A DNA stretch of 64,000 nt from an uncultured Acidobacteriota bacterium (GTDB taxonomy: Bacteria > Acidobacteriota > Thermoanaerobaculia > Multivoradales > UBA5704). Where the stretch lies: positions 4,672,001 through 4,736,000 of the forward strand of contig CAVYRF010000002.1 of assembly GCA_963770895.1 (NCBI GenBank), read 5' to 3'. Under the pieces are notes generated by a model. That model saw nothing but the letters and a program-made list of their open reading frames with translations. It was not told the origin of the DNA and searched no databases. A program made the translations under genes and the position numbers. Below are positions 1-64,000 of this stretch, piece after piece. Numbering within the stretch: the stretch's first letter is position 1; each line of letters opens with the position of its first letter.

Positions 1-320
1 GTCAGCCACTGGTGGTACTGCGGGGACGCCGGGTTGTGCAGATTGTCGAGCAGCTGCACCAGGTCGGCCTGCGCTCCGGGACGCAGCGCCAGCGACATGA
101 TCATGCGCTCCATCGGCAGGCTGGGATCGGTGCGGCCGATCTCGAACTGCCCGCGCGCCAGCTTGTTGACGTTGTTGTGCAGGACGACCCGGTCCGCCTC
201 GTTGATCGCGTTGGGCGCGACGGCGGCAGCGCCGGACCGGGCGAAGGCCAGACCCTGGACCAAAAGTACCAGGACCACGGCCAGCCGGGTAAATAGCGGC
301 AGGATTCGACGGTCAGTCAT
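1..320 (-). CDS. Secreted S53 (sedolisin/kumamolisin-like) protease, N-terminal part with pro-domain; runs off the window
   Basis: Hand translation from ATG 320 with RBS GGAGGAGG: signal peptide MTDRRILPLFTRLAVVLVLLVQGLAFA, then ...LPMERMIMSLALRPGAQADLVQLLDNLHNPASPQYHQWLT, typical of the pro-kumamolisin activation domain. Confidence 0.8.
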   Translation of the reverse strand, partial: MTDRRILPLFTRLAVVLVLLVQGLAFARSGAAAVAPNAINEADRVVLHNNVNKLARGQFEIGRTDPSLPMERMIMSLALRPGAQADLVQLLDNLHNPASPQYHQWL

Positions 321-684
321 TGAACGACCTCCTCCAAGAGGTTTGGGCACACGCAGCCGCTCCGCCGCATTGCGGAGATCGGCATCAAGAACAGTAAACA
401 AGAGTTACCGGATGAGCGCTGGTACTCGACTACGCAATCGCGCACAGCTTATACAGGGTCGCGAACCTAGCGACTTTCTCGACCGGTGTCAAGCTTGCGG
501 AATGCACCTTCTGCAGAGTGGGGTGCGCGCGTGTAGCGAAATGTTGACAAAGACGATGAACTTTGATGGCGGGCCGCGAATGGCGGCAGCCCGGCAGGAA
601 GCCAGGCGGGTCGCGGGCTTCCGCACCCGCGCCGCGGCGGCGAGGTGGTTCCAGACTGCGAGGGCGGCGAGGCTTCGAGGCGGT

Positions 685-1668
685 CTAGGCTTCGAGGCCG
701 GCGACCAGGCTGCCGAAGCGGGCGGGGTCGACGTTGCCTCCCGACAGGACGACGCCGATGCGGCGGCCGGCGACGTCGGGGACCTTGGCGTGGAGAAGCG
801 CCGCAAAGGCGGCGGCGCCGCCGGGCTCGACCACCAGCTTCATGCGCGAGGCGAGCAGCGCCATGGCCTGGCGCAGCTCCAGGTCGGTGACGGTGGTGAT
901 CCCCTCGGCCAGGGCGGCGACGATGGGGAAGGTCCGTTCGCCCGGATGGGTGGTCTGCAGGGCGTCGGCGATGGTCACCGGCACCGGGATGGTGACCGGC
1001 TTGCCGGCGGCGAGCGACTGCTGCATGTCGTTGCCGGCCTCGGGCTCCACGCCGTGGATGCGCAGCCGCGGCTGCAGGCCGCGCCCGGCGACCGCGATCC
1101 CCGACAGCAGGCCGCCGCCGCCGCAGGGGGCGACCAGCAGATCCAGATCCGGCACGTCTTCGAGCAGCTCCAGGGCGAGCGTGCCCTGGCCGGCGATCAC
1201 CGCTTCGTCGTCGAAGGGGGGCACCAGCACGGCCTGCCGCTCTGAGACGATGCGCCGCGCGATCGCCTCGCGGTCCTCGGTCGCGCGGTCGTAGAGCACC
1301 ACCGAGGCGCCGTAGCCTTCGGTCGCCGCCACCTTGAGCGCCGGAGCGTCGGACGGCATCACGATCGTCGCCGGCATCGCCAGCTCGCGTGCCGCCAGCG
1401 CCACCGCCTGGGCGTGGTTGCCCGAGGAGAACGCGACCACGCCGCCGACGCGCTGGGCGGCGGAAAGCTGGGTGAGCCGCGAGAAGGCGCCGCGCGCCTT
1501 GAAGGCGCCGATGCGCTGAAAGATCTCGCACTTGAAGAACAGCCGGCATCCCAGGCGCTGGTCGAGCTGGTGTGAGGTGAGGACCGGCGTGCGATGGACG
1601 TGCGCGGCGATGCGCTCGCGCGCCGCGCGGACGTCGGCCAGGGTGACCGGAAGAGGCGGGTTGGTCAT
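685..1668 (-). CDS. PLP-dependent threonine/serine dehydratase (serine racemase-like)
   Basis: VHRTPVLTS, KCEIFQRIGAFKARGA (PLP Lys), SSGNHAQ, PCGGGGLLSG, SGGNVD. Confidence 0.9.
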   Translation of the reverse strand: MTNPPLPVTLADVRAARERIAAHVHRTPVLTSHQLDQRLGCRLFFKCEIFQRIGAFKARGAFSRLTQLSAAQRVGGVVAFSSGNHAQAVALAARELAMPATIVMPSDAPALKVAATEGYGASVVLYDRATEDREAIARRIVSERQAVLVPPFDDEAVIAGQGTLALELLEDVPDLDLLVAPCGGGGLLSGIAVAGRGLQPRLRIHGVEPEAGNDMQQSLAAGKPVTIPVPVTIADALQTTHPGERTFPIVAALAEGITTVTDLELRQAMALLASRMKLVVEPGGAAAFAALLHAKVPDVAGRRIGVVLSGGNVDPARFGSLVAGLEA

Positions 1669-1788
1669 CTCGCTCCCATGCCGGGGAAGGTTCCCGGACG
1701 CGGCGTCGATTCTATCCGGCCTTGCGGCGCCGCCTGCGGCGCGCGATACTCGTGGCTCAACTGCAGGCAGACTTTGGGGGAAGAGACG

Positions 1789-2172
1789 ATGACGACTCGG
1801 ACGGCGTGGCGTTGGTCGCGAAGGCTGGCCCTGGCTTGTCTGTGCCTGGGGGCGGCGAGCGTGGTGGCGGTGGCGCAGGACCCGGCGGTGGTGGCGCCGA
1901 AGGTGATCAAGGTGAAGCTCGACAACGAGCGCGTGCGGGTGCTGGAAGACATCAGCAATCCCGGCGACGTCGAGCCGATGCACTCGCACCCGGCCAACAT
2001 CGTGTATGTGATCACCGGCGGCAAGGTGCGCTTCACCTTCCCCGACGGCACGACCAAGGAGGCCGAGCTCAAGGCGGGCGACACCCTGTTCCGCGACCCG
2101 GTCACCCATGCCGCGGCCAATATCGGCAAGACCCAGGTGCACCTGATCATCGTCGAGCTCAAGAAGCCCTGA
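1789..2172 (+). CDS. Secreted cupin-domain protein
   Basis: Signal peptide; LDNERVRV...PMHSHP...VTHAAANIG cupin motifs. Confidence 0.8.
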   Translation: MTTRTAWRWSRRLALACLCLGAASVVAVAQDPAVVAPKVIKVKLDNERVRVLEDISNPGDVEPMHSHPANIVYVITGGKVRFTFPDGTTKEAELKAGDTLFRDPVTHAAANIGKTQVHLIIVELKKP

Positions 2173-2333
2173 CGGCCGGGCGGGCGTCGCCGCCCTGCGG
2201 ATCGTTGCCGCCGGCCGCGGCCGCCGGTGCGGTCGGCCCGCGGGCGGCCGTCGCGGCCTGGTGCCGCGGCGGCTGGCGCAGCCTGGCAGCGGGCGGCGCT
2301 GATAGACTCGCGCCGCCAAAAGGGAGAGCGACG

Positions 2334-3950
2334 ATGAGTGAGACGATCCGTATCCGCAGTTACGTCGAGGACCGTTGGGTGGACGGGGAGGGCCAGGGGG
2401 CGCGGCTGCTCAACCCGGCGACCGAAGAGCTGCTCGCCACCGCCTCGACGCAGGGGATCGACCTCGGCGCCGCTCTGGCCCACGCCCGCGCCGTCGGCGG
2501 CGCCAACCTGCGGCGGTTGGGCTTTGCCGCGCGCGCCCAGCTGCTCAAGCGGCTGGGCGGGGTGATGCGCGAGCATCGCGACGAGCTGCTCGACCTGGCG
2601 ATGCGCAACGGCGGCAACACCAAGTCCGACGCCAAGTTCGACGTCGACGGCGCGAGCGGTGCGATCCTCTATTACGCCGGCCTGGGCGCCACCCTGGGCG
2701 ATGGCCAGGCGCTGGCGGCGGGCGACGGGGTGGGGCTGTCGCGCACGACGCCGCTCTGGGGCCAGCACGTCTGGCTGCCGCTGCGCGGCGCGGCGGTGCT
2801 GATCAACGCCTACAACTTTCCCGCCTGGGGCTTCGCCGAAAAGATGGCGTGCGCGCTGCTGGCCGGCATGCCGGTGGTGGTCAAGCCGGCGACGCAGACC
2901 GCGCTGGTGGCCTGGCGCATCGCCGAGCTGTTCGTCCAGAGCGGCGTCCTGCCGCCCGGCGCCTGGACGTTCCTGGCCGGGCCGGCCGGCGACCTGCTGG
3001 ACCACCTGGAGGCCCAGGACGTCCTGGCCTTCACCGGTTCGGCGACGACCGGCAGCCATCTGCGCACGCACCCGCGCGTGCTGGCCAAGGGGGTGCGGGT
3101 CAACGTCGAAGCCGACTCGCTCAACGCCGTCGTGCTGGGGGCCGACGCCCAGCCGGGCTCGCCCACCTGGGACCTGTGCGTGCGCGAGGTGGCGCATGAA
3201 ATGACGCAGAAGACCGGCCAGAAGTGCACCGCCACGCGCCGCTTCCTGGTGCCTGCCGAGCGCCTTGTGGCAGCCCGCCAGGCCCTGGTCGAGCGGCTGG
3301 CGGCGGTGCACGTCGGCGACCCCTTCGCCGCGCAGGTCACCATGGGGCCGCTGGTCAGCGCGGCGCAGCGCGACAGCGTGCGCGAGGGGGTGGCGGCGCT
3401 GGCGCGCGAAGCGGAGATCGTGTTCGGCGACGCGGCGCAGCCGGTCCGCCACGACGGCGGCGACCCGGCGGTCGGCTTCTTCGTCTCGCCGGTGCTGCTC
3501 GCCGTGCCGGCGGGTACCGCCGCGGCAGGCGCCGGCGCGCGCGACTCGCAGGTCCATGGCCGCGAGGTGTTCGGGCCGGTCGCCACGCTGATCCCCTACG
3601 ACGGCACGGCGGATGGGGCAGCGGCCCTGGTGGCCCTGGGCGAAGGGTCGCTGGTGTCCAGCGTGTATTCGGACGACGCCGGCCTGGTGCGCGACCTGCT
3701 GCTCGGCATGGCGCCCTACAACGGCCGCCTGACCGTCGGCTCGGCGGCAACCGCCCCTGAGTCGTGGAGCCCCGGCGCGGTGTTTCCGGCGCTGCTGCAC
3801 GGCGGCCCCGGCCGCGCCGGCGGCGGCGAGGAGCTGGGCGGGCTGGCCGGCGTCCACCGCTACATGCAGCGCACGGCGCTGCAGGGCGCCAGGCCCCTGG
3901 TCGAAGCGGTCTTTGCCGGCGCCGCCGTGGAGCCGGCGAGCGTCAGCTGA
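2334..3950 (+). CDS. Aldehyde dehydrogenase, 3,4-dehydroadipyl-CoA semialdehyde dehydrogenase / PaaZ N-domain-like
   Basis: INAYNFPAWG, FTGSA, VEADSLN, TQKTGQKCTA (catalytic Cys), EVFGPV, HGGPGRAGGGEELGG; no C-terminal MaoC domain. Confidence 0.88.
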   Translation: MSETIRIRSYVEDRWVDGEGQGARLLNPATEELLATASTQGIDLGAALAHARAVGGANLRRLGFAARAQLLKRLGGVMREHRDELLDLAMRNGGNTKSDAKFDVDGASGAILYYAGLGATLGDGQALAAGDGVGLSRTTPLWGQHVWLPLRGAAVLINAYNFPAWGFAEKMACALLAGMPVVVKPATQTALVAWRIAELFVQSGVLPPGAWTFLAGPAGDLLDHLEAQDVLAFTGSATTGSHLRTHPRVLAKGVRVNVEADSLNAVVLGADAQPGSPTWDLCVREVAHEMTQKTGQKCTATRRFLVPAERLVAARQALVERLAAVHVGDPFAAQVTMGPLVSAAQRDSVREGVAALAREAEIVFGDAAQPVRHDGGDPAVGFFVSPVLLAVPAGTAAAGAGARDSQVHGREVFGPVATLIPYDGTADGAAALVALGEGSLVSSVYSDDAGLVRDLLLGMAPYNGRLTVGSAATAPESWSPGAVFPALLHGGPGRAGGGEELGGLAGVHRYMQRTALQGARPLVEAVFAGAAVEPASVS

Positions 3951-4065
3951 CGCCGGCCCCTGGCCTACGGCCGCGGCAGGACCGGCGCGGCAGGTGGCGG
4001 AACGTCGCGCGCCGGCGAGCGTTAGGATGATCAGACTGCCATTTGCACTGCCAAAGGAGGGAGTC

Positions 4066-5619
4066 GTGACAAAAATGCTCGCTGCCTGCGCGGCTGCGGC
4101 GCTGTTGCTGCTCGCCGGTCCGATGCGCGCCCGCGCCGCCGACAAGAGCGACGGCGACGACGCCAAGAAGGCGCACGCCGAAGCTCCCCAACCCGAATCG
4201 TCGGTCACCCAGCATCAGGCGGTGATCGGCGGCAAGCCGATCCGCTACACCGCGACCGCCGGCACGCTCGTGCTGCGCAACGGCAAGGACGAGCCGGTCG
4301 CAACGGTGGGGTACGTCGCCTACGTGCAGCGCGACACCGCCGACCTGGCGCGGCGCCCGATCACCTTCGCCTACAACGGCGGACCGGGATCGTCGTCGGT
4401 GTGGGTGCACATGGGGGCGCTGGGGCCGCGGCGGGTGGTGACCGGCGACGTCGGCAGCGTGCCGCCGCCGCCCTACCGCGTGGTCGACAACGCCTACAGC
4501 CTGCTCGACAAGACCGACCTGGTGCTGATCGATCCGGTGGGCACCGGTCTGAGCCGCGCCGCCGGCAAGGCGCAGGACAAGGATTTCTGGGGCGTCGACG
4601 AGGATATCGAATCGATCTCCCGCTTCATCAAGCAGTACGTCACCGACAACGGCCGCTGGAACTCGCCCAAGTACCTGTTCGGCGAAAGCTACGGCACCAC
4701 CCGCTCCGCCGGCATCGTGGATTACCTGCAGACGCGTGAAAACATGGCGTTCAACGGCGTCGTGCTGGTCTCCGTGGCGCTCGACTTCGAAGCGATCTTT
4801 TCGTGGAACGGCAACGAGCGCCCCTATGCGCTCTTCCTGCCGACCTTCGCCGCGGTCGCCGCCTACCACCACGCCCTGCCGCACCAGCCCGACAAGCTGG
4901 CGCCGTTCCTGGACGAGGTGCGCGCCTACGCCCTGGGCCCGTACTCGCTGGCGCTGCTCAAGGGTGATCGGCTGTCTGCCGCCGAGCGCGACGCGGTGGC
5001 CGCCAAGCTGCACGAATACACCGGCCTGTCGGTCGACTACATCAAGCTGGCCGACCTGCGCGTGCGCGAAGCCCAATTCACCCAGGAGCTGCTGCGCGAG
5101 CACCGCACGACCGTCGGCCGCCTGGACGCCCGCTTCACCGGCGTCAGCTTCGATCCGCTGGCGGAGGATGCCAACTACGACCCGCAGTCGGCGGCGATCA
5201 GCTCCGCCTACACCGCGGCCTTCTTCGACTACTACCAGAACGAGCTGAACTTCGGCCGCGGCAAGACCTACAACATCCGCAACGGCGACATCTTCACCTC
5301 CTGGAACTGGAAGCACAAAGCCCCCGGCGCCGGCTTTGCCATCCCCTTCCCCAACACCGCGCCCGACCTTGCCCACGCCATCGGCTACAACCCCCACCTG
5401 CGCGTGCTGGTGCTCAACGGGCTCTACGACCTGGCGACCCCCATGCTCGGCACGGAATCGATGATCGATCACCTGGGGTTGGACAGCGACCTGCGCTCGC
5501 ACATCCAGATGAAATACTACGAAGCCGGCCACATGATGTACGTCGACGAACCCTCGCTACGCCAGCTGAAAACCGACGTCGCCACCTTCTTCGACGCCAC
5601 CACCCATCCAGTGCCCTGA
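4066..5619 (+). CDS. Secreted S10 serine carboxypeptidase
   Basis: RBS AAGGAGG; signal peptide; YNGGPGSSS, IDPVGTG, FGESYG, YDLATP, YEAGHMMY. Confidence 0.9.
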   Translation: MTKMLAACAAAALLLLAGPMRARAADKSDGDDAKKAHAEAPQPESSVTQHQAVIGGKPIRYTATAGTLVLRNGKDEPVATVGYVAYVQRDTADLARRPITFAYNGGPGSSSVWVHMGALGPRRVVTGDVGSVPPPPYRVVDNAYSLLDKTDLVLIDPVGTGLSRAAGKAQDKDFWGVDEDIESISRFIKQYVTDNGRWNSPKYLFGESYGTTRSAGIVDYLQTRENMAFNGVVLVSVALDFEAIFSWNGNERPYALFLPTFAAVAAYHHALPHQPDKLAPFLDEVRAYALGPYSLALLKGDRLSAAERDAVAAKLHEYTGLSVDYIKLADLRVREAQFTQELLREHRTTVGRLDARFTGVSFDPLAEDANYDPQSAAISSAYTAAFFDYYQNELNFGRGKTYNIRNGDIFTSWNWKHKAPGAGFAIPFPNTAPDLAHAIGYNPHLRVLVLNGLYDLATPMLGTESMIDHLGLDSDLRSHIQMKYYEAGHMMYVDEPSLRQLKTDVATFFDATTHPVP

Positions 5620-5632
5620 TTTGCAGGCGGGG

Positions 5633-5665
5633 GGCCGCCGCTTGGCGTCAAGCCTCGCGGCGGCC
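5633..5665. terminator. GC stem-loop between convergent genes
   Basis: GGCCGCCGC (5633-5641) pairs with GCGGCGGCC (5657-5665); no clear U-tract. Confidence 0.35.
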
Positions 5666-5668
5666 AGC

Positions 5669-6409
5669 CTAGCCTGGGTTTCGGGCGTACCAGGCGCAGA
5701 TGCGGGTCAACGGGCAGGCTTCACAGAGCGGAGCGCTCCGCTTGCACACGGTTTGACCGTGCTGGCGCAGCAGCTGGTGCGCGCGCATCAGCCAGCCGAA
5801 GTCGTCTCCCAGCTGGGCCTCCACGGCATGAGCGGTCGAGCGGTATTGGGCGGCGTAATCGTCGTGCTCTTCGCCGAAGCCCAAGCGCATTAGCACTCGC
5901 AGGGCGTTGGAGTCGGGGGCCAGGGTGCGCTTGCCGCCCGCGAGCAGCATGATGCGGTCGGCGCCAGGCTCGCCGATGCCGGGAAAACGGCGCAGCAGGC
6001 GCGCCCCGGTCCCCGCCGCCGCCTGCCGGCGCAGCTCTGCGACGCCCACTTGGGCGGCGATGGCGGCCGCCTTCTGGATCTTGGCGGCACGGTGCGCGGG
6101 CAGCATGCCGCCATCGTCGATCAGCTTCGCCAGCTGGTCGTCGGGCACTGCCAGCAGCGCCTCCGGCGTGATCCCCACCGCCTCGCGCAGGCGTTCGAAT
6201 ACCCGTCGCCGTCGTTCGTCGTCGACCAGGTAGGCCGCGTTCTCCCAAATCACCGCGGCGAAGGGGTCGGCGGCGATCGGCGGCGCCGGCGTGCCGTGGC
6301 TCGCCTCCAGATGTGCCACCACCGCATGCAGGTCCGGCGCCGCGGGGCCTTGGCGCTGCGGCACCCGCTTCGCGTGCGTTCGTTTGCCGTGGCGCTCGTT
6401 GCTATTCAT
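5669..6409 (-). CDS. HhH-GPD DNA glycosylase (endonuclease III-like) with 4Fe-4S motif
   Basis: LRRFPGIG HhH, PDSNALR (catalytic Asp position), C-x6-C-x2-C-x5-C (CKRSAPLCEACPLTRIC). Confidence 0.8.
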   Translation of the reverse strand: MNSNERHGKRTHAKRVPQRQGPAAPDLHAVVAHLEASHGTPAPPIAADPFAAVIWENAAYLVDDERRRRVFERLREAVGITPEALLAVPDDQLAKLIDDGGMLPAHRAAKIQKAAAIAAQVGVAELRRQAAAGTGARLLRRFPGIGEPGADRIMLLAGGKRTLAPDSNALRVLMRLGFGEEHDDYAAQYRSTAHAVEAQLGDDFGWLMRAHQLLRQHGQTVCKRSAPLCEACPLTRICAWYARNPG

Positions 6410-6499
6410 CGATGGCAGTCTGAAATTACATCAGGGCCGGCCCCCGCAAGCATATGCTCTCGCGATGGCCGAGCCGCGTTTGCCGCCGTGTCCGCCACG

Positions 6500-7372
6500 A
6501 TGAAATACGGAGCACGAGTTCTCCTTTTGCAGCTGTTGCTGCTGCTTGGATCCTGTCGGCGGGACGCCCCGGCGGGCGCCGGCCGCCTTGCGCCCACCTG
6601 GCGGGAGGCGGCGACGGGGATGGAGTTTGTGCTGATTCCGGCTGGATCGTTCACCATGGGGAGCCCGGCGGGGGAGCCCGGCCGGCAGGCTGACGAGACG
6701 CCGCACCTGGTGACGATCCGCCGGCCGTTCTACCTGGGCAGGTTCGAGGTGACGCAGGGCGAATGGACCGGGCGGATGGGGCACAACCCTTCTCAGTTTG
6801 CCGGGTGTGGTCCGCGCTGTCCCATCGACACGGTGACCTACGACGACGTGCAGGAGTTCATCCGGCGGTTGAGCGCGGCCAGCCACGGCGGGCGCTTCCG
6901 TCTGCCCAGCGAGGCGGAATGGGAGTACGCCTGCCGCGCCGGCACGCGCACGCCTTTTGCGACCGGTTCGACCCTCACGGCGGCGCAGGCCAACTTCGAC
7001 GGCCGTTACCCGTTGTCGGGCACGCCGCCCGGGCGGAACCTGGGGCGTCCGGCGCCGGTCGGCAGCTATCCGCCGAACCCCTGGGGCCTGTACGACATGC
7101 ACGGCAATCTCTGGGAGTGGACCGAAGACTGGTACGCCGCCTACCCGCCAGGCGCGGCGCGCGACCCGCGGGGTCCCGCCCGCGGCGGCGCGCAGCAGGT
7201 CTGGGACGCGCGCGGCGGCGAGTGGGCCTACAAGCGCGTGATCCGCGGCGGCAGCTGGTACTTCGACGCCAACAGCTGCCGCTGTGCCCTGCGCTACACC
7301 CACGCCCCCAAGGATCGCGGCTGGAGCCTCGGCTTCCGCCTGGCGCGGGACGCGGATCAGGATGCGCGCTGA
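6500..7372 (+). CDS. Formylglycine-generating-enzyme (FGE-sulfatase/SUMF1) family lipoprotein
   Basis: Lipobox LLGSC; FTMGS, FEVTQ, RLPSEAEWEYACRAG, NPWGLYDMHGNLWEW, RVIRGGSW, GFRL. Confidence 0.9.
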   Translation: MKYGARVLLLQLLLLLGSCRRDAPAGAGRLAPTWREAATGMEFVLIPAGSFTMGSPAGEPGRQADETPHLVTIRRPFYLGRFEVTQGEWTGRMGHNPSQFAGCGPRCPIDTVTYDDVQEFIRRLSAASHGGRFRLPSEAEWEYACRAGTRTPFATGSTLTAAQANFDGRYPLSGTPPGRNLGRPAPVGSYPPNPWGLYDMHGNLWEWTEDWYAAYPPGAARDPRGPARGGAQQVWDARGGEWAYKRVIRGGSWYFDANSCRCALRYTHAPKDRGWSLGFRLARDADQDAR

Positions 7373-7765
7373 TGCGGGCCGCGGGTCGCCCGCGCTCGGC
7401 AAGACGCTCCGCCGCGCCTCCCCGGCCCGATCGCGGTCGCGCCGCAGGCGCGCCGCGGTCGGGGCAACCTGCGATTGAGGAGTTGGTTCGCGGGCTGCAG
7501 GGAGGGCTGGCCATTGCCCGAGCGCGCACCGCGGGCTCAGGGTCTGGCGAGTGCGCGGTCGAGAGGGCAAAGATTCTGGTGGGGCAGGCAGACGGATCTG
7601 GCGCTATCGGTCGGAGTGAGAAGCGCACGGGGGCCGTGGTGCGCGCGAGGCAAGAGATTCCAAGGAGATCGGGCGAGCGCCGGCCTGCTCAGTCCGCAGC
7701 CCACGGCATCTCGGGCGGGGGCTCCACCATCTGCTGAACGCGCGCCACGAGCGAACCGAAGGTCT
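6910..7765 (+). repeat. Long direct repeat, copy 1 (FGE 3' half plus about 390 bp downstream)
   Basis: Aligns by eye with 11581-12277 at high identity. Confidence 0.92.
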
Positions 7766-7789
7766 TCATCTGCAACCTGCTGTCGCCCC

Positions 7790-8040
7790 GCAAGAGCGTC
7801 GGGTGCCGTCCGCCGGCGAGGTGATCGCGACGGTCGGCAGCGGCGCCGGCACCTGGACCTCGACGATCAGCTGCGCGGCCTGCCCGCTGGCGGCCTCGCG
7901 CGACGTGTCGATACGTCCGCTCATCGTCTCGTTGGTCTTCGCGATCAGCCAAGCGTACTCGTTCGCCGTACCCGCGACGAATGTGGCCACGTCCAGGGTG
8001 CCAGCCGCATCGACCGTACCGCGCGCCCTTGCGAAAAGCG
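7790..8040 (-). pseudogene. Remnant of a large Ig-repeat surface protein
   Basis: ...YAWLIAKTNETMSGRIDTSREAASGQAAQLIVEV-QVPAPLPTVAITSPADG resembles the end of a DNRLRE-like domain plus the start of an Ig-like repeat; no proper start or end. Confidence 0.5.
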
Positions 8041-8099
8041 TGTCTTAGGGATCATCGTACACCCCGGCGGCCTCCGATCGCGATGATCTGCCCTTGCGC

Positions 8100-9113
8100 T
8101 CAGCGAACCGCGCCCCGCGATTCCTTGGGCGAACTGTTCAGGATTACGTCAACGGTGAGCGGTTTAAGGATATTGTCGTACAACACAAAGACGCCTTCAT
8201 GGCCCGCGCCAAGGGCCGTCACAAGACCGTCAGGGCTCACTCGGAGCATGTCGCTTGTCGTTGAGTATTTTGTCCCGCAGCTCGCTGAGGTGAGATTCTG
8301 CCGCACCCCGTTCCATAACGTGCCTGAGACAGCAATCTGCACCGTCTCGCCCTTCTGGCGGAGCATCGCTTTGGGAGAAGAGACATCCAACGATTCGAGG
8401 AGATTTGCGGCGGTCGCCCGTAGTACAACGGGCCCTTGACCCTCATAGGTTGACGCGAAGAACACCGCGGACGTCCTCTGGCCAAGGAGCTGAGTGAAAA
8501 GCTCTATGACTTCTGCCGGCCCAGAGAACGTGACCGGATCCGCGAAGACGAAGGCCTCTGGGTTGCCCCTGAGGGAAGGGATCTGCAGTTGAGCCAGGGA
8601 TGGAACCAGCTTTCGCAGTCTCAACACCAAATCACACGTTGCACTGAACCGCGGCTCGCCCGGCTGATCAAGATGCTCGATTCGCGTCCGCCATTTGGGA
8701 TCGCTTGAAAATAGAACGAGATGTGGTCCGATGAAACCGTAGCGATAGCCGGGCGCGAGCGTGACAATCCGGTCCAGTAGTTGCTGCAGGGTGCACTGGG
8801 GCTGAACCAGAGTCAATCTTGCGTCGGGAGCGGCCTCAATGAACGAAATGGGCACGCCGTACTTCTCCACCAGTATCTTGGCGACGTCCCTGATCGCGAC
8901 ATTCGCGAGAGTGATGGGCCCCAGCTGACGCTGAAGCAGTCGCTGCCCGCTGAGCTCCGGCCATAAGCATCCCGGAGCGCCCAACTGTGGCGGTTCCTCA
9001 GCAACCGCTTGCGCAGGAGCGCTAGCGACGGCCACAAGCATTGAAAGGGCCAATGCGGCAGTCGTGCGTTTTATGATGATATGAAACAAAAACCCTGACA
9101 TGACTGATTCCAT
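8100..9113 (-). CDS. Secreted hypothetical protein with C-terminal Big_2-like Ig domain; partner of the upstream surface protein
   Basis: Signal peptide; C-terminal KGETVQIAVSGTL...LRVSPDGLVTALGAG; lower GC; starts 15 bp after the upstream stop. Confidence 0.65.
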   Translation of the reverse strand: MESVMSGFLFHIIIKRTTAALALSMLVAVASAPAQAVAEEPPQLGAPGCLWPELSGQRLLQRQLGPITLANVAIRDVAKILVEKYGVPISFIEAAPDARLTLVQPQCTLQQLLDRIVTLAPGYRYGFIGPHLVLFSSDPKWRTRIEHLDQPGEPRFSATCDLVLRLRKLVPSLAQLQIPSLRGNPEAFVFADPVTFSGPAEVIELFTQLLGQRTSAVFFASTYEGQGPVVLRATAANLLESLDVSSPKAMLRQKGETVQIAVSGTLWNGVRQNLTSASCGTKYSTTSDMLRVSPDGLVTALGAGHEGVFVLYDNILKPLTVDVILNSSPKESRGAVR

Positions 9114-9127
9114 CTTGCCTCTCATGG

Positions 9128-11440
9128 CTATTGCGATGTGGTGATGCTCACTGTGCAGCCGCTTGCCGACGATGTTATGGCAGTCGTGATCGTTCGTGTT
9201 AACACGATCACGCCATTGAGCGTGTATACCTGCCGTTCGGTTTCCGAGCACTGATATGGCGGAGCTGGCGCGCACTCTCCCAGGACATCCACGCAGGGGA
9301 GGTTAGGGTTCGTTGCGCTGACCAGCTGGTTTCCGGGTCCTACTTTACAGCCCGGTCCCAGCTGGGAGTCTGTAGGGCAATAGTTGCTATCGGTGGTTGA
9401 AACAGGAGTTACACTCTCGATAAGTACGCTACCGCTGAGATTTACTCCGGTACATGGTGACTGCAGAGTGAGCGGTCCGATCGTCTGCTTGTATACTGCG
9501 AAGCACGGAGTCAAGGCCGCATTTTGGCAAAGGGCTTGATTTGGAAGGGCGCTGCGGCTATGGGGCACCAAAGGGCCGACTGGAATTGCTAGTAGTTTCT
9601 GCGCCCATAAGTTGGGAACCATCTGACTTGGAGAGAGGCAGAAATCTGCGCCATTGCACAGCCCCGCCGGAGTCTTCGTACAGGGAGTACAGATCTGGCT
9701 CGGCTGGCATTGACTCCCTGTGCAGACAGTGCACTCTGGGCAGGAGTTGGGCGCGCCTGTGCCCTGTGGGAACCCGCAGCAGTGCCAGCCGGCCTTGACG
9801 ATGCCGACGCCGGGGTTGGAGGTGATGGTGGTGGCATCGTCGCTGACGGTGCCGGGGCCGATGCTGACGAAGTGGCCGAGGTCGTGGTCGAAGGAGTAGA
9901 GCTCGGCGACCTTGCCGGCGGGGAAGCCTTCAACGTTGGGCATGGTGAGGGCGGCCGGGGGATTGAACTGCGCTCCGGCCGGTTGGATGGTGACGATGAG
10001 GCGCGGCTGCTGGCCGAAGTTGGGGACCATGGGCACTTTGTCGCTGTGGACGACGGTGACGCTGACGGTGCCGCTGTGGCCTCCGCCAGGGAAGATGACC
10101 GATCCCGGCTGGATGCTGAGGGCAAAACCGGGCAGTTGGGGAAGCGTGAGCGTCCCGCCGTGGGTCTCGTCCACGGCGACACCGTTCTGGAGATCGAGGG
10201 GCAGCAGATAGACCGGCATGCGCAGGGCATTGTTGCGGCCTGGGACAGGGGTCAGGTTGAATTCGAGCTGCGGCCAGGAGCCCGGGGTCTGGACGGTGCT
10301 GCCGTCCACGATGAGCTGGAGGGTGCCGGCGGGTAAGGCTGAAAGCTGAAAAAGGCCCTGGCTGTCGCTCACGGTGGTGAGGGCCGTTCCGGTGATGCGG
10401 AGAGTGGCTCCCGGCACGGGTTGGTTGCTGTTGTCGAGCACGACGCCGCTGATCGCGGTGAGGCTGGGATCGTAGGCGGCGAGGGCCGAGGCGGTGAAGC
10501 TCGCGACGGGGCTGTTGGGCAGGGTGTCGATGGTCGCTTCGACAACGTTGTTGGCGATGCCCTCCGCCGGGTCGGTCGTGAAGGAGGCGATCAGGCGGCC
10601 GTCGCTGTCGGAGGTGAGCGATAGGGTCTGCTGGCCGTTGGCGAAGGTGCCGACGCCCTTGACGACCTTGAAGGTGACCGCTGCGCCCGCAAGGCGGTTG
10701 CTGCCGGCGTCGACCACGACGGCCACCAGGGGCAGCGGCAGGGCTTGGCCGGCGACGCCCTGCTGCTGGTCGCCCGAATCGGCCACGAGGAGCGCCGGGG
10801 CGCCCGGCTGGGCGCTGGCCAGAAACTGCGCCGGGCCAGTGAAACCGGGGGCCGCGGCCTTGACCAGTTGATTGCCGGCGCCGGCGTGGCTGCCTACGGT
10901 GAAGTGCACGGTGGCGTGGCCGGAGACGTCGCTCAGGACGGCGTAGGCGCGCCGGCCGTTGTCGAAGGTGCCGTCGGTGCCGAGCGCCTGGAAGAGGACC
11001 CGCTGGCCCACGACGGGCTGCCCGGAAGCGTCGAGGACTATGGCCGCCAGCGGCTGCGGCAGCGGCGTCTGGATGGGCGCGCTCTGGCCGTCGCCAGACA
11101 CGACCACGATGCGCGGTCCGGCCGGGGTCAGCTGGCGCACGGTCACCGTCGCCTGTGCCTGGTTGCCGGCGGCATCGACCGCCACGGCCGTGAGGACGTT
11201 GCTGCCCGGCTGGAGCGGTACGTTCGGCACAGTGAAGGACCGGTTGGCGACGGTCGCGGGGATGCCATTCACGGTCACGGTCGCGTTGCTCGTGTTGACG
11301 GTGCCGGCCACGATGTCATTGACGAGACCCGAGACGGTGACCGACGAAGCGGCGATCGTGGCGCCTGCGCTGGGAGTGTAGATCGCCACGTGCGGCGCAT
11401 CCGAGATGCCGAGCGGCCAAGCCGGCACTCGGGCACGCAC
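9128..11440 (-). CDS. 5'-truncated Ig-like/carboxypeptidase-regulatory-domain surface protein with Cys-rich C-terminal tip
   Basis: Begins mid Ig repeat with no signal peptide. Invasin-like VVSGDGQ/DSGDQQQG repeats, ISGVVLDNSNQPVPGATL (CarboxypepD_reg-like), then KAGWHCCG followed by a Cys-rich tail (19 Cys counting the CC). Confidence 0.75.
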   Translation of the reverse strand: MRARVPAWPLGISDAPHVAIYTPSAGATIAASSVTVSGLVNDIVAGTVNTSNATVTVNGIPATVANRSFTVPNVPLQPGSNVLTAVAVDAAGNQAQATVTVRQLTPAGPRIVVVSGDGQSAPIQTPLPQPLAAIVLDASGQPVVGQRVLFQALGTDGTFDNGRRAYAVLSDVSGHATVHFTVGSHAGAGNQLVKAAAPGFTGPAQFLASAQPGAPALLVADSGDQQQGVAGQALPLPLVAVVVDAGSNRLAGAAVTFKVVKGVGTFANGQQTLSLTSDSDGRLIASFTTDPAEGIANNVVEATIDTLPNSPVASFTASALAAYDPSLTAISGVVLDNSNQPVPGATLRITGTALTTVSDSQGLFQLSALPAGTLQLIVDGSTVQTPGSWPQLEFNLTPVPGRNNALRMPVYLLPLDLQNGVAVDETHGGTLTLPQLPGFALSIQPGSVIFPGGGHSGTVSVTVVHSDKVPMVPNFGQQPRLIVTIQPAGAQFNPPAALTMPNVEGFPAGKVAELYSFDHDLGHFVSIGPGTVSDDATTITSNPGVGIVKAGWHCCGFPQGTGAPNSCPECTVCTGSQCQPSQICTPCTKTPAGLCNGADFCLSPSQMVPNLWAQKLLAIPVGPLVPHSRSALPNQALCQNAALTPCFAVYKQTIGPLTLQSPCTGVNLSGSVLIESVTPVSTTDSNYCPTDSQLGPGCKVGPGNQLVSATNPNLPCVDVLGECAPAPPYQCSETERQVYTLNGVIVLTRTITTAITSSASGCTVSITTSQ

Positions 11441-11580
11441 CTGAATTAGGAACCCGCCATACGGCCTGCCGGTATACGCGTATTATCGTCAACACGTCTC
11501 GTGGCGGGCCTCAGCCTGCGTGCGAAATCGACGGCGAGCCAGGCAGCGTGTGTTCCAGCGCGAGGGCCAGGAAGGCCTCT

Positions 11581-12277
11581 CGAGGCGGAAGGGGAATACG
11601 GCTGCCGCGCCTACACGCGCACGCCTTTTGCGGCCGGCTCGACCCTCACCGCGGCGCAGGCCAACTTCGACGGCCGCTATCCGCTGGCGGGCACGCCGCC
11701 CGGGCGGAACCTGGGGCGTCCGGCGCCGGTCGGCAGCTACCCGCCGAACCCCTGGGGCCTGTACGACATGCACGGCAATCTCTGGGAGTGGACCGAAGAC
11801 TGGTACGCCGCCTACCCACCAGGCCCGGCGAGCGACCCGCGAGGGTCCGCCCGCGGCGGGGCGCAGGAGGTCTGGGACGCGCGCTGATGCGGGCCTCGGG
11901 TCGCTTGCGCTCGGCAAGACGCTCCGCTGCGCCCCCCGGCCCGATCGCGGTCGCGCCGCAGGCGCGCCGCGGTCGGGGCAACCTGCGATTGAGGATGTGG
12001 TTCGCGGGCTGCAGGGAGGGCTGGCTATTGCCCGAGCGCGCACTGCGGGCTCAGGGTCTGGCGAGTGCGCGGTCGAGAGGGCAAAGATCCTGGTGGGGGA
12101 GGCGGACGGATTCGGCGCTATTGGCCGGAGTGAGAAGCGCACAAGGGCCGCGGTGCGCGCGAGGCAAAAGATTCCAAGGAGATCGGGCGAGCGCCGGGCC
12201 TGCTCAGTCCGCAGCCCACGGCATCGGGCGGCGCTCTACCATCTGCTGAACGCGCGCCACGAGCGCATCGAAGGTCT
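11581..12277 (+). repeat. Long direct repeat, copy 2, containing an FGE pseudogene fragment (11581-11887)
   Basis: EAEGEYGCRAY...NPWGLYDMHGNLWEW; lacks the 156 bp equivalent to 7214-7369. Confidence 0.92.
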
Positions 12278-12489
12278 GACCTTTCGGTCTGATTATAGGG
12301 CCAGGGAGATGGCGGTGGGCCGCCAGACCGCAATCAGGCCTGGCGGCCGAGCACGAGGTATGTCACGTTGTGGCAGCCGATTGCGCATCCCCAGGTGGCA
12401 GCGTTCGGCGGGCCGCCATGGCCCGGCCGGCCCGCCGCAGCCTTCCGCTGGGTGCCGGCGGAGATCCGACGACCTTCAAGGAGCTCACG

Positions 12490-12993
12490 ATGCGAGCGCC
12501 CCTGCGGTCCATTGCCTCATTGCTTCTGCTGCCGATGCTGCCGTGCGTTGCCGCGTGCGGGCACAGCTTCCCGAGCGCGCCCAAGGGCGCCGACACCGTG
12601 ATGGTGAAGGCTGCGATGAGCAACGCTCAGGGGGCCAGCACCATCATCGAGGCCGCGATGAACGTCGACAACTTCACCGTCGCCGACTCCTGTCCGCCCC
12701 AGGACGAGGAGCAGGACTTCGACAACGACGGCATCCCCGATGGCGAAACTTGCGACGCGCCGCCAAGCTCCGCGGTGACGCTTGCGGGCAGCGCCTCGGT
12801 CAACCCCGGCAACCACCACATCACCTTCGGCGTCCCCACCACCACTACGACGCGGCCCGTCCCCTACACGATCTCCGGCTTCACCCTCTCCATCTACGAC
12901 CAGAGCGGCAAGCTCATCAAGGCGATGAGCTTCCCCGACCAGACCACGGTCCTGAACCTGGGCAACGCCATCAGCTACTCCTTCAGCTTCTAA
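12490..12993 (+). CDS. Hypothetical lipoprotein
   Basis: RBS AAGGAG; lipobox VAAC; high-GC3 codon usage; DFDNDG acidic loop between two Cys. Confidence 0.75.
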   Translation: MRAPLRSIASLLLLPMLPCVAACGHSFPSAPKGADTVMVKAAMSNAQGASTIIEAAMNVDNFTVADSCPPQDEEQDFDNDGIPDGETCDAPPSSAVTLAGSASVNPGNHHITFGVPTTTTTRPVPYTISGFTLSIYDQSGKLIKAMSFPDQTTVLNLGNAISYSFSF

Positions 12994-13112
12994 CCCCGGT
13001 TGGATAGCTACCGCGGTCGAGTTCGGCAGGGATCTCCCCCCCGGTCTCGTCTTGTTCAGATCATCAGGATGGTGCATACTTTCTACAATCGGTCTTCACA
13101 AGGAGATGCGCC

Positions 13113-14207
13113 ATGCTTCGTACGATGACGGCGTGCAATCTCGTCTTGCTGTCTGGATGGTTGACTGTGAGCGGCGGTGTGGGATCTCTTCACGCCTCGT
13201 CGCCGCGAGTCCAAACCGAGCCCGCGAACGGATCGGGGCTTGCCAATGTGGCCATTGAGGGGTCGAAGGGAGCCTCTGGCCCGTCGGTCGCCTTCGACGG
13301 TGCCCACATCTGGGTCGCCAATCCATTCGTTGGCAAGACGGTGACCGAGATCAACGCCAGCGATGGCAGCTTCGTGCGGAATCTGTCGGGCAGGCCCTAC
13401 GACTTTTACGAGCCCGTCGGTCTCGCCTTCGACGGTGCCCACGTCTGGGTAGCCAATGCCGGGTACAACTCGGTGACCGAGATCAACGCCAGCGACGGCA
13501 GCTTTGTGCGGAATCTCTCGGGGGCGCCCTATGACTTCTCCCTTCCCTATGCTCTCGCCTTCGACGGTGCCCACATCTGGGTCACCAATCGATCGAACAA
13601 GACGCTGACCGAGATCAACGCCAGCGATGGCAGCTTCGTGCGGAATCTCTCAGGCGGTCCCTACAACTTCTTCGGCCCCATGGCCCTGGCCTTCGACGGC
13701 GCCCACATCTGGGTCGCCAATTCTGCGAGCAGCACGGTGACCGAGATCAACGCCGGCGATGGCAGCTTCGTGCGGAATCTCTCAGGCGAGCCCTACAACT
13801 TCTTCGGCCCCACTGCCCTCGCCTTCGACGGTTCCCACATCTGGGTCGCCAATTCTATGAACAGCACGGTGACCGAGATCAACGCCAGCGATGGCAGCTT
13901 CGTGCGAAATCTGTCAGGCGGATCCTACAACTTCTCCGGCCTCATGACTCTCGCCTTCGACGGTGCCCGCGTCTGGGTCGCCAATTCTGTGAACAACACG
14001 GTGACCGAGATCAACGCCAGCGATGGCAGCTTTGTGCGGAATCTCTCAGGCAGTTCCTACAAGTTCTACGGCCCCCTTGGTCTCGCCTTCGGCGGCGGTC
14101 ACATCTGGGTCGCCAATTACAATGAAACGGTGACCGAGATCAATGCCAGCGATGGCGCTCCGGTGAAAAACTACCCCGTGGGGACCTCTCCTCCAGCGGC
14201 GCGGTGA
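13113..14207 (+). CDS. Secreted 7-bladed beta-propeller (YncE/NHL-like repeats)
   Basis: Seven AFDGAHIWVAN...VTEINASDGSFVRNLSG repeats of about 44 aa. Confidence 0.85.
   Translation: MLRTMTACNLVLLSGWLTVSGGVGSLHASSPRVQTEPANGSGLANVAIEGSKGASGPSVAFDGAHIWVANPFVGKTVTEINASDGSFVRNLSGRPYDFYEPVGLAFDGAHVWVANAGYNSVTEINASDGSFVRNLSGAPYDFSLPYALAFDGAHIWVTNRSNKTLTEINASDGSFVRNLSGGPYNFFGPMALAFDGAHIWVANSASSTVTEINAGDGSFVRNLSGEPYNFFGPTALAFDGSHIWVANSMNSTVTEINASDGSFVRNLSGGSYNFSGLMTLAFDGARVWVANSVNNTVTEINASDGSFVRNLSGSSYKFYGPLGLAFGGGHIWVANYNETVTEINASDGAPVKNYPVGTSPPAAR
13290..14160 (+). repeat. Intragenic tandem repeat, 132-bp unit x7
   Basis: GCCTTCGACGG/GCCTTCGGCGG unit starts at 13290, 13425, 13557, 13689, 13821, 13953, 14085. 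Confidence 0.95.
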
Positions 14208-14296
14208 TAGACGACAACTGCCACGCGGCGAGCGCGATCGCGGAGCGCAACCTGAGCGGCGCCGCCTCGACGGAAGACCTGCGCGGCGCGATGGTC

Positions 14297-14384
14297 CGGG
14301 TCGCCCGCGCTCGGCAAGACGCTCCGCCGCGCCCCCCGGCCCGATCGCGGTCGCGCCGCAGGCCGCGCCGCGGTCGGGGCAACC
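14297..14384. repeat. Third copy of an 88-bp structured REP/MITE-like element (others at 7382-7469 and 11897-11983)
   Basis: CGGGTCGCCCGCGCTCGGCAAGACGCTCCG...CCGATCGCGGTCGCGCCGCAGG...CCGCGGTCGGGGCAACC. Confidence 0.85.
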
Positions 14385-14545
14385 CGATGGCACTGTGCAA
14401 CGCTTCAGCACGACGATCGCGTCGAACCAGCAGGGATCCTGGGCGCCGCGATCAGCTACTCCTTCGGCTTCCAGCTTGCTTGACGGCAGGGATACGTCGG
14501 CAATGGCGAGCTGCTCATGCTGGAGCATCTCAGGTACTGGGCTCG

Positions 14546-14755
14546 TTATGGATTACGCCACTTGTCGGGTTTACCCTTGGACGTGTGTCGAACTCGCTCC
14601 ACATGGATCGCGGCACCAGGCTCAAGCTGCCGCGCGCTCTCAATGGCTTCGGCTTGCGTATCCTTTACGGTGCTGGCTCTTTCTGAATTGGGCCGCCGCA
14701 CAGCGTAGTCACCTTGAGGCCGACGTTCAACGTACAACTCCTTCTTTTCCGCCAT
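14546..14755 (-). CDS. DUF2188-domain small protein
   Basis: YAVRRPNSERASTVKDTQAEAIESARQL; RBS GGGAG. Confidence 0.75.
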   Translation of the reverse strand: MAEKKELYVERRPQGDYAVRRPNSERASTVKDTQAEAIESARQLEPGAAIHVERVRHTSKGKPDKWRNP

Positions 14756-14772
14756 AGGCACTCCCTGCTGCC

Positions 14773-15168
14773 TTAGCAATTCGCTCGTGGTTGGATGGTA
14801 CGATACTTCGCTGCGAACTCGGCATCCGTCAAGTCGCGCCGCGGGTTGAATTTACGCTTTGGCCAGCTGGTTGAAATACGTTGCCCGTCAGACTTCGTTC
14901 GAAGACTCTTCTTGAGGACCGCGACGAGTCGGTTGAGTGTTGTCGAGACATCGGGATAGAGCTCGTCTGAGCCCTCACCGTACATGGTCTCAGGGGACGA
15001 AGAGACGCCAAAGCCTCTTCCGGGACGCCATTCGACTGTCGCGCGAAGATCCCGCAGCGTGAGGTCGAGCCAGCTGCTTGCCTCGGGAACAGCGGCAAGG
15101 TCCAGCCTTGCCTGGACGCCCGGGAACTCCTTGCGGACGCGAGACTCAAGCTGTTTGAGGAGATTCAT
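14773..15168 (-). CDS. Hypothetical protein, putative antitoxin/immunity partner
   Basis: ATGA overlap with the upstream gene; VEWRPGRGFGVSS...YGEGSDELY motif. Confidence 0.6.
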   Translation of the reverse strand: MNLLKQLESRVRKEFPGVQARLDLAAVPEASSWLDLTLRDLRATVEWRPGRGFGVSSSPETMYGEGSDELYPDVSTTLNRLVAVLKKSLRTKSDGQRISTSWPKRKFNPRRDLTDAEFAAKYRTIQPRANC

Positions 15169-15527
15169 AGTTCGACTCCCTGGCCGTCGGCGCCGGGCTT
15201 GGCGAATTCGACGTCGTCATCCAAGGTGCGGATCTCGACTGCTCCATTGGAGCGAATAAAAGTGTTGTGCCCTCGGCTGCGGTAGCGTGTGACGTCGGGT
15301 CTGCCAGGGACGGTTCGGAGGCTATCGGACTGGGGCGGATAGAGACGGCCATCGTTCTGCCATGCCTCAGGGTTAAAGGGCACGCCGCTCAGCTGATCTT
15401 CGACCTGCTTCATGGTCTGGGCGATAAGGTCGAGAGCGCCGGTACCTGAGGCCGCGGGTGCCGCCAGTGCAAGGCGGCGGTAGATCTCGGTGAGACGCTC
15501 ACGTCTGGTGGCGGCTGCAATAGGCAA
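15165..15527 (-). CDS. Hypothetical protein, putative toxin (RNase-like); start uncertain
   Basis: VEDQLSGVP...DGRLYPP...YRSRGHNTFIRSNGAVEI; coupled to the downstream gene. Confidence 0.55.
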   Translation of the reverse strand: MPIAAATRRERLTEIYRRLALAAPAASGTGALDLIAQTMKQVEDQLSGVPFNPEAWQNDGRLYPPQSDSLRTVPGRPDVTRYRSRGHNTFIRSNGAVEIRTLDDDVEFAKPGADGQGVEL

Positions 15528-15760
15528 ACCTCCATTCCACAGCCGAATGTTACGCCCGAGATATGGCCCGCGCAAGCCGGCGCCGGGCACGCCGGCTGGG
15601 GCTTCTAGCAAATCTGAGCCTGGACATTGGCGGACAGCGGGAATCGCGTATGGGACCGGCCAAGCACAGGCCGGTTGGCGGTAGGGGTAAGGTGGTATAG
15701 AATTTGAGGTACTACGTCCGGGTGGCCATTTTTTGCTGGTCTGAGGTGGAGGGAGTGCGT

Positions 15761-17827
15761 ATGGTCTGGCGGAGCTTGGGGTTTTGGTGTGCGGCGGCTT
15801 GGGTTTTGGTGAGCGGGTGTGCTTCGAGCAGCCACTTTCGGACCACGGTGACGCCTTGCCAGACCAGGAGCTATGCGTATGCGCCGGGGCTGCCGGGTTG
15901 CGGGGACTTGGCGTATACGTTCAACCTGATCGAGTTCAACGAGAACGGGCGGCTTTGGGACGCGGGGCAGCTGGCTTCGGCGGAGGGGGCGATCGCGCAC
16001 CTGGCGGCGCAGCAGAAGCCGATGCTGCTGGTGATCTTCATCCACGGCTGGCATCACAACGCCGATGTCAAGGACGAAAACATTGCGTCGCTGGAAAGCG
16101 TGCTGGCGCGGACGACGCGGGCGCTGCCGAACTGGAACATCATGGGGATCTACCTGGGGTGGCGGGGGGAGTCGACGGCGCTCGAACCGGAATTCCTGAA
16201 CAACATCAGCTTCTACAACCGGCGCAGCGCCGCCGACCGCGTGGCCAACAGCGTCGAGCTGGCCGATACGTTGCTGCGCCTGGGGTTCGACGCCAAGAAC
16301 ACCTACATGAACGCGTTTCCCGGCAGCGCCACGGCGGCGGCGCCGCCGCAGCCGCAGGTCATTTTGGTCGGCCACTCGTTCGGCGGCCGCATTCTGGAGC
16401 GGTCGATCGTGCCGTCGCTGCTGGCGAGCGTGCGCAGCGAGGGGGAGATCAACCGCGGCAAGCCGTTCGACCTGATCTTGCTGATGAACCCGGCGCACAG
16501 CGCCCTGGGCACCATGGACCTGGTGGATACCTTGCGGGATGCGACGTACGACCAGCGCCCGTTCATCGTCAACATCACTTCGACAGCCGATTCCGCGACC
16601 GGCACCATCTATCCCCTGGCGCAGCGCCTCAACGGCAACCACGGTCCCTACGCCACGTTCAGCGGCGACGACCTGTCGCTCAAGGACGAAAGGTACCTGA
16701 GCACCTATACCGCCGGGCACCTGGCGCAGTTCCAATCGCACATCGCCGTGCCGCTGCCGGCGGGCAAGAATCCGGCCGATTATCCTTTCCATTTCATCGG
16801 CGACGGCAAGGATTACGTGATCGAGGAGCAACCCGCGCCGCAGCCTTGGAACTGGGCGCGCGGCGCCGCCGCTTCCGCCAACCCCGCGCCGACGCCCTAT
16901 TGGGTCATCCGCGTCGACCAGGACCTGGTGGCCAACCACGGCGACATCTTCAACGACAAGGTGGAGGCGATGATCTCGGTGCTGCTGGAGCGCACGATGG
17001 CCGGCGAAACCTCCGCCAAGGCATACAGCGAGCGCACCGTGCCGAGCGTCGCCGCGCCGCCGCCGCCGTCCGCGGGCCGCATGCCGGCAAACGTCGCGCC
17101 CGTCAGCGTTGCCGCCAGCCAGGCCAAGAGCGTCGCGCCACAGTCCACGCCACAGTTGGCACCCAAGGCCGCGCCACAGTCGGCACCGAAGGCCGCGCCA
17201 CAATCGGCACCAAAGGCCGCGCCACAGTCGGTGCCAAAGGCCGCGCCGCGCGCCAAGGACGCCGTTGCCGCTCCGGCCACGCCACCGCAAGGCGGGTCGC
17301 TGCCGCCTGTCCCTGCCGCCGCCGCGCCGCCGCAGGAGAACGCCGCTCCGCCGGGAGCCATGCCGCCGCCGCCACCGCCTGCTCCACGGTCGGCGGCACC
17401 ACCGCTGCCGGGCGCGCCCCCGGCGTCGCAGGGTGCGGTGCCCCCGCCGCCGATGGCGGCGTTGCGGCTGCTGGCGCCGCCGCCGCCTCCAGGCCGCGCG
17501 GCTGCCGCCGAAGTGACGGCGGCGCATGCGCACGACCTCACCGCGTTTGGCATCAATGCCGCGGCCGAGAAGGCGATGGCGCCCTACGAGCGCTTCGAGC
17601 TGTACGGTTTCCGCGCGCTGCTGGTGAGCAACGAGGCCGAGGCGATCAGGGATTTCGACCTGTCCTACGAGCGCCGCCAGGACTTCCACAGCGTCGCGGC
17701 GATCCGCCGCGTCCTGCGCGGCCGCGGCACCGCGGACGAGAAGCTCAAGGAGATCGCCGCCCGCGACCTGCAGGACGTCAACCCCGCGGCCGCGCGCCTG
17801 ATCCGCCAGGCCGCCGGTCTGGAGTAG
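15761..17827 (+). CDS. Lipoprotein alpha/beta hydrolase with Pro/Ala-rich linker and C-terminal helical domain
   Basis: Lipobox VSGC; FIHGWHHNA; VGHSFGG nucleophile elbow; HGDIF. Confidence 0.8.
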   Translation: MVWRSLGFWCAAAWVLVSGCASSSHFRTTVTPCQTRSYAYAPGLPGCGDLAYTFNLIEFNENGRLWDAGQLASAEGAIAHLAAQQKPMLLVIFIHGWHHNADVKDENIASLESVLARTTRALPNWNIMGIYLGWRGESTALEPEFLNNISFYNRRSAADRVANSVELADTLLRLGFDAKNTYMNAFPGSATAAAPPQPQVILVGHSFGGRILERSIVPSLLASVRSEGEINRGKPFDLILLMNPAHSALGTMDLVDTLRDATYDQRPFIVNITSTADSATGTIYPLAQRLNGNHGPYATFSGDDLSLKDERYLSTYTAGHLAQFQSHIAVPLPAGKNPADYPFHFIGDGKDYVIEEQPAPQPWNWARGAAASANPAPTPYWVIRVDQDLVANHGDIFNDKVEAMISVLLERTMAGETSAKAYSERTVPSVAAPPPPSAGRMPANVAPVSVAASQAKSVAPQSTPQLAPKAAPQSAPKAAPQSAPKAAPQSVPKAAPRAKDAVAAPATPPQGGSLPPVPAAAAPPQENAAPPGAMPPPPPPAPRSAAPPLPGAPPASQGAVPPPPMAALRLLAPPPPPGRAAAAEVTAAHAHDLTAFGINAAAEKAMAPYERFELYGFRALLVSNEAEAIRDFDLSYERRQDFHSVAAIRRVLRGRGTADEKLKEIAARDLQDVNPAAARLIRQAAGLE
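17132..17250 (+). repeat. 24-bp intragenic tandem repeat (AAPQSAPK)
   Basis: GCCGCGCCACAGTCGGCACCGAAG-like unit x3-4. Confidence 0.8.
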
Positions 17828-17870
17828 CCCGCCCGCGCTGGTGGGCGCCCGGCGACGAACCGGTGGGCCG

Positions 17871-19898
17871 TCAGGCAGGCGCTTGCGGGTCGATGGCTTC
17901 GGGATCGGGGACGGGGTTGTGCAGGCGCTCGACCAGAGCGGCGCGGTTGGCCAGGACTGCACGCTGGTTCAGGTAGCCCTTGTCGGTGATCTCACCGGCG
18001 TCGATCGAGGGGGGCTCGGCCAGCAGCAGGGCGCGGGTGAGGCGGCGGCTGGCGCCGGGGTTGGCGGCGTTGTGCGCGGCCAGGGCGGCGGCGACGCCGG
18101 CGCGCACCTCGGCGCGGCCCAGCAGGTCGGCGGTCGGAAGCTGCGCCGCGGTGTCGCTGCACAGGGCGCGACAGGCGGCCAGGTTGGGGAAGAGCAGCAG
18201 GCCGATGCCCGAGCGGTCGTGGCCGGTGACGACCGCTTCCTGGATGAGCGGCGCCGCGGCCGCCAGGACGTCGGCGCGCAGCTCGCCGACCTGCACCCAG
18301 GTGCCGGTCGAAAGCTTGAAGTTTTCGGCCAGGCGCCCGTCAAAGATCAGTCCGCGCGCCGGGTCGGCCGGGTCCGCCAGCCTGGCGGCGTCGCCGGTGG
18401 CCAGAAATCCGTCTTCGTCGAACGGGCCGGCGCCGCCGGTGTTGCCGGCGCCGGCGTCGCCGGTGGCGTTGCCGGAGTCCCCGGTGCCGCCGCTGCTGTT
18501 GTCGCCGTCGCCGTCGCTGCCGCCGCCGCCGGCGGGCCAGTAGCCGGGGGTGACGTTGGGGCCCTTGACCCGGATCTCCAGCTTGTCGCCGGCGGGGACC
18601 AGCTTGATGTCGGTGCCGGCGACGGGCACGCCGATGACGCCGGCGCGCTCGATCGGGATGTGCACCTGGGTGGCGCAGGGGGCGGTCTCGGTGGAGCCCC
18701 ATGCGGCCAGCATGACCACCCGCTGGCCGGTGGCGGCGACCGAGAGCTGCTCGAGCTGCTTCCACAGGTGTTGCGGCAGCGCCGCGGCGGCATAGAACAG
18801 GACGTCCAGGTCGCGGAAGAAGGTGTCGCGCAGGTCGCGGTCGTCGGCCAGCCGCGGCACCAGCATCTCGAAGCCGCGCGGCACGTTGAAATGGATCGTC
18901 GACGGCACTTCGCGCAGGTTGGTGACGGTGGTTTCGATGGCGCCCGGCGCCGGTTTGCCGGCGTCGATGTAGAGGGTGCCGCCGTGCCGCAGGACCAGGT
19001 TGAAGTTGTGGTTGCCGCCGAAGGTGTGGCTCCACGGCAGCCAGTCGACCAGCACCGGCGGACGGTCGGCCAGGAACCGCCAGCCGGTGGCGATCGCCTG
19101 CTGGTTGGAGCAGAGCATGCGCTGGGTGTTGAGGACGCCCTTGGGGCTGCCGGTGGAGCCCGAGGTGAACAGGATCTTGGCCACCGTGTCGGGCCCGACG
19201 GCGGCGGCGCGCGCCGCGACGTCCGCTCCGGCGGGTTCCGCCAGGAGGTCGGCGAGGAGCGTTGCGGCGCGGCCGGCCGGCGGCCGCGCGCTGACCACCA
19301 GGTCGACGTCGTGGCGCGGGAAGGCGGCGGCCAGCGCCGCGGCGAACGCTTCGCCGTCGGCGGCAAAGACCAGGCCGGGGCGGACCTGCCGCAGGATGGC
19401 GCGCAGCTTCAGGTGGTCGCGCGACTGCAGCGAATAGGCGGGCGAGATGGGGGCCGCCGGGATGCCGACGTGCATCGCGGCAAGCTGCAGCAGCGCGTGA
19501 TCGATGCCGTTGCCGGACAGCAGGACAACCGGGCGCCGCGCCGTCAGGCCGCGCGCCAGGAGCGCCCCGGCGATGCGCTCGACCGCCTGCAGGCAGGCGC
19601 CGTAGGACAGCCGCCGCCAGCCGCCGGTGCCGCCGCCGACGCCACCGCCACCATCATCGCGCTCGGCGAGGAAGGTCCGCTCGGGCACCGCTTCGGCCTG
19701 CTGCCGCAGCAGCTCGCCCAGGCTGCGGGCGTAGGGACCCAGGGGGTGGCGGGAGCGCAGCAGCAGGCCGCCGCCGGCCAGCGGCTGCGCCTCGACGGAG
19801 GGCGGCGCCAGGTGCAGCGGCTTCCAGGGGGCGTCCGTCGCGTCCGTCGCGTCGCCCGTCGCGTGCGGCAGCGGCGGCTCGGTCGGCGTCATCGGCAC
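17871..19898 (-). CDS. fcs: Feruloyl-CoA synthase-like acyl-CoA ligase
   Basis: LFTSGSTGSPKG, DWLPWSHTFGGNHN, WGSTETAP, GPNVTPGYW, ENFKLSTGTWV, EITDKGYLNQ. Confidence 0.88.
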   Translation of the reverse strand: MPMTPTEPPLPHATGDATDATDAPWKPLHLAPPSVEAQPLAGGGLLLRSRHPLGPYARSLGELLRQQAEAVPERTFLAERDDGGGGVGGGTGGWRRLSYGACLQAVERIAGALLARGLTARRPVVLLSGNGIDHALLQLAAMHVGIPAAPISPAYSLQSRDHLKLRAILRQVRPGLVFAADGEAFAAALAAAFPRHDVDLVVSARPPAGRAATLLADLLAEPAGADVAARAAAVGPDTVAKILFTSGSTGSPKGVLNTQRMLCSNQQAIATGWRFLADRPPVLVDWLPWSHTFGGNHNFNLVLRHGGTLYIDAGKPAPGAIETTVTNLREVPSTIHFNVPRGFEMLVPRLADDRDLRDTFFRDLDVLFYAAAALPQHLWKQLEQLSVAATGQRVVMLAAWGSTETAPCATQVHIPIERAGVIGVPVAGTDIKLVPAGDKLEIRVKGPNVTPGYWPAGGGGSDGDGDNSSGGTGDSGNATGDAGAGNTGGAGPFDEDGFLATGDAARLADPADPARGLIFDGRLAENFKLSTGTWVQVGELRADVLAAAAPLIQEAVVTGHDRSGIGLLLFPNLAACRALCSDTAAQLPTADLLGRAEVRAGVAAALAAHNAANPGASRRLTRALLLAEPPSIDAGEITDKGYLNQRAVLANRAALVERLHNPVPDPEAIDPQAPA

Positions 19899-20054
19899 CC
19901 GCCGCTCCTCATCGACCAGTGGCCTGTATCAGAGGAATCGGTAGTGGCTGGCGCCGCCATTCGGCGGCGCGGGCCAGGCGCGCCGACACAGGCATAGTCG
20001 AAACTATGTCGAGGAGGCGCAACGCAGCCCCCGCCGTCGAGGGCAAGCCAGGCA

Positions 20055-21284
20055 CTATCGATTCCTCTGATACAGGCCACTAGGCGCCGTCGCTGCCGCC
20101 GGCGGCTGCGACGCGGCCAGCAGCTCCGCCAGGTAGGAGCCCCAGACCGCCGGCAGCGAATGCGTGCCGTGGCCGCGGGTGTCGGCGGTGATCGGCAGCA
20201 GGATGTAGCGGCCGTGCGGCACGCTGCGGATGGCTTGGTCCAGGATGCCCAGCTCGGGCGGATTGACCTGGTCGTCGGCGGAATTGACGGCGAACAAAGG
20301 AGCGCGGATCTCCGCCAGGTGCGGCAGCGGGTTGTAGGTGCGCGAGGCGTCGAACTGGTAGAGCGCGTCGTTGGCGTCCAGGATCTCCCGGACGCGCAGC
20401 AGCTGCCGCGCCAGAAAGGCGTCGGCCGTGTCGCGGGTGGGGGCTTCCTTCTGCCACTGGAGCGGGCTCGACGTCATGAAAAGGTAGACGTAGATCGCCG
20501 AGATGAGCCCCGGCGGCTGGCTGGCGTATTCGCCGTCGTGCCATTGCGGGTCGGTGGTGATCGAATCCATGAACATTTTGCGCAGCATGCGGTTGCGGCC
20601 GGCGATCTCGACCGGGAGGCTGGCCAGCGGCATCAGCGCGTCCATGAAGTCGGGGTAGGTGTAACCCCACATCCAGGTGTGCATGCCGCCCATCGAGGTC
20701 CCCATGACCAGGCGCAGGTGGTCGACGCCCAGGCATTGGGTGACCAGGTGGTGCTCGGCCCGCACCATGTCGTCGTAGTCGTAGTGCGGAAAGCGCATGT
20801 GCAGCCCATCGCTCGGGCGGCTGGACTTGCCGGTGCCGATGCCGTCCGGCAGGATCAGGTAGTAGCGCGACGCGTCCAGCAGCTGGCCGGCGCCGAACAG
20901 GTGTCCGCCGAAGGCCTCGTTCAGGAAGGCGCGGCCGTTGCCGGTGGTGCCGTGCATGATGAGCACCGCGTTGCGCACGGTGCCGTGCGCGTCGCGCTGC
21001 GGTTTGCCGAGCGTCGTGTAGTGGATGCGCAGGACGGGCAACGATTCGCCGCTGGCGAAGCGGAAATTGGGGATCGCGCAGTCGCCTTGGGTGTCGCTGG
21101 GGATCGGCGCCGCGCCGGCCGGCCGCGCCGCCGCCAGACCCGCGGCCAGCGCCACCGGCAGCAGCAGGCACAGCAGCGACGGGGCGGGGGGGTGCGCACG
21201 GTGCGCCTGGTGTGGGCGATGCGCCTGATGCGGGCGGTACGCTCGGTGCGGTTGCGGCCCGGACACGCGGCAGCGGATCTCCAT
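20055..21284 (-). CDS. Secreted homoserine-O-acetyltransferase-like alpha/beta hydrolase
   Basis: RBS AGGAGG; signal peptide; FRFASGESLP.LRIHYTTLG, MGTSMGGMH, NSADD, GHGTH. Confidence 0.85.
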   Translation of the reverse strand: MEIRCRVSGPQPHRAYRPHQAHRPHQAHRAHPPAPSLLCLLLPVALAAGLAAARPAGAAPIPSDTQGDCAIPNFRFASGESLPVLRIHYTTLGKPQRDAHGTVRNAVLIMHGTTGNGRAFLNEAFGGHLFGAGQLLDASRYYLILPDGIGTGKSSRPSDGLHMRFPHYDYDDMVRAEHHLVTQCLGVDHLRLVMGTSMGGMHTWMWGYTYPDFMDALMPLASLPVEIAGRNRMLRKMFMDSITTDPQWHDGEYASQPPGLISAIYVYLFMTSSPLQWQKEAPTRDTADAFLARQLLRVREILDANDALYQFDASRTYNPLPHLAEIRAPLFAVNSADDQVNPPELGILDQAIRSVPHGRYILLPITADTRGHGTHSLPAVWGSYLAELLAASQPPAAATAPSGLYQRNR

Positions 21285-21502
21285 GATGCCTCCTGACGGG
21301 AAGCGGCGCGCCGGACGCGGGGCGGCGCCAGGCTGGCCGAGCGCCAAGCATACTGCTGTGGAAGGGCGCGAGGTGTGGGACAATAGGGTATCCGCTAGTA
21401 TCCCGTGCGGTTGAAGTAAACCTGGCCGCGCCACGTCCGTATCTCAAGACGCGACACGACAGCGATCCCCAAAACTGCAAAAACCCGAAAGAGGGTTGCG
21501 AT

Positions 21503-22744
21503 ATGAGCTTGAGTGGACCCAATCGAACCGTGCTGGAGGGGCTGCGCATCGAGCGCGCGGCGCCGTCGCCGGCGCCGGCACGGCGGCGCGGGTGGGTGGT
21601 CGGCCTGGTGCTGCTGCTGGCCGCGGTGGTCGGCGCCGGGGTGTGGTGGGTGACCCGCCACCCGGCGGCGCAGGTGCGCGTGGCAGCAGTCCAGGCGTCA
21701 CAGGCGGGCTCAGCGTCGCCGGGGACGGTGCTCAACGCCTCCGGCTACGTGACGGCGCGGCGGCAGGCGACCGTCTCCTCCAAGGTGACCGGCAAGGTGA
21801 CGGAGGTGCTGATCGAAGAGGGCATGCGCGTCAAGCAGGGTCAGGTGCTGGCGCGCCTGGACACGCTCACCCAGGACGCGGCGCTGTCGCTCGCCGAAGC
21901 GCAGCTGTCGCAGGCCCGCCGGTCGCTCGAGGAGAACCAGGTGCGCCTCAGGCAGGCGCACATCGTGCGCGAACGGCAGCACCGCCTGCTGGCCGGTGGT
22001 TTCGCGACGCAAAATGACGTCGACACCGCGGACGCCGACGCGGATTCCTATGCCGCGCGCCTGAATGTCGGTCACGAGCAGGTGACGGTGGCCGAGCGCG
22101 AGGTGGCGGCGCGCCAGCAGGATCGCGCCGACACGGTGATCCGGGCGCCCTTCGACGGCGTGATCACCACCAAGGACGCGCAGCCGGGCGAAATGATCTC
22201 GCCGATCTCCGCCGGCGGCGGTTTTACCCGCACCGGCATCGGCACGCTGGTGGACATGAAGTCGCTCGAAATCGACGTCGACGTCAACGAAAGCTACATC
22301 AACCGGGTGACCGCCGGGCAGCACACCGAGGCGGTGCTGGACGCCTATCCCGACTGGCGCATCCCTTCGACGGTGATCGCCGTGGTGCCGTCGGCCGACC
22401 GCCAGAAGGCGACGGTCAAGGTGCGGGTGGCGTTCGACCACCTGGACCCGCGCATCCTGCCGGACATGGGGGTGAAGGTGGCGTTCCTGGCCGCCGACGC
22501 GCCGGCGGCGACGCAGCAGGTCATCAGCGCGGTGCGGGTGCCGCGCGCCGCCGTGCGCCAGGACCACGGCCAGGCGGTGGTCTTGGTGGTGCACGGCGAT
22601 CGCGTCGAGCGGCGCGCCGTGCGCGTCGCCGCCACGACGGGCGACGACGTGCCGGTGATCTCGGGAGCGCTGGTCGCGGGCGAGCAGGTGGTGGTGGACG
22701 GGCCGGCCGACCTGGTGGACGGCAGCAAGGTGGTGGTGCACTGA
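21503..22744 (+). CDS. Efflux membrane-fusion protein (MacA-like)
   Basis: Single TM helix; SKVTGKVTEVLIEEGMRVKQGQVLARLD, IRAPFDGVI, ILPDMGVKV. Confidence 0.9.
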   Translation: MSLSGPNRTVLEGLRIERAAPSPAPARRRGWVVGLVLLLAAVVGAGVWWVTRHPAAQVRVAAVQASQAGSASPGTVLNASGYVTARRQATVSSKVTGKVTEVLIEEGMRVKQGQVLARLDTLTQDAALSLAEAQLSQARRSLEENQVRLRQAHIVRERQHRLLAGGFATQNDVDTADADADSYAARLNVGHEQVTVAEREVAARQQDRADTVIRAPFDGVITTKDAQPGEMISPISAGGGFTRTGIGTLVDMKSLEIDVDVNESYINRVTAGQHTEAVLDAYPDWRIPSTVIAVVPSADRQKATVKVRVAFDHLDPRILPDMGVKVAFLAADAPAATQQVISAVRVPRAAVRQDHGQAVVLVVHGDRVERRAVRVAATTGDDVPVISGALVAGEQVVVDGPADLVDGSKVVVH

Positions 22745-22928
22745 CGGCAGCGCGCGGCTCGCGCGCGGGCCGGCGCGCCCCGCGCCATGACAAACGTCAC
22801 CGAGGAGTGATTACGGAAAGCCCTGGGCGGCAGCGGCGGTGCCGCGGCAAGATGGATCATGGAGCCCGCGCCCTGGCGCAAACGAATCGCGAGAGGCGGT
22901 GAAGAACCACCGCCGTGAGGGGAACCGA

Positions 22929-23633
22929 ATGGCAGAGCAAGCATCGAATCAAGCCCTGGTGCAGGTGCGCGACGTACACAAGTACTACCGGCGCGGCTCC
23001 GAGCGGCTCGATATCCTGAACGGTTTGAGCCTCACCATTCCGGCCGGCGACTTTCTGGCCCTGATGGGCCCGTCCGGCTCCGGCAAGACGACGCTGCTCA
23101 ACCTGCTCGGCGGCCTGGACCGCCCCAGCAGCGGCACGTTGGAGGTCGGCGGCGAGGCGATCGATCAGGTTTCCAATTCCAAGCTGGCAGGCTGGCGCGC
23201 GCGCCACATCGGCTTTGTGTTTCAGTTTTACAACCTGCTGCCGGTGCTGACCGCCGAGCGCAACGTCGAGCTGCCGCTGCTGCTCACCAACCTGTCCAGC
23301 GCCGAGCGCAAGAAGCACGTGGCGACGGCGCTCGCCGTGGTCGGCCTGGCCGACCGCGCGCAGCACTATCCGCGGCAGCTGTCGGGCGGCCAGGAGCAGC
23401 GGGTGGGCATCGCCCGCGCCATCGTCACCGACCCGACGCTGCTGCTGTGCGACGAGCCGACCGGCGACCTGGACCGCAAGTCCGGCGACGAGATCCTGGA
23501 CCTGCTGCAGGCGCTCAACAGCGAGCACGGCAAGACCATCGTCATGGTCACCCACGATCCGCATGCCGCCGCCCGCGCCCGCCGCACCCTGTACCTGAAC
23601 AAGGGTTCTCTTGCCACGGAGCCGGCGGAATGA
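22929..23633 (+). CDS. ABC transporter ATP-binding protein (LolD/MacB-type)
   Basis: [32 protein letters not shown]. Confidence 0.95.
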
Positions 23634-24784
23634 AATACCTTTTCCTGGTCCTCAAGAACCTCCGGCGCCGGCTGGTGCGCACCACGTTCACGGCGCTTTC
23701 GATCGTCATCGCGTTCCTGCTGTTCGGCCTGCTGGTGGCGATCCGCACCGCGTTCAGCGGCGGCGTTGACGTGACCGGCGCCAACCGGCTGACCGTCACG
23801 CACAAGGTGTCGATCATCCTGCCGCTGCCCGTTTCGTACGGCGACCGGATCGCGCAGGTCCCCGGCGTCAACCTGGTGACCCATGCCTCGTGGTTCGGCG
23901 GCACCTACCAGGATCCCAAGAACTTCTTTCCGCAGATGGCGGTGGACCCCACCAGCTACCTGGCCGTCTACCCCGAGATCCAGCTGCCGCCCGAGCAGAA
24001 GAAGGCCTGGCTGGCCGACCGCGGCGGCTGCATCGTCGGGCGCCTGACCGCCAAGCGCTTCGGCTTCAAGCTGGGCGACCACATCCCCATCCAGGCGACG
24101 ATCTTCGTCAAGAAGGACGGCTCGCGGATGTTCGACTTCCTGGTCGACGGCATCTACGACGCCCCCAAGGGTTTCGACACCAGCGCGCTGTTCTTTCAGT
24201 ACGACAACCTCAAGGAGTCGGCCCCCGGCTTCAGCACCAACCAGGTCGGCTGGTACATCCTCACCGTCGCCGATCCGAAAAACGCCAACCAGGTCGCCGA
24301 GCATATCGACGGCCTGTTCACCAACTCGGTGGCGGAGACCAAGACCTCGACCGAAAAGGCGTTTGCGGAGGGCTTTGCCAAGCAGACGGGCAATATCGGC
24401 GAGATCATCTCCTTCATCGTCGCGGCGGTGTTCTTCACCCTGCTGCTGGTGGCCGGCAACACCATGGCGCAGTCGGTGCGCGAGCGCACCGGCGAGCTGG
24501 CGGTGCTCAAGACGCTGGGCTTCGGCGATGGCCTGGTGATGGGGCTGGTGCTGTGCGAATCGTGCCTGCTGGCGCTCGCGGCGGCGACCCTGGGCCTGGG
24601 CGCCGCCTACCTGGTCGCCCGCAACGGCGATCCCACCGGCGGCTTCCTGCCCCTGTTCCGGCTGCCCGAAAGCCAGCTGGTCGTGGGTTTCCTGCTGGCC
24701 CTGGCGCTCGGTCTGGTGACCGGCGCGGTGCCGGCCTGGCAGGCGATGCGATTGCGCATCGTCGACGCGTTGCGGAGGGTCTGA
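23630..24784 (+). CDS. ABC permease (MacB/FtsX family)
   Basis: KNLRRRLVRT N-terminus, SVRERTGELAVLKTLGF, 4-TM architecture. Confidence 0.92.
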   Translation: MKYLFLVLKNLRRRLVRTTFTALSIVIAFLLFGLLVAIRTAFSGGVDVTGANRLTVTHKVSIILPLPVSYGDRIAQVPGVNLVTHASWFGGTYQDPKNFFPQMAVDPTSYLAVYPEIQLPPEQKKAWLADRGGCIVGRLTAKRFGFKLGDHIPIQATIFVKKDGSRMFDFLVDGIYDAPKGFDTSALFFQYDNLKESAPGFSTNQVGWYILTVADPKNANQVAEHIDGLFTNSVAETKTSTEKAFAEGFAKQTGNIGEIISFIVAAVFFTLLLVAGNTMAQSVRERTGELAVLKTLGFGDGLVMGLVLCESCLLALAAATLGLGAAYLVARNGDPTGGFLPLFRLPESQLVVGFLLALALGLVTGAVPAWQAMRLRIVDALRRV

Positions 24785-24787
24785 GCC

Positions 24788-25981
24788 ATGGGTCTGTTCA
24801 GTTGGATGTCGCAAGTCGGGGCGGTGACCCAGCTCAATCTGCGCACTCTGGGCCAGCGCCGCGGCGCCTCGGCGGCGACGGTGTTCGGCGTCGCCGGCGT
24901 GGTGATGGTGTTCGTCGGCGTGCTGTCGATCGCCGCGGGCTTCCGCTCGACCCTGGCCTCCACCGCGTCGCCCGACGGCGCCATGGTGCTGCGCGGCGGT
25001 GCCAGTTCCGAGATGCTCTCCGGCGTGTCGCGCGACGGCGCGCGCATCATCGCCGACGCGCCGGGAATCCTGCGCACGCCGACCGGTCCGGCGTCTTCGG
25101 CGGAGCTGTACGTGATCGTCGGTCTGCCCAAGATCGCCACCAGGACCGACGCCAACGTGCCGCTGCGCGGCGTGCAGCGCAACGGCTTCGTCGTGCACAA
25201 GGACATCAAGCTGGTCGCCGGCCGCATGTTCGAATGGGGCCGCAACGAGGTGATCGTGGGCACCGGCTCGGCGCAGGAGTTTTCCGGCCTGACGCTGGGC
25301 TCGACGCTGCGCTTCGGCGAAGCCAGCTGGCAGGTGGTGGGGCTGTTTTCCAGCGGCGGCTCGTGGGCCGAGTCGGAGATCTGGGGCGACGTGGACGTGC
25401 TGATGCCCGCCTACCGCCGCACCGGCTTCCAGTCGGTGCACGTCAAGCTGGCGTCGCCGCAGGACTTCGACCGCTTCAAGGACGCCTTGACGACCGATCC
25501 GCGCCTGGACGTCAAGGTGATCCGGGAAGCCGACTACTACGCCGAGCAGTCCCAGGCGCTGGTCACCATCGTCACCATCCTGGGCGTGGGTATCACGGTG
25601 CTGATGGGCATCGGCGCGGTGTTCGGGGCAATTCTCACCATGTATTCGGCGGTGGCGCAGCGCACGCGCGAGATCGCCACCCTGCGCGCCCTGGGCTTCG
25701 GCGGCGGCGCGGTGCTGGTGTCGGTCTTGGCCGAATCCTTCGTGCTGTCGCTGGCCGGCGGCACGCTGGGCGCCGGCATGGCCTACCTGCTGTTCAACGG
25801 CTACCACACCTCGACGCTGAACTTTCAGACCTTCAGCCAGGTGGCGTTCGCCTTCAAGGTGACGCCCGTGCTGCTGCTGCTGGCCCTCATCGGCACCTTG
25901 CTGATGGGCCTGATCGGCGGCATCTTCCCGGCGGCGCGCGCCGCCCGCATGCCGATCGCGAGCGCCCTGCGCGAGGTGTGA
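24788..25981 (+). CDS. ABC permease (MacB/FtsX family)
   Basis: AVAQRTREIATLRALGF, PAARAARMPIASALRE. Confidence 0.92.
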   Translation: MGLFSWMSQVGAVTQLNLRTLGQRRGASAATVFGVAGVVMVFVGVLSIAAGFRSTLASTASPDGAMVLRGGASSEMLSGVSRDGARIIADAPGILRTPTGPASSAELYVIVGLPKIATRTDANVPLRGVQRNGFVVHKDIKLVAGRMFEWGRNEVIVGTGSAQEFSGLTLGSTLRFGEASWQVVGLFSSGGSWAESEIWGDVDVLMPAYRRTGFQSVHVKLASPQDFDRFKDALTTDPRLDVKVIREADYYAEQSQALVTIVTILGVGITVLMGIGAVFGAILTMYSAVAQRTREIATLRALGFGGGAVLVSVLAESFVLSLAGGTLGAGMAYLLFNGYHTSTLNFQTFSQVAFAFKVTPVLLLLALIGTLLMGLIGGIFPAARAARMPIASALREV

Positions 25982-26871
25982 TGCCGGGGGGCGGCGGTGG
26001 GGGCGCGGCGCGCGCCCCGGCGATCGAAATCGTCGCCCATCGCGGCGCCGGCACCGATCGCGATCGGCCGGCCGCCGGGCAGGCGCAGCGGCCGGCGGCG
26101 CCGCCGGAGAACACCCTGGCGGCGCTGGCGTGGGGGTGGGCCGCGGCGCGGGCCTGCGAGATCGACGTGCACCTGACGCGCGACCGGCGGGTGGTGGTGA
26201 TCCACGACCCCACCACCGGGCGCACCTGCGACCGCGACCTGCGGGTTGCCGAGGCCGATTTTGAGGATCTGCGCCGGTTGGACGCCGGCGCCAGGAAAGG
26301 GCCGCCCTGGACGGGTGAGCGCCTGCCGTCGCTGCGCGAGGCGCTGGAGCTGATGCCGCCGGACGGGCGCCTGTACGTCGAGGCCAAGAGCGGCCCCGCC
26401 ATCGTCGAGCCGCTGCTGGCCGACATCGCCGCCGCCGGCCGCGGTGCCGGCCAGGTGGTCTTGATCAGCTTCGGCATCGACACCATCTGGGCGCTCAAGC
26501 GCGCCTGGCCGGCGCTGCCGTGCTATTGGGTCCTGGGCTTCGAAGAGATCAGCCGCGGGCGCTGGCGCGCGACGTGGGAAGAGAGCGCCGGGAGCGAGCG
26601 GGAGCCACGCTCAGTATTGCAGGAGCCGGTCGACTACGCGGCGCTGGCCCAGATGGTGCGCGGGCAGGGGGGCGCCCTGGACGGCCTGGACGTCAGCGCC
26701 CGCCAGCCGGAGGGCTTTGCCGCCGCCATGGCCGCGGCCGGCATCCCCTGGGGCGCCTGGACCGTCGACGACGGCGCCACCGCCCTGGCGCTGGTGCGCA
26801 AGGGCGCCATCCAGCTGACCACCAACTGCCCGGCCGACCTGACCGCCGCGCTGGCCCACGCCGGCATCTGA
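25981..26871 (+). CDS. Glycerophosphodiester phosphodiesterase family protein
   Basis: IVAHRGA, PENTLAA, EIDVHLTRD..VVIHD, AWTVDD, LTTNCP. Confidence 0.85.
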   Translation: MPGGGGGGAARAPAIEIVAHRGAGTDRDRPAAGQAQRPAAPPENTLAALAWGWAAARACEIDVHLTRDRRVVVIHDPTTGRTCDRDLRVAEADFEDLRRLDAGARKGPPWTGERLPSLREALELMPPDGRLYVEAKSGPAIVEPLLADIAAAGRGAGQVVLISFGIDTIWALKRAWPALPCYWVLGFEEISRGRWRATWEESAGSEREPRSVLQEPVDYAALAQMVRGQGGALDGLDVSARQPEGFAAAMAAAGIPWGAWTVDDGATALALVRKGAIQLTTNCPADLTAALAHAGI

Positions 26872-26950
26872 ACGACGCCTTGCCGGGCTACGCCCCCCGG
26901 CCGGGTGGTCACCCGGCGGGCGACGGACCGGCGCCGTGGGCGTGGGCCGC

Positions 26951-28534
26951 TCAGCGGCTGGCGGCGTCGGGTGCGGGGACGAAGGCGGCGTGGAAGGCGG
27001 GCGGGACGGTGCGGCCCAGGAGCAGCTCGGCGCGGGGGCCGGCGGTGATGTCCAGGGTGTCGAAGAGCAGGTAGCCGCTTTCGCCGCGATCGGCGGCGAA
27101 GAGGGGGCAGATGAGGGTGCCGCCGGCTTGGCCGGGCGGCGCCGGGGCGACGGCGGGTTCGCCGGTCAGGTAGCGGCCTGGCGGGGCCTGCCAGACGGCC
27201 GGCGGGGGAGCGCCGGGGCGCCAGCTGCCGTGCACCAGCTGGTCGTAGAACTTGCGGCCGGGGCGGCCGGCGGCGGCGATGCCCAGGGTCCAGAAGTCGT
27301 CGGGGGCGCGGCCGTCGGGCTGCGGCAGGGTGACCGGGAAGTCGGGCGCCAGCTCGTAGGCAAGGGTCCGGCGCTCGGCGATGCGGCCCTGCGCCAGGTC
27401 GACGACCAGGCGGACGGGGCGGCCGGCGCCGACGTCGGCCAGCAGGTGGGGGACCTCCTGGTACTGGTCGTAGACCGGCCGGTCCAGCTCCAGGAAATCG
27501 ACGACCAGCCGGCCTGCCGCATCCTCGCCGGCAGCGATGCCGTGCAGGCAATAGCCGCCGGGGAGGGGTACGCGCAGTGCCGCCGCTTGGCCGGTCGCGG
27601 GTGCGGGGCCGGCGGGCTCCAGGTGGCTGCGCGGGACGATTAGCAGCTCGCTGGCGGCGCGGTGTGGCTGCCAGCTGAGGGCTTCGTGCAGGCAGGCGCC
27701 GTTGGCGGTGACGGCTTCCAGGTCGAGGCAGAACGGGCTGACATGGAAGATGACGTGGTGTGGCGCCAGCAGGAAATCGTGGATCGATACCGGCAGGGCG
27801 AGCGCGACGCGGTGGCGGGCGATGAGAGTCCCGCCGGCGGAAAAGCGGTACAGGTGCAGGCAGGGGCTTTGGCGCGAGTAGGACAGGCCGAAGTTGTAGA
27901 GCTCGCCGGTCGCTGGATCGACCTTGGCGTGGGCGGCGAAGGGGCTGACCGGGTTGAGGCCGCCGCCGAAGGTGAAGGGGCCGCGGGTGGCGAGCGTCGC
28001 GGGATCGATCTCGCAGGGCAGGCCCTGTTCGCCGCAGGCCAGCAGGGTGCCGGCAAAGGGGATGACGCTGACGTTGACCGGCGACGCCAGGGCGATGCCG
28101 CGCTCCAGGCGGTCGCCGGCGAAGCGGGTGCCGAAGGCGCGGAAGAGCGCCTGGCCCGCCTGCTCTTCGGCCATCCACTTGGCGCTGCGCACGAAGCGGT
28201 TGGCGAAGTGGACGTTGCTTCCGGCATCACCATTACCACCGCTGATTCCGGTGCCGCCGGCACCGCCGCCGTCGCCGTGACCGTCGCTGTCTTTGGCGCC
28301 GCCGCCCGCGCCGGCCCCGCTGAAGGTGAGCGCCGCGATCATGCCGTCGCCGTCCAGCCAGTGCCGGTAGCGCAGCTGGCCGCGGGCGAAGCGGGCGGGG
28401 CCGTTCCAATAGCAGGTGCCGCGCAGGCCGGCGGGCACCTCGCCGGCGGCAATCCGCACCGCGCCGGCGCCCTCCTGCGGCAGCTCGAAGGCGCCTTCCA
28501 GTCCCGGCGCGTAATCGGCCGGCGGGCGGGTCAC
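26951..28534 (-). CDS. Carotenoid/stilbene cleavage dioxygenase (RPE65 family)
   Basis: GTCYWNGP, HWLDGDGM, NRFVRS; four Fe-ligand His in FAAHAKVDP, SIHDF, CLHG, AFHAAF; GEPAVAP. Confidence 0.88.
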   Translation of the reverse strand: MTRPPADYAPGLEGAFELPQEGAGAVRIAAGEVPAGLRGTCYWNGPARFARGQLRYRHWLDGDGMIAALTFSGAGAGGGAKDSDGHGDGGGAGGTGISGGNGDAGSNVHFANRFVRSAKWMAEEQAGQALFRAFGTRFAGDRLERGIALASPVNVSVIPFAGTLLACGEQGLPCEIDPATLATRGPFTFGGGLNPVSPFAAHAKVDPATGELYNFGLSYSRQSPCLHLYRFSAGGTLIARHRVALALPVSIHDFLLAPHHVIFHVSPFCLDLEAVTANGACLHEALSWQPHRAASELLIVPRSHLEPAGPAPATGQAAALRVPLPGGYCLHGIAAGEDAAGRLVVDFLELDRPVYDQYQEVPHLLADVGAGRPVRLVVDLAQGRIAERRTLAYELAPDFPVTLPQPDGRAPDDFWTLGIAAAGRPGRKFYDQLVHGSWRPGAPPPAVWQAPPGRYLTGEPAVAPAPPGQAGGTLICPLFAADRGESGYLLFDTLDITAGPRAELLLGRTVPPAFHAAFVPAPDAASR

Positions 28535-30528
28535 CGCTGGCCGCTCCCGCCTATCGCGCTCCGCGGCGCCGGTACTGTCGCCGGCGCCAGCCCACGATTC
28601 GGCAAATCCGCTCCAGTGTCCGACGACCCCGGCTCGCGGTCACGGTCCGGCGACGCCGGTCCCTGCTCGGCCGCTGCCGCAGCCTCGGCGCCGGTGTCGC
28701 CGGTGTCGGCGGAGCTGGGCGCGACGGTGCGGAAGCGCTGCATGCAGGCGGTCTGGAGGCGCCAGGGGTGGGGTGGGGCGCCGTCGGGGATGGCGGCCAC
28801 GCGGGCGGCGATCGCCGCCGGGTCGAAGTCGAAGCGGCGCAGATCGATGGCGCTGACGAAGTCCGCCGAGAGCGCGCGCGGGTCGCCGCTGACCACGGCG
28901 CTGGCGTGGGCGACGATGAAGCGCGCCAGCTCTTCGAGGTTGTCGAGCTGCTCGGTCAGGACCGGGCGCGCCTCCTGGGCCGTCAGGCCGACGCGGTAGA
29001 AGCAGGCTTCGGCGGCGCGCAGGTGGCCGAACTCGTAGAAGTCGAAGTGGCGCGGCGCGGCGGCCGCGGCGGCGGTGTCCGGCGACTGTCCGGCGTGCTG
29101 GTTTTTCCAGCGGTAGAAGCCGACCAGGAAGGCGTGCAGGTTGCGATTGGTCGGTCCCAGACGGGCGAAGTGGCGCAGGAACGAGGGGATGAACTGGCGG
29201 TCGGTGAACAGGTCGTTGATGAACGGAAAGACGAAGAACGAAAAGTAGACGCTGAGCTCCCAGACGTAGCGCAGGGTGAAGACCTCCTGGTCGCCCAGGA
29301 CTTCGTAGCTGACGGCGAAGCTGGGCACGTAGGCTTCGTAGACCCAGCGCGCCAGCTCTTCGTAGAGGCGCACCTTGCCGGCGAGCTCCCGCGCGTCGTC
29401 GGTCAGGATGGCGTCGACCACCAGGGTGTTGTAGATCGAGATCAGGTCGCCGCCCGGGCTGTACAGCGGGTCGGAGAAGCGGCAGGCTTCGCCGCACATC
29501 GCCCACCGCGCGGCCGACAGGGTTTGCGAGCTGTCCAGGGCGAAATCGACGTAGCCGCCCCAATCCACCACCTTGCGCTGCGGCAGGTCGCGCGCGAACA
29601 TCGGATACTGGCGGCAGACCCATTCGATCATCTTGTCCGGCGTCGCCACCTGCTCGCGCGGCACCAGGTTGCGGTCGTAGACCAGGCCCAGGCTGGTCTT
29701 GCCGTGCAGCGGGATGGTCCAGAACCAGTAGCCTTCGCCGCAAAAGTGATTGGTTGCCAGGAACGCCGGCAGGTGGCCGAGCGCCGCGCGATCGCGGCGC
29801 TTGCGCACGCCGGGCGCGTCCAGGTCGGTGAGGCGCTCGATGTCCACCAGCCCTTCGACCCAGCAGAACGTCGTGCCGTGGTGGATCGGGCTGGGGGCGA
29901 CCAGCTTGCGGCGCCGCGCCAGGACCCGCGCCCGCCCCGAGGCATCGACCACCCACGCCGCGCGTCCCGCGATCTCGCGGTCGCCGCTGCGAAAGCGGAA
30001 GCGATGGCCGCCAGCGCTGCGGGCGCTGCCGGTGTCGCCAGTACCCGAGCCGTCGGCCGCATCGGTGGCGTCGCCGGCCTGGACGCCGGCGGCGTCGTCC
30101 AGCTGGATGTCCAGCCCCTCGGTGGGGGCGTGCAGCTCGAAGCGCGGCGACAGCAGATTGACGCGCAACAGCTCGGCTTCGAAGGCATTGCGGTCCAGCT
30201 GGTAGGTGGCGATGTTGGAAAGGCCGCGGATGTAGGACTGGCTGAGCTCTTCGTAGCGGTCCGCCGCGCCCGCCGGCCCCGGCCAGTAGAAGCGCAGGTT
30301 GTACTTGAGGTAGTGCTCGCACAGCAGGTGCTCTTCCATCTGCAGCACGCGCGAATAGTAGTAGCCGCTCACCTGCACCGTCGCTTCGCCCACCTTCTGC
30401 CGCGCCGGCGGCAGGGGACGGCGATCGACCAGCAGCACCCGCCGGTCGGAATACAGCAGCAGCTGCCGGGCCAGGGAGAGCCCCGCCAGGCCGCCGCCGA
30501 CGATCAGCACGTCCACCTGCTGGGTCAT
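28531..30528 (-). CDS. Flavin-dependent halogenase-family protein
   Basis: IVGGGLAG, KVGEAT, YLKYNLRF (candidate catalytic Lys), VDASGR, WFWTIP (WxWxIP), FSDPLYSPG. Confidence 0.8.
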   Translation of the reverse strand: MTQQVDVLIVGGGLAGLSLARQLLLYSDRRVLLVDRRPLPPARQKVGEATVQVSGYYYSRVLQMEEHLLCEHYLKYNLRFYWPGPAGAADRYEELSQSYIRGLSNIATYQLDRNAFEAELLRVNLLSPRFELHAPTEGLDIQLDDAAGVQAGDATDAADGSGTGDTGSARSAGGHRFRFRSGDREIAGRAAWVVDASGRARVLARRRKLVAPSPIHHGTTFCWVEGLVDIERLTDLDAPGVRKRRDRAALGHLPAFLATNHFCGEGYWFWTIPLHGKTSLGLVYDRNLVPREQVATPDKMIEWVCRQYPMFARDLPQRKVVDWGGYVDFALDSSQTLSAARWAMCGEACRFSDPLYSPGGDLISIYNTLVVDAILTDDARELAGKVRLYEELARWVYEAYVPSFAVSYEVLGDQEVFTLRYVWELSVYFSFFVFPFINDLFTDRQFIPSFLRHFARLGPTNRNLHAFLVGFYRWKNQHAGQSPDTAAAAAAPRHFDFYEFGHLRAAEACFYRVGLTAQEARPVLTEQLDNLEELARFIVAHASAVVSGDPRALSADFVSAIDLRRFDFDPAAIAARVAAIPDGAPPHPWRLQTACMQRFRTVAPSSADTGDTGAEAAAAAEQGPASPDRDREPGSSDTGADLPNRGLAPATVPAPRSAIGGSGQR

Positions 30529-31895
30529 GGTGCCTCCTCCTGGCCGACGCTGCCGAAGATCAGGGCCGCGCAGTGGCCGTCGGCGCTGATCGCCGTCGCC
30601 AGCGCCCGCCGCGTGCCGCCGCCCGCCGCCGGGGGCAGCTGCCGGCTGGCGGCGGACAGCCCGGCGAGCGGCAGGCCGGGCTCGACGCGCTGCAGGCCGG
30701 CGATGCCCGGCACCAGCCCGTCGGCGAAGGTTTCCACCAGGTCGATCGCCTGCCAGGCGCCGCTCGCTCCCATGCCTTCGCCGAGCATCGCCTTGACGGC
30801 GGCGGCAGGCAGCTGGACCGGCGCCGTCGCCGCGCCCAGGCCGGCGGCGATGCCCAGCGCTTCGGCGCGGTCGATCACCGGGCTGCCGCTGGCGGAGGTG
30901 GAGAGAAAGTCGATGTCGCCGGGCGCCAGGCCGGCGTCGGCCAGCGCCAGGTGCACGGCGCGCGCCAGCGCCTCGGCCAGGGCGGCGCTCCCCACGGGCG
31001 CGCTCAGGCGGTCGGCGTCGTCGCTGGCATTGCCGCCATGACCGCCATTGTCGCCGCCGCGGTCGCCGTCGCCAGCGGCAGCGTCGCCGGCGGCAAAGGC
31101 GGCGCCCCAGCCCAGCACCTCGGCGCGCGGCACCGCCCGGCGCGCCGCCGCCGCGGCGCCGTCTTCGAGCATCAGCAGGCCGGCGCCTTCGGAGAGGCTG
31201 AAGCCGTTGCGGTGCTCGTCGAACGGCACCGGCCGCTCGCCGGGCGCGCCGCCGCGGCGCGTGCCGCACAGGCGCTCGGCGCGCGCGTGGCTGATGAACG
31301 ATTCGAAGCAGAGCTCTTCGACGCCGCCGGCGAGCACCGCCTTGGCGCGGCCGGTGCGCACCAGCTCGGCGGCTTGCGCGATGGCCAGCAGCCCGGACGC
31401 CTCGCCCGCGGCGAGCGTCGAGTTGACGCCGCGCAGGTGGTGCCAGATGGCGGTCTGGCCGGCGGCGGCGTTGATGACGCTGTTGGCGAATTCGAACGGG
31501 CTGGCGTGGGTCGGCCCCAGCTGCTTGGCGCGGCGGTCGAATTCGGCGATGGTGCGCAGGCTGCAAAAGGTGGTGCCGGCCACCAGGCCCACCTCGCCCT
31601 GGGCGCGCTCCGCTTCGCTCCAGCCGCTGGCGGCGAGCGCCAGCTGCGCCGCCACCACCAGCAGCCGCGACGTGCGGTCGAGCGGGCGCAGGTTGCGCTC
31701 GCCGACGTAGGACTGCGGGTCGAAGGGGCGGATCTCGCCGCCCTGCTGGGGGCCCAGGACGGCGGTGGCGAACAGCTCGATGGGGCGGCGCGCGACGACG
31801 CCCTGGGCCAGCGCCCGGTGCATGGCGGCCGGCGCATCGCCGAGCGGCGACAGCACGCCCGCGCCGGTGATCACCACCCGCCGCGGCGACGTCAC
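30525..31895 (-). CDS. Type II PKS chain-length factor (inactive KS, polyene/highly-reducing type)
   Basis: KS fold with Cys replaced (AGEASG), no HGTGT (SASGS), KAMLGE; FANSVINAAAGQTAIWHHLRGVNST. Confidence 0.82.
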   Translation of the reverse strand: MTSPRRVVITGAGVLSPLGDAPAAMHRALAQGVVARRPIELFATAVLGPQQGGEIRPFDPQSYVGERNLRPLDRTSRLLVVAAQLALAASGWSEAERAQGEVGLVAGTTFCSLRTIAEFDRRAKQLGPTHASPFEFANSVINAAAGQTAIWHHLRGVNSTLAAGEASGLLAIAQAAELVRTGRAKAVLAGGVEELCFESFISHARAERLCGTRRGGAPGERPVPFDEHRNGFSLSEGAGLLMLEDGAAAAARRAVPRAEVLGWGAAFAAGDAAAGDGDRGGDNGGHGGNASDDADRLSAPVGSAALAEALARAVHLALADAGLAPGDIDFLSTSASGSPVIDRAEALGIAAGLGAATAPVQLPAAAVKAMLGEGMGASGAWQAIDLVETFADGLVPGIAGLQRVEPGLPLAGLSAASRQLPPAAGGGTRRALATAISADGHCAALIFGSVGQEEAP

Positions 31896-33157
31896 GCCAC
31901 CGCCTTGCGGAAGATCGTCGACGCGTTGTTGCCGCCAAAGGCGTAGGCGTTGTTCATCGCCACCTGGACGCGGTGGTCGCGCGCCGCGTTCGGCACGAAG
32001 TCGAGGTCCCCCTCCGCCTCCGTCATCCCCATCGTCGGCGGGATGCGATCGCCGGCGACCGCCAGCGCGCACACCGCCGCCTCGATCGCCGAGGCGGCGC
32101 CCATGGTGTGGCCGATCATCGATTTGACCGAGCTGATCGGCACCCGCGCGCCGGCGCCGAAGACCTGCCCCACGGCGGCGATCTCCAGGCGGTCGTTGGT
32201 CGGCGTGCCGGTGCCGTGGGCGCTGATGTAGCTGACGTCGGCCGCCGTCACGCCGGCGTCGGCCAGCGCGTGCCGCATGGCGCGCACGGCGCCCTCCGCC
32301 TGGGGGTGCGCGGCGGTCATGTGGTGGGCGTCGCACGACAGGCCGTAGCCGGCGATCTCGGCGTAGATGCGTGCCCCGCGGCGGCGGGCCGCCGCCAGCG
32401 GCTCGAGCGCCAGGACCGCCGCCCCCTCGCCGGGGATCATGCCCTTGCGGTGGCGGTCGAACGGCTGGCAGCGTTCGGGCGCGATGGCGCCCAGGCGGGC
32501 GAAGCCGGTGTAGGTGATGCGCGAAAAGGCGTCGGCGCCGCCGGCCAGCATCAGGTCGGCGCGGCCGGCGCGCAGGATGTCCATGGCGTGCGCCAGGGCG
32601 TGGTTGCCGGCGGCGCAGGCCGCCGGCAGCATGGCGTTCATGCCGGCGAACCCGACTTCGCGCGCCACCTGCGCGGCGATCAGGTGGCAGGGGTAGAGGG
32701 TCATGAAGTCTTCGCCCACCCGCTCCATGTCGCCGGCCAGCAGGTAGTCGTCGAAGCGCTCGATCTCCAGCGGCTCGCCCGAGGTGGTCCCCATCGCCAC
32801 GCCGGCGCGCACGGCGGCGATGCCCGCCCGGTCGAGCGGGCCGCCCGGGCCGGCCAGCGCCGCCGGCGGCAGGTCGCGCGCGCCGTCGAACCCGGCGTCG
32901 GCGAGCGCCAGGCGGGCGGCGGCGATCGCCATCTGCGAAGCGCGGCCCATGCGGCGCGGATCGAGGGTGCGGACAAACGCCTGCGGCGAGAAGTCGCGCA
33001 CCTCGGCGCCCAGGTGCACGGTCATGGCGCTGGTGTCGAAGGAGGCCACCGGCGCGAAGCCCAGGCGGCCGGCCAGCAGCGACTCCCACAGCCGCTCGCG
33101 GCCGGTGCCGACCGGAGTGACCGCGCCGATGCCGGTGACGGCGATGCGCGGCGTCAC
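31892..33157 (-). CDS. Type II PKS / FabF-like ketosynthase
   Basis: Catalytic triad intact: AACAAG, HGTGT, KSMIGHT; NAYAFGGNN. Confidence 0.92.
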   Translation of the reverse strand: MTPRIAVTGIGAVTPVGTGRERLWESLLAGRLGFAPVASFDTSAMTVHLGAEVRDFSPQAFVRTLDPRRMGRASQMAIAAARLALADAGFDGARDLPPAALAGPGGPLDRAGIAAVRAGVAMGTTSGEPLEIERFDDYLLAGDMERVGEDFMTLYPCHLIAAQVAREVGFAGMNAMLPAACAAGNHALAHAMDILRAGRADLMLAGGADAFSRITYTGFARLGAIAPERCQPFDRHRKGMIPGEGAAVLALEPLAAARRRGARIYAEIAGYGLSCDAHHMTAAHPQAEGAVRAMRHALADAGVTAADVSYISAHGTGTPTNDRLEIAAVGQVFGAGARVPISSVKSMIGHTMGAASAIEAAVCALAVAGDRIPPTMGMTEAEGDLDFVPNAARDHRVQVAMNNAYAFGGNNASTIFRKAVA

Positions 33158-33441
33158 TCCGCCGCCACCGCGGACACCGGACTGGCGGCCGCTTGCAGCT
33201 CGGCGTGGCGCTGGATCACCAGGTCGACCAGGCTGGGCAGGTCCTCGATGCCGCGGTACGCCTCGTCAGGCAGGTTGAGCTGGAACGCCAGGTCGACGTC
33301 GACGCCGATCTCCAGCAGCGACAGCGAGTCGAGGTTGAGGTCGGCGCGGAGCTTCGCGTCGTCGCTAATCCGCTCGGGGTTGATGCCGGCGATGCTGCCG
33401 ATGATCTTCTTGACCTTGCCTGTGATCTCGGGGCGATCCAT
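33154..33441 (-). CDS. Acyl carrier protein
   Basis: DLNLDSLSLLEI; RBS AGGAGA; 4-bp overlap with KS. Confidence 0.9.
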   Translation of the reverse strand: MDRPEITGKVKKIIGSIAGINPERISDDAKLRADLNLDSLSLLEIGVDVDLAFQLNLPDEAYRGIEDLPSLVDLVIQRHAELQAAASPVSAVAAE

Positions 33442-33620
33442 GGCGTTCTCCTGTGGGTATGCGGACGTTGCAAAGTCGCGTACGTTGGCGATCCGGCCGG
33501 CTTGCGCCAGGCCGTGAGTCGAGCTCGCGTCGGTGCGGCCGGCAAACGCCGGCGCAGATGCGGCCCTATTCCGATGTTCGGGAAGCGGCCGGCACGACGT
33601 GAGTGTCCGTGATGGCCACG

Positions 33621-33674
33621 ATTATAGGCCATATAGGCGATCTACGTGTCCCATTTGTTACCGACCCCGCGGAA
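33621..33674 (-). promoter_or_regulatory. Putative promoter of the ACP-KS-CLF operon (-10 TATAAT) with a degenerate TetR-box upstream
   Basis: ATTATA at 33621-33626 (TATAAT on minus) in an AT-rich patch; TACCGACCCCGCGGAA at 33659-33674. Confidence 0.4.
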
Positions 33675-33864
33675 GCGTACCTTAACAATAAAGCAGGCGC
33701 ACCTGGCGGCTCGCCTCCGGCTGGCCGCAGGCGGGTGGCGCCGCGCTTCAGTGGACCGGCGCCAGGACCAGGCGGCAGGCGACGGCTCTGTTGTCGAGCT
33801 GGTCGTGGGCGACGCTGGCGGCGTCCAGCGGCAGGACTTCGGAGGGAAGACTAGCGGGCGCGCG

Positions 33865-34272
33865 TCACGACGCCTGGCGCTCCGCCGCCAGGCAGGGGCG
33901 GAACTTGTAGCCGTAGACGATGTAGCCGTGCGGGCCGTTTTCGCGCAGCCGGCGGGTCACCATTTCCACCGGCATGCCGATCGCCACCTGGTCGGGATCG
34001 ACGTCGGTCAGCTGGGCGGTGACGCGGACGCCCTCTTCGAGGTCCACCAGGGCCACCATGTAGGGACCGGAAAAGCCGAGCGGCGGCTGCGCCACCTCGG
34101 CGAACGAATATACCGTGCCGCGGCCGCTGAAACGGTGGGGTGCGGCGTCGCGGCTGCCGCAGGCGCCGCAGGCCGGGCGCGGCGGGAACTGCACGGCGGC
34201 GCAGGCGCGGCACCGCTGCCCCTCCAGGCGGTAGTACGGCGCGGTCAGGCGGTGGTAGCGCGGCAGGTCCAT
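33865..34272 (-). CDS. DUF35 Zn-ribbon/OB-fold protein
   Basis: GQRCRAC...FPPRPACGAC, GTVYSF, PYMVALVDLEEG, IGMPVEMVTRRL, YGYKFRP. Confidence 0.92.
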   Translation of the reverse strand: MDLPRYHRLTAPYYRLEGQRCRACAAVQFPPRPACGACGSRDAAPHRFSGRGTVYSFAEVAQPPLGFSGPYMVALVDLEEGVRVTAQLTDVDPDQVAIGMPVEMVTRRLRENGPHGYIVYGYKFRPCLAAERQAS

Positions 34273-34276
34273 GGCG

Positions 34277-35425
34277 TCAGGCCTCCAGAACGTGGGTCAC
34301 GGCGATCGAGCCGTGGCCGCCGATCGACTGGGTGAGGGCGACGCGCGCGCCCGGCACCTGGTTGGCGCCGGCCTCGCGGCGCAGCTGGGCGGCGGCTTCG
34401 ACGATCTGGTAGGCGCCGCTCGCCCCCACCGGGTGCCCGCGCGCCTTGAGGCCGCCGCAGGTCGACAGCGGCACGCAGCCGCCGTTTGCGAAGCACCCGT
34501 GGGCGGCGCGCTTGAGCGCTTCGCCGCGGGGGGCGAAGCCGCAGGCTTCGAGCGACAGGGCGGTGATGATGGTGAAGGCGTCGTGGGCCTCGAAGAAATT
34601 GCAATCCTTGGGCGCGAAGCCGCTGGCCGCGAACGCCTTTTCCGCCGAGCGGCGGGCGGCGGCCAGGGTCAGCAGGTCGGCGCGGCCGGCCAGGCCGATG
34701 GTGTCGGTGGCGACGGCCGAGGCGGCGATGCGCACCTGGCGGTGCTCGGGGCGCAGCGCCGGGCGGGCGCAGACCACCACCGCCGCGGCGCCGTCGCACA
34801 CCGGCGCGGCGTCCAGCACGCCGATGGGGGCGGCCACCTGCGGCGAGCGGGCGAACTGTTCGCGCGAGATGGGCTCGCGGAACATCGCGTTGGCGTTGGC
34901 CGCGGCGTTGCGGTGGGCGTTGACCGCGAAGGGCGCAAACTCTTCGCGGCTGGCGCCCGTCTCGTGCATGTAGCGCCGCATGAGCAGCGCCGAGAGCGCC
35001 ACGAACGACAGGCCGTGGCTGGCTTCGAAGTCGCCGTCGGCGGCGGTGGCCAGGCCGCCGGTCACCTGGTCGGAGACGGCGTCGGTCATCTTTTCGACCC
35101 CCACCGCCACCGCCACGTCGTGGACGCCGGCCGCCACCGCCAGGGTCGCGGCGCGCACCGCCGCCGCCCCCGAAGCGCAGGCGGCCTCCACCTTCCAGGC
35201 TTCCGCCGGCAGCAGCCCGGCGGCGTCGGCCAGCAGGGCGCCCAGGTTTTCCTGGCCGTTGAGCGCGCCGCCCAGCATGTTGCCGGCGTAGAGCGCGTCC
35301 ACCGCTTCGATGCCGGCGTCGGCCAGGGCGGCGCGCACGGCGGCCGCTCCCAGGTCGCGCAGGCCCAGGCCCCAATGCTCTCCCACCGGCGTCTGGCCGG
35401 CGCCGACGATGAAGACGTCTCTCAT
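34277..35425 (-). CDS. Archaeal-type (SCP-x-like) acetoacetyl-CoA thiolase
   Basis: VEAACASG, GVEKMTD, EAHDAFT, GGLKARGHPVGASG. Confidence 0.9.
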   Translation of the reverse strand: MRDVFIVGAGQTPVGEHWGLGLRDLGAAAVRAALADAGIEAVDALYAGNMLGGALNGQENLGALLADAAGLLPAEAWKVEAACASGAAAVRAATLAVAAGVHDVAVAVGVEKMTDAVSDQVTGGLATAADGDFEASHGLSFVALSALLMRRYMHETGASREEFAPFAVNAHRNAAANANAMFREPISREQFARSPQVAAPIGVLDAAPVCDGAAAVVVCARPALRPEHRQVRIAASAVATDTIGLAGRADLLTLAAARRSAEKAFAASGFAPKDCNFFEAHDAFTIITALSLEACGFAPRGEALKRAAHGCFANGGCVPLSTCGGLKARGHPVGASGAYQIVEAAAQLRREAGANQVPGARVALTQSIGGHGSIAVTHVLEA

Positions 35426-36489
35426 GCGCGCCGGATCTTTCCCCGCAGCCGCAGGTATTGGCCGTAGCCGTCGACCAGGCGCCGGCGGTCCAGGTAGTTG
35501 GCGACGGTGGGGCCGGCGCGGCGCGCGGCGATGCGCTCCGTCACCTCGAAGGAGAAAGCATCGCTGCCGGCCCCCGAGCCGTAGGAGCAGAAAAAGATCC
35601 GCTCGCCGGGCCGGGCCACGTCCAGAACCGCCGCCAGGCCGAGCAGCGACGAGCCCGAATAGGCGTTGCCCATGCGCGTCGCCACCAGGCCGGTGGCGAT
35701 CTGCTGGCGCGCGAAGCCCAGCTCGGCCGCGGCTTTTTCGACGAACTTGGGCACCGGCTGGTGGAACACGGCGTGGGCAAAGTCGCGCGGCTGGCGCCCC
35801 ACTTCGGCCAGCAGGCGCCGCGACGCCGCCAACGTGTGATGAAAGTAGGAAGGCTCGCCGGTGAAGCGGCCGCCGTGCTCGGGATAGTGCGCCGCCTCGC
35901 GGCGGAAAAAGTCCGGCGTGTCGGTGACGTGCGACACCGACGCTTCGACCACCGCCAGGGCGTCCGCGGCGTCGCCGAACAGGTAGGCGGCGCCGCCGCA
36001 GCCGGCGGTGTACTCCAGGGCGTCGCCGGGCTTGGCCTGCGCCGTGTCCATGCCGATGGCGAGCGCCGCTTCGACCATGCCCGAGCCGACGAAGGCCACC
36101 GCCGCCTGCATCGCTTCGCTGCCCGCCTTGCAGGCAAACTCCATGTCGGCGGCTACCACGTGCGGCGTGATCCCCAGCGCTTCGGCCACCACCGTCGCCG
36201 AAGGCTTGACCGCGTAGGGCTTCGATTCCGTCCCCACCCACACGGCGCCGATCTGGCGCTGCACCGCGTCGCGGTCGAGCGCGGCGCCGGCGCGGTCGAG
36301 CGCCGTGCGCGCCGCTTCGATCGCCATCGTCACCACGTCTTCGTCGGCCGCGGCCACCGACTTTTCGGCCACCGCCGGCGCGGCGCTGCCGCGCGCCCGC
36401 CAGGTGGCGGCGATGTCGGCGGTGCGCACGCGCAGGCGCGGCACGTAGGCGCCGTAGCCGGTGATCCCGACGGCGCGTTGCGATCTCAT
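35422..36489 (-). CDS. Archaeal-type hydroxymethylglutaryl-CoA synthase
   Basis: GTESKPYAVKP, DMEFACKAG (catalytic Cys), TDTPDFFRR, RFTGEPSYF, FHQP, GNAYSGSS, SYGSGAGSDAF. Confidence 0.9.
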   Translation of the reverse strand: MRSQRAVGITGYGAYVPRLRVRTADIAATWRARGSAAPAVAEKSVAAADEDVVTMAIEAARTALDRAGAALDRDAVQRQIGAVWVGTESKPYAVKPSATVVAEALGITPHVVAADMEFACKAGSEAMQAAVAFVGSGMVEAALAIGMDTAQAKPGDALEYTAGCGGAAYLFGDAADALAVVEASVSHVTDTPDFFRREAAHYPEHGGRFTGEPSYFHHTLAASRRLLAEVGRQPRDFAHAVFHQPVPKFVEKAAAELGFARQQIATGLVATRMGNAYSGSSLLGLAAVLDVARPGERIFFCSYGSGAGSDAFSFEVTERIAARRAGPTVANYLDRRRLVDGYGQYLRLRGKIRRA

Positions 36490-37238
36490 CGTGCAGGCCC
36501 TTTCGGGGTGGCCGGCGGCGCTGGCGCCGCTGAAGAGTGGCCGGCCGGAGCGCGCGGGCGGCGCGGTTTTTGCGCCGGGCGGCGGCGCGCGCGGCGCGCG
36601 GTGGGAGTGGCGGCGGCGGCGCCGGCGGTCGACGGCGCGATCTCCAGGCCGCCGAAAAACAGGTCGAGCATGTCGGCGGCCAGGCGGTCGGCCGGGATCT
36701 TGCCGTCGGGGCGAAACCATTTGTAGATCCACAGCACCATGCCGAGAAACGAGAACGCCGCCACCCGCGGCTCGACCGGGCGGATGCGCCCTTCGCGCAG
36801 CGCCTCTTCGAACGAGGCTTCCAGGAAGTGCACGTAGCGCTTCTTGCGGGCGTTGATCTGCTGCCGCGCCGCGCCGGTCAGGGTTTCGTGCTCGTGCAGG
36901 ATGATGGTGACCTCCTTGCTCCAGCCCTCGGTCACCAGATGGATGTTCTTTTCCATGCACGCCTTCAACCGCTCGACCGGATCGGCGATCGCCAGCACCG
37001 GCAGCAGCACCTGCTCTTCGAAGATATCCATGCCGTAGCTCATGATTTCGAGCAGCAGGTCTTCCTTGCTACGGATGTAGTAATACAGCCCGGCCTTGGT
37101 CAGCCCGCAGGCTTCGGCGATGTCGTTCACCGACGCCGCTTCGTACCCCTTGTCGCAGATCAGCCGCGCCGCCGTCTCCAGCACCGCCCGATGCCGCTCG
37201 CGATGGACATCCGACCCCGCCTCCGGCGTGCGCGCCAC
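36486..37238 (-). CDS. TetR/AcrR-family regulator
   Basis: KGYEAASVNDIAEACGLTKAGLYYYIRSKEDLL; C-terminal WIYKWFRPDG (KstR2/PaaR-like). Confidence 0.92.
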   Translation of the reverse strand: MARTPEAGSDVHRERHRAVLETAARLICDKGYEAASVNDIAEACGLTKAGLYYYIRSKEDLLLEIMSYGMDIFEEQVLLPVLAIADPVERLKACMEKNIHLVTEGWSKEVTIILHEHETLTGAARQQINARKKRYVHFLEASFEEALREGRIRPVEPRVAAFSFLGMVLWIYKWFRPDGKIPADRLAADMLDLFFGGLEIAPSTAGAAAATPTARRARRRPAQKPRRPRAPAGHSSAAPAPPATPKGPAR

Positions 37239-37255
37239 GGAAAATTCCTTTCAGA

Positions 37256-37293
37256 TACCGACCACTCGGTAGAATTCTACCGATCGGTCGGTA
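37256..37293. promoter_or_regulatory. Tandem palindromic TetR operator
   Basis: TACCGACCACTCGGTA-GAATTC-TACCGATCGGTCGGTA, 18 bp upstream of the tetR start. Confidence 0.8.
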
Positions 37294-37430
37294 GTCTAGG
37301 TCCGCCATTCCCGGACTGTCAAGGGCGCCCGGAACGTGCGGGGGAGCGTGCCGGCGTTGGGGTCTGGTATCGTGCCGGTCGCCTGGTGCGGCGGCGGAGG
37401 AGCCGCGGTGCGGCGGGCGCCTGGGAATTC

Positions 37431-38213
37431 ATGCTGCCGACGATTGCTGCTACACGCTATGTGACGCCGCTGCGCGAGGGGGGATCGCTGCCTGCGATTG
37501 TGGAGGCGAGCGACCTGGGGTTCTATGTGCTCAAGTTCCGCGGCGCCGGGCAGGGGCCGCTGGCGCTGGTGGCGGAGGTGATCGCGGGCGAAATTGGGCG
37601 GGCGCTGGGGCTCAAGGTGCCGGCGCTGGCGCTGGTCGAGGTGGATGCGGCGCTGGGCAGGAACGAGCCGGATGCGGAGATCCGCGAGCTGCTGCGGGCG
37701 AGCGTCGGGATCAACCTGGGGGTCGACTACCTGCCGGGGTCGGCGGGCTTCGACGCGGCGGCCGGCGACCCGGTGGCGGCGGAGCTGGCGTCGGCGATCG
37801 TGTGGTTTGACGCGTTTGTGACCAACGTCGATCGCACGCCGCGCAACCCCAACCTGCTGTGGTGGCACCGGACGCTGTTCTTGATCGATCACGGCGCGGC
37901 GCTGTACTTCCACCACGGCTGGCGGGACGTGGAGGCGAATGCGCGCAGCCCGTTTGCGGCGGTGCGCAACCACGTGCTGCTGCCTTGGGCCGGCGCGATC
38001 GAGGAGGCGGACCGGCGGCTGCGGCCGCGGCTGGATGCGGCGCTCTTTGCGCGCATCCTGGACGGCATTCCCGACGCCTGGCTGGCGGGCGAGCCGGGCC
38101 CCGCGCTGCCGGCGGACAAACGCGCCGGCTACCTGGAGTTCCTCAACCTGCGGCTGGCCTCGGCGCCGGCCTTTGTCGAGGAGGCGGTGCGTGCCCGCTC
38201 CCAGCTCGTTTGA
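37431..38213 (+). CDS. HipA-like kinase
   Basis: RYVTPLREGGSLP, YVLKFRGAGQG, NVDRTPRNPNLL, LIDHGAAL. Confidence 0.85.
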   Translation: MLPTIAATRYVTPLREGGSLPAIVEASDLGFYVLKFRGAGQGPLALVAEVIAGEIGRALGLKVPALALVEVDAALGRNEPDAEIRELLRASVGINLGVDYLPGSAGFDAAAGDPVAAELASAIVWFDAFVTNVDRTPRNPNLLWWHRTLFLIDHGAALYFHHGWRDVEANARSPFAAVRNHVLLPWAGAIEEADRRLRPRLDAALFARILDGIPDAWLAGEPGPALPADKRAGYLEFLNLRLASAPAFVEEAVRARSQLV

Positions 38214-38580
38214 TTACGCGGTGGTGCGTATCGTGCCGCGGGTCGAGCGCGAGGAGTTCATCAATGCGGGAGTGGTGCTGTTCTGCCTGGGGCAGGACTT
38301 TCTGAGCGCCAGGACCGAGGTGAATGCGGCGCGCATCCTGGCCTTGTGGCCCGCCGCCGACCTGGACACCATCCGCCACCACCTGGCCGCCGTCCCCAGG
38401 ATCTGCGCCGGCCTTCCCGAAGCCGGCCCCATCGCCAGGCTTTCGCTGCGCGAGCGCTTCCACTGGCTGGTCGCCCCGCGCAGCACCATCATCCAGGTTT
38501 CGCCGGTGCATTCGGGCCTGTGCGAGTCCCCGGCCAGCGCCCTGGACCACCTCTTCCGTCAGATCGTCGACCTGCCCTGA
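38191..38580 (+). CDS. DUF3037-domain protein
   Basis: FDYAVVRIVPRVEREEFINAGV, RFHWLVAPRSTIIQVSPVHSG. Confidence 0.88.
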   Translation: MPAPSSFDYAVVRIVPRVEREEFINAGVVLFCLGQDFLSARTEVNAARILALWPAADLDTIRHHLAAVPRICAGLPEAGPIARLSLRERFHWLVAPRSTIIQVSPVHSGLCESPASALDHLFRQIVDLP

Positions 38581-38646
38581 CCTCCCTGACCTCCCTGACC
38601 CGCTGGCCCCCAGGGTCCGCGGGGGGCGAATGAACCGGGCGGGACA

Positions 38647-39207
38647 CTAGGTTGCGGGGTCGGTGCGCGCCGCCTTGGCGGTGAGGATGGCCTGGCCGAG
38701 GTGCCGCTGGGTGTGCTCGGCCAGGTGTACCGCCAGGCCCATGGCGGTCGTCGGCAGCTGGGCGCGGCCCACAGCGCGAGGTTGGGCGAGACGGGCGGGG
38801 TCGAGCGCGCGCACGACCGCTTCCGCCCGCGTCAGGGCGGCGTCCACCGCGGCCAGCAGCTCTTCCAGGGACGCCCCCGGCGCCATCTCGGCGGCGAGCG
38901 CGGCAAGCTGGCGCGGGGTGAGCGGGCGGCCTTCCAGGTAGGTGGTCAGCCGGTCGACGCTGCCGGCGATGTGGCGCAGCTGAAAACCCAGCGGCGCCAG
39001 CCCCGGCGGGCTGGCCCAGACCTGCCGCTGGCTGAGGCCGTCCGTCCACCGCGCCAGGTCTTCGCGCACCTGCTGGAAGCTGCGCAGCACCGGCGCCAGC
39101 AGCGGATCGACGTCCGGCAGCGGCCCGCGCAGCCAGGGCTCCGGCAACGCCTCCCGGTCCGTCGGCGCGGGGGGGCTGTCAGGTTTGCCGTTGCGCAGGC
39201 GTCTCAT
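38647..39207 (-). CDS. DinB-family protein
   Basis: LRHIAGSVDRL, HLAEHTQRHLGQ His motifs. Confidence 0.85.
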   Translation of the reverse strand: MRRLRNGKPDSPPAPTDREALPEPWLRGPLPDVDPLLAPVLRSFQQVREDLARWTDGLSQRQVWASPPGLAPLGFQLRHIAGSVDRLTTYLEGRPLTPRQLAALAAEMAPGASLEELLAAVDAALTRAEAVVRALDPARLAQPRAVGRAQLPTTAMGLAVHLAEHTQRHLGQAILTAKAARTDPAT

Positions 39208-39208
39208 G

Positions 39209-39613
39209 TCAGCCGCCGGCGCGCTTGGCGCGGTAGCCGGCGGCGGCGAGGTCGGCGGTCAGGCGGTCGGCGTGGTCGCCTTGGATTTCCAGCTCGAAGC
39301 AGGGGTCGCCGGCGCGGGTCTGCGCGGCGCGCAGGCTGCCGCCGCTGCCGTAGCGGCGCTTGAGGTCCGCCAGCAGGGCCGCGGCGTCGGAGCGCACCAG
39401 GACCAGCGGGCCGGCGGTGGTGACCACCTTGCCGCCGCGGCCGGCCTTTTCCCGCCGCACCCGCACGTCCTGCTGCTGGGCGGGCAGGCTGCGCGCCGGC
39501 TCGCAGCGGCAGGGATCGGCGCCGCACCGCGGGCAGCCGGCTGCGGGCCGCGGGCGGCCGGCGGAGCCGTGCTCCGTCGAATAGACCTGCCGGGATACCG
39601 GCGGGCGGGACAC
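39209..39613 (-). CDS. yciH: SUI1/YciH-family translation initiation factor
   Basis: VYSTEHG, REKAGRGGKVVT, LKRRYGSGG, IQGDH, KRAGG. Confidence 0.8.
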   Translation of the reverse strand: MSRPPVSRQVYSTEHGSAGRPRPAAGCPRCGADPCRCEPARSLPAQQQDVRVRREKAGRGGKVVTTAGPLVLVRSDAAALLADLKRRYGSGGSLRAAQTRAGDPCFELEIQGDHADRLTADLAAAGYRAKRAGG

Positions 39614-40020
39614 TAGGCCTGGCCGTCGTCCAGGGTGTATTGGAGATGGTAGGAGTGCTTGCCGTCGGCGATGTCGATCTGCATGGTGCCGGCGAGTCCC
39701 AGCAGCTGGTCGGTGCCGGAATCGGGCACGACCATGATGCTGAGCTGCGGCACGCCGCGGGTCATGACGCCGTGGTGTTGCAGGGCGAAGCTGCCGTTGC
39801 GGCCGTGCAGGTGGCCGGTGACGTGCTCGATGGCGACGTAGCCGGCCGAGCCTTTGACCGCGGTGCCGGCGCTCAGCATCTCACCCTGGGAGGTGGCTTC
39901 CAGGTCGCCGCGGTACTGCTTGGCAAGCGCGAAGCGGCCCAGCACCGCGGCGGTGCCTGGGTCGGCGGTCTGCTGCGGGGTCATTTTGACTTCGAAGCTG
40001 CCCTTGCCCTGCTCCGCCAT
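39613..40020 (-). CDS. DUF3224-domain protein
   Basis: KQYRGDLEATSQGEML, SAGYVAIE, VVPDSGTDQLLGLAG. Confidence 0.88.
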   Translation of the reverse strand: MAEQGKGSFEVKMTPQQTADPGTAAVLGRFALAKQYRGDLEATSQGEMLSAGTAVKGSAGYVAIEHVTGHLHGRNGSFALQHHGVMTRGVPQLSIMVVPDSGTDQLLGLAGTMQIDIADGKHSYHLQYTLDDGQA

Positions 40021-40120
40021 CGGCGTTTTGCCTCCGTTGTGTCAGCTGTGCCGGCTGCCTGGATCTGCCCCGGCGTGCCGCGGTAACCAGGCGGTAGTAT
40101 ATACCTTCCCGCACAATGCA

Positions 40121-40155
40121 GTCGAGGCCCGCGGCAGAAACGTGCGGGCCTCGAC
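40121..40155 (-). terminator. Probable intrinsic terminator hairpin
   Basis: Perfect 12-bp stem GTCGAGGCCCGC/GCGGGCCTCGAC, 40 bp past the stop at 40196. Confidence 0.55.
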
Positions 40156-40195
40156 GGCAGGGTTGTGGATCAGCGATTTGTGGGCGGAGGCGGGA

Positions 40196-40750
40196 TCAGG
40201 CGCCCATGAACTCGACGTGGACGTAGGTGCCGAGCCGCACGTTGTAGGCCAGGTAATAGCCCGGATGGTCCGGGTCCTCGTAGATCACGATCTGGTCGCT
40301 GCCCCAGAGCCAATCGCCGCAGTAGCCGTAGTCGTACGCTGCGACGCTGAAGAAATAGCCGCCGATCGCGAACCGCTCGCGGCCGCCGCCGGTCAGGCGG
40401 TAGACGTGGCCGGGGCCGAAGCCGCCGGGGAAGTGGCCGTGGGCCCAGGGGTGATCCAGGTGGTAGTGGGCGTCGCCCGGTCCGCTGTCGTGACCCACCC
40501 AGCGATCGGTTTTTGCGTCCACGTGCGGCGCGTCGGGATGTCCGGGCTGTTCGGCGAAATGCCGCGCTTGCGGGGCGGCGGGGCGCGCCGGGGTGCCGTG
40601 GGGCGCCGGGGTGCCGTGGGACGCCTCCGGACCGTGCGCCGGGATGTGCCCGCCGCCGACTTCGTGCTCGTTGCCGCGTGGCTGCTGCGCCAGGACGGCA
40701 AGCGAAAAAAGCATCAGGGGTGCTGCCAGCGCCAAGACCAGTCTCTTCAT
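40196..40750 (-). CDS. Secreted His/Gly-rich hypothetical protein
   Basis: RBS AGGAGG; signal peptide; C-terminal [24 protein letters not shown]. Confidence 0.75.
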
Positions 40751-41032
40751 GCGGCCTCCCCTCCTGTCCAAGGAGTCTGTAATCCAGTCCGTCTCTTATG
40801 GAATCGCCAAACAGAAGTTGACTCAATGGAAGCGCTCGGTGGCCGGCTGGTGCGCCTGGCACCGCCGTCGCCGCTACGCCTCCCCGCAGAACAGGGCCTG
40901 CAGGAACTGTGCCTTCTTCCCCGCGATGCCGGCGCGCGGCTGGCCAGCGGCCGGCCTGGCGCGCCGGTCGCCCGGTCCCGCGGGGCGCCGATGCCCAGGC
41001 AGGGGAGAGGGACCAGGGTAAGATGGCGCGCG

Positions 41033-42811
41033 ATGGCACGCAGGTCCCCCAAACGACGGCAGACGCGCGGTGCGGCGCCGGGCGCGCCGCAGAGCCGCCG
41101 GGAAGCGGTCCGTCCGCCACCCGGCGCCGCCGCCTGGGTGTGGCTGCTTGCCGCGCTCGCGACGCTGGCGGTCTACTGGTCGACCACCCATTTTCAGCTG
41201 CTGCTCGACGACGTGATCCTGTTCAAGACCAGCCCATCGTTGCGCACCCTGGCCAGCATTCCGCGCGGCTTCGTCACCGACCTGGGCGCCGTGCGCAAGG
41301 GCTCGACGACGGTGCAGGGAAGCTTCTATCGCCCGGTTTTCCTGGCCCTGTCGACGCTCTACTACCAGTGGGTGGGGCCGGGTCCCGGCGGCTGGCACGT
41401 GGCGTCGGTGGTGCTGGCTGCCGTCGTCGCGGCGCTTGCCAGCTGGTTTTTCCGCCGCGTCGGCCTGCCGCCTTTTGCGGCGCTCCTGGCCGCCCTGGTC
41501 TTTGCGCTGCACCCTTCGCACGTCAGCTCGGTCGCCTGGGTTTCCGGCATCCAGGAGCAGCTGGCGGCGCTGTTCGTCCTGGTGGCGCTGATCGCCTTGC
41601 TCTCGCCGGTGGCGGACGAGCACCCGCGGCGAACCCTGGCGATCGCCATCGGCGCCTTTGTCTGCGCCCTGCTGAGCAAGGAGGTGTCGCTGGCGCTCCT
41701 CCCCATGGTGGGGGTCTGGGCGCTCGTCCGCCGCGGCGATCAGCCTGAGGAGTCGCGGCGCTTCGCCCGCGCCACCGCCTGGTTTGGCGGCGTCGCGGTG
41801 CTCTACCTGGGCGTCCGCCTGGCGGTGCTGGGCGCCTTCGCCAGGCCGTGGGCCGAGGCGCCGGGCTTTGCCCGCGCGGTGCCCTCGGTGCCGCTGGCCT
41901 TCGTCACCTACGTGCACCTGCTGGTGTGGCCGACCGCCTTTTCGTTCTTCCGCCCCGAGCGGCCGTTCTGGGGGGTTTTCGACCTGCCGGTGCTGGTTTC
42001 GGCGGCGGTGCTGCTGGCGCTCGTGGCGCTCGCCTGGTTCGGCGTCAAGCGGCGGCCGCAGCTGCTGCTGCCGCTCGCCTGGTTCGTCGTCTGGCTGCTG
42101 CCGGTGATGAACTTCTGGGCCCTCTATCCCGAGTGGATGGTCACCGACCGCTACCTGTACCTGCCGTCGCTGGCGCTGCCGTGGGCGCTCTACGTGCTGC
42201 TGCCGCGCCGTGCGGCGGCGCCGGCGCTGGCCGCGGTGGCGGTGGTGTTCGCCCTGCTCACGCTGCGCTACGCGGCGATCTTCGTCGACGCCAAGACCTT
42301 TTCCATGGCGATGGAGAAGGCCGAGCCCACCAGCTCCTACATCGTCGAAGAGCGGGCGCGCGTCTACCTGGTCGAAGGCCAGACCGCGGCGGCCGAGGCC
42401 GCCTACCGGCGGGCGCTGACCATCGATCCCTGGGACGCCGACGCGCTGTGGAAGGTGGGCAACTTCGAACGCCAGCGCGGCGACTTTGCCGCCGCGCGGC
42501 TGCACTACCGCCGCGCCGCCCTGCAGGCGCCCAACGACAGCACGCCCTTCATGACCCTGGCCTATGCCATGGCCAAGGCCGGCCAGCGCAAGCAGGCCCT
42601 GGCGCTGCTGCGCGAAACGGAGTACCGCTGGCCGGACCGCTTCGAGCCGCACCTGCTGCAGGCCCTGCTGCTGGCCGACGCCGGCGACCGTGCCGGCGCG
42701 GAGCAGGCGTTTGCCGCGGCGCGCCGGGTCCGGCCGCAGGAGCCGATCCTCGGCCAGGGCCTGGACCACGCGATCGCGGTGCTGTCCGCCGGCATCGGCC
42801 TGTCCAACTAG
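41033..42811 (+). CDS. TMTC-like GT-C membrane glycosyltransferase with C-terminal TPR
   Basis: FQLLLDD, FYRPV, FALHPSHVSSVAWVSG, LLSKE, DRYLYLPS, TPR tail. Confidence 0.82.
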   Translation: MARRSPKRRQTRGAAPGAPQSRREAVRPPPGAAAWVWLLAALATLAVYWSTTHFQLLLDDVILFKTSPSLRTLASIPRGFVTDLGAVRKGSTTVQGSFYRPVFLALSTLYYQWVGPGPGGWHVASVVLAAVVAALASWFFRRVGLPPFAALLAALVFALHPSHVSSVAWVSGIQEQLAALFVLVALIALLSPVADEHPRRTLAIAIGAFVCALLSKEVSLALLPMVGVWALVRRGDQPEESRRFARATAWFGGVAVLYLGVRLAVLGAFARPWAEAPGFARAVPSVPLAFVTYVHLLVWPTAFSFFRPERPFWGVFDLPVLVSAAVLLALVALAWFGVKRRPQLLLPLAWFVVWLLPVMNFWALYPEWMVTDRYLYLPSLALPWALYVLLPRRAAAPALAAVAVVFALLTLRYAAIFVDAKTFSMAMEKAEPTSSYIVEERARVYLVEGQTAAAEAAYRRALTIDPWDADALWKVGNFERQRGDFAAARLHYRRAALQAPNDSTPFMTLAYAMAKAGQRKQALALLRETEYRWPDRFEPHLLQALLLADAGDRAGAEQAFAAARRVRPQEPILGQGLDHAIAVLSAGIGLSN

Positions 42812-42872
42812 GCCACTACCAGGCGCGCGGCGCGCCCGCCGTCTGGCGGCGTGGCGCACGCGGCGCCGCGGA

Positions 42873-45488
42873 TCAGTCGGCGCGCAAGGCGACCATCGGG
42901 TCGACGCTGGCGGCGCGCTGGGCGGGCAGCAGGCCGGTGATGACCGAAACCAGGATCATCACCACGGTGGCGATGCCGATGGTCAGCGGATCGCCGGCGC
43001 TCAGCCCGAACAGCTGACTCTTGGCCAGCGGCGCGGCGATCAGGGCCGCGGGCAGGCCGACGGCGATGCCGATGGCGCTGAGCAGCAGCGTTTCGCGCAG
43101 CACCAGGCCGAGAATGCTGGCGCGATGGGCGCCCAGCGCCATGCGCAGGCCGATCTCGCTGGTGCGGCGGGCGACGCCGTAGGCCATGACGCCGTACAGG
43201 CCGATGCCGGCGAGCGCCAGCGCCAGCGCGCCGAAGATGCCGGTCAGCCGCGCGACCGCCTGGTCGCCGCCCAGCGAGTTGCCGATCTGCTCCTGGACGG
43301 TGACGATCCTGACGATCGGCAGGTTCGGCTCCACTTCGCGCAGCACCCGGCGCAGCGACGCGGCCAGCGGGCCGGGGTCGCCCGTGGTGCCGATCTCCAG
43401 GTCGCTCAACGCGTCGGTGACCTGCGCCACCGGCAGGAACACCGTCATCGGCGGCGTCCGCTCCTTGACGCTGTTGATCCTGGCGTCGCGCACCACGCCG
43501 ACGATCGCGGTTTCGTCGTCCTTGATCTTGAGGCCGAAGCGGCGGCCGAGGACCGATCCGGGCGGGTAGAAGTGGCGCGCCATGGCTTCGCTGACCACCG
43601 CCACGCTGGCGCCGCCGGCGCGGTCCTGGGGTCCGAGGTCGCGCCCCTCCACCAGCTTCATGCCCACCGTGTCGAAGTAGTGCGGCGTCACCAGCATGAC
43701 CTGTACGTCGTCGGCTTCGCCCTTGCGCGCCGTGTAGCCGGGCACCAGGGCCGAGCTGGTGCGCCCGCTGCCGCCGACCAGCGGAAAGAGCGACAGGCTG
43801 GCGGAGCGCACGCCCGGCAGGGCGCCGACGCGATCGAGCAGGCGCTGGTAGAGGTTGGCGAGCTGCGCATCGCTCCGCCCCAGCAGGCGCGGGTTGATCC
43901 GCACGAGCAGCAGGTGATCGCGCGCGAAGCCGGGCTGCACCCGGTTGAGGTTGTCCAGGCTGCGCAGAAAGAGGCCGGCGCCGATCAGCAGCAGCAGCGA
44001 CAGGCTGACCTGGGCGACCACCAGCACCTTGCCCACCGGCAGGCGCGAGCGCCCCTCGCCGGTACCCTGCAGCGTCCCGCGGCCGGCCTTGAGGTGCTCG
44101 CCGACGTCGAGACGCGTCGCCTGCAGGGCCGGCACGACGCCGAACAGCAGGGCGGTGCACAGGCTGGCGCCGCCGGCGAACGCCAGCATGCGCAGGTCGA
44201 GCCCGGTGTCGAGCGCCAGCGTCGAAGCGTCGATCGCGGCCAGGCCGAGCAGCAGCCGGCGACCCCAGAAGGCGATCGCCACGCCGCCGGCGCCGCCGGC
44301 GACGGCCAGCAGAGCGCTCTCGGTCAGCAGCTGGCGCACCAGGCGGCCGCGGGCGGCGCCGACGGACATGCGCACGGCGATCTCCTTGCGCCGGCCGGCG
44401 GCGCGCGCCAGCAGCAGGTTGGCGATGTTGGCGCAGGCGATCAGCAGCACCAGCCCGGCGGCGCTCATCAGGATGAACAGCGGCAGCGAATATGCGTTGC
44501 GCAGCCGCGACACGCCGCGATCCGCCGGCAGCGCCTCGATCCGCACCTGCATCAGGTCGTCGCGCGCGTCGGTGTCGCCGCCGACGAACGTCGCGGCGGT
44601 GTACTGGTGGAACAGCACGTCCATCTCGGCCTGGGCGGTGGCCGCCGAGACGCCGGGGCGGAGGCGGCCGATGATGTTGAGAAACGCGATGCGCGGCTCG
44701 GTGACCCACGGCTTGTCCAGGTCGACCTCGGCGTACATCGAGGCGTTGGTGCGGTACTTGACTTCGCGCTGCATCATCAGCGGCAGGAAGAAGTCGGGTG
44801 CGCTGCCGACGAGCACGCCGAAAAAGCCCTTGGGCGCCACGCCGACGATGGTGAAGGGGGTGCCGTTGAGGGTCACCACCTGGCCGATCGCCGCCGCCTG
44901 GGCGCCGTAGCGCCGCTGCCAGTAGCCGTAGCTGATGACCGCCACCGGGTGGGCGCCCGGCGTCAGGTCGTCGGCGGGACCGAGCAGCCGTCCCGCCGCC
45001 GGCAGCACCCCCAGGCCGGAAAAGAAGTTGCCCGAAACCAGCTGGCCGTTGGCCGACTCGCTGGGCGCCTCGGCGTAGGAGCTGGCGGGATCGGCGGCGC
45101 TCGCGGGGGTCGCGGAAGTCGCGGGCCCTGCCGGGGCCGCGGCGTTGTCCGGCCGTCCGCCCGGCGCGCCGGCGGCGCGCACCATCAGCTGCGTATCGCG
45201 GGTGTAGGCGACCAGCGCCTGCAGCGTCCGGGAGCGCTCCTGCGCGTAGCGGATCATGGGGCCGGAGAAGCGGTTGTCGTTGGGGCCAGAGGCCAGGCGA
45301 TAGCTGACCAGCCGGCCCGCCTCGGGCACCGGCAGGCGCCGCAGCATCACGGCGTCGATCAGGCTGAACAGCGCCGTCACGCCGCCCAGCCCCAGCGCCA
45401 GCGACAGCACCGCCACCGCGGTGACCGCGCGGCTCTTGCGCAGCGTCCGCACGGCGAAGCGAAGGTCCTTGCCAAGTGCCTCGAACAT
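42873..45488 (-). CDS. ADOP-family duplicated ABC permease
   Basis: DLRFAVRTLRK, LIACANIANLLLARA..RRKEIAVR, QVSLSLLLLIGAGLF, RRTSEIGLRMALGA, VDPMVALR. Confidence 0.92.
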   Translation of the reverse strand: MFEALGKDLRFAVRTLRKSRAVTAVAVLSLALGLGGVTALFSLIDAVMLRRLPVPEAGRLVSYRLASGPNDNRFSGPMIRYAQERSRTLQALVAYTRDTQLMVRAAGAPGGRPDNAAAPAGPATSATPASAADPASSYAEAPSESANGQLVSGNFFSGLGVLPAAGRLLGPADDLTPGAHPVAVISYGYWQRRYGAQAAAIGQVVTLNGTPFTIVGVAPKGFFGVLVGSAPDFFLPLMMQREVKYRTNASMYAEVDLDKPWVTEPRIAFLNIIGRLRPGVSAATAQAEMDVLFHQYTAATFVGGDTDARDDLMQVRIEALPADRGVSRLRNAYSLPLFILMSAAGLVLLIACANIANLLLARAAGRRKEIAVRMSVGAARGRLVRQLLTESALLAVAGGAGGVAIAFWGRRLLLGLAAIDASTLALDTGLDLRMLAFAGGASLCTALLFGVVPALQATRLDVGEHLKAGRGTLQGTGEGRSRLPVGKVLVVAQVSLSLLLLIGAGLFLRSLDNLNRVQPGFARDHLLLVRINPRLLGRSDAQLANLYQRLLDRVGALPGVRSASLSLFPLVGGSGRTSSALVPGYTARKGEADDVQVMLVTPHYFDTVGMKLVEGRDLGPQDRAGGASVAVVSEAMARHFYPPGSVLGRRFGLKIKDDETAIVGVVRDARINSVKERTPPMTVFLPVAQVTDALSDLEIGTTGDPGPLAASLRRVLREVEPNLPIVRIVTVQEQIGNSLGGDQAVARLTGIFGALALALAGIGLYGVMAYGVARRTSEIGLRMALGAHRASILGLVLRETLLLSAIGIAVGLPAALIAAPLAKSQLFGLSAGDPLTIGIATVVMILVSVITGLLPAQRAASVDPMVALRAD

Positions 45489-45638
45489 GTTGAGCGTCTC
45501 CTCTGCCGCGCCGCACGCCGGCGCGACCGCGGCAGCGGCAGCGGAGCTGCCGGCCACGGCCGCGAGCGCCGGCGGCGTCGCAGATGGATACGCACGAACG
45601 CCGGCCAGGTTATCGGCGCGGCGTCCGTGGCTCTTGGG

Positions 45639-46373
45639 CTATTTCAATGGAGGGAGGACGCTGAAGGTGGTCAGGTCGATGAAGTTCTGATTGGTCCCGG
45701 CGGTCGAGCTGTAGGTCTGGAATTGGCAGGGGACGTTGGTCGTCGGCCCGCAGGTGGGAAAGACCCGGGTGACGGTGAGGTCGAACGGCTCGGTGGTGGC
45801 GCTGGCGACGAACACCCAGTAGGCGGCGTTGACCGCCGTGCCGTCCAGGATCTTGAGCGAGACCTCGGTCGAGGTGGGATCGAAGAACCAGAAATAGCCG
45901 GATCCGTCGGACACCTGGACGGCGCTGGCGTTGTGGCTGCCGCTGCCGTCGTGCCACGTCAGGGTGGCCTGGAAGCCGCCGCTGATCATGTTGAGGGCAG
46001 TCGCGGGCGCATTGACCTGAAACACGCTGGTGGCCACCACGTTGCCCGAAAAGTCCAGCTGCCGGACCGTGTAGCTGCCCGCGGCAAGCGTCCCCAGCGG
46101 GAACTCTTGCCCCACCGGGCACGATCCCACCGGCTGGACCGCTACCGGCCCCTCCTGCAGCGTGATCGTGTGGCCCGCGATGGTGGGCGGTCCGGACACG
46201 TCTATGCAGGTCGGCTCGACCACCAGGTGGATGCTGTCGCTGGTGGTCGGCAGGGCGGGGCTGATCAGGATCGGGACCTGCGCGGAGAGCGAGCTGCCGA
46301 TTGCCAGTAGCAGGGCCAGGATGGACAGCAGCACGCGGCGGCGGGGCAGGGCACGCAACGACGGGGTACACAT
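45639..46373 (-). CDS. Secreted hypothetical protein, paralog B
   Basis: RBS GGAGG; signal peptide; C-domain SGYFWFFDP..EVSLKILDG.AVN..YWVF. Confidence 0.8.
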   Translation of the reverse strand: MCTPSLRALPRRRVLLSILALLLAIGSSLSAQVPILISPALPTTSDSIHLVVEPTCIDVSGPPTIAGHTITLQEGPVAVQPVGSCPVGQEFPLGTLAAGSYTVRQLDFSGNVVATSVFQVNAPATALNMISGGFQATLTWHDGSGSHNASAVQVSDGSGYFWFFDPTSTEVSLKILDGTAVNAAYWVFVASATTEPFDLTVTRVFPTCGPTTNVPCQFQTYSSTAGTNQNFIDLTTFSVLPPLK

Positions 46374-46476
46374 CGGACACCTCCGGTCTTTGGTTTGCCT
46401 GGTCGAGGCCGGCGACGCAAAGCGACCCAGACGCAGGACAGGCTCAGCGGGATCGGTCGCCGGCCTGGTGCCCATT

Positions 46477-46505
46477 ATGGTATATCAACATTTCGGTTTG
46501 TACAA
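46477..46505 (-). promoter_or_regulatory. Sigma70-type promoter, paralog B
   Basis: TTGTAC-17 bp-TACCAT; spacer conserved with 47385-47413. Confidence 0.6.
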
Positions 46506-46618
46506 GACCGGTTGACTGCTCCGGCTGGCCGGGCTCCGACGAGCGGAGCACCTGTTCGCGCCCGCCAGGTTCAGGTCGCGGAAGCTGCGGCCCTCGACGG
46601 CGCGTCGCTCCTGGGGGA

Positions 46619-47356
46619 TCAAGGTGCAGTGGGGGGCCTGAAGGCGCTCAGGTCGATGAAATTCTGATTGGTCCCCGCGGTTGCGGCGTAGTCCTTGGAC
46701 GAGCAGGCGACGGTCGTCGGCGGCCCGCAGTTGGCCAGGACCTGGGTGATGGTGAGGTCGAACGGGACGGTGGTGGAGCTGGCGACGAACACCCAGTAGG
46801 CGCCGTTGACCGCCGTGCCGTCCAGGATCTTGAGCGAGACCTCGGTCGAAGCGGGATCGAAGAACCAGAAATAGCCGGATTTGTCGGACACCTGGACGGC
46901 ACCGGCGGCGTGGTTGCCGCTGCCTGCGATGCCGGCGTCGTGCCACGACAGGGTGGCCTGGAAGCCGCCGCCAATCATGTTGAGGGCGGTCGCGGGCGCG
47001 TTGACCTGAAACACGCTGGCGGCCAGCAGGTCACCCGAAAAGTCCACCTGCCGGACCGTGTAGCTGCCCGCGGCAAGCGCCCCCAGCGGGTAGTCGTGCG
47101 GCACCGGGCACTCGCCGCCCGGGATGGGCGGCCCCACCTTCAGCGTGATCCTGTTGCCCGCGATGGTGGGCGGCGCGAACGCGTCGAGGCAGGTCGCCTC
47201 GACCACCAGGTGGACGGTGTCGCTGGTGGTCGGCAGGGCGGGGCTGATCAGGATCGGGGTCTGCGCGGCCAGCGAGCCGCCGGTTGCCAGCAGCACGGCC
47301 AGGCTCGCCAGCAGCGCGCGACGACGGAGCAGGGAACGTAACGACGGTGCACACAT
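46619..47356 (-). CDS. Secreted hypothetical protein, paralog A
   Basis: Tandem paralog of 45639-46373 with the same motifs. Confidence 0.8.
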   Translation of the reverse strand: MCAPSLRSLLRRRALLASLAVLLATGGSLAAQTPILISPALPTTSDTVHLVVEATCLDAFAPPTIAGNRITLKVGPPIPGGECPVPHDYPLGALAAGSYTVRQVDFSGDLLAASVFQVNAPATALNMIGGGFQATLSWHDAGIAGSGNHAAGAVQVSDKSGYFWFFDPASTEVSLKILDGTAVNGAYWVFVASSTTVPFDLTITQVLANCGPPTTVACSSKDYAATAGTNQNFIDLSAFRPPTAP

Positions 47357-47384
47357 CGGACACCTCCGGTCTTCGGGTTTCTGT

Positions 47385-47413
47385 ATGCTATATCAACATT
47401 TCGAAGTGCGCAA
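47385..47413 (-). promoter_or_regulatory. Sigma70-type promoter, paralog A
   Basis: TTGCGC-17 bp-TAGCAT. Confidence 0.6.
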
Positions 47414-47539
47414 GATTGGTCGGCTGCCCTGGGGCTGACGGCTGCGCCGGGCAGGTGGAACGAGAAAGGCCTGGTCGCTGGAGTGCGGATCGAAGGTTGT
47501 CTATGATGGCTAAGGTTCGTGACTTTGTAAGGAATTCCC

Positions 47540-50500
47540 TTGGCGCCTGCTACTGCAGCCGATCTGCTCGCCTTGCCGGTGGAAGACCGCACCGCGGCCC
47601 TGGTGGCGGCGCTGCGCGGCTGGGCCGCGGCGGCGCTCGCCGTGCCTGCGGCGGCGCTCGATCCCGACCGGCCGCTGGCCGCCCTGGGGCTCGACTCGCT
47701 GGCGGCGGTCGAGCTGGCGCACGAGGTGGAGCAGCAGCTGGGGGTGGCGATCCCGCTGACCCGGCTGCTGGACGACGCAACGCTGCACAGCCTGGCGGCG
47801 CAGCTGCTGGAGGACCTGGCGCGGCGGGACGAGCCGGAGGCGCCGATCACCCACGTCCCGCCGGCGGCGGGGCAGGCGGATGCCCCGCTGTCGCACGGCC
47901 AGCAGGCGCTCTGGTTCCTGCAGCGGCTGGCGCCGCACAGCGCCGCATATACCATCGCCGCCGCGGTGCGGGTGCACGGCGCGTTCGACGCCGCGGCGCT
48001 GGGGCGCGCCCTGGCGGCGGTCGTGGACCGCCATGCGGCGCTGCGCACCACGTTCCACGACCGCGCGGGGCTGCCCGTGCAGCGCGTGCACGCGGCGCTG
48101 CCGCCGGGCTTTCAGGTCGAGGATGCGGCGGGCCTGGACGGCCGGCAGCTGGCGGCGCGGCTGGGGCGCCAGGTGGTGGAGCCGCCGTTCGACATGGCCG
48201 CCGGGCCGCTGCTGCGCGCCGCGGTGCTCCGCATCGCTCCCGGCGAGCATGCGCTGGCGCTGGCGGTGCACCACCTGGTGGCCGATTTCGGCTCGCTGGC
48301 CGTGCTGTTCGACGAGCTGGGGCGGCTGTACGCGCGCGAAACGGGCGGCGCGGCGGAGCTGGCGGCCCCGCCGGACCTCACCTACGCCGACTGGGTCGCC
48401 TGGCAGCGCCGCCGCCTGGCCGGTCCGTGGGGGGAGCGGCAGTGGGAGTACTGGCGGCAGGCGCTCACGCCGCTGCCGCCCGACCTGGAGCTGCCCACCG
48501 ACCGGCCGCGGCCGGCGGTGCTGACCGACCGTGGCGACGCCGTGGCGCTGCGGCTGGGCGCCGGCGCGGCCGCGGCGGTGCGCGGGTTGGCCGCGGCTTC
48601 GAGCGCGACCCTGTTTGCGACTTTGCTGGCGGGCTTTCAGGCGGTGCTCGGCCGGTTTTCGGGGCAGGACGACGTGGCGGTGGGATGTCCGGTGGGGGGG
48701 CGGCGGGGCGCACCGGGGCTGGCGCGGGTGGTGGGGTACTTCGTCAATCCCGTCGTGGTGCGGGCCGACCTGTCGCGGGCGCCGACGTTCGGCGAGCTGC
48801 TGCACCGGGTGCGGAGCGCCGCCCTGGGGGCGCTGGAGCACGCCGGCTACCCGTTCGCGCTGCTCACCGAACGGTTGCAGCCGGCGCGCAGCACCAGCCG
48901 CTCGCCGGTGTTCCAGGCGCTGTTCGTGCTGCAGCGGGCGCCGCGCGCCGAACAGGCGGACCTGGCGCCGCTCGCCCTGGGCGAAGAGGGGGTCGATGCC
49001 GCGCTGGGGCCGCTGGCGATCTCGTCCCTGGCGCTGCCCGGGCGACCGGCGCAGTTCGACCTGGCGCTGTCGCTGGCCGAGGCCGGCGGCGCCGTCGGTG
49101 CCGGCGGGGCGGGCGGCCTGGGCGCTTTGGGCGGGGTGGGCGCCGCCGGGGACGACATCGCCCTGTCGCTGGGCTTCAATGCCGACCTGTTCGATCGCTC
49201 GACCGCGACGCGCCTTGCCGCGGCGTTCCGCCAGCTGCTGGTGGCGGCGGCGGCCGACCCCGGCGCGGCGGTGGGCGACCTGCCGCTGCTCGCGGCGGCC
49301 GAACGGTTTCAGCTGCTCGCGGAATGGAATGCCAGCGCCGCGGACTATCCGGCGCACCAGACGATCGATCAGCTGATCGCGGCGCGGGCGGAGCAGACGC
49401 CGGATCGCGTCGCCGTCGAAGCGGACGACGGCGCGCTGACCTGCGGCGAGCTGGCCGCGCGGTCGCTGCAGCTGGCCCGCCACCTGCGGCGGCTGGGGGT
49501 GCGCGCCGAAGTGCCGGTGGGAGTCCTTGCCGGCCGCTCCTGCGACATGGTGGTCGCCCTCTTGGGGGTGCTGCAGGCCGGCGGCGCCTACGTGCCGCTC
49601 GACCCCACCTATCCCGCCGCGCGCCTCGACCTCATGTTGGAGGATTCGGGAGCGCCGGTGGTGCTGACCCAGCAGCACCTGCGATCGACGCTGGCGGATC
49701 TGCCGGGCCGGGAGGTCGTCTGCCTGGACGCCGACTGGCCGCGGATCGCCGCCAGCGCGCCGGATGCGCCGTTCACCAGCCGCGCGCGGCCGGACCAGAC
49801 CGCCTACCTGATCTACACCTCGGGTTCGACCGGCCGCCCCAAGGGGGTGGAGGTGTCGCACCGCAGCCTGGTCAACTTCCTGGCTTCGATGGCCCGCCAA
49901 CCGGGCATCGACGCGCTGGACCGGCTGGTTTCGGTGACCACCCTGTCGTTCGACATCGCGGGGCTGGAAATCTACCTGCCGCTCGCGGCCGGGGCGCGGC
50001 TGATCCTGGCGAGCCGCCAGACCGCGAGCGACGGCGCCGCGCTGCTCGGCCTGCTGGAGCGCGCCGGGGTCACCGTGATGCAGGCGACGCCGGCTACCTG
50101 GCGGCTGCTGCTGGCGGCCGGCTGGGAAGGCCGGCCGCCGCTGCGGGTGCTGTGCGGCGGCGAAGCGCTGCCGCGCGATCTGGCCGACCGCCTGGCGGCG
50201 CGCGGCGCGGCGGTGTGGAACCTCTACGGGCCGACCGAAACGACGATCTGGTCGGCGGTCGCCAGGGTGGCCGGCAGCGGCGCCGGCGGGCTGGCGAACG
50301 CCGCCGATCCCGTGGGCGCCGCCGGCGGATCTATGCTGGCCATCGGGCGGCCGATCGCCAATACCTCGTTGCACGTCGTCGACAGCCGGCTGCACCCGGC
50401 CCCCATCGGCGTGCCCGGCGAGCTGCTGATCGGCGGCCACGGTGTGGCGCGCGGCTACCGCGGCCGCCCCGACCTGACCGCCGAACGGTTCATCCCCGAT

Positions 50501-53500
50501 CCCTGGAGCGAGGACGCCGGGGCGCGTCTCTACCGCACCGGCGACCTGACGCGCCGGCGGGGCGACGGCGAGATCGAGTTTCTGGGCCGCCTGGACCACC
50601 AGGTCAAGATCCGCGGCGTCCGCGTCGAGCTGGGCGAGGTGGAGGCGGCGGTCGCCGCCTGCGCCGGGGTGGGGCAGGCGGTGGTGGCGGCGCAGACCGA
50701 CAGCTCGGGGCTGCAGCGCCTGGTGGCCTACGTCGTCGCCGCGGCGGGCGCCGCCGCGCCCGACCCGGCCGCGCTGCGGCGCGAGGCGGCCGCGCGCCTG
50801 CCGGAAGCGTACGTCCCCTCGCTCTTCCAGGTCCTGGACCGCCTGCCGCTGACGCCCAACGGCAAGGTCGACCGCCGGGCGCTGCCGGCCGCCGTGCCGG
50901 CGGTGGCCGCGGCCGCGGGTGGCGGCGCGCCGCCGCGCTCGGCGCTGGAGCGCACCGTCGCCGGCATCTGGCGCGACGTCCTGGGGCTGGATCGCGTCGG
51001 GCTGCACGACAACTTCTTCGACCTGGGCGGCCATTCGCTGCTGGCGGCGCAGGTGCATGCGCGGCTGCGCGAAGCGTTGCAGATCGAGCTTTCGCTGGTG
51101 GATCTGTTCCGCCACCCGACGGTGGCGGCGCTGGCGCAAGCGCTGGCGCCGCTTGCCGGCGGTGCGCTGAGCGCGGACGGTCCGGGGGAAGCTGGCGATC
51201 TCGCCCCAGGGCCGTCGCCGCCGCTCGCGGGCGGTGCCGCGCCGGGCGATGCGGGCACGCAGGTCGCCATCGTCGGCATGGCCGGGCGTTTTCCCGGCGC
51301 GCCCTCGGTCGCCGACCTGTGGCGGCGGCTGCGCGGCGGCGAGGAGTGCCTGACGCGGCTGTCCGCGGCCGACCTGGCCGCCGGCGGTGTCAGCGCCGCG
51401 GCCGCGGCGGCGCCAGGCTACGTGCCGGTCGCCGGCCTGGTGGCGGAGGCGGACTGCTTCGACGCCGCCTTCTTTGCCCTCAACCCGCGCGAAGCCGAGC
51501 TGATGGACCCGCAGCACCGGGTGTTCCTGGAGTGCGCCTGGCACGCGCTGGAAGACGCCGGCTACGACCCCAGGCAGTACGGCGGGCGCATCGGCCTTTA
51601 CGCCGGCGCGGGGATCAACACCTACCTGCACCATGCCGGGGTCGAGCGGGTCGCGGCGCTGGGCGGCCGGCACCAGGCTTTCATCGCCAATGACAAGGAT
51701 TTTGTGACGACGCGGGCCAGCTACAAGCTCGACCTGCGCGGGCCGAGCATCAACGTGCAGACCGCCTGCTCGACCTCGCTGGTGGCCGTGCATCTGGCCT
51801 GCCAGGCGCTGCGCGCGGGCGACTGCGACATGGCGCTGGCCGGCGGGGTCGCCATCCGCTCGCCGCAAAACGTCGGCTACCGCTGGGAGGAGGGCGGCAT
51901 CTCCTCGCCTGACGGTCACTGCCGCGCCTTCGACGCGCACGCCCAGGGCACGGTGTTCGGCAACGGCGTGGGGCTCCTGGTGCTCAAGCCGCTGGCGCGG
52001 GCGCTGGCCGACGGCGACACCGTGCACGCCGTGATCAAGGGCACCGCGATCAACAACGACGGCGCCCTCAAGGTGGGCTACACCGCGCCGGGCGTGGCCG
52101 GCCAGGCGCAGGTCATCGCCGCCGCCCTGGCCGCCGCCGGCGTGGACGCCGGCAGCGTCTCCTTCGTCGAAGCGCACGGCACCGGCACGCCGATGGGCGA
52201 TCCCATCGAAGTGGCGGCGCTGACCCAGGTGTTCCAGGCGGCGACCGCGCGGCGCGGCTTCTGCGCCCTGGGGTCGGTGAAGACCAACCTGGGGCACCTG
52301 GACACCGCCGCCGGGGTGGCCGGCATGGTCAAGGCCGTGCTCGCGCTGGAGCACCGCGAGATCCCGCCCAGCCTGCATTTCGCCACCGCCAACCCGCGCC
52401 TCGACCTGGCCGCGGGGCCGTTCTTCGTCAACACCGCCCTGCTGCCCTGGGAAGCCGCCGCCGACGGCGCGCCGCGGCGGGCCGGCGTCAGCTCCTTCGG
52501 CATCGGCGGCACCAACGCGCACGTGGTGCTGGAAGAGGCGCCGCCGCCCGCCGCGCCCACGCCGGTGCCCGCGGCCGCGGAGGGGATTGCCACGGCGGGG
52601 TTCGCCGCGGCGGCGACGGCCGCCGAAGAGGCCGGCCCGCGTGCCGAGCTGCTGCTGCTGTCGGCGCGCAGCGCCGCGGCGCGCGACCAGGTGTCGCGCC
52701 GGCTGGCGGCGGCGCTGGCCGAGCGCCCCGACCTGGCCCTGGCGGACGTCGCCCACACCCTGCGGGTGGGCCGGCGCGCCTTCGCCTGGCGCCGGATGCT
52801 GGTCGCCGCCGACGCCGCCGACCTGGGCGCGGCGGCGGCGGCGCTGGCGGCGCACGACCCCGAACGGGTGCTGAGCGCCACGGTCGACGAGGGGGCCGCG
52901 CCCGAGGTGGCGTTGCTGTTTTCCGGCCAGGGGTCGCAGCACCCCGGCATGGCGCGCCGGCTGTATGCGCACCAGCCGGTCTTTCGCCGCGCCCTTGACG
53001 AATGCTGCGAGCTGTTGCGGCCGCACCTGCACCTGGACCTGCGGCAGCTGCTCTTTCCGGCGGCCGGCGACCAGGCGGCGGCGGCCGCGGCGCTGCAGGA
53101 AACCCGCCTGGCGCAGCCGGCGCTGTTCGCGGTCGAGCATTCGCTGGCCCGCCTGTGGCAGGCCTGGGGCGTGCACCCCGCGGCGCTGCTCGGCCACAGC
53201 GTCGGCGAGTACGTGGCAGCCTGCCTGGCGCAGGTGTTTTCGCTGCCGCAGGCCCTGGCGCTGGTCGCGGCGCGCGGCCGCCTGATGCAGGCGATGCCGG
53301 CGGGGGCGATGCTGGGCGTCCAGCTGAGCGAAGCGGATCTGCTGCCGCTGCTCGGCGGCGAGCTGTCCCTGGCGGCCGTCAACGGTCCCGCCGCCACCGT
53401 GGTTTCGGGTCCGGGCGCGGCGGTCGCGGAGCTCGAGCGCCGCCTGGCCGCGCGCCGGGTGCGCCACCGCCGCCTGCACACCTCGCACGCCTTCCATTCG

Positions 53501-56500
53501 GCGATGATGGAGCCGATCCTGGACGCCTTCGCCGCGGAAGTTGCGCGCTGCGCCCCGCGGCCGCCGCGGCTGCGCTGGATCTCCAACCTGACCGGCACCT
53601 GGATCGACGCCGGCCAGGCCGCCGACCCCGCCTATTGGGCGCGCCACCTGCGCGGCACCGTGCGCTTCGCCGCCGGCCTGCGCGAGCTGTGCGCCGACCC
53701 CGGCCGCATCCTCCTGGAGGTCGGGCCCGGCAACGTCCTGGCGACGCTCGCCCGCCAGAACCTGGCCGCCGGCGATCGCCGCCAGGTGCTGACCACGCTG
53801 CCGCACCCGCAGGAGCCGCGCCCGGACGACCAGGTGGCGCTGCAAGCCCTGGGGCGCCTGTGGCTGGCCGGCGTCGCGATCGACGCCGAAGCCCTGGCAG
53901 CCCCGGCGCGCGCCGCCGGCACCCCGCCGCGGCGCGTCCCCCTGCCGCTCTATCCTTTCGAGCGCCAGCGCTACTGGCTGGAAGCGCAGCCCGCGGGCGC
54001 CGCGCTCGCCGGCGCCGCCGCGGCGCCGGCCGACGCCCTGGCCCGGCGCGACGATCCAGCCGACTGGACCTGGGCGCCCCTATGGCGCCAGACCGTGCAA
54101 CCGCCGCCGCTTCCCGCCGCCGCAGTCGCGCCTGGCGCTGCCGTCGCCGCAGCCACTGCGGTGGCCGCAGCGGGCGTACCTGCCGCCGCCGCGATCGCCG
54201 GCGGCGCTGGCGCGGCGGCTTCTGGCACTTCGACCGCTGCGGTCGCCGGTGGGGCCGCGGTGAGCGAGTTGTGGCTGTTGCTTGCTCCGGCGGCCGGTCC
54301 GGGCGTCGAGCTGGTCGCGGGCCTGGTGGCAGCCCTTACCGCCCGCGCCTACCGCGTCGTGCTGGCGCAGGACATCCCACCGGGCACGCGATCCGGCGCC
54401 GATAGCGAGGATGCGGATGCGGACGCACCCCTGGTTCGGCTGGCGCCGGGACACTATCGCTGCGACCTGGCGCGAGCGCAGGACGTGGTGCGGCTGATTG
54501 AGACGCTGCGCGCTGGCGGGGACGCGGCCCCGATCCGCGTGTTGCATCTGCTCAACGTCGGCGCGGCGCCCGGTGCGCGGGACGCGGCGTCGCTTTTGGC
54601 GGGGCTGCCGGCGGCTCGGCGCGCCGCATTCGACAGTCCGCTGGCGGTGGCCCGCGCTTTGGAGATTGCGCGGGCCGCATCGGATGCGCGGTTCATCCTG
54701 GTTGCGAGCCATCTGCACCGGCTGCCCGGCGATGCGGCGAGCTGCCCCGAAAGGGCGCTTCTTTTGGGACTGTCGGCGGTGATCCCGCAGGAGATCGAAG
54801 GGCTGGCATGCCGCGTGGTCGATCTGGCGCCGGCACCCGGCGACGAGGTCGCGGGCTCCGGCGCTCCTGGCGCGACCTTGACGGATGCGAACGGGGCGGC
54901 TGCCGCGGAGCTGGCCGAGGATCTGCTGGCGGAGGCCGGCGCTTGGGGTGGGGAGGCGGAGCCGGTGGTGGCGTGGCGCGACGGGGTGCGCTGGGTGCGC
55001 ACGTTCGGCCCGGCGCCGATCGGCGGCGCGGTGGACGCGGCGGCGGGCGGAACGCTGCCGCGGGTGCGCGACGGCGGCATCTACCTGATCACCGGTGGGC
55101 TGGGGGGCATCGGCCTGGCCCTGGCCGGTGAGCTGGCGGCGATGGCGCGGGTCAAGCTGGCGCTCCTGGGGCGGGGCGCGCTGCCGCCGCGCGAGCAGTG
55201 GGAGGCCGCCGCGGCGGCGGGCGACGCGCGGGTGCTCGGGGTGCTGGCGCTGGAGGCGGCGGGGGCGGAGGTGGCGACGGTGGCCGCGGACGTGGCGGAC
55301 CGCGGCTCGCTCGCCGCGGCGCTGGTCCAGGTGGAGGGCCGCCTGGGGGGCCTGGTGAGCGGCGTGATCCACGCCGCGGGCGTGCCCGGCGGGCGGCTGC
55401 TGCAGCTGGAAAGCGACGCGGGCGCGGCGGCGGTGCTGGCTCCCAAGGTCGCTGGGACGCTCAACCTGGCGGCGCTGCTGGATTCCCGCAAGCTGGACTT
55501 CTTTGTGCTGTGCTCGTCGCTCAACGCCACCCTGGGCGGCTTCGGCCAGGCCAGCTACGCGGCGGCCAACGCTTTCCTGGACGGCTTTGCCGCCGAGCGC
55601 GCGCGGCGCCGCGGCACGCGCTGGGTGGCGATGGGCTGGGACCGCTGGGAAGCGGTCGGCATGGCGGCGCGGTCGGCTTCGCCCGTGGCGCTGTGGCAGG
55701 GCGGCGGGTCGGGACGGGATGGCGGCGCTGGCGATGGGGCTGCCCCTGGCGCCGATGTCGTCGATCCCGCCGGCCGCGCCGATCCCGCCGATCGTGCCGA
55801 TCGTTTCGAGGGTACCAACAGTGCCGAGGGTGCCGACCGTGCCGATCGAGCCGCCGGCGCTGGCGGCGCCGATGCCGGAGCCGGACGGCACCCTCTTCTG
55901 GACGCCCAGGTGGAGCGCACCGGCGAGCGCGAGGTCTGGCTGTCGGAGCTGAGCGCCGAGCGGCACTGGGTGCTTGCGGAGCATCTGATCCTGGGGCGCC
56001 CGACGGTGCCGGGCACGACGTACCTGGAGATGGCGCGCGCGGCCTTTGCGCCGCGCGCCGGCGGCGGCGCGGTCGAGATCCGCGACGTGGTGTTTCCGCT
56101 GCCGCTGGCGGTGTCGGCGCGGGAGCGGCGCGAGGTGCGCACGATCCTGGACGACGTTGGCGACGGGTGCGAGTTTCGCGTCGTCAGCCGGCCGGCCGGG
56201 GCGTCCTGGCAGGAGCATGCGCGCGGGCGCCTGGCGGTGTCCGCGGAGCCGGCGCCGCCGCCGCGGGACGTGGCGGCGCTGCGGTCGGCCTGCACCCGCG
56301 GCGAGATCACCCAGCTCGCCAAGGAGGGCGGTTTTCTGCGCACCGGCCGCCGCTGGCAGTGCCTGCGCCGCGTGCTGTTGGGGGTGGACGAAAGCGTCGC
56401 CGAGCTGGTGGTGGACCAGGATCTGGAGGGGGAGCTGGGCGTCTTCGGGTTGCATCCGGCGGTGCTGGACGCGGCGGCCGGCGCGGTGCAGGTGCTGGGC

Positions 56501-57271
56501 GAGGGCGACTACCTGCCGCTGGCCTACGAGCGCCTGACCATCCACGCCGCCATGACCCGCCGCAGCTACAGTCACCTGCGCTTGCGCGGCGCGCCGGGCG
56601 ACGTGCTCACCTGCGACATCCAGCTGCTCGACCCATCCGGCCGCGTGCTGGTCGACGTCGCCGGCTTTTCGATGCGGCGAGTGCGGGCCGCGGCCGCCGC
56701 GCCGCTGGCCCACGTCGAGGCCGGCGGCATCCGGCCCCAGGAGGGGGCGGCCCTGCTGCGCCGCGTGCTGGCGGCCGGGGGCGGTGTGCCGCCGCAGCTG
56801 ATCGTTTCCACTCGCGCGCTGCCGGCGGTGCTGGACGCGGCGCGGGCGTTTGGCCGGCAGCGCCTGGCGGAGCGGCTGGACGGCGCGCCGCCGGCCGCGG
56901 TGCACGAGCGGCCGGCGGTGGCGACGGCCTATGCGCCTCCGGCGGACGACCTGGAGCGCCGGGTGGCGGCGGTGTGGGAGCGCGTGCTGGGCATCGATCA
57001 GGTGGGGGTGCACGACAACTTCTTCGAGCTGGGCGGCACCTCGCTGACGGGCATTCAGCTGGTCGCCGATCTCAAGCAGCAGCTCGGCGTCGAGGTGCCG
57101 ACGGTGGCGATCTTTCAGGCGCCGACCGTGGCGGCGCTGGTGCGCTACCTGCGGCCGGCGCCGCTGGCGCAGTCGCCGTTCGCCGCCGGCCGGGCGCGGG
57201 CGGAGATGAAAAAGCAGGTCTTTGCGCGCGCCCGGCGTGCGGGCGCGGGCAGCGCGAGGAAGGGGACATGA
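47540..57271 (+). CDS. Hybrid NRPS-PKS: ACP-C-A(Gly-like)-PCP-KS-AT-KR[DH]-ACP
   Basis: LGLDSL; HHLVAD; YTSGSTGRPKG, SFDIAGLE, YGPTE, NGKVDR; LGGHSL; TACSTS/HGTGT/NLGH; GHSVG + HAFH (malonyl); GGLGGIG/YAAAN; HLILGRPTVP/HPAVLD; LGGTSL. Confidence 0.95.
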   Translation: MAPATAADLLALPVEDRTAALVAALRGWAAAALAVPAAALDPDRPLAALGLDSLAAVELAHEVEQQLGVAIPLTRLLDDATLHSLAAQLLEDLARRDEPEAPITHVPPAAGQADAPLSHGQQALWFLQRLAPHSAAYTIAAAVRVHGAFDAAALGRALAAVVDRHAALRTTFHDRAGLPVQRVHAALPPGFQVEDAAGLDGRQLAARLGRQVVEPPFDMAAGPLLRAAVLRIAPGEHALALAVHHLVADFGSLAVLFDELGRLYARETGGAAELAAPPDLTYADWVAWQRRRLAGPWGERQWEYWRQALTPLPPDLELPTDRPRPAVLTDRGDAVALRLGAGAAAAVRGLAAASSATLFATLLAGFQAVLGRFSGQDDVAVGCPVGGRRGAPGLARVVGYFVNPVVVRADLSRAPTFGELLHRVRSAALGALEHAGYPFALLTERLQPARSTSRSPVFQALFVLQRAPRAEQADLAPLALGEEGVDAALGPLAISSLALPGRPAQFDLALSLAEAGGAVGAGGAGGLGALGGVGAAGDDIALSLGFNADLFDRSTATRLAAAFRQLLVAAAADPGAAVGDLPLLAAAERFQLLAEWNASAADYPAHQTIDQLIAARAEQTPDRVAVEADDGALTCGELAARSLQLARHLRRLGVRAEVPVGVLAGRSCDMVVALLGVLQAGGAYVPLDPTYPAARLDLMLEDSGAPVVLTQQHLRSTLADLPGREVVCLDADWPRIAASAPDAPFTSRARPDQTAYLIYTSGSTGRPKGVEVSHRSLVNFLASMARQPGIDALDRLVSVTTLSFDIAGLEIYLPLAAGARLILASRQTASDGAALLGLLERAGVTVMQATPATWRLLLAAGWEGRPPLRVLCGGEALPRDLADRLAARGAAVWNLYGPTETTIWSAVARVAGSGAGGLANAADPVGAAGGSMLAIGRPIANTSLHVVDSRLHPAPIGVPGELLIGGHGVARGYRGRPDLTAERFIPDPWSEDAGARLYRTGDLTRRRGDGEIEFLGRLDHQVKIRGVRVELGEVEAAVAACAGVGQAVVAAQTDSSGLQRLVAYVVAAAGAAAPDPAALRREAAARLPEAYVPSLFQVLDRLPLTPNGKVDRRALPAAVPAVAAAAGGGAPPRSALERTVAGIWRDVLGLDRVGLHDNFFDLGGHSLLAAQVHARLREALQIELSLVDLFRHPTVAALAQALAPLAGGALSADGPGEAGDLAPGPSPPLAGGAAPGDAGTQVAIVGMAGRFPGAPSVADLWRRLRGGEECLTRLSAADLAAGGVSAAAAAAPGYVPVAGLVAEADCFDAAFFALNPREAELMDPQHRVFLECAWHALEDAGYDPRQYGGRIGLYAGAGINTYLHHAGVERVAALGGRHQAFIANDKDFVTTRASYKLDLRGPSINVQTACSTSLVAVHLACQALRAGDCDMALAGGVAIRSPQNVGYRWEEGGISSPDGHCRAFDAHAQGTVFGNGVGLLVLKPLARALADGDTVHAVIKGTAINNDGALKVGYTAPGVAGQAQVIAAALAAAGVDAGSVSFVEAHGTGTPMGDPIEVAALTQVFQAATARRGFCALGSVKTNLGHLDTAAGVAGMVKAVLALEHREIPPSLHFATANPRLDLAAGPFFVNTALLPWEAAADGAPRRAGVSSFGIGGTNAHVVLEEAPPPAAPTPVPAAAEGIATAGFAAAATAAEEAGPRAELLLLSARSAAARDQVSRRLAAALAERPDLALADVAHTLRVGRRAFAWRRMLVAADAADLGAAAAALAAHDPERVLSATVDEGAAPEVALLFSGQGSQHPGMARRLYAHQPVFRRALDECCELLRPHLHLDLRQLLFPAAGDQAAAAAALQETRLAQPALFAVEHSLARLWQAWGVHPAALLGHSVGEYVAACLAQVFSLPQALALVAARGRLMQAMPAGAMLGVQLSEADLLPLLGGELSLAAVNGPAATVVSGPGAAVAELERRLAARRVRHRRLHTSHAFHSAMMEPILDAFAAEVARCAPRPPRLRWISNLTGTWIDAGQAADPAYWARHLRGTVRFAAGLRELCADPGRILLEVGPGNVLATLARQNLAAGDRRQVLTTLPHPQEPRPDDQVALQALGRLWLAGVAIDAEALAAPARAAGTPPRRVPLPLYPFERQRYWLEAQPAGAALAGAAAAPADALARRDDPADWTWAPLWRQTVQPPPLPAAAVAPGAAVAAATAVAAAGVPAAAAIAGGAGAAASGTSTAAVAGGAAVSELWLLLAPAAGPGVELVAGLVAALTARAYRVVLAQDIPPGTRSGADSEDADADAPLVRLAPGHYRCDLARAQDVVRLIETLRAGGDAAPIRVLHLLNVGAAPGARDAASLLAGLPAARRAAFDSPLAVARALEIARAASDARFILVASHLHRLPGDAASCPERALLLGLSAVIPQEIEGLACRVVDLAPAPGDEVAGSGAPGATLTDANGAAAAELAEDLLAEAGAWGGEAEPVVAWRDGVRWVRTFGPAPIGGAVDAAAGGTLPRVRDGGIYLITGGLGGIGLALAGELAAMARVKLALLGRGALPPREQWEAAAAAGDARVLGVLALEAAGAEVATVAADVADRGSLAAALVQVEGRLGGLVSGVIHAAGVPGGRLLQLESDAGAAAVLAPKVAGTLNLAALLDSRKLDFFVLCSSLNATLGGFGQASYAAANAFLDGFAAERARRRGTRWVAMGWDRWEAVGMAARSASPVALWQGGGSGRDGGAGDGAAPGADVVDPAGRADPADRADRFEGTNSAEGADRADRAAGAGGADAGAGRHPLLDAQVERTGEREVWLSELSAERHWVLAEHLILGRPTVPGTTYLEMARAAFAPRAGGGAVEIRDVVFPLPLAVSARERREVRTILDDVGDGCEFRVVSRPAGASWQEHARGRLAVSAEPAPPPRDVAALRSACTRGEITQLAKEGGFLRTGRRWQCLRRVLLGVDESVAELVVDQDLEGELGVFGLHPAVLDAAAGAVQVLGEGDYLPLAYERLTIHAAMTRRSYSHLRLRGAPGDVLTCDIQLLDPSGRVLVDVAGFSMRRVRAAAAAPLAHVEAGGIRPQEGAALLRRVLAAGGGVPPQLIVSTRALPAVLDAARAFGRQRLAERLDGAPPAAVHERPAVATAYAPPADDLERRVAAVWERVLGIDQVGVHDNFFELGGTSLTGIQLVADLKQQLGVEVPTVAIFQAPTVAALVRYLRPAPLAQSPFAAGRARAEMKKQVFARARRAGAGSARKGT

Positions 57272-60200
57272 TCGGCGACGACGACCAGCCCGGCGGCGAG
57301 GCCAGCGGCCGCGAGATCGCGGTCGTCGGCATGGCCGGCCGCTTTCCCGGCGCGCGCGACCTGCGCCAGCTGTGGCAAAACCTGCGGCTGGGGGTCGAGG
57401 CGGTCACCTTTTTTTCCGACGAGGAGCTGCTGGCGGCGGGCGTCGCCGGCGACCAGCTGCGCGACCCGCGGTACGTCAAGGCCGGCAGCCTGCTGGCCGG
57501 GGTGGAGGATTTCGACGCCGGGTTCTTCGGCTACAACGCGCGCGAGGCGGAGGTCATGGACCCGCAGCAGCGGCTGTTCCTGGAGCACGCCTGGGAGGCG
57601 CTCGAGGACGCCGGCTATGCGCCGGATGCGTGTCCGGGGGTGGTGGGGATCTACGCCGGCGTCGCCTGGAACACCTACCTGCTGAGCAACCTGACCACCC
57701 ATCCCGAGCTGTTCGACGGCGGCGGCGCCTTCCAGGTCTTCATCGCCAACGACAAGGATTTCATGCCGTCCAAGGTCAGCTACAAGCTGAACCTGAAGGG
57801 ACCCAGCGTGGTGGTGCAGACCAGCTGCTCCACGTCGCTGGTGGCGATCCACCTGGCCTGCCTGTCGCTGCTCAGCTACGAGTGCGACACCGCCCTGGCC
57901 GGCGGCGTGACCATCAAGGTGCCGCAGGTCGCCGGCTACCACGCGCTGGACGGCGGGTTGGCCTCGCCGGATGGCCACTGCCGCGCCTTCGACGCGCGCG
58001 CCGCGGGCACGCTTTTCGGCAGCGGCGCCGGCGTCGTGGTGCTCAAGCGCCTGGCCGACGCGCTGGCCGACGGCGATGCGATCCGGGCGGTGATCAAAGG
58101 TTCGGCGATCAACAACGACGGCTCCCTCAAGGTGAGCTACACGGCGCCCAGCGTCGAGGGCCAGGCCGAGGTCATCGCTGCCGCGCAGGCGGTGGCCGGC
58201 GTCGATCCCTCCACTGTCACCTACGTCGAAGCCCACGGCACCGGCACCGCCCTGGGCGACCCCATCGAGGTGGCGGCCCTGACCAAGGTCTTCCGCGAAG
58301 CCACCGATCGCACCGGCTTTTGCGCCCTCGGCTCGATCAAGACCAACCTGGGCCACCTGGACGCCGCCGCCGGCGTCGCCGGCTTCCTCAAGACCGTGCT
58401 GTCGCTGGAGCATCGCGAGCTGCCGCCCAGCCTCCACTTCGAAGTGGCCAACCCGGCGATCGATTTTGCCGCCAGCCCCTTCTTCGTCAACCGCGAAGCG
58501 CGTCCCTGGCAGACCGACGACGGCCAGATCCGCCGCGCCGGCGTCAGCTCCTTTGGCGTCGGCGGCACCAACGCCCACGTCATCCTGGAGGAAGCGCCGC
58601 CGCCGGCACCCGCCGCCGCGTCGCGCCCCTGGCAGCTGCTGACCCTGTCGGCGCGCAGCGCCGCGGCCTTGGAGCAGGCGACCGACAATCTGCTCGCCTG
58701 GCTGCGCACCGGCAATGCCGGCGGCGGAGGGGAAGCCGGTGCTGCTGGCGCCGGCGCCGGTGGGGACGACCCGGACCTGGCCGACGCGGCGTGGACGCTG
58801 CGGGTCGGTCGGTCGGTCTTCCGCCACCGGCGCACGGTGGTGTGCCGCGATCGTGCGGGCGCCATTGCCGCCCTGGCGGCGCGCGACGACGCGGCGGCGG
58901 CTGGGCGGCTGGCGACCGCCGCCGATGCCGGCGATCCGCGCGAGCGCCCGGTGGTGTTCCTGCTGCCCGGACTGGCGGCGCCGCCGTCCCGGCTGGCGGT
59001 GGAGCTCGGCAGGGAGCCTGTCTTTGCTGCGGCGGTCGCGCGGGCCGGCGAGCTGCTTGCCGGCCGGGCCGGCCGTGACGGCGAGGCGGTCTCCCTGTTC
59101 GTTTTCGAGCACGCCCTGGCGCAGCTGTGGATCAGCTGGGGCATCGCGCCGGAAGCCCTGCTGGGCCATGGCATCGGCGAATGGGTGGCGGCCTGCCTGG
59201 CCGGCGTGATCGCGCTGCCCGACGCCCTGGCCCTGCTGGCCTTGCGCGATGGAGCCAATGGCGCCGATGACGCCGATAGCGCGGGCTTCGCGGCGGCGGT
59301 GGCGAAGGTGCCGCTGCGCGCGCCGCAGATTCCCTTCGTGTCGAGCGTCACCGGCACCTGGATCACGCCGGCGCAGGCAATGGCGCCGGCCTATTGGGCG
59401 CAGCTGCCGTGGCGGCCTGCGGCGGAGACCGCCTTGGGCGCGGGCTCCGGCGACGGCATCGCCCCAGCCGCGGGCACCTCTCCTGCCCCGGCAACCGCCA
59501 CTGCCGGCGGTATCGCCGCCGGGCTTGCAGAGCTGCTGGGCGACCCACGGCGCATCCTGCTGGAAGTCGGCGCCGGCGCCGGCCTGTGCGCGCTGGCCGA
59601 GGCGCTGCCGCGGCCTGCGGAGCTGGCGATCGTGCCGTCGCTCCCCGCCGCCATCGCCCTGGCCGCCGGCGGTGACGCCCAGGGAGCTGTCCTGGCCGCG
59701 CTCGGGCGCCTGTGGCTCGCCGGACGGCGCATCGACTGGAGCGGCTTTCACGACGGCGAGAGCCGCCGCCGCCTGGCGCTGCCCACCTATCCCTTCGAGC
59801 GCCAGCGCTATTGGATCGAGCCGCGGCCGCGCGCCGGGGGGCGTGAGCTGGTTGATGAGATTGCCGGCTCGCTCCAGCGCCGCCCGGACGTCGCCGACTG
59901 GTTCTGGCTGCCGGCGTGGCGGCCGGCTCTACCGGCGCGCGCCGCCTTGTCGCCGGCCCTGCCGCCGGACGGCCAGGTTCCCGCATCGCCGGCAGCGCCG
60001 GCCGTTGTGCCGTCCACCACCGATCGCTGGCTCATCCTGGCGCCGGCCAGCGGTCCAGGGGCGGCGCTGGCCCGCCACCTGGCACAGTCCTGCGGCGCAG
60101 GGGCCACGGCCGGTGGTGCCGAGCTTGGCGGGGCCGCGGCCGCTGAGGCTGGGAGCGGTGCCGCGCCGTCGCCGCGGGACCGCAGGGTCGTCATCGTCGA

Positions 60201-61944
60201 GCCTCTCGCTGCGGGCGGTGGGTTGCAGCGTCGCGAGGCCGGCAGCTTCGCAATCGACCCCCTGGACGCAAAGGCTTGGGAGGCACTGGCCGCGGCGCTG
60301 GCGGCGGAGGATGCGCTAGCCGACGTGGTGCTGCACCTGTGGGGGCTCGATTCGGCGACTCCCCAGGCGGGCACCGCGGCCGCTTTCGAGGCGGCGCAGG
60401 GGCCGGGCTTGTACGCCTTGATCGAGCTGGTGCGCGCCCTGGACCGGCGCGGGTGCACGCCGCGCGAGCTGACCGTGGCGGCGAGCGGGCTGCTGGGGCT
60501 GCACGCCGGCGAGGCGGTACGGCCCGAGCTGGCGCCGCTCCTGGGGCTGCTCCGCGTGTTGCCGCAGGAGGTCGCCGGCCTGGCGTGCCGCGCGCTGGAC
60601 GTGGACCTTGGCGCGCCGCGCGACCCGGCGGCGCTCGCCCGGCTGGAGGACGACCTCGCCGCCGAGATCGCGGCCGGTCCGGGTGCCGGCGATCGGGTGG
60701 CCTGGCGTGCCGGCCAGCGCTGGCTGCCGGCGCCGGCGGCGGTGCGGCTGGAGGATCCCGGCGCGGATGCGGCCGGCGTGCCGCGGCCGCTGCGGCGGGG
60801 CGGCGCGTACCTACTGACGGGGGGCCTTTCCGGCGACGGCTTCGGCCTGGCGCGCTGGCTGGCGCAGGCGGCCGGCGCCCGGCTGGCGCTGCTCGAGGAC
60901 CCGCGGGCGGCGGCGTGGGACGCGGCGCGAGTGCGGCAGCTGGAAGAGCTGGGCGCGCAGGTGTCGGTGCTGCCGGTGGTGCCGGGCGACGAGGCGGCGA
61001 CGCGGGCGGCGATCGCCCTGGCAGAGGAGCGGTTCGGCCCGCTGCACGGGGTGATCCATGCCGCAGGCGCCCAGGCGCAGAACGCATTTCGCCTGGTGCG
61101 CGAGCTGGACCGCGAAGCCTGTGGCTGGCATTTGCAGCCCAAGGCGCACGCCGCCTACGCGCTCGACCGCGCGCTGGCCGGCCGCGACCTGGATTTTTGC
61201 ATCCTGCTGTCGTCGCTGGCCGCCGACCTGGGAGGTGTGGCCAACGCCGCCTATGCCGCGGCGAACGCCTTTCTTGACGCCTTTGCCCAGGATCGCGCCC
61301 GCGGCGGCGGCCTGCCGTGGCGCAGCCTCGGCTGGGACCTGTGGGCGCTCGCCGGGGAGGGTGAGCCGGGCGGTGTCACCGCCATGCGCAGCGACCTGGC
61401 GGACCTGGCGATGTCGGCCGGCGAGGGTGCGGAGGCGTTCCGCCGCGCCGCGGCGGCGCCCAACGCCGACCGGTTGCTGGTCTCGACGGCGGACCTGGCG
61501 GCGCGCCTGGCGCAGGCCGGCGGGCGGCGCGGCGCCCACGCCCCCCGGCAGGTGGATGCGGCGGAGCGCCACCCGCGGCCGCCGCTCGCCGTGCCCTTTG
61601 CGCCGCCCGAAGGCGATCTGGAACGGCGCATCGCCGAGGTCTGGCAGGCGGCGCTCGGCTTTGCGGAGGTGGGCGTCGACGACAACTTCTTCGAGCTGGG
61701 CGGCGACTCCCTGGTCGCCGTGCAGGTGGCCTCCCGGCTGCAAGACGTGCTGGGCATCCAGCTGCAGGTCGCGACGCTCTACCAGGGGCTGACCATCCGC
61801 GCCCTGGCCGGCCTGCTCGGCCGCGACGGCGACGGCGCGGCAGCCGAGCTGGCCGCGCACCTGGCCGAACGCCGCCAGAGCATGGACCGCCGACGCGAAA
61901 TGCTGCAGCGCCGCCGCGCACGCAGCGAAGCCCTGCAGGATTGA
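57268..61944 (+). CDS. Type I PKS module: KS-AT0-KR-ACP, no thioesterase
   Basis: TSCSTS/HGTGT/NLGH; degenerate AT with GHGIGE; GGLSGDG/YAAAN; LGGDSL; charged C-terminal docking-like helix; ATGA overlap with the upstream gene. Confidence 0.93.
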   Translation: MIGDDDQPGGEASGREIAVVGMAGRFPGARDLRQLWQNLRLGVEAVTFFSDEELLAAGVAGDQLRDPRYVKAGSLLAGVEDFDAGFFGYNAREAEVMDPQQRLFLEHAWEALEDAGYAPDACPGVVGIYAGVAWNTYLLSNLTTHPELFDGGGAFQVFIANDKDFMPSKVSYKLNLKGPSVVVQTSCSTSLVAIHLACLSLLSYECDTALAGGVTIKVPQVAGYHALDGGLASPDGHCRAFDARAAGTLFGSGAGVVVLKRLADALADGDAIRAVIKGSAINNDGSLKVSYTAPSVEGQAEVIAAAQAVAGVDPSTVTYVEAHGTGTALGDPIEVAALTKVFREATDRTGFCALGSIKTNLGHLDAAAGVAGFLKTVLSLEHRELPPSLHFEVANPAIDFAASPFFVNREARPWQTDDGQIRRAGVSSFGVGGTNAHVILEEAPPPAPAAASRPWQLLTLSARSAAALEQATDNLLAWLRTGNAGGGGEAGAAGAGAGGDDPDLADAAWTLRVGRSVFRHRRTVVCRDRAGAIAALAARDDAAAAGRLATAADAGDPRERPVVFLLPGLAAPPSRLAVELGREPVFAAAVARAGELLAGRAGRDGEAVSLFVFEHALAQLWISWGIAPEALLGHGIGEWVAACLAGVIALPDALALLALRDGANGADDADSAGFAAAVAKVPLRAPQIPFVSSVTGTWITPAQAMAPAYWAQLPWRPAAETALGAGSGDGIAPAAGTSPAPATATAGGIAAGLAELLGDPRRILLEVGAGAGLCALAEALPRPAELAIVPSLPAAIALAAGGDAQGAVLAALGRLWLAGRRIDWSGFHDGESRRRLALPTYPFERQRYWIEPRPRAGGRELVDEIAGSLQRRPDVADWFWLPAWRPALPARAALSPALPPDGQVPASPAAPAVVPSTTDRWLILAPASGPGAALARHLAQSCGAGATAGGAELGGAAAAEAGSGAAPSPRDRRVVIVEPLAAGGGLQRREAGSFAIDPLDAKAWEALAAALAAEDALADVVLHLWGLDSATPQAGTAAAFEAAQGPGLYALIELVRALDRRGCTPRELTVAASGLLGLHAGEAVRPELAPLLGLLRVLPQEVAGLACRALDVDLGAPRDPAALARLEDDLAAEIAAGPGAGDRVAWRAGQRWLPAPAAVRLEDPGADAAGVPRPLRRGGAYLLTGGLSGDGFGLARWLAQAAGARLALLEDPRAAAWDAARVRQLEELGAQVSVLPVVPGDEAATRAAIALAEERFGPLHGVIHAAGAQAQNAFRLVRELDREACGWHLQPKAHAAYALDRALAGRDLDFCILLSSLAADLGGVANAAYAAANAFLDAFAQDRARGGGLPWRSLGWDLWALAGEGEPGGVTAMRSDLADLAMSAGEGAEAFRRAAAAPNADRLLVSTADLAARLAQAGGRRGAHAPRQVDAAERHPRPPLAVPFAPPEGDLERRIAEVWQAALGFAEVGVDDNFFELGGDSLVAVQVASRLQDVLGIQLQVATLYQGLTIRALAGLLGRDGDGAAAELAAHLAERRQSMDRRREMLQRRRARSEALQD

Positions 61945-61979
61945 TCCCCGGCCGCGGCTGAACCAGGTCGCCCGCGCGC

Positions 61980-63629
61980 TCAGGTGCCGGCAGCGAGCGC
62001 GCGGTCGACGATCGCCTGAGCCTCTGCAAGGATGAGACGCAGGTGATCCTCCCCACCAAAGCTCTCCGCATACACCTTGTAGATGTCTTCCGTGCCTGAT
62101 GGCCGGGCGGCGAACCAGCCGGTGGCCGCGGTGACCTTCACGCCGCCGATCGGCGCGTGGTTGCCGGGAGCCTCACTGACGATGCTTTGGATTGTTTCGC
62201 CGGCCAGCGTGGAGCTGTGCACCTGCTGCGGCGAGAGCGCCGCCAGCCGCTGCTTCTGCTCCGGCGTGGCCGCAGCCTCGATGCGGTCGGCGCTGGGCTC
62301 GCCAAGCTGGCGCGTCAGGTCGCGGTAGATCTCGCCCGGATCGCGTCCGGCGCACGCGGTGATTTCCGCCGCGAGCAGCGCCGGCACGATGCCGTCCTTG
62401 TCCGTCGTCCAGACCCTGCCGTCGCGGCGCAGGAAGGAGGCGCCCGCACTCTCTTCGCCGCCAAAGGCGAGCGAGCCGTCGAAGAGGCCGTCCACGAACC
62501 ACTTGAAGCCGACCGGCACCTCGTACAGCTGGCGCCCGAGCTTCGTGGCCACGCGATCGATCATCGCGCTGGTCACCACCGTCTTGCCGACCGCGGCGGT
62601 CGCGGGCCACTGCGGCCGATGTGAAAACAGATGGTCGACGGCGACCGCGAGATAGTGATTGGGTGGCAGCAACCCGGCGCCGCGCGTGACGATGCCGTGC
62701 CGGTCGTGGTCGGTGTCGCAGGCGAAGGCGATGTCGAAGCGATCCTTCAGGCCGAGCAGCCGCTGCATGGCGTAGGGCGACGACGGGTCCATGCGAATGC
62801 GCCCGTCCCAATCCACCGTCATGAAGGCGAAGGCCGGATCGACGGTCGTGCTGACCACCGTGAGGTCCAGGCCGAAGCGCTCGGCGATCGCGGCCCAATA
62901 GTGGACTCCCGCCCCGCCCAGCGGATCGACGCCCAGGCGCAGGGACGCGCCGCGGATCGCCGCCATGTCGATCACGTTGCCAAGGTCGCTGACGTAGGTG
63001 TTGAGAAAGTCGTAACGGTGCGTCGTGGCGGCGCGCAGCGCCCGCTCGACCGGAATTCGCATCACCCCCGCGAGGCGGCGCTGCAGGAGCTGGTTGGCCT
63101 CCGCTCCAATCCAACTGGTGATCCCGGTGTCGGCCGGTCCTCCATGCGGCGGGTTGTACTTGATTCCACCATCCTCGGGTGGATTGTGCGAAGGCGTGAC
63201 GACGATGCCGTCGGCCAAGCCGGCGGTACGCCCGCGGTTGTAGGTAAGAATGGCGTGCGACACCGCGGGGGTCGGCGTGTATTCGTCGCCGTCGGCCAGC
63301 ATGACCTCCACGCCGTTGGCCGCCAGCACTTCGAGCGCACTGGCGCACGCCGGCACCGACAGCGCGTGCGTGTCGATACCGAGGAACAGCGGCCCGTCGG
63401 TGGCATGCTGCGCACGGTAGCGGCAGACGGCCTGGGTGATGGCGAGGATGTGCCATTCGTTGAAGCTCCGCAGCAGCGAGGAGCCGCGATGCCCCGACGT
63501 GCCAAAGGCAACCTGCTGCTCGAGGTTCGCTGGATCGGGCACCTCGGTGTAGTAGGCGCTGACCAGCCTGGGTACATTCGCCAGAATGGAGACGGGAGCC
63601 GGTTTGCCGGCGAGCGGACTGATCTTCAA
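61980..63629 (-). CDS. pgm: Phosphoglucomutase
   Basis: [38 protein letters not shown]. Confidence 0.96.
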
Positions 63630-64000
63630 ACCGGCGCCTGGTCTTTTCTTTCACGCATGATCGCTTACCGGCCAGGCCGCCACAGGCGCTGCGTGCGGAG
63701 GATCGCCGCCGGCCAAGCAGGCTACAGCGTTTTGCACGATAGCTGCCAGGCCGCCTGAACCGCTCTCAGCCGGGGAGGTCGGTCAGGCTGAAGTTGTGGC
63801 CGAGGGGGCCGGCAAAGAAGCTCCATGGTCCAGCCGCTGCTGGTCAAGACCATGCCTCTGGCAGGACATTCTCTTCCGCACGTTGTGCGCCCGCGGCAGC
63901 GCGGGCGCCTGGCGCACCTATCGGCAGCACGCAAAGGTTTCCGCCCAGTATCGCGACCTGGCCATCGGCCGCACCCCGCCGCCGGCCGGCGTCAACATCG

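Follow-up and report, generated by a model that had tools for sequence, protein, structure and literature searches.

Five intact genes with strong GC3 bias, resolved by a GC3 frame plot, open reading frame calls and translations, occupy the minus strand at this locus of the window (the whole 64-kb stretch of DNA that was analysed). They encode, in order, an acyl carrier protein (ACP), a ketosynthase (KS), a CLF-like protein, a halogenase-like flavoprotein (HAL) and an RPE65/CCO dioxygenase (Table 1). Start and stop codons overlap by 4 bp at all four junctions, in keeping with the translational coupling described in the original prediction for this locus.

Table 1 Features of the cassette and of the region upstream of it.
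Feature	Coordinates	Strand	Details
RPE65/CCO gene	26951..28534	-	527 aa, GTG start
Halogenase-like flavoprotein gene	28531..30528	-	665 aa, ATG start
CLF-like gene	30525..31895	-	456 aa, GTG start
KS gene	31892..33157	-	421 aa, GTG start
ACP gene	33154..33441	-	95 aa, ATG start
Intergenic gap upstream of ACP gene	33442..33864		423 bp, seen from gene calls
TetR regulator, archaeal-type HMG-CoA synthase, thiolase, DUF35 OB-fold protein	33865..37238	-	Pfam, NCBIfam; directly upstream

The gap upstream of the ACP gene is the probable promoter region of the cassette. A sigma-70 scan found no site within it and Rfam gave no match there; the sole promoter-like site of the scan lies at 37322-37293, upstream of the TetR gene. 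Beyond the gap, the HMG-CoA synthase is clearly recognised (NCBIfam NF003274, 468 bits against a cut-off of 244), the thiolase of the same operon scores 409 bits against a cut-off of 420 (NCBIfam), and DUF35 is called by Pfam. These four genes adjoin the cassette in none of the 80 related loci, and we treat this operon, which the original prediction had not mentioned, as putative context not assigned to the cassette.

The 95-aa protein is an acyl carrier protein dedicated to the cassette; it matches Pfam PP-binding at 32.3 bits and NCBIfam FAS-type ACP models at about 43 bits, under their cut-offs, and its phosphopantetheine serine (Ser39, in LDSLS) is kept in 49/49 family members. The KS matches both Pfam ketoacyl-synt domains (N and C, 136 and 122 bits), scores 376 bits against the fabF model TIGR03150 (cut-off 494), and has an intact Cys-His-His-Lys-Phe set, with the catalytic residues (Cys181/His278-279/His314/Lys345) kept in 45/45 relatives. 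Its best solved match is 9s5h_B (432 bits), followed by Iga11 (286), FabF (277) and the actinorhodin KS (207), and it scores 148 bits against the aryl-polyene KS in the PDB (6qsp).

The CLF-like protein (Pfam ketoacyl-synt N and C, 103 and 50 bits) is 28% identical to the cassette KS, and its Glu165 aligns with KS Cys181. The original prediction rightly called this subunit inactive; the NAAAGQ motif that it cites belongs to the tunnel helix and lies about 25 residues upstream of the inactivating change, which is Cys to Glu165 in AAGEASG, accompanied by replacement of the second His by Ser. Of 48 family members, 40 have Glu and 8 have Ala at the Cys position, so that all 48 are dead, while the tunnel residues Phe136 and Val140 are invariant. 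The best PDB match is 9s5h_C (190 bits), and ordinary FabFs (146-120 bits) score above Iga11 (110) and the actinorhodin CLF (89); no ishigamide CLF is found among the best 60 of the 73 PDB matches. This ranking does not support the proposed likeness of the CLF to polyene-making, highly reducing type II PKSs. The broader label "polyene-type type II PKS" finds only partial support: the best match is a probable FAS-type pair, and no ketoreductase (KR) or dehydratase (DH) recurs.

Family models capture little of the halogenase: Pfam Trp_halogenase covers residues 6-83 only (27 bits), and all NCBIfam matches fall far under cut-off. The characteristic motifs (GxGxxG, Lys75, W268-x-W270-x-I272-P273 and F351-x-x-P-x-x-S-x-G) are nevertheless present and kept in 74-75 of 75 relatives. 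A Foldseek search of the PDB with an AF2 model (pLDDT 79.8) returned top matches that are all halogenases (CtcP, PltM, PltA, ChlB4 and CmlS; E 5e-22 to 2e-17), and 17 of the 18 PDB matches in a profile search are halogenases, with Lys75 aligned to a Lys in CndH and in CmlS. The C-terminal part contains a long, highly conserved helical domain of its own and a disordered tail (602-665). Sequence and predicted fold thus place the 665-aa flavoprotein in the flavin-dependent halogenase class, any substrate named for it below being putative.

The 527-aa protein is likewise placed, by its residues and matches, in the RPE65/CCO class of non-haem iron dioxygenases, again with a putative substrate. It matches Pfam RPE65 at 254 bits; the iron ligands His202, His252 and His331 are kept in 61/61 relatives and His515 in 59/61, and the second-shell residues Glu169, Asp398 and Glu459 in 61/61. 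Synechocystis apocarotenoid oxygenase (ACO, 2biw) is the best PDB match at 117 bits, with stilbene-cleaving enzymes at 62-83, and NCBIfam models score 58-100 bits against cut-offs of 650-800, the best being lignostilbene dioxygenases (100 bits). The residue preceding Glu169 is Gly in 61/61; stilbene-cleaving enzymes have a phenol-binding Lys at the equivalent position. Pfam, PDB matches and residue checks therefore bear out all five gene identities of the original prediction, including its intact WxWxIP motif and four iron-binding histidines. The prediction also saw no KR, DH or cyclase gene in the operon; Pfam found none of these, and no aromatase gene, in the window. No flavin reductase, PPTase or malonyl transferase was found near the cassette with Pfam, which counts against the pathway we propose below, and HMGR, desaturase and acyltransferase queries had no tblastn match anywhere within the 64-kb window.

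All 80 related loci come from Acidobacteriota MAGs; many uncultured Acidobacteria share the cassette, which is spread across the acidobacterial lineage. Because gene order and residues recur across these loci, the arrangement is more than chance. The original prediction had staked itself in advance on conserved synteny, and the CCO gene directly follows HAL in 58 of the 66 loci that leave 1.8 kb or more for it (59 if L066 is counted), with the 4-bp overlap found again in 6/7 relatives examined, while ACP-KS-CLF directly precedes HAL in 20 of 59 loci with room. KS and CLF lie within 10 kb of HAL in 28/38 full-flank loci. The other 10 have no KS/CLF within that distance; the CCO is adjacent in six, and five of them have a SnoaL-like gene immediately 5' of HAL. 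In L008, L013, L018 and L035, ACP-KS-CLF follows the CCO instead of preceding HAL. Loci with and without PKS genes are not separated in the HAL tree, which also weighs against our proposal, and two pairs of loci (L010 and L044; L038 and L041) each represent a MAG with two HAL loci, one with PKS genes and one without.

Many relatives also hold an HMG-CoA-reductase-like (HMGR-like) gene, a CrtI-like desaturase and a PlsC-type acyltransferase, all three of which the window lacks. Among 81 sources, a CrtI-like gene was counted in 25, an HMGR-like gene in 20 and an acyltransferase in 17; the 80 related loci show no recurrent KR, DH or thioesterase family. The nearest HAL relatives of the window (L001-L004 and L046) have the HMGR-like gene and/or the CrtI-like desaturase plus the acyltransferase beside the cassette, so the copy in the window may be incomplete or rely on genes located outside it. 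Neither the lineage-wide spread nor these additional genes figured in the original prediction.

The searched literature describes no pathway combining an ACP, KS/CLF, halogenase and CCO, in agreement with the prediction. The entry that best matches both KS and CLF, 9s5h, is probably the anammox amxFabF2/amxFabFmut heterodimer, a FAS-type KS/CLF; we infer this because the molecule names and chain composition of the entry fit and a Val occupies its Cys position, the codes being absent from the main text of the preprint on that heterodimer. As reported there, the heterodimer decarboxylates malonyl-ACP, yields acetoacetyl-ACP and favours C6-C8 probes, and its dead subunit lines the tunnel with Phe135 and Val139, equivalent to F136 and V140 of the cassette CLF (10.64898/2026.05.19.726425).

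We tentatively propose, at somewhat less than even confidence, that the cassette has been passed down within Thermoanaerobaculia/Holophagales-type Acidobacteriota and that its product, made on the dedicated carrier, is a small acyl or polyketide compound that is halogenated and oxidatively cleaved. Judged by their homologues, the KS and the dead CLF would form an amxFabF-type heterodimer, self-primed by malonyl-ACP decarboxylation, that elongates a chain on the cassette ACP; this chain would probably be short (about C6-C10), because the CLF retains the two tunnel-lining residues that limit length in amxFabFmut. Since KR and DH are encoded neither in the window nor in any relative, any beta-carbon processing would fall to housekeeping FabG/FabZ, so that the intermediate would be a thioester, either beta-keto and enolisable or enoyl/dienoyl and conjugated. 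A halogenase of the CndH/PltA/ChlB4/CmlS kind, taking FADH2 from a reductase encoded elsewhere, would then halogenate an electron-rich carbon, probably with the chain still ACP-bound; its near structural relatives PltA, ChlB4, CndH, Mpy16 and Bmp2 act on carrier-bound substrates. Finally, the four-His dioxygenase might use O2 to cut a C=C bond into aldehyde or acid fragments, trimming or releasing the product. The genes added in relatives, among them the HMGR-like protein as a presumed thioester reductase, suggest that the cassette is the core of a larger pathway family of which the window holds a minimal form. A polyene product is possible but not indicated, the related loci having no dedicated KR or DH in common. 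Flavin-dependent halogenases normally require the carbon of a phenol, pyrrole, indole or enol, and a polyene conjugated to a thioester is electron-poor, which counts against the proposal; so does the range of known CCO substrates, which to our knowledge comprises carotenoids, apocarotenoids and 4-hydroxystyryl compounds and not acyl-ACPs.

The absence of any recurring KR or DH in the 80 loci would also suit a chain that stays unreduced, a short poly-beta-keto intermediate closing into a phenolic or resorcinol-type ring, with SnoaL-like cyclases helping elsewhere, before the phenol is halogenated and an aryl-conjugated or enolic C=C bond is cleaved. CtcP and PltM, among the best structural matches of the halogenase, take phenolic or polyketide substrates (both, like CndH, halogenate phenols), and a SnoaL-like gene (Pfam SnoaL, 99.5 bits) lies directly 5' of HAL in 7/59 loci with room. 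In vitro, the anammox relative halts at acetoacetyl-ACP (10.64898/2026.05.19.726425), which favours this route and counts against our own proposal. We nonetheless consider an aromatic product unlikely: the actinorhodin KS and CLF score 207 and 89 bits versus 432 and 190 for the FAS-type pair, the cassette CLF has Glu or Ala where aromatic CLFs carry Gln, the window has no aromatase or cyclase, and SnoaL-like genes occur in 0/28 loci with KS and CLF. The extended gene order of L006, L007, L009, L020, L033 and others would fit a membrane-lipid pathway, whose true unit would comprise ACP, KS, CLF, HMGR-like, CrtI-like, PlsC-type, HAL, CCO and UbiB-type kinase genes and would build and remodel an unusual, possibly polyunsaturated, lipid, as proposed for anammox and Desulfotalea FAS-like clusters. 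The census counts and the extended type of the window's closest HAL relatives agree with this, as does anammox cluster I, which pairs ACP, KS and dead KS with a phytoene-desaturase homologue (PMC4790861; 10.64898/2026.05.19.726425), such clusters having been tied to polyunsaturated hydrocarbons by Rattray et al. (PMC2649909). The window copy would then be reduced, reliant on genes elsewhere or decaying; however, none of its five genes is disrupted, their catalytic residues are conserved and their GC3 bias is strong, the three missing functions are absent by tblastn throughout the 64 kb, and the compact form recurs in 20/59 loci across several HAL clades and is thus stable in its own right. On balance, we regard a lipid-pathway fragment as improbable.

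We give still less credence to the view that HAL and CCO form a pair of their own that transforms some external or unrelated compound, for example a carotenoid or a stilbene or phenylpropene of plant or lignin origin, with ACP-KS-CLF as mere frequent neighbours. The 10/38 full-flank loci without nearby KS/CLF and the four loci with ACP-KS-CLF after the CCO are consistent with it, and the best NCBIfam models of the CCO are lignostilbene dioxygenases, albeit at 100 bits against cut-offs of 650-800. Against it stand the 4-bp overlap of the CLF stop and HAL start in the window, the identical compact order in 20/59 loci, the invariant Gly in place of the phenol-binding Lys of stilbene-cleaving enzymes, and the MAGs with both types of HAL locus, which indicate that a missing neighbour need not mean a missing partner.

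Several characterised systems resemble parts of the cassette. The CCO shares the four iron-binding histidines and second-shell acidic residues of Synechocystis ACO, NOV1 and lignostilbene dioxygenases, but its similarity to every characterised member is low, and its encoding in an operon with KS/CLF has no precedent in the searched literature. Similarly, the halogenase has the fold (Foldseek E 5e-22 to 2e-16) and the GxGxxG, WxWxIP and FxxPxxSxG motifs of CndH, PltA, ChlB4, CmlS, CtcP and PltM while being only 16-20% identical to them. Aryl polyene, xanthomonadin and flexirubin clusters also have a FAS-like KS/CLF with an ACP, and some of them resemble the extended acidobacterial clusters in combining a flavin-dependent halogenase with a lysophospholipid-type acyltransferase, which anchors the pigment to a lipid; they encode KR, DH, thioesterase, adenylating enzyme and transport functions themselves, however, and we know of no CCO in them. 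The ishigamide system (Iga10-Iga12; 6kxd) has discrete KS, CLF and ACP, and Iga11 is the second-best solved match of the KS, although FabF scores almost equally (277 versus 286 bits) and the cassette CLF reaches only 110; the dedicated KR and DH genes that define this highly reducing type II PKS are absent from the window and from the 80 relatives.

The closest counterpart is anammox cluster I (amxACP/amxFabF2/amxFabFmut; Kuenenia KustE3603-3608; Brocadia heterodimer), which likewise has a dedicated ACP, an active FabF-like KS and a dead paralogue and which, taking 9s5h/9s5i to be this heterodimer, is the best solved match to both subunits. The window lacks the FabZ, B12-radical-SAM enzyme and desaturase of that cluster (Pfam), and the hosts of the anammox cluster are Planctomycetota rather than Acidobacteriota. 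The dead anammox subunit has Val or Thr at the Cys position (10.64898/2026.05.19.726425), whereas the cassette CLF has Glu or Ala; the halogenase and CCO attached in the cassette have no equivalent in the cluster as tabulated in PMC4790861. Even so, the tunnel Phe and Val of the anammox dead subunit are conserved in the cassette CLF, and the phytoene-desaturase homologue of cluster I has a flavoprotein counterpart in the extended acidobacterial relatives.

GC3 frame plots and ORF calling in this window of about 72% G+C resolved a 6.5 kb cassette of five genes, encoding an acyl carrier protein (ACP), a ketosynthase (KS), a catalytically dead KS paralogue (CLF-like), a 665-aa halogenase-like flavoprotein (HAL) and an RPE65-family non-haem iron dioxygenase (CCO), with a 4-bp stop/start overlap (GTGA or ATGA) at each junction. 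The original prediction of five minus-strand genes coupled by such overlaps is borne out by these calls, and the families were confirmed by Pfam; none of the cassette proteins reaches a curated equivalog in NCBIfam. All four enzymes of this copy contain Gly/Asp/Ala-rich low-complexity insertions that occur in fewer than 15% of homologues, and those of HAL are disordered in the predicted model. A long opposite-strand ORF across the HAL and CLF genes (29746-31041, +; census family 12, found in 15 sources) was rejected as a gene and is regarded as a shadow ORF opposite high-GC coding sequence. Rfam and tRNA scans were empty, and terminator-like sites were not above chance (3 found, 3.5 expected).

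Features of the cassette, its surroundings and the HMGR-like genes of related loci (window coordinates unless a locus or residues are named)
Feature	Position	Strand	Basis or remark
ACP gene	33154-33441	-	GC3 frame plot and ORF calling
KS gene	31892-33157	-	GC3 frame plot and ORF calling
KS paralogue (CLF-like) gene	30525-31895	-	GC3 frame plot and ORF calling
HAL gene, 665-aa flavoprotein	28531-30528	-	GC3 frame plot and ORF calling
RPE65-family (CCO) gene	26951-28534	-	GC3 frame plot and ORF calling
Low-complexity insertions, CCO	residues 76-107, 308-318		
Low-complexity insertions, HAL	residues 147-171, 628-665		
Low-complexity insertion, CLF	residues 274-301		
Low-complexity insertion, KS	residues 92-109		
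TetR, archaeal-type HMG-CoA synthase, thiolase, DUF35/ChsH2 OB-fold protein	33865-37238	-	NCBIfam/Pfam; directly upstream of cassette
MacA-like (HlyD), ABC ATPase, two FtsX/MacB permeases, then glycerophosphodiester phosphodiesterase	21503-26871	+	Pfam
HMGR-like gene, L009	5109-6392		
HMGR-like genes, L029	8614-9879, 16396-17637		
HMGR-like gene, L013	16129-17307		
HMGR-like gene, L031	18989-20500		

The cassette shows the features of a discrete (type II) KS/CLF-ACP system, in which an active KS adjoins its dead paralogue and a dedicated ACP (Pfam PP-binding, 32 bits) bears the phosphopantetheine serine (Ser39 in 'DSL', kept in 49 of 49 sequences). The KS has a C181/H278-279/H314 triad, and none of the 45 relatives compared has lost a catalytic residue. 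The cysteine of the CLF is missing in 48 of 48 relatives (Glu in 40, Ala in 8), and its second His position is taken by Ser, Gly or Ala. The CLF had been predicted to be inactive, which agrees with the replaced cysteine; the replacement itself, Glu165 in 'AAGEASG', lies outside the predicted 'NAAAGQ' motif, which belongs to the tunnel helix upstream.

Against NCBIfam fabF the KS scores 376 bits, under the cut-off of 494. Its best solved-structure match is chain B of PDB 9s5h (432 bits), followed by Iga11 of the ishigamide polyene PKS (286), Thermus FabF (277) and the actinorhodin KS (207), with AntD (158) and an aryl-polyene KS (148) lower still. Among the matches listed for the CLF, 9s5h chain C is the best (190 bits), ahead of ordinary FabFs (146-120), Iga11 (110) and the actinorhodin CLF (89). 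By homology to these two chains, KS and CLF would form a heterodimer. PDB 9s5i has an ACP chain in addition, and chain C of 9s5h has Val at the Cys position; a preprint (10.64898/2026.05.19.726425) describes crystals of the amxFabF2/amxFabFmut heterodimer from Brocadia, both alone and together with C8-ACP, in which Val replaces Cys. Because the ACP chain and the Val match those crystals, we infer that 9s5h is this heterodimer, although the main text of the preprint carries no PDB codes. As described there, the pair is active only when both subunits are together, decarboxylates malonyl-ACP to yield acetoacetyl-ACP and reacts faster with C6-C8 probes than with C16, and the tunnel is lined near C8 by Phe135 and Val139 of the dead subunit (10.64898/2026.05.19.726425). 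At the aligned CLF positions all 48 sequences have Phe136 and Val140; given the inferred identity of 9s5h, these residues and the two top scores liken the cassette pair to the KS/CLF of an anammox-type fatty acid synthase.

Pfam Trp_halogenase covers only the first 83 residues of HAL (27 bits), and the N-terminus also gives weak LodB/QhpG-type monooxygenase matches (35 and 19 bits). A model was built with an alignment of HAL and 24 homologues (A1; pLDDT 79.8, pTM 0.81). In a Foldseek search of the PDB, ranks 1-25 were all flavin-dependent halogenases (CtcP, PltM, PltA, ChlB4 and others; E 5e-22 to 1e-18), the first non-halogenase being the uncharacterised flavoprotein 3nix at rank 26; halogenases likewise made up 11 of 13 matches in a sequence search of the PDB and 17 of 18 in a profile search. 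Lys75 pairs in profile alignments with lysines of CndH and CmlS that we take to be catalytic. The residues of the GxGxxG (G11/G13/G16), Lys (K75), WxWxIP (W268/W270/I272/P273) and FxxPxxSxG (F351/P354/S357/G359) elements are kept in 69-75 of 75 sequences, the shortfalls being gaps in truncated sequences. On sequence and predicted fold, halogenase is the best class assignment for HAL. A complex prediction of HAL(1-602) with the ACP scored 0.01, which speaks neither for nor against an interaction, and no longer, fused forms of HAL were found, which is weak evidence. For the HAL homologue P0009, proteins of a similar kind, with a Trp_halogenase domain and about 580-640 aa long, are present in Actinomycetota, Bacteroidota and Pseudomonadota. 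In a plasmid collection, tblastn found only distant relatives of HAL and CCO (25-30% identical), in contexts that were uninformative or belonged to type I PKS.

The CCO is a clear member of the RPE65 family (Pfam, 254 bits; cut-off 27) and aligns over its full length with the Synechocystis apocarotenoid oxygenase (117 bits), whose iron ligands align with H202, H252, H331 and H515. The first three are kept in 61 of 61 sequences and H515 in 59 of 61, and the second-shell residues E169, D398 and E459 are invariant (61 of 61). The enzyme is roughly equidistant from carotenoid-type and stilbene-type enzymes. In stilbene-cleaving (lignostilbene/NOV-type) dioxygenases a phenol-binding Lys precedes the second-shell Glu; the CCO family instead has Gly before Glu169 in all 61 sequences, and its scores against the lignostilbene dioxygenase models of NCBIfam (100 and 99 bits) are far under the cut-offs of 650 and 800.

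Related loci were located through HAL. The protein gave 2177 matches at E<=0.001 among 8000 candidates scored; the best 120 of the 2177 share 57-97% identity, and all named organisms are Thermoanaerobaculia. Scanning species-representative genomes with A1 gave 161 relatives, and the loci of 80 of these, all from Acidobacteriota MAGs (Thermoanaerobaculia, Thermoanaerobaculaceae, Holophagales, 'gp7'), were compared by local tblastn with the window proteins and position rules. An organism of this kind, rather than an actinomycete, is accordingly the most likely source of the window. Synteny, on whose recurrence the original prediction depended, is conserved: a CCO gene follows HAL in 58 of the 66 loci that extend at least 1.8 kb downstream (59 with L066, where the contig end truncates HAL; no CCO follows in L026, L036, L040, L043, L061, L064 and L076), and ACP-KS-CLF lies immediately upstream of HAL, as in the window, in 20 of the 59 loci that extend at least 3 kb upstream. 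The 4-bp HAL/CCO overlap recurs in 6 of 7 loci with genes called. Where full 10-kb flanks were available, KS and CLF were present in 28 of 38 loci; the ten loci lacking them keep the adjacent CCO in six cases and have a SnoaL-like gene directly upstream of HAL in five. HAL-CCO pairs with no nearby KS/CLF and a SnoaL-like gene just upstream were seen in L025, L032, L042, L053-L055, L063 and L078, and in L042 three FG-GAP/ASPIC repeat proteins precede the SnoaL-like gene. Locus kinds with and without KS/CLF can share one MAG (L010 with L044; L038 with L041).

According to Pfam, the window around the cassette encodes no ketoreductase (KR), dehydratase (DH), enoyl reductase, thioesterase (TE), acyltransferase, cyclase, PPTase or flavin reductase, as had been noted of KR, DH and cyclase for the operon, and no adh_short or FabZ/FabA-type gene adjoins the cassette; domains of these kinds are confined to distant NRPS-PKS genes. 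For a gene census, 1205 GC3-supported ORFs were taken from the 80 loci and from window 16001-48000 (81 sources). HAL was found in 78 sources, CCO in 64, KS/CLF in 51 and ACP in 46, followed by a CrtI-like flavoprotein (25), a 259-aa protein of unknown function (21), an HMG-CoA-reductase (HMGR)-like protein (20), a PlsC-type acyltransferase (17), LuxR-type regulators (15), SnoaL-like proteins (11), CN-hydrolases (11) and UbiB/ABC1 kinases (8). Of 42 families in at least 4 sources, 36 were identified through Pfam or annotated genes, six short or opposite-strand ones being left unscanned; the 36 include no KR, DH or TE, and the 7 annotated related loci contain no KR or DH. The claim of a polyene-type type II PKS holds only in part. 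The discrete KS/CLF-ACP organisation agrees with it, but highly reducing type II PKSs encode a dedicated KR and DH with KS/CLF, and neither the window cassette nor the identified recurrent families of its relatives do so.

The fullest order, in L009, is LuxR-LuxR-ACP-KS-CLF-HMGR-like-CrtI-like-acyltransferase-HAL-CCO-UbiB-like. Scores fall under the cut-off for both the HMGR-like protein (322 bits against 442, class I HMGR) and the CrtI-like protein (150 bits against 238). In many relatives the divergent HMGR-like gene lies immediately 3' of CLF, with two copies where ACP-KS-CLF is duplicated. Two tandem ACP-KS-CLF(-HMGR-like) modules were observed in L001, L012, L018, L029, L034 and L070; one module adjoins HAL-CCO and the other the CrtI-like and acyltransferase genes. 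Both KS copies of L029 are nearly identical (alignment A2), which suggests a recent duplication or gene conversion.

Next to the cassette on its upstream side, 423 bp from the ACP gene, lies an operon whose TetR/HMGS and HMGS/thiolase junctions are also 4-bp overlaps and which has the single promoter-like site of region 26500-37600, upstream of TetR. Its HMG-CoA synthase (HMGS) scores 468 bits (NCBIfam cut-off 244) and its thiolase 409 (cut-off 420). With the DUF35 protein they make up what we take to be the three-protein set of archaeal mevalonate pathways, here in a bacterium; a PhlACB-type acyltransferase was rejected on the HMGS equivalog score. Since the triad adjoins the cassette in none of the 80 related loci, we treat the operon as a neighbour. 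It is nevertheless odd that relatives have the HMGR-like gene in the corresponding position; the window has an HMG-CoA synthase nearby instead. An ACP-dependent mevalonate route fed by KS/CLF/ACP, through this operon here and HMGR-like genes elsewhere, was set aside because the triad is missing from all 80 related loci and because the HMGR-like proteins score under the cut-off and are doubled with the modules; no other mevalonate-pathway or prenyl-transferase genes were seen in the window, the annotated loci or the census families.

On the other side, the MacA/MacB-type and phosphodiesterase genes converge on the CCO 3' end. They are a possible exporter for the cassette product, and MacB-type genes were near the cassette in 4 census sources. 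Another biosynthetic locus, set apart from the cassette by 14 kb (47540-61944, +), encodes a 3243-aa NRPS-PKS hybrid (C, A, T, KS, AT, KR, DH) and then a 1558-aa PKS (KS, partial AT, KR, ACP). Between about 8000 and 16000 the G+C content is lower (0.59-0.64, against about 0.72 elsewhere); apart from carboxypeptidase-regulatory/Ig-like and NHL/beta-propeller proteins, the long ORFs there mostly have no Pfam match, and the region may be foreign or surface-protein DNA.

Sequence and model comparisons establish the predicted enzyme classes with their catalytic residues intact, and show that the genes are translationally coupled and conserved; how the parts act together is more tentative. By homology, KS and its dead partner would be a self-priming heterodimer on the cassette ACP that favours short chains. 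As the cassette has no KR or DH of its own, the beta-keto groups may be kept, or FabG and FabZ may be borrowed. HAL would attack an electron-rich carbon, probably on an ACP-bound intermediate; among the halogenases closest to it in structure, several use substrates bound to a carrier. A CCO-type enzyme would then cut a C=C bond to give aldehyde or acid fragments. We put this sequence of chain formation, halogenation and cleavage forward as a plausible reading that could well prove wrong. Neither the HAL nor the CCO class has a known precedent on such substrates. The sharper claim, that a CCO-family dioxygenase acts on a fatty-acid or polyketide intermediate, cutting an anammox-type KS/CLF chain already halogenated on the ACP into small halogenated aldehydes or acids, is doubtful; such products would perhaps be signals, given the LuxR-type regulators of related loci.

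An unreduced or aromatic route would also suit a cassette with no KR or DH. Aromatic type II PKSs have Gln at the Cys position of the CLF, whereas this family has Glu or Ala, the window pair scores lower against the actinorhodin KS and CLF than against 9s5h (207 and 89 bits versus 432 and 190), and Pfam finds no cyclase or aromatase gene in the window. We consider the route unlikely. The cassette may otherwise be the retained part of a membrane-lipid pathway. In a tree of 74 HAL sequences the window groups with L001-L004 and L046, which have beside the cassette an HMGR-like gene, the CrtI-like and acyltransferase genes, or all of these. These extra genes are absent by tblastn from the entire 64-kb window, which counts against our preferred mechanism. 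Elsewhere in the tree the compact, extended and PKS-less contexts are mixed together. A lipid pathway seems improbable to us. The ten full-flank loci without PKS genes also count against chain formation followed by halogenation and cleavage, and would be expected if an unrelated HAL-CCO pair merely stood beside a KS/CLF unit; with CLF and HAL overlapping by 4 bp here and the compact order seen in 20 of 59 loci, we regard that explanation as very improbable.

The combination ACP-KS-CLF-HAL-CCO was not found in the full-text literature searched, subscription-journal papers being outside its coverage, in line with the expectation that no characterised pathway has it. The cassette is a discrete KS/CLF-ACP system with tailoring enzymes; what is new is its CCO partner and its conservation throughout the lineage. 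Soils are rich in Acidobacteriota, yet to our knowledge the specialised metabolism of these bacteria is almost entirely uncharacterised. Being compact, with catalytic residues kept and many relatives, the cassette is realistic for heterologous expression; solving it would show what a large and highly conserved group of ~600-aa halogenase-like flavoproteins does, and test CCO substrates beyond carotenoids and stilbenes. If the sharper claim on the CCO is true, no earlier CCO would have been placed in biosynthesis on an acyl carrier protein.

Among known systems the closest comparison is the anammox cluster, described as comprising an ACP, FabZ, FabF, a non-canonical FabF, a phytoene-desaturase homologue and a radical SAM enzyme (PMC4790861), with relatives noted in Desulfotalea and Geobacter (PMC2649909). 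The partners amxFabZ, phytoene-desaturase homologue and B12-radical-SAM enzyme are all absent from the window; in relatives a CrtI-like gene occurs in 25 of 81 sources, whereas FabZ and radical-SAM families are not recurrent among the 36 of 42 families identified. Surveys mention 'ladderane'-type clusters that occur outside anammox bacteria and whose function is obscure (PMC7298704), as well as a KS/CLF clade, non-actinobacterial and little understood (PMC10132072); the cassette loci probably belong with these. The physiological product of the amxFabF heterodimer is reported to be unknown because anammox bacteria are genetically intractable (10.64898/2026.05.19.726425). The cassette offers a tractable relative of that heterodimer and, if the sharper claim is true, a hint at what the 'ladderane-type' KS/CLF clusters outside anammox bacteria do.
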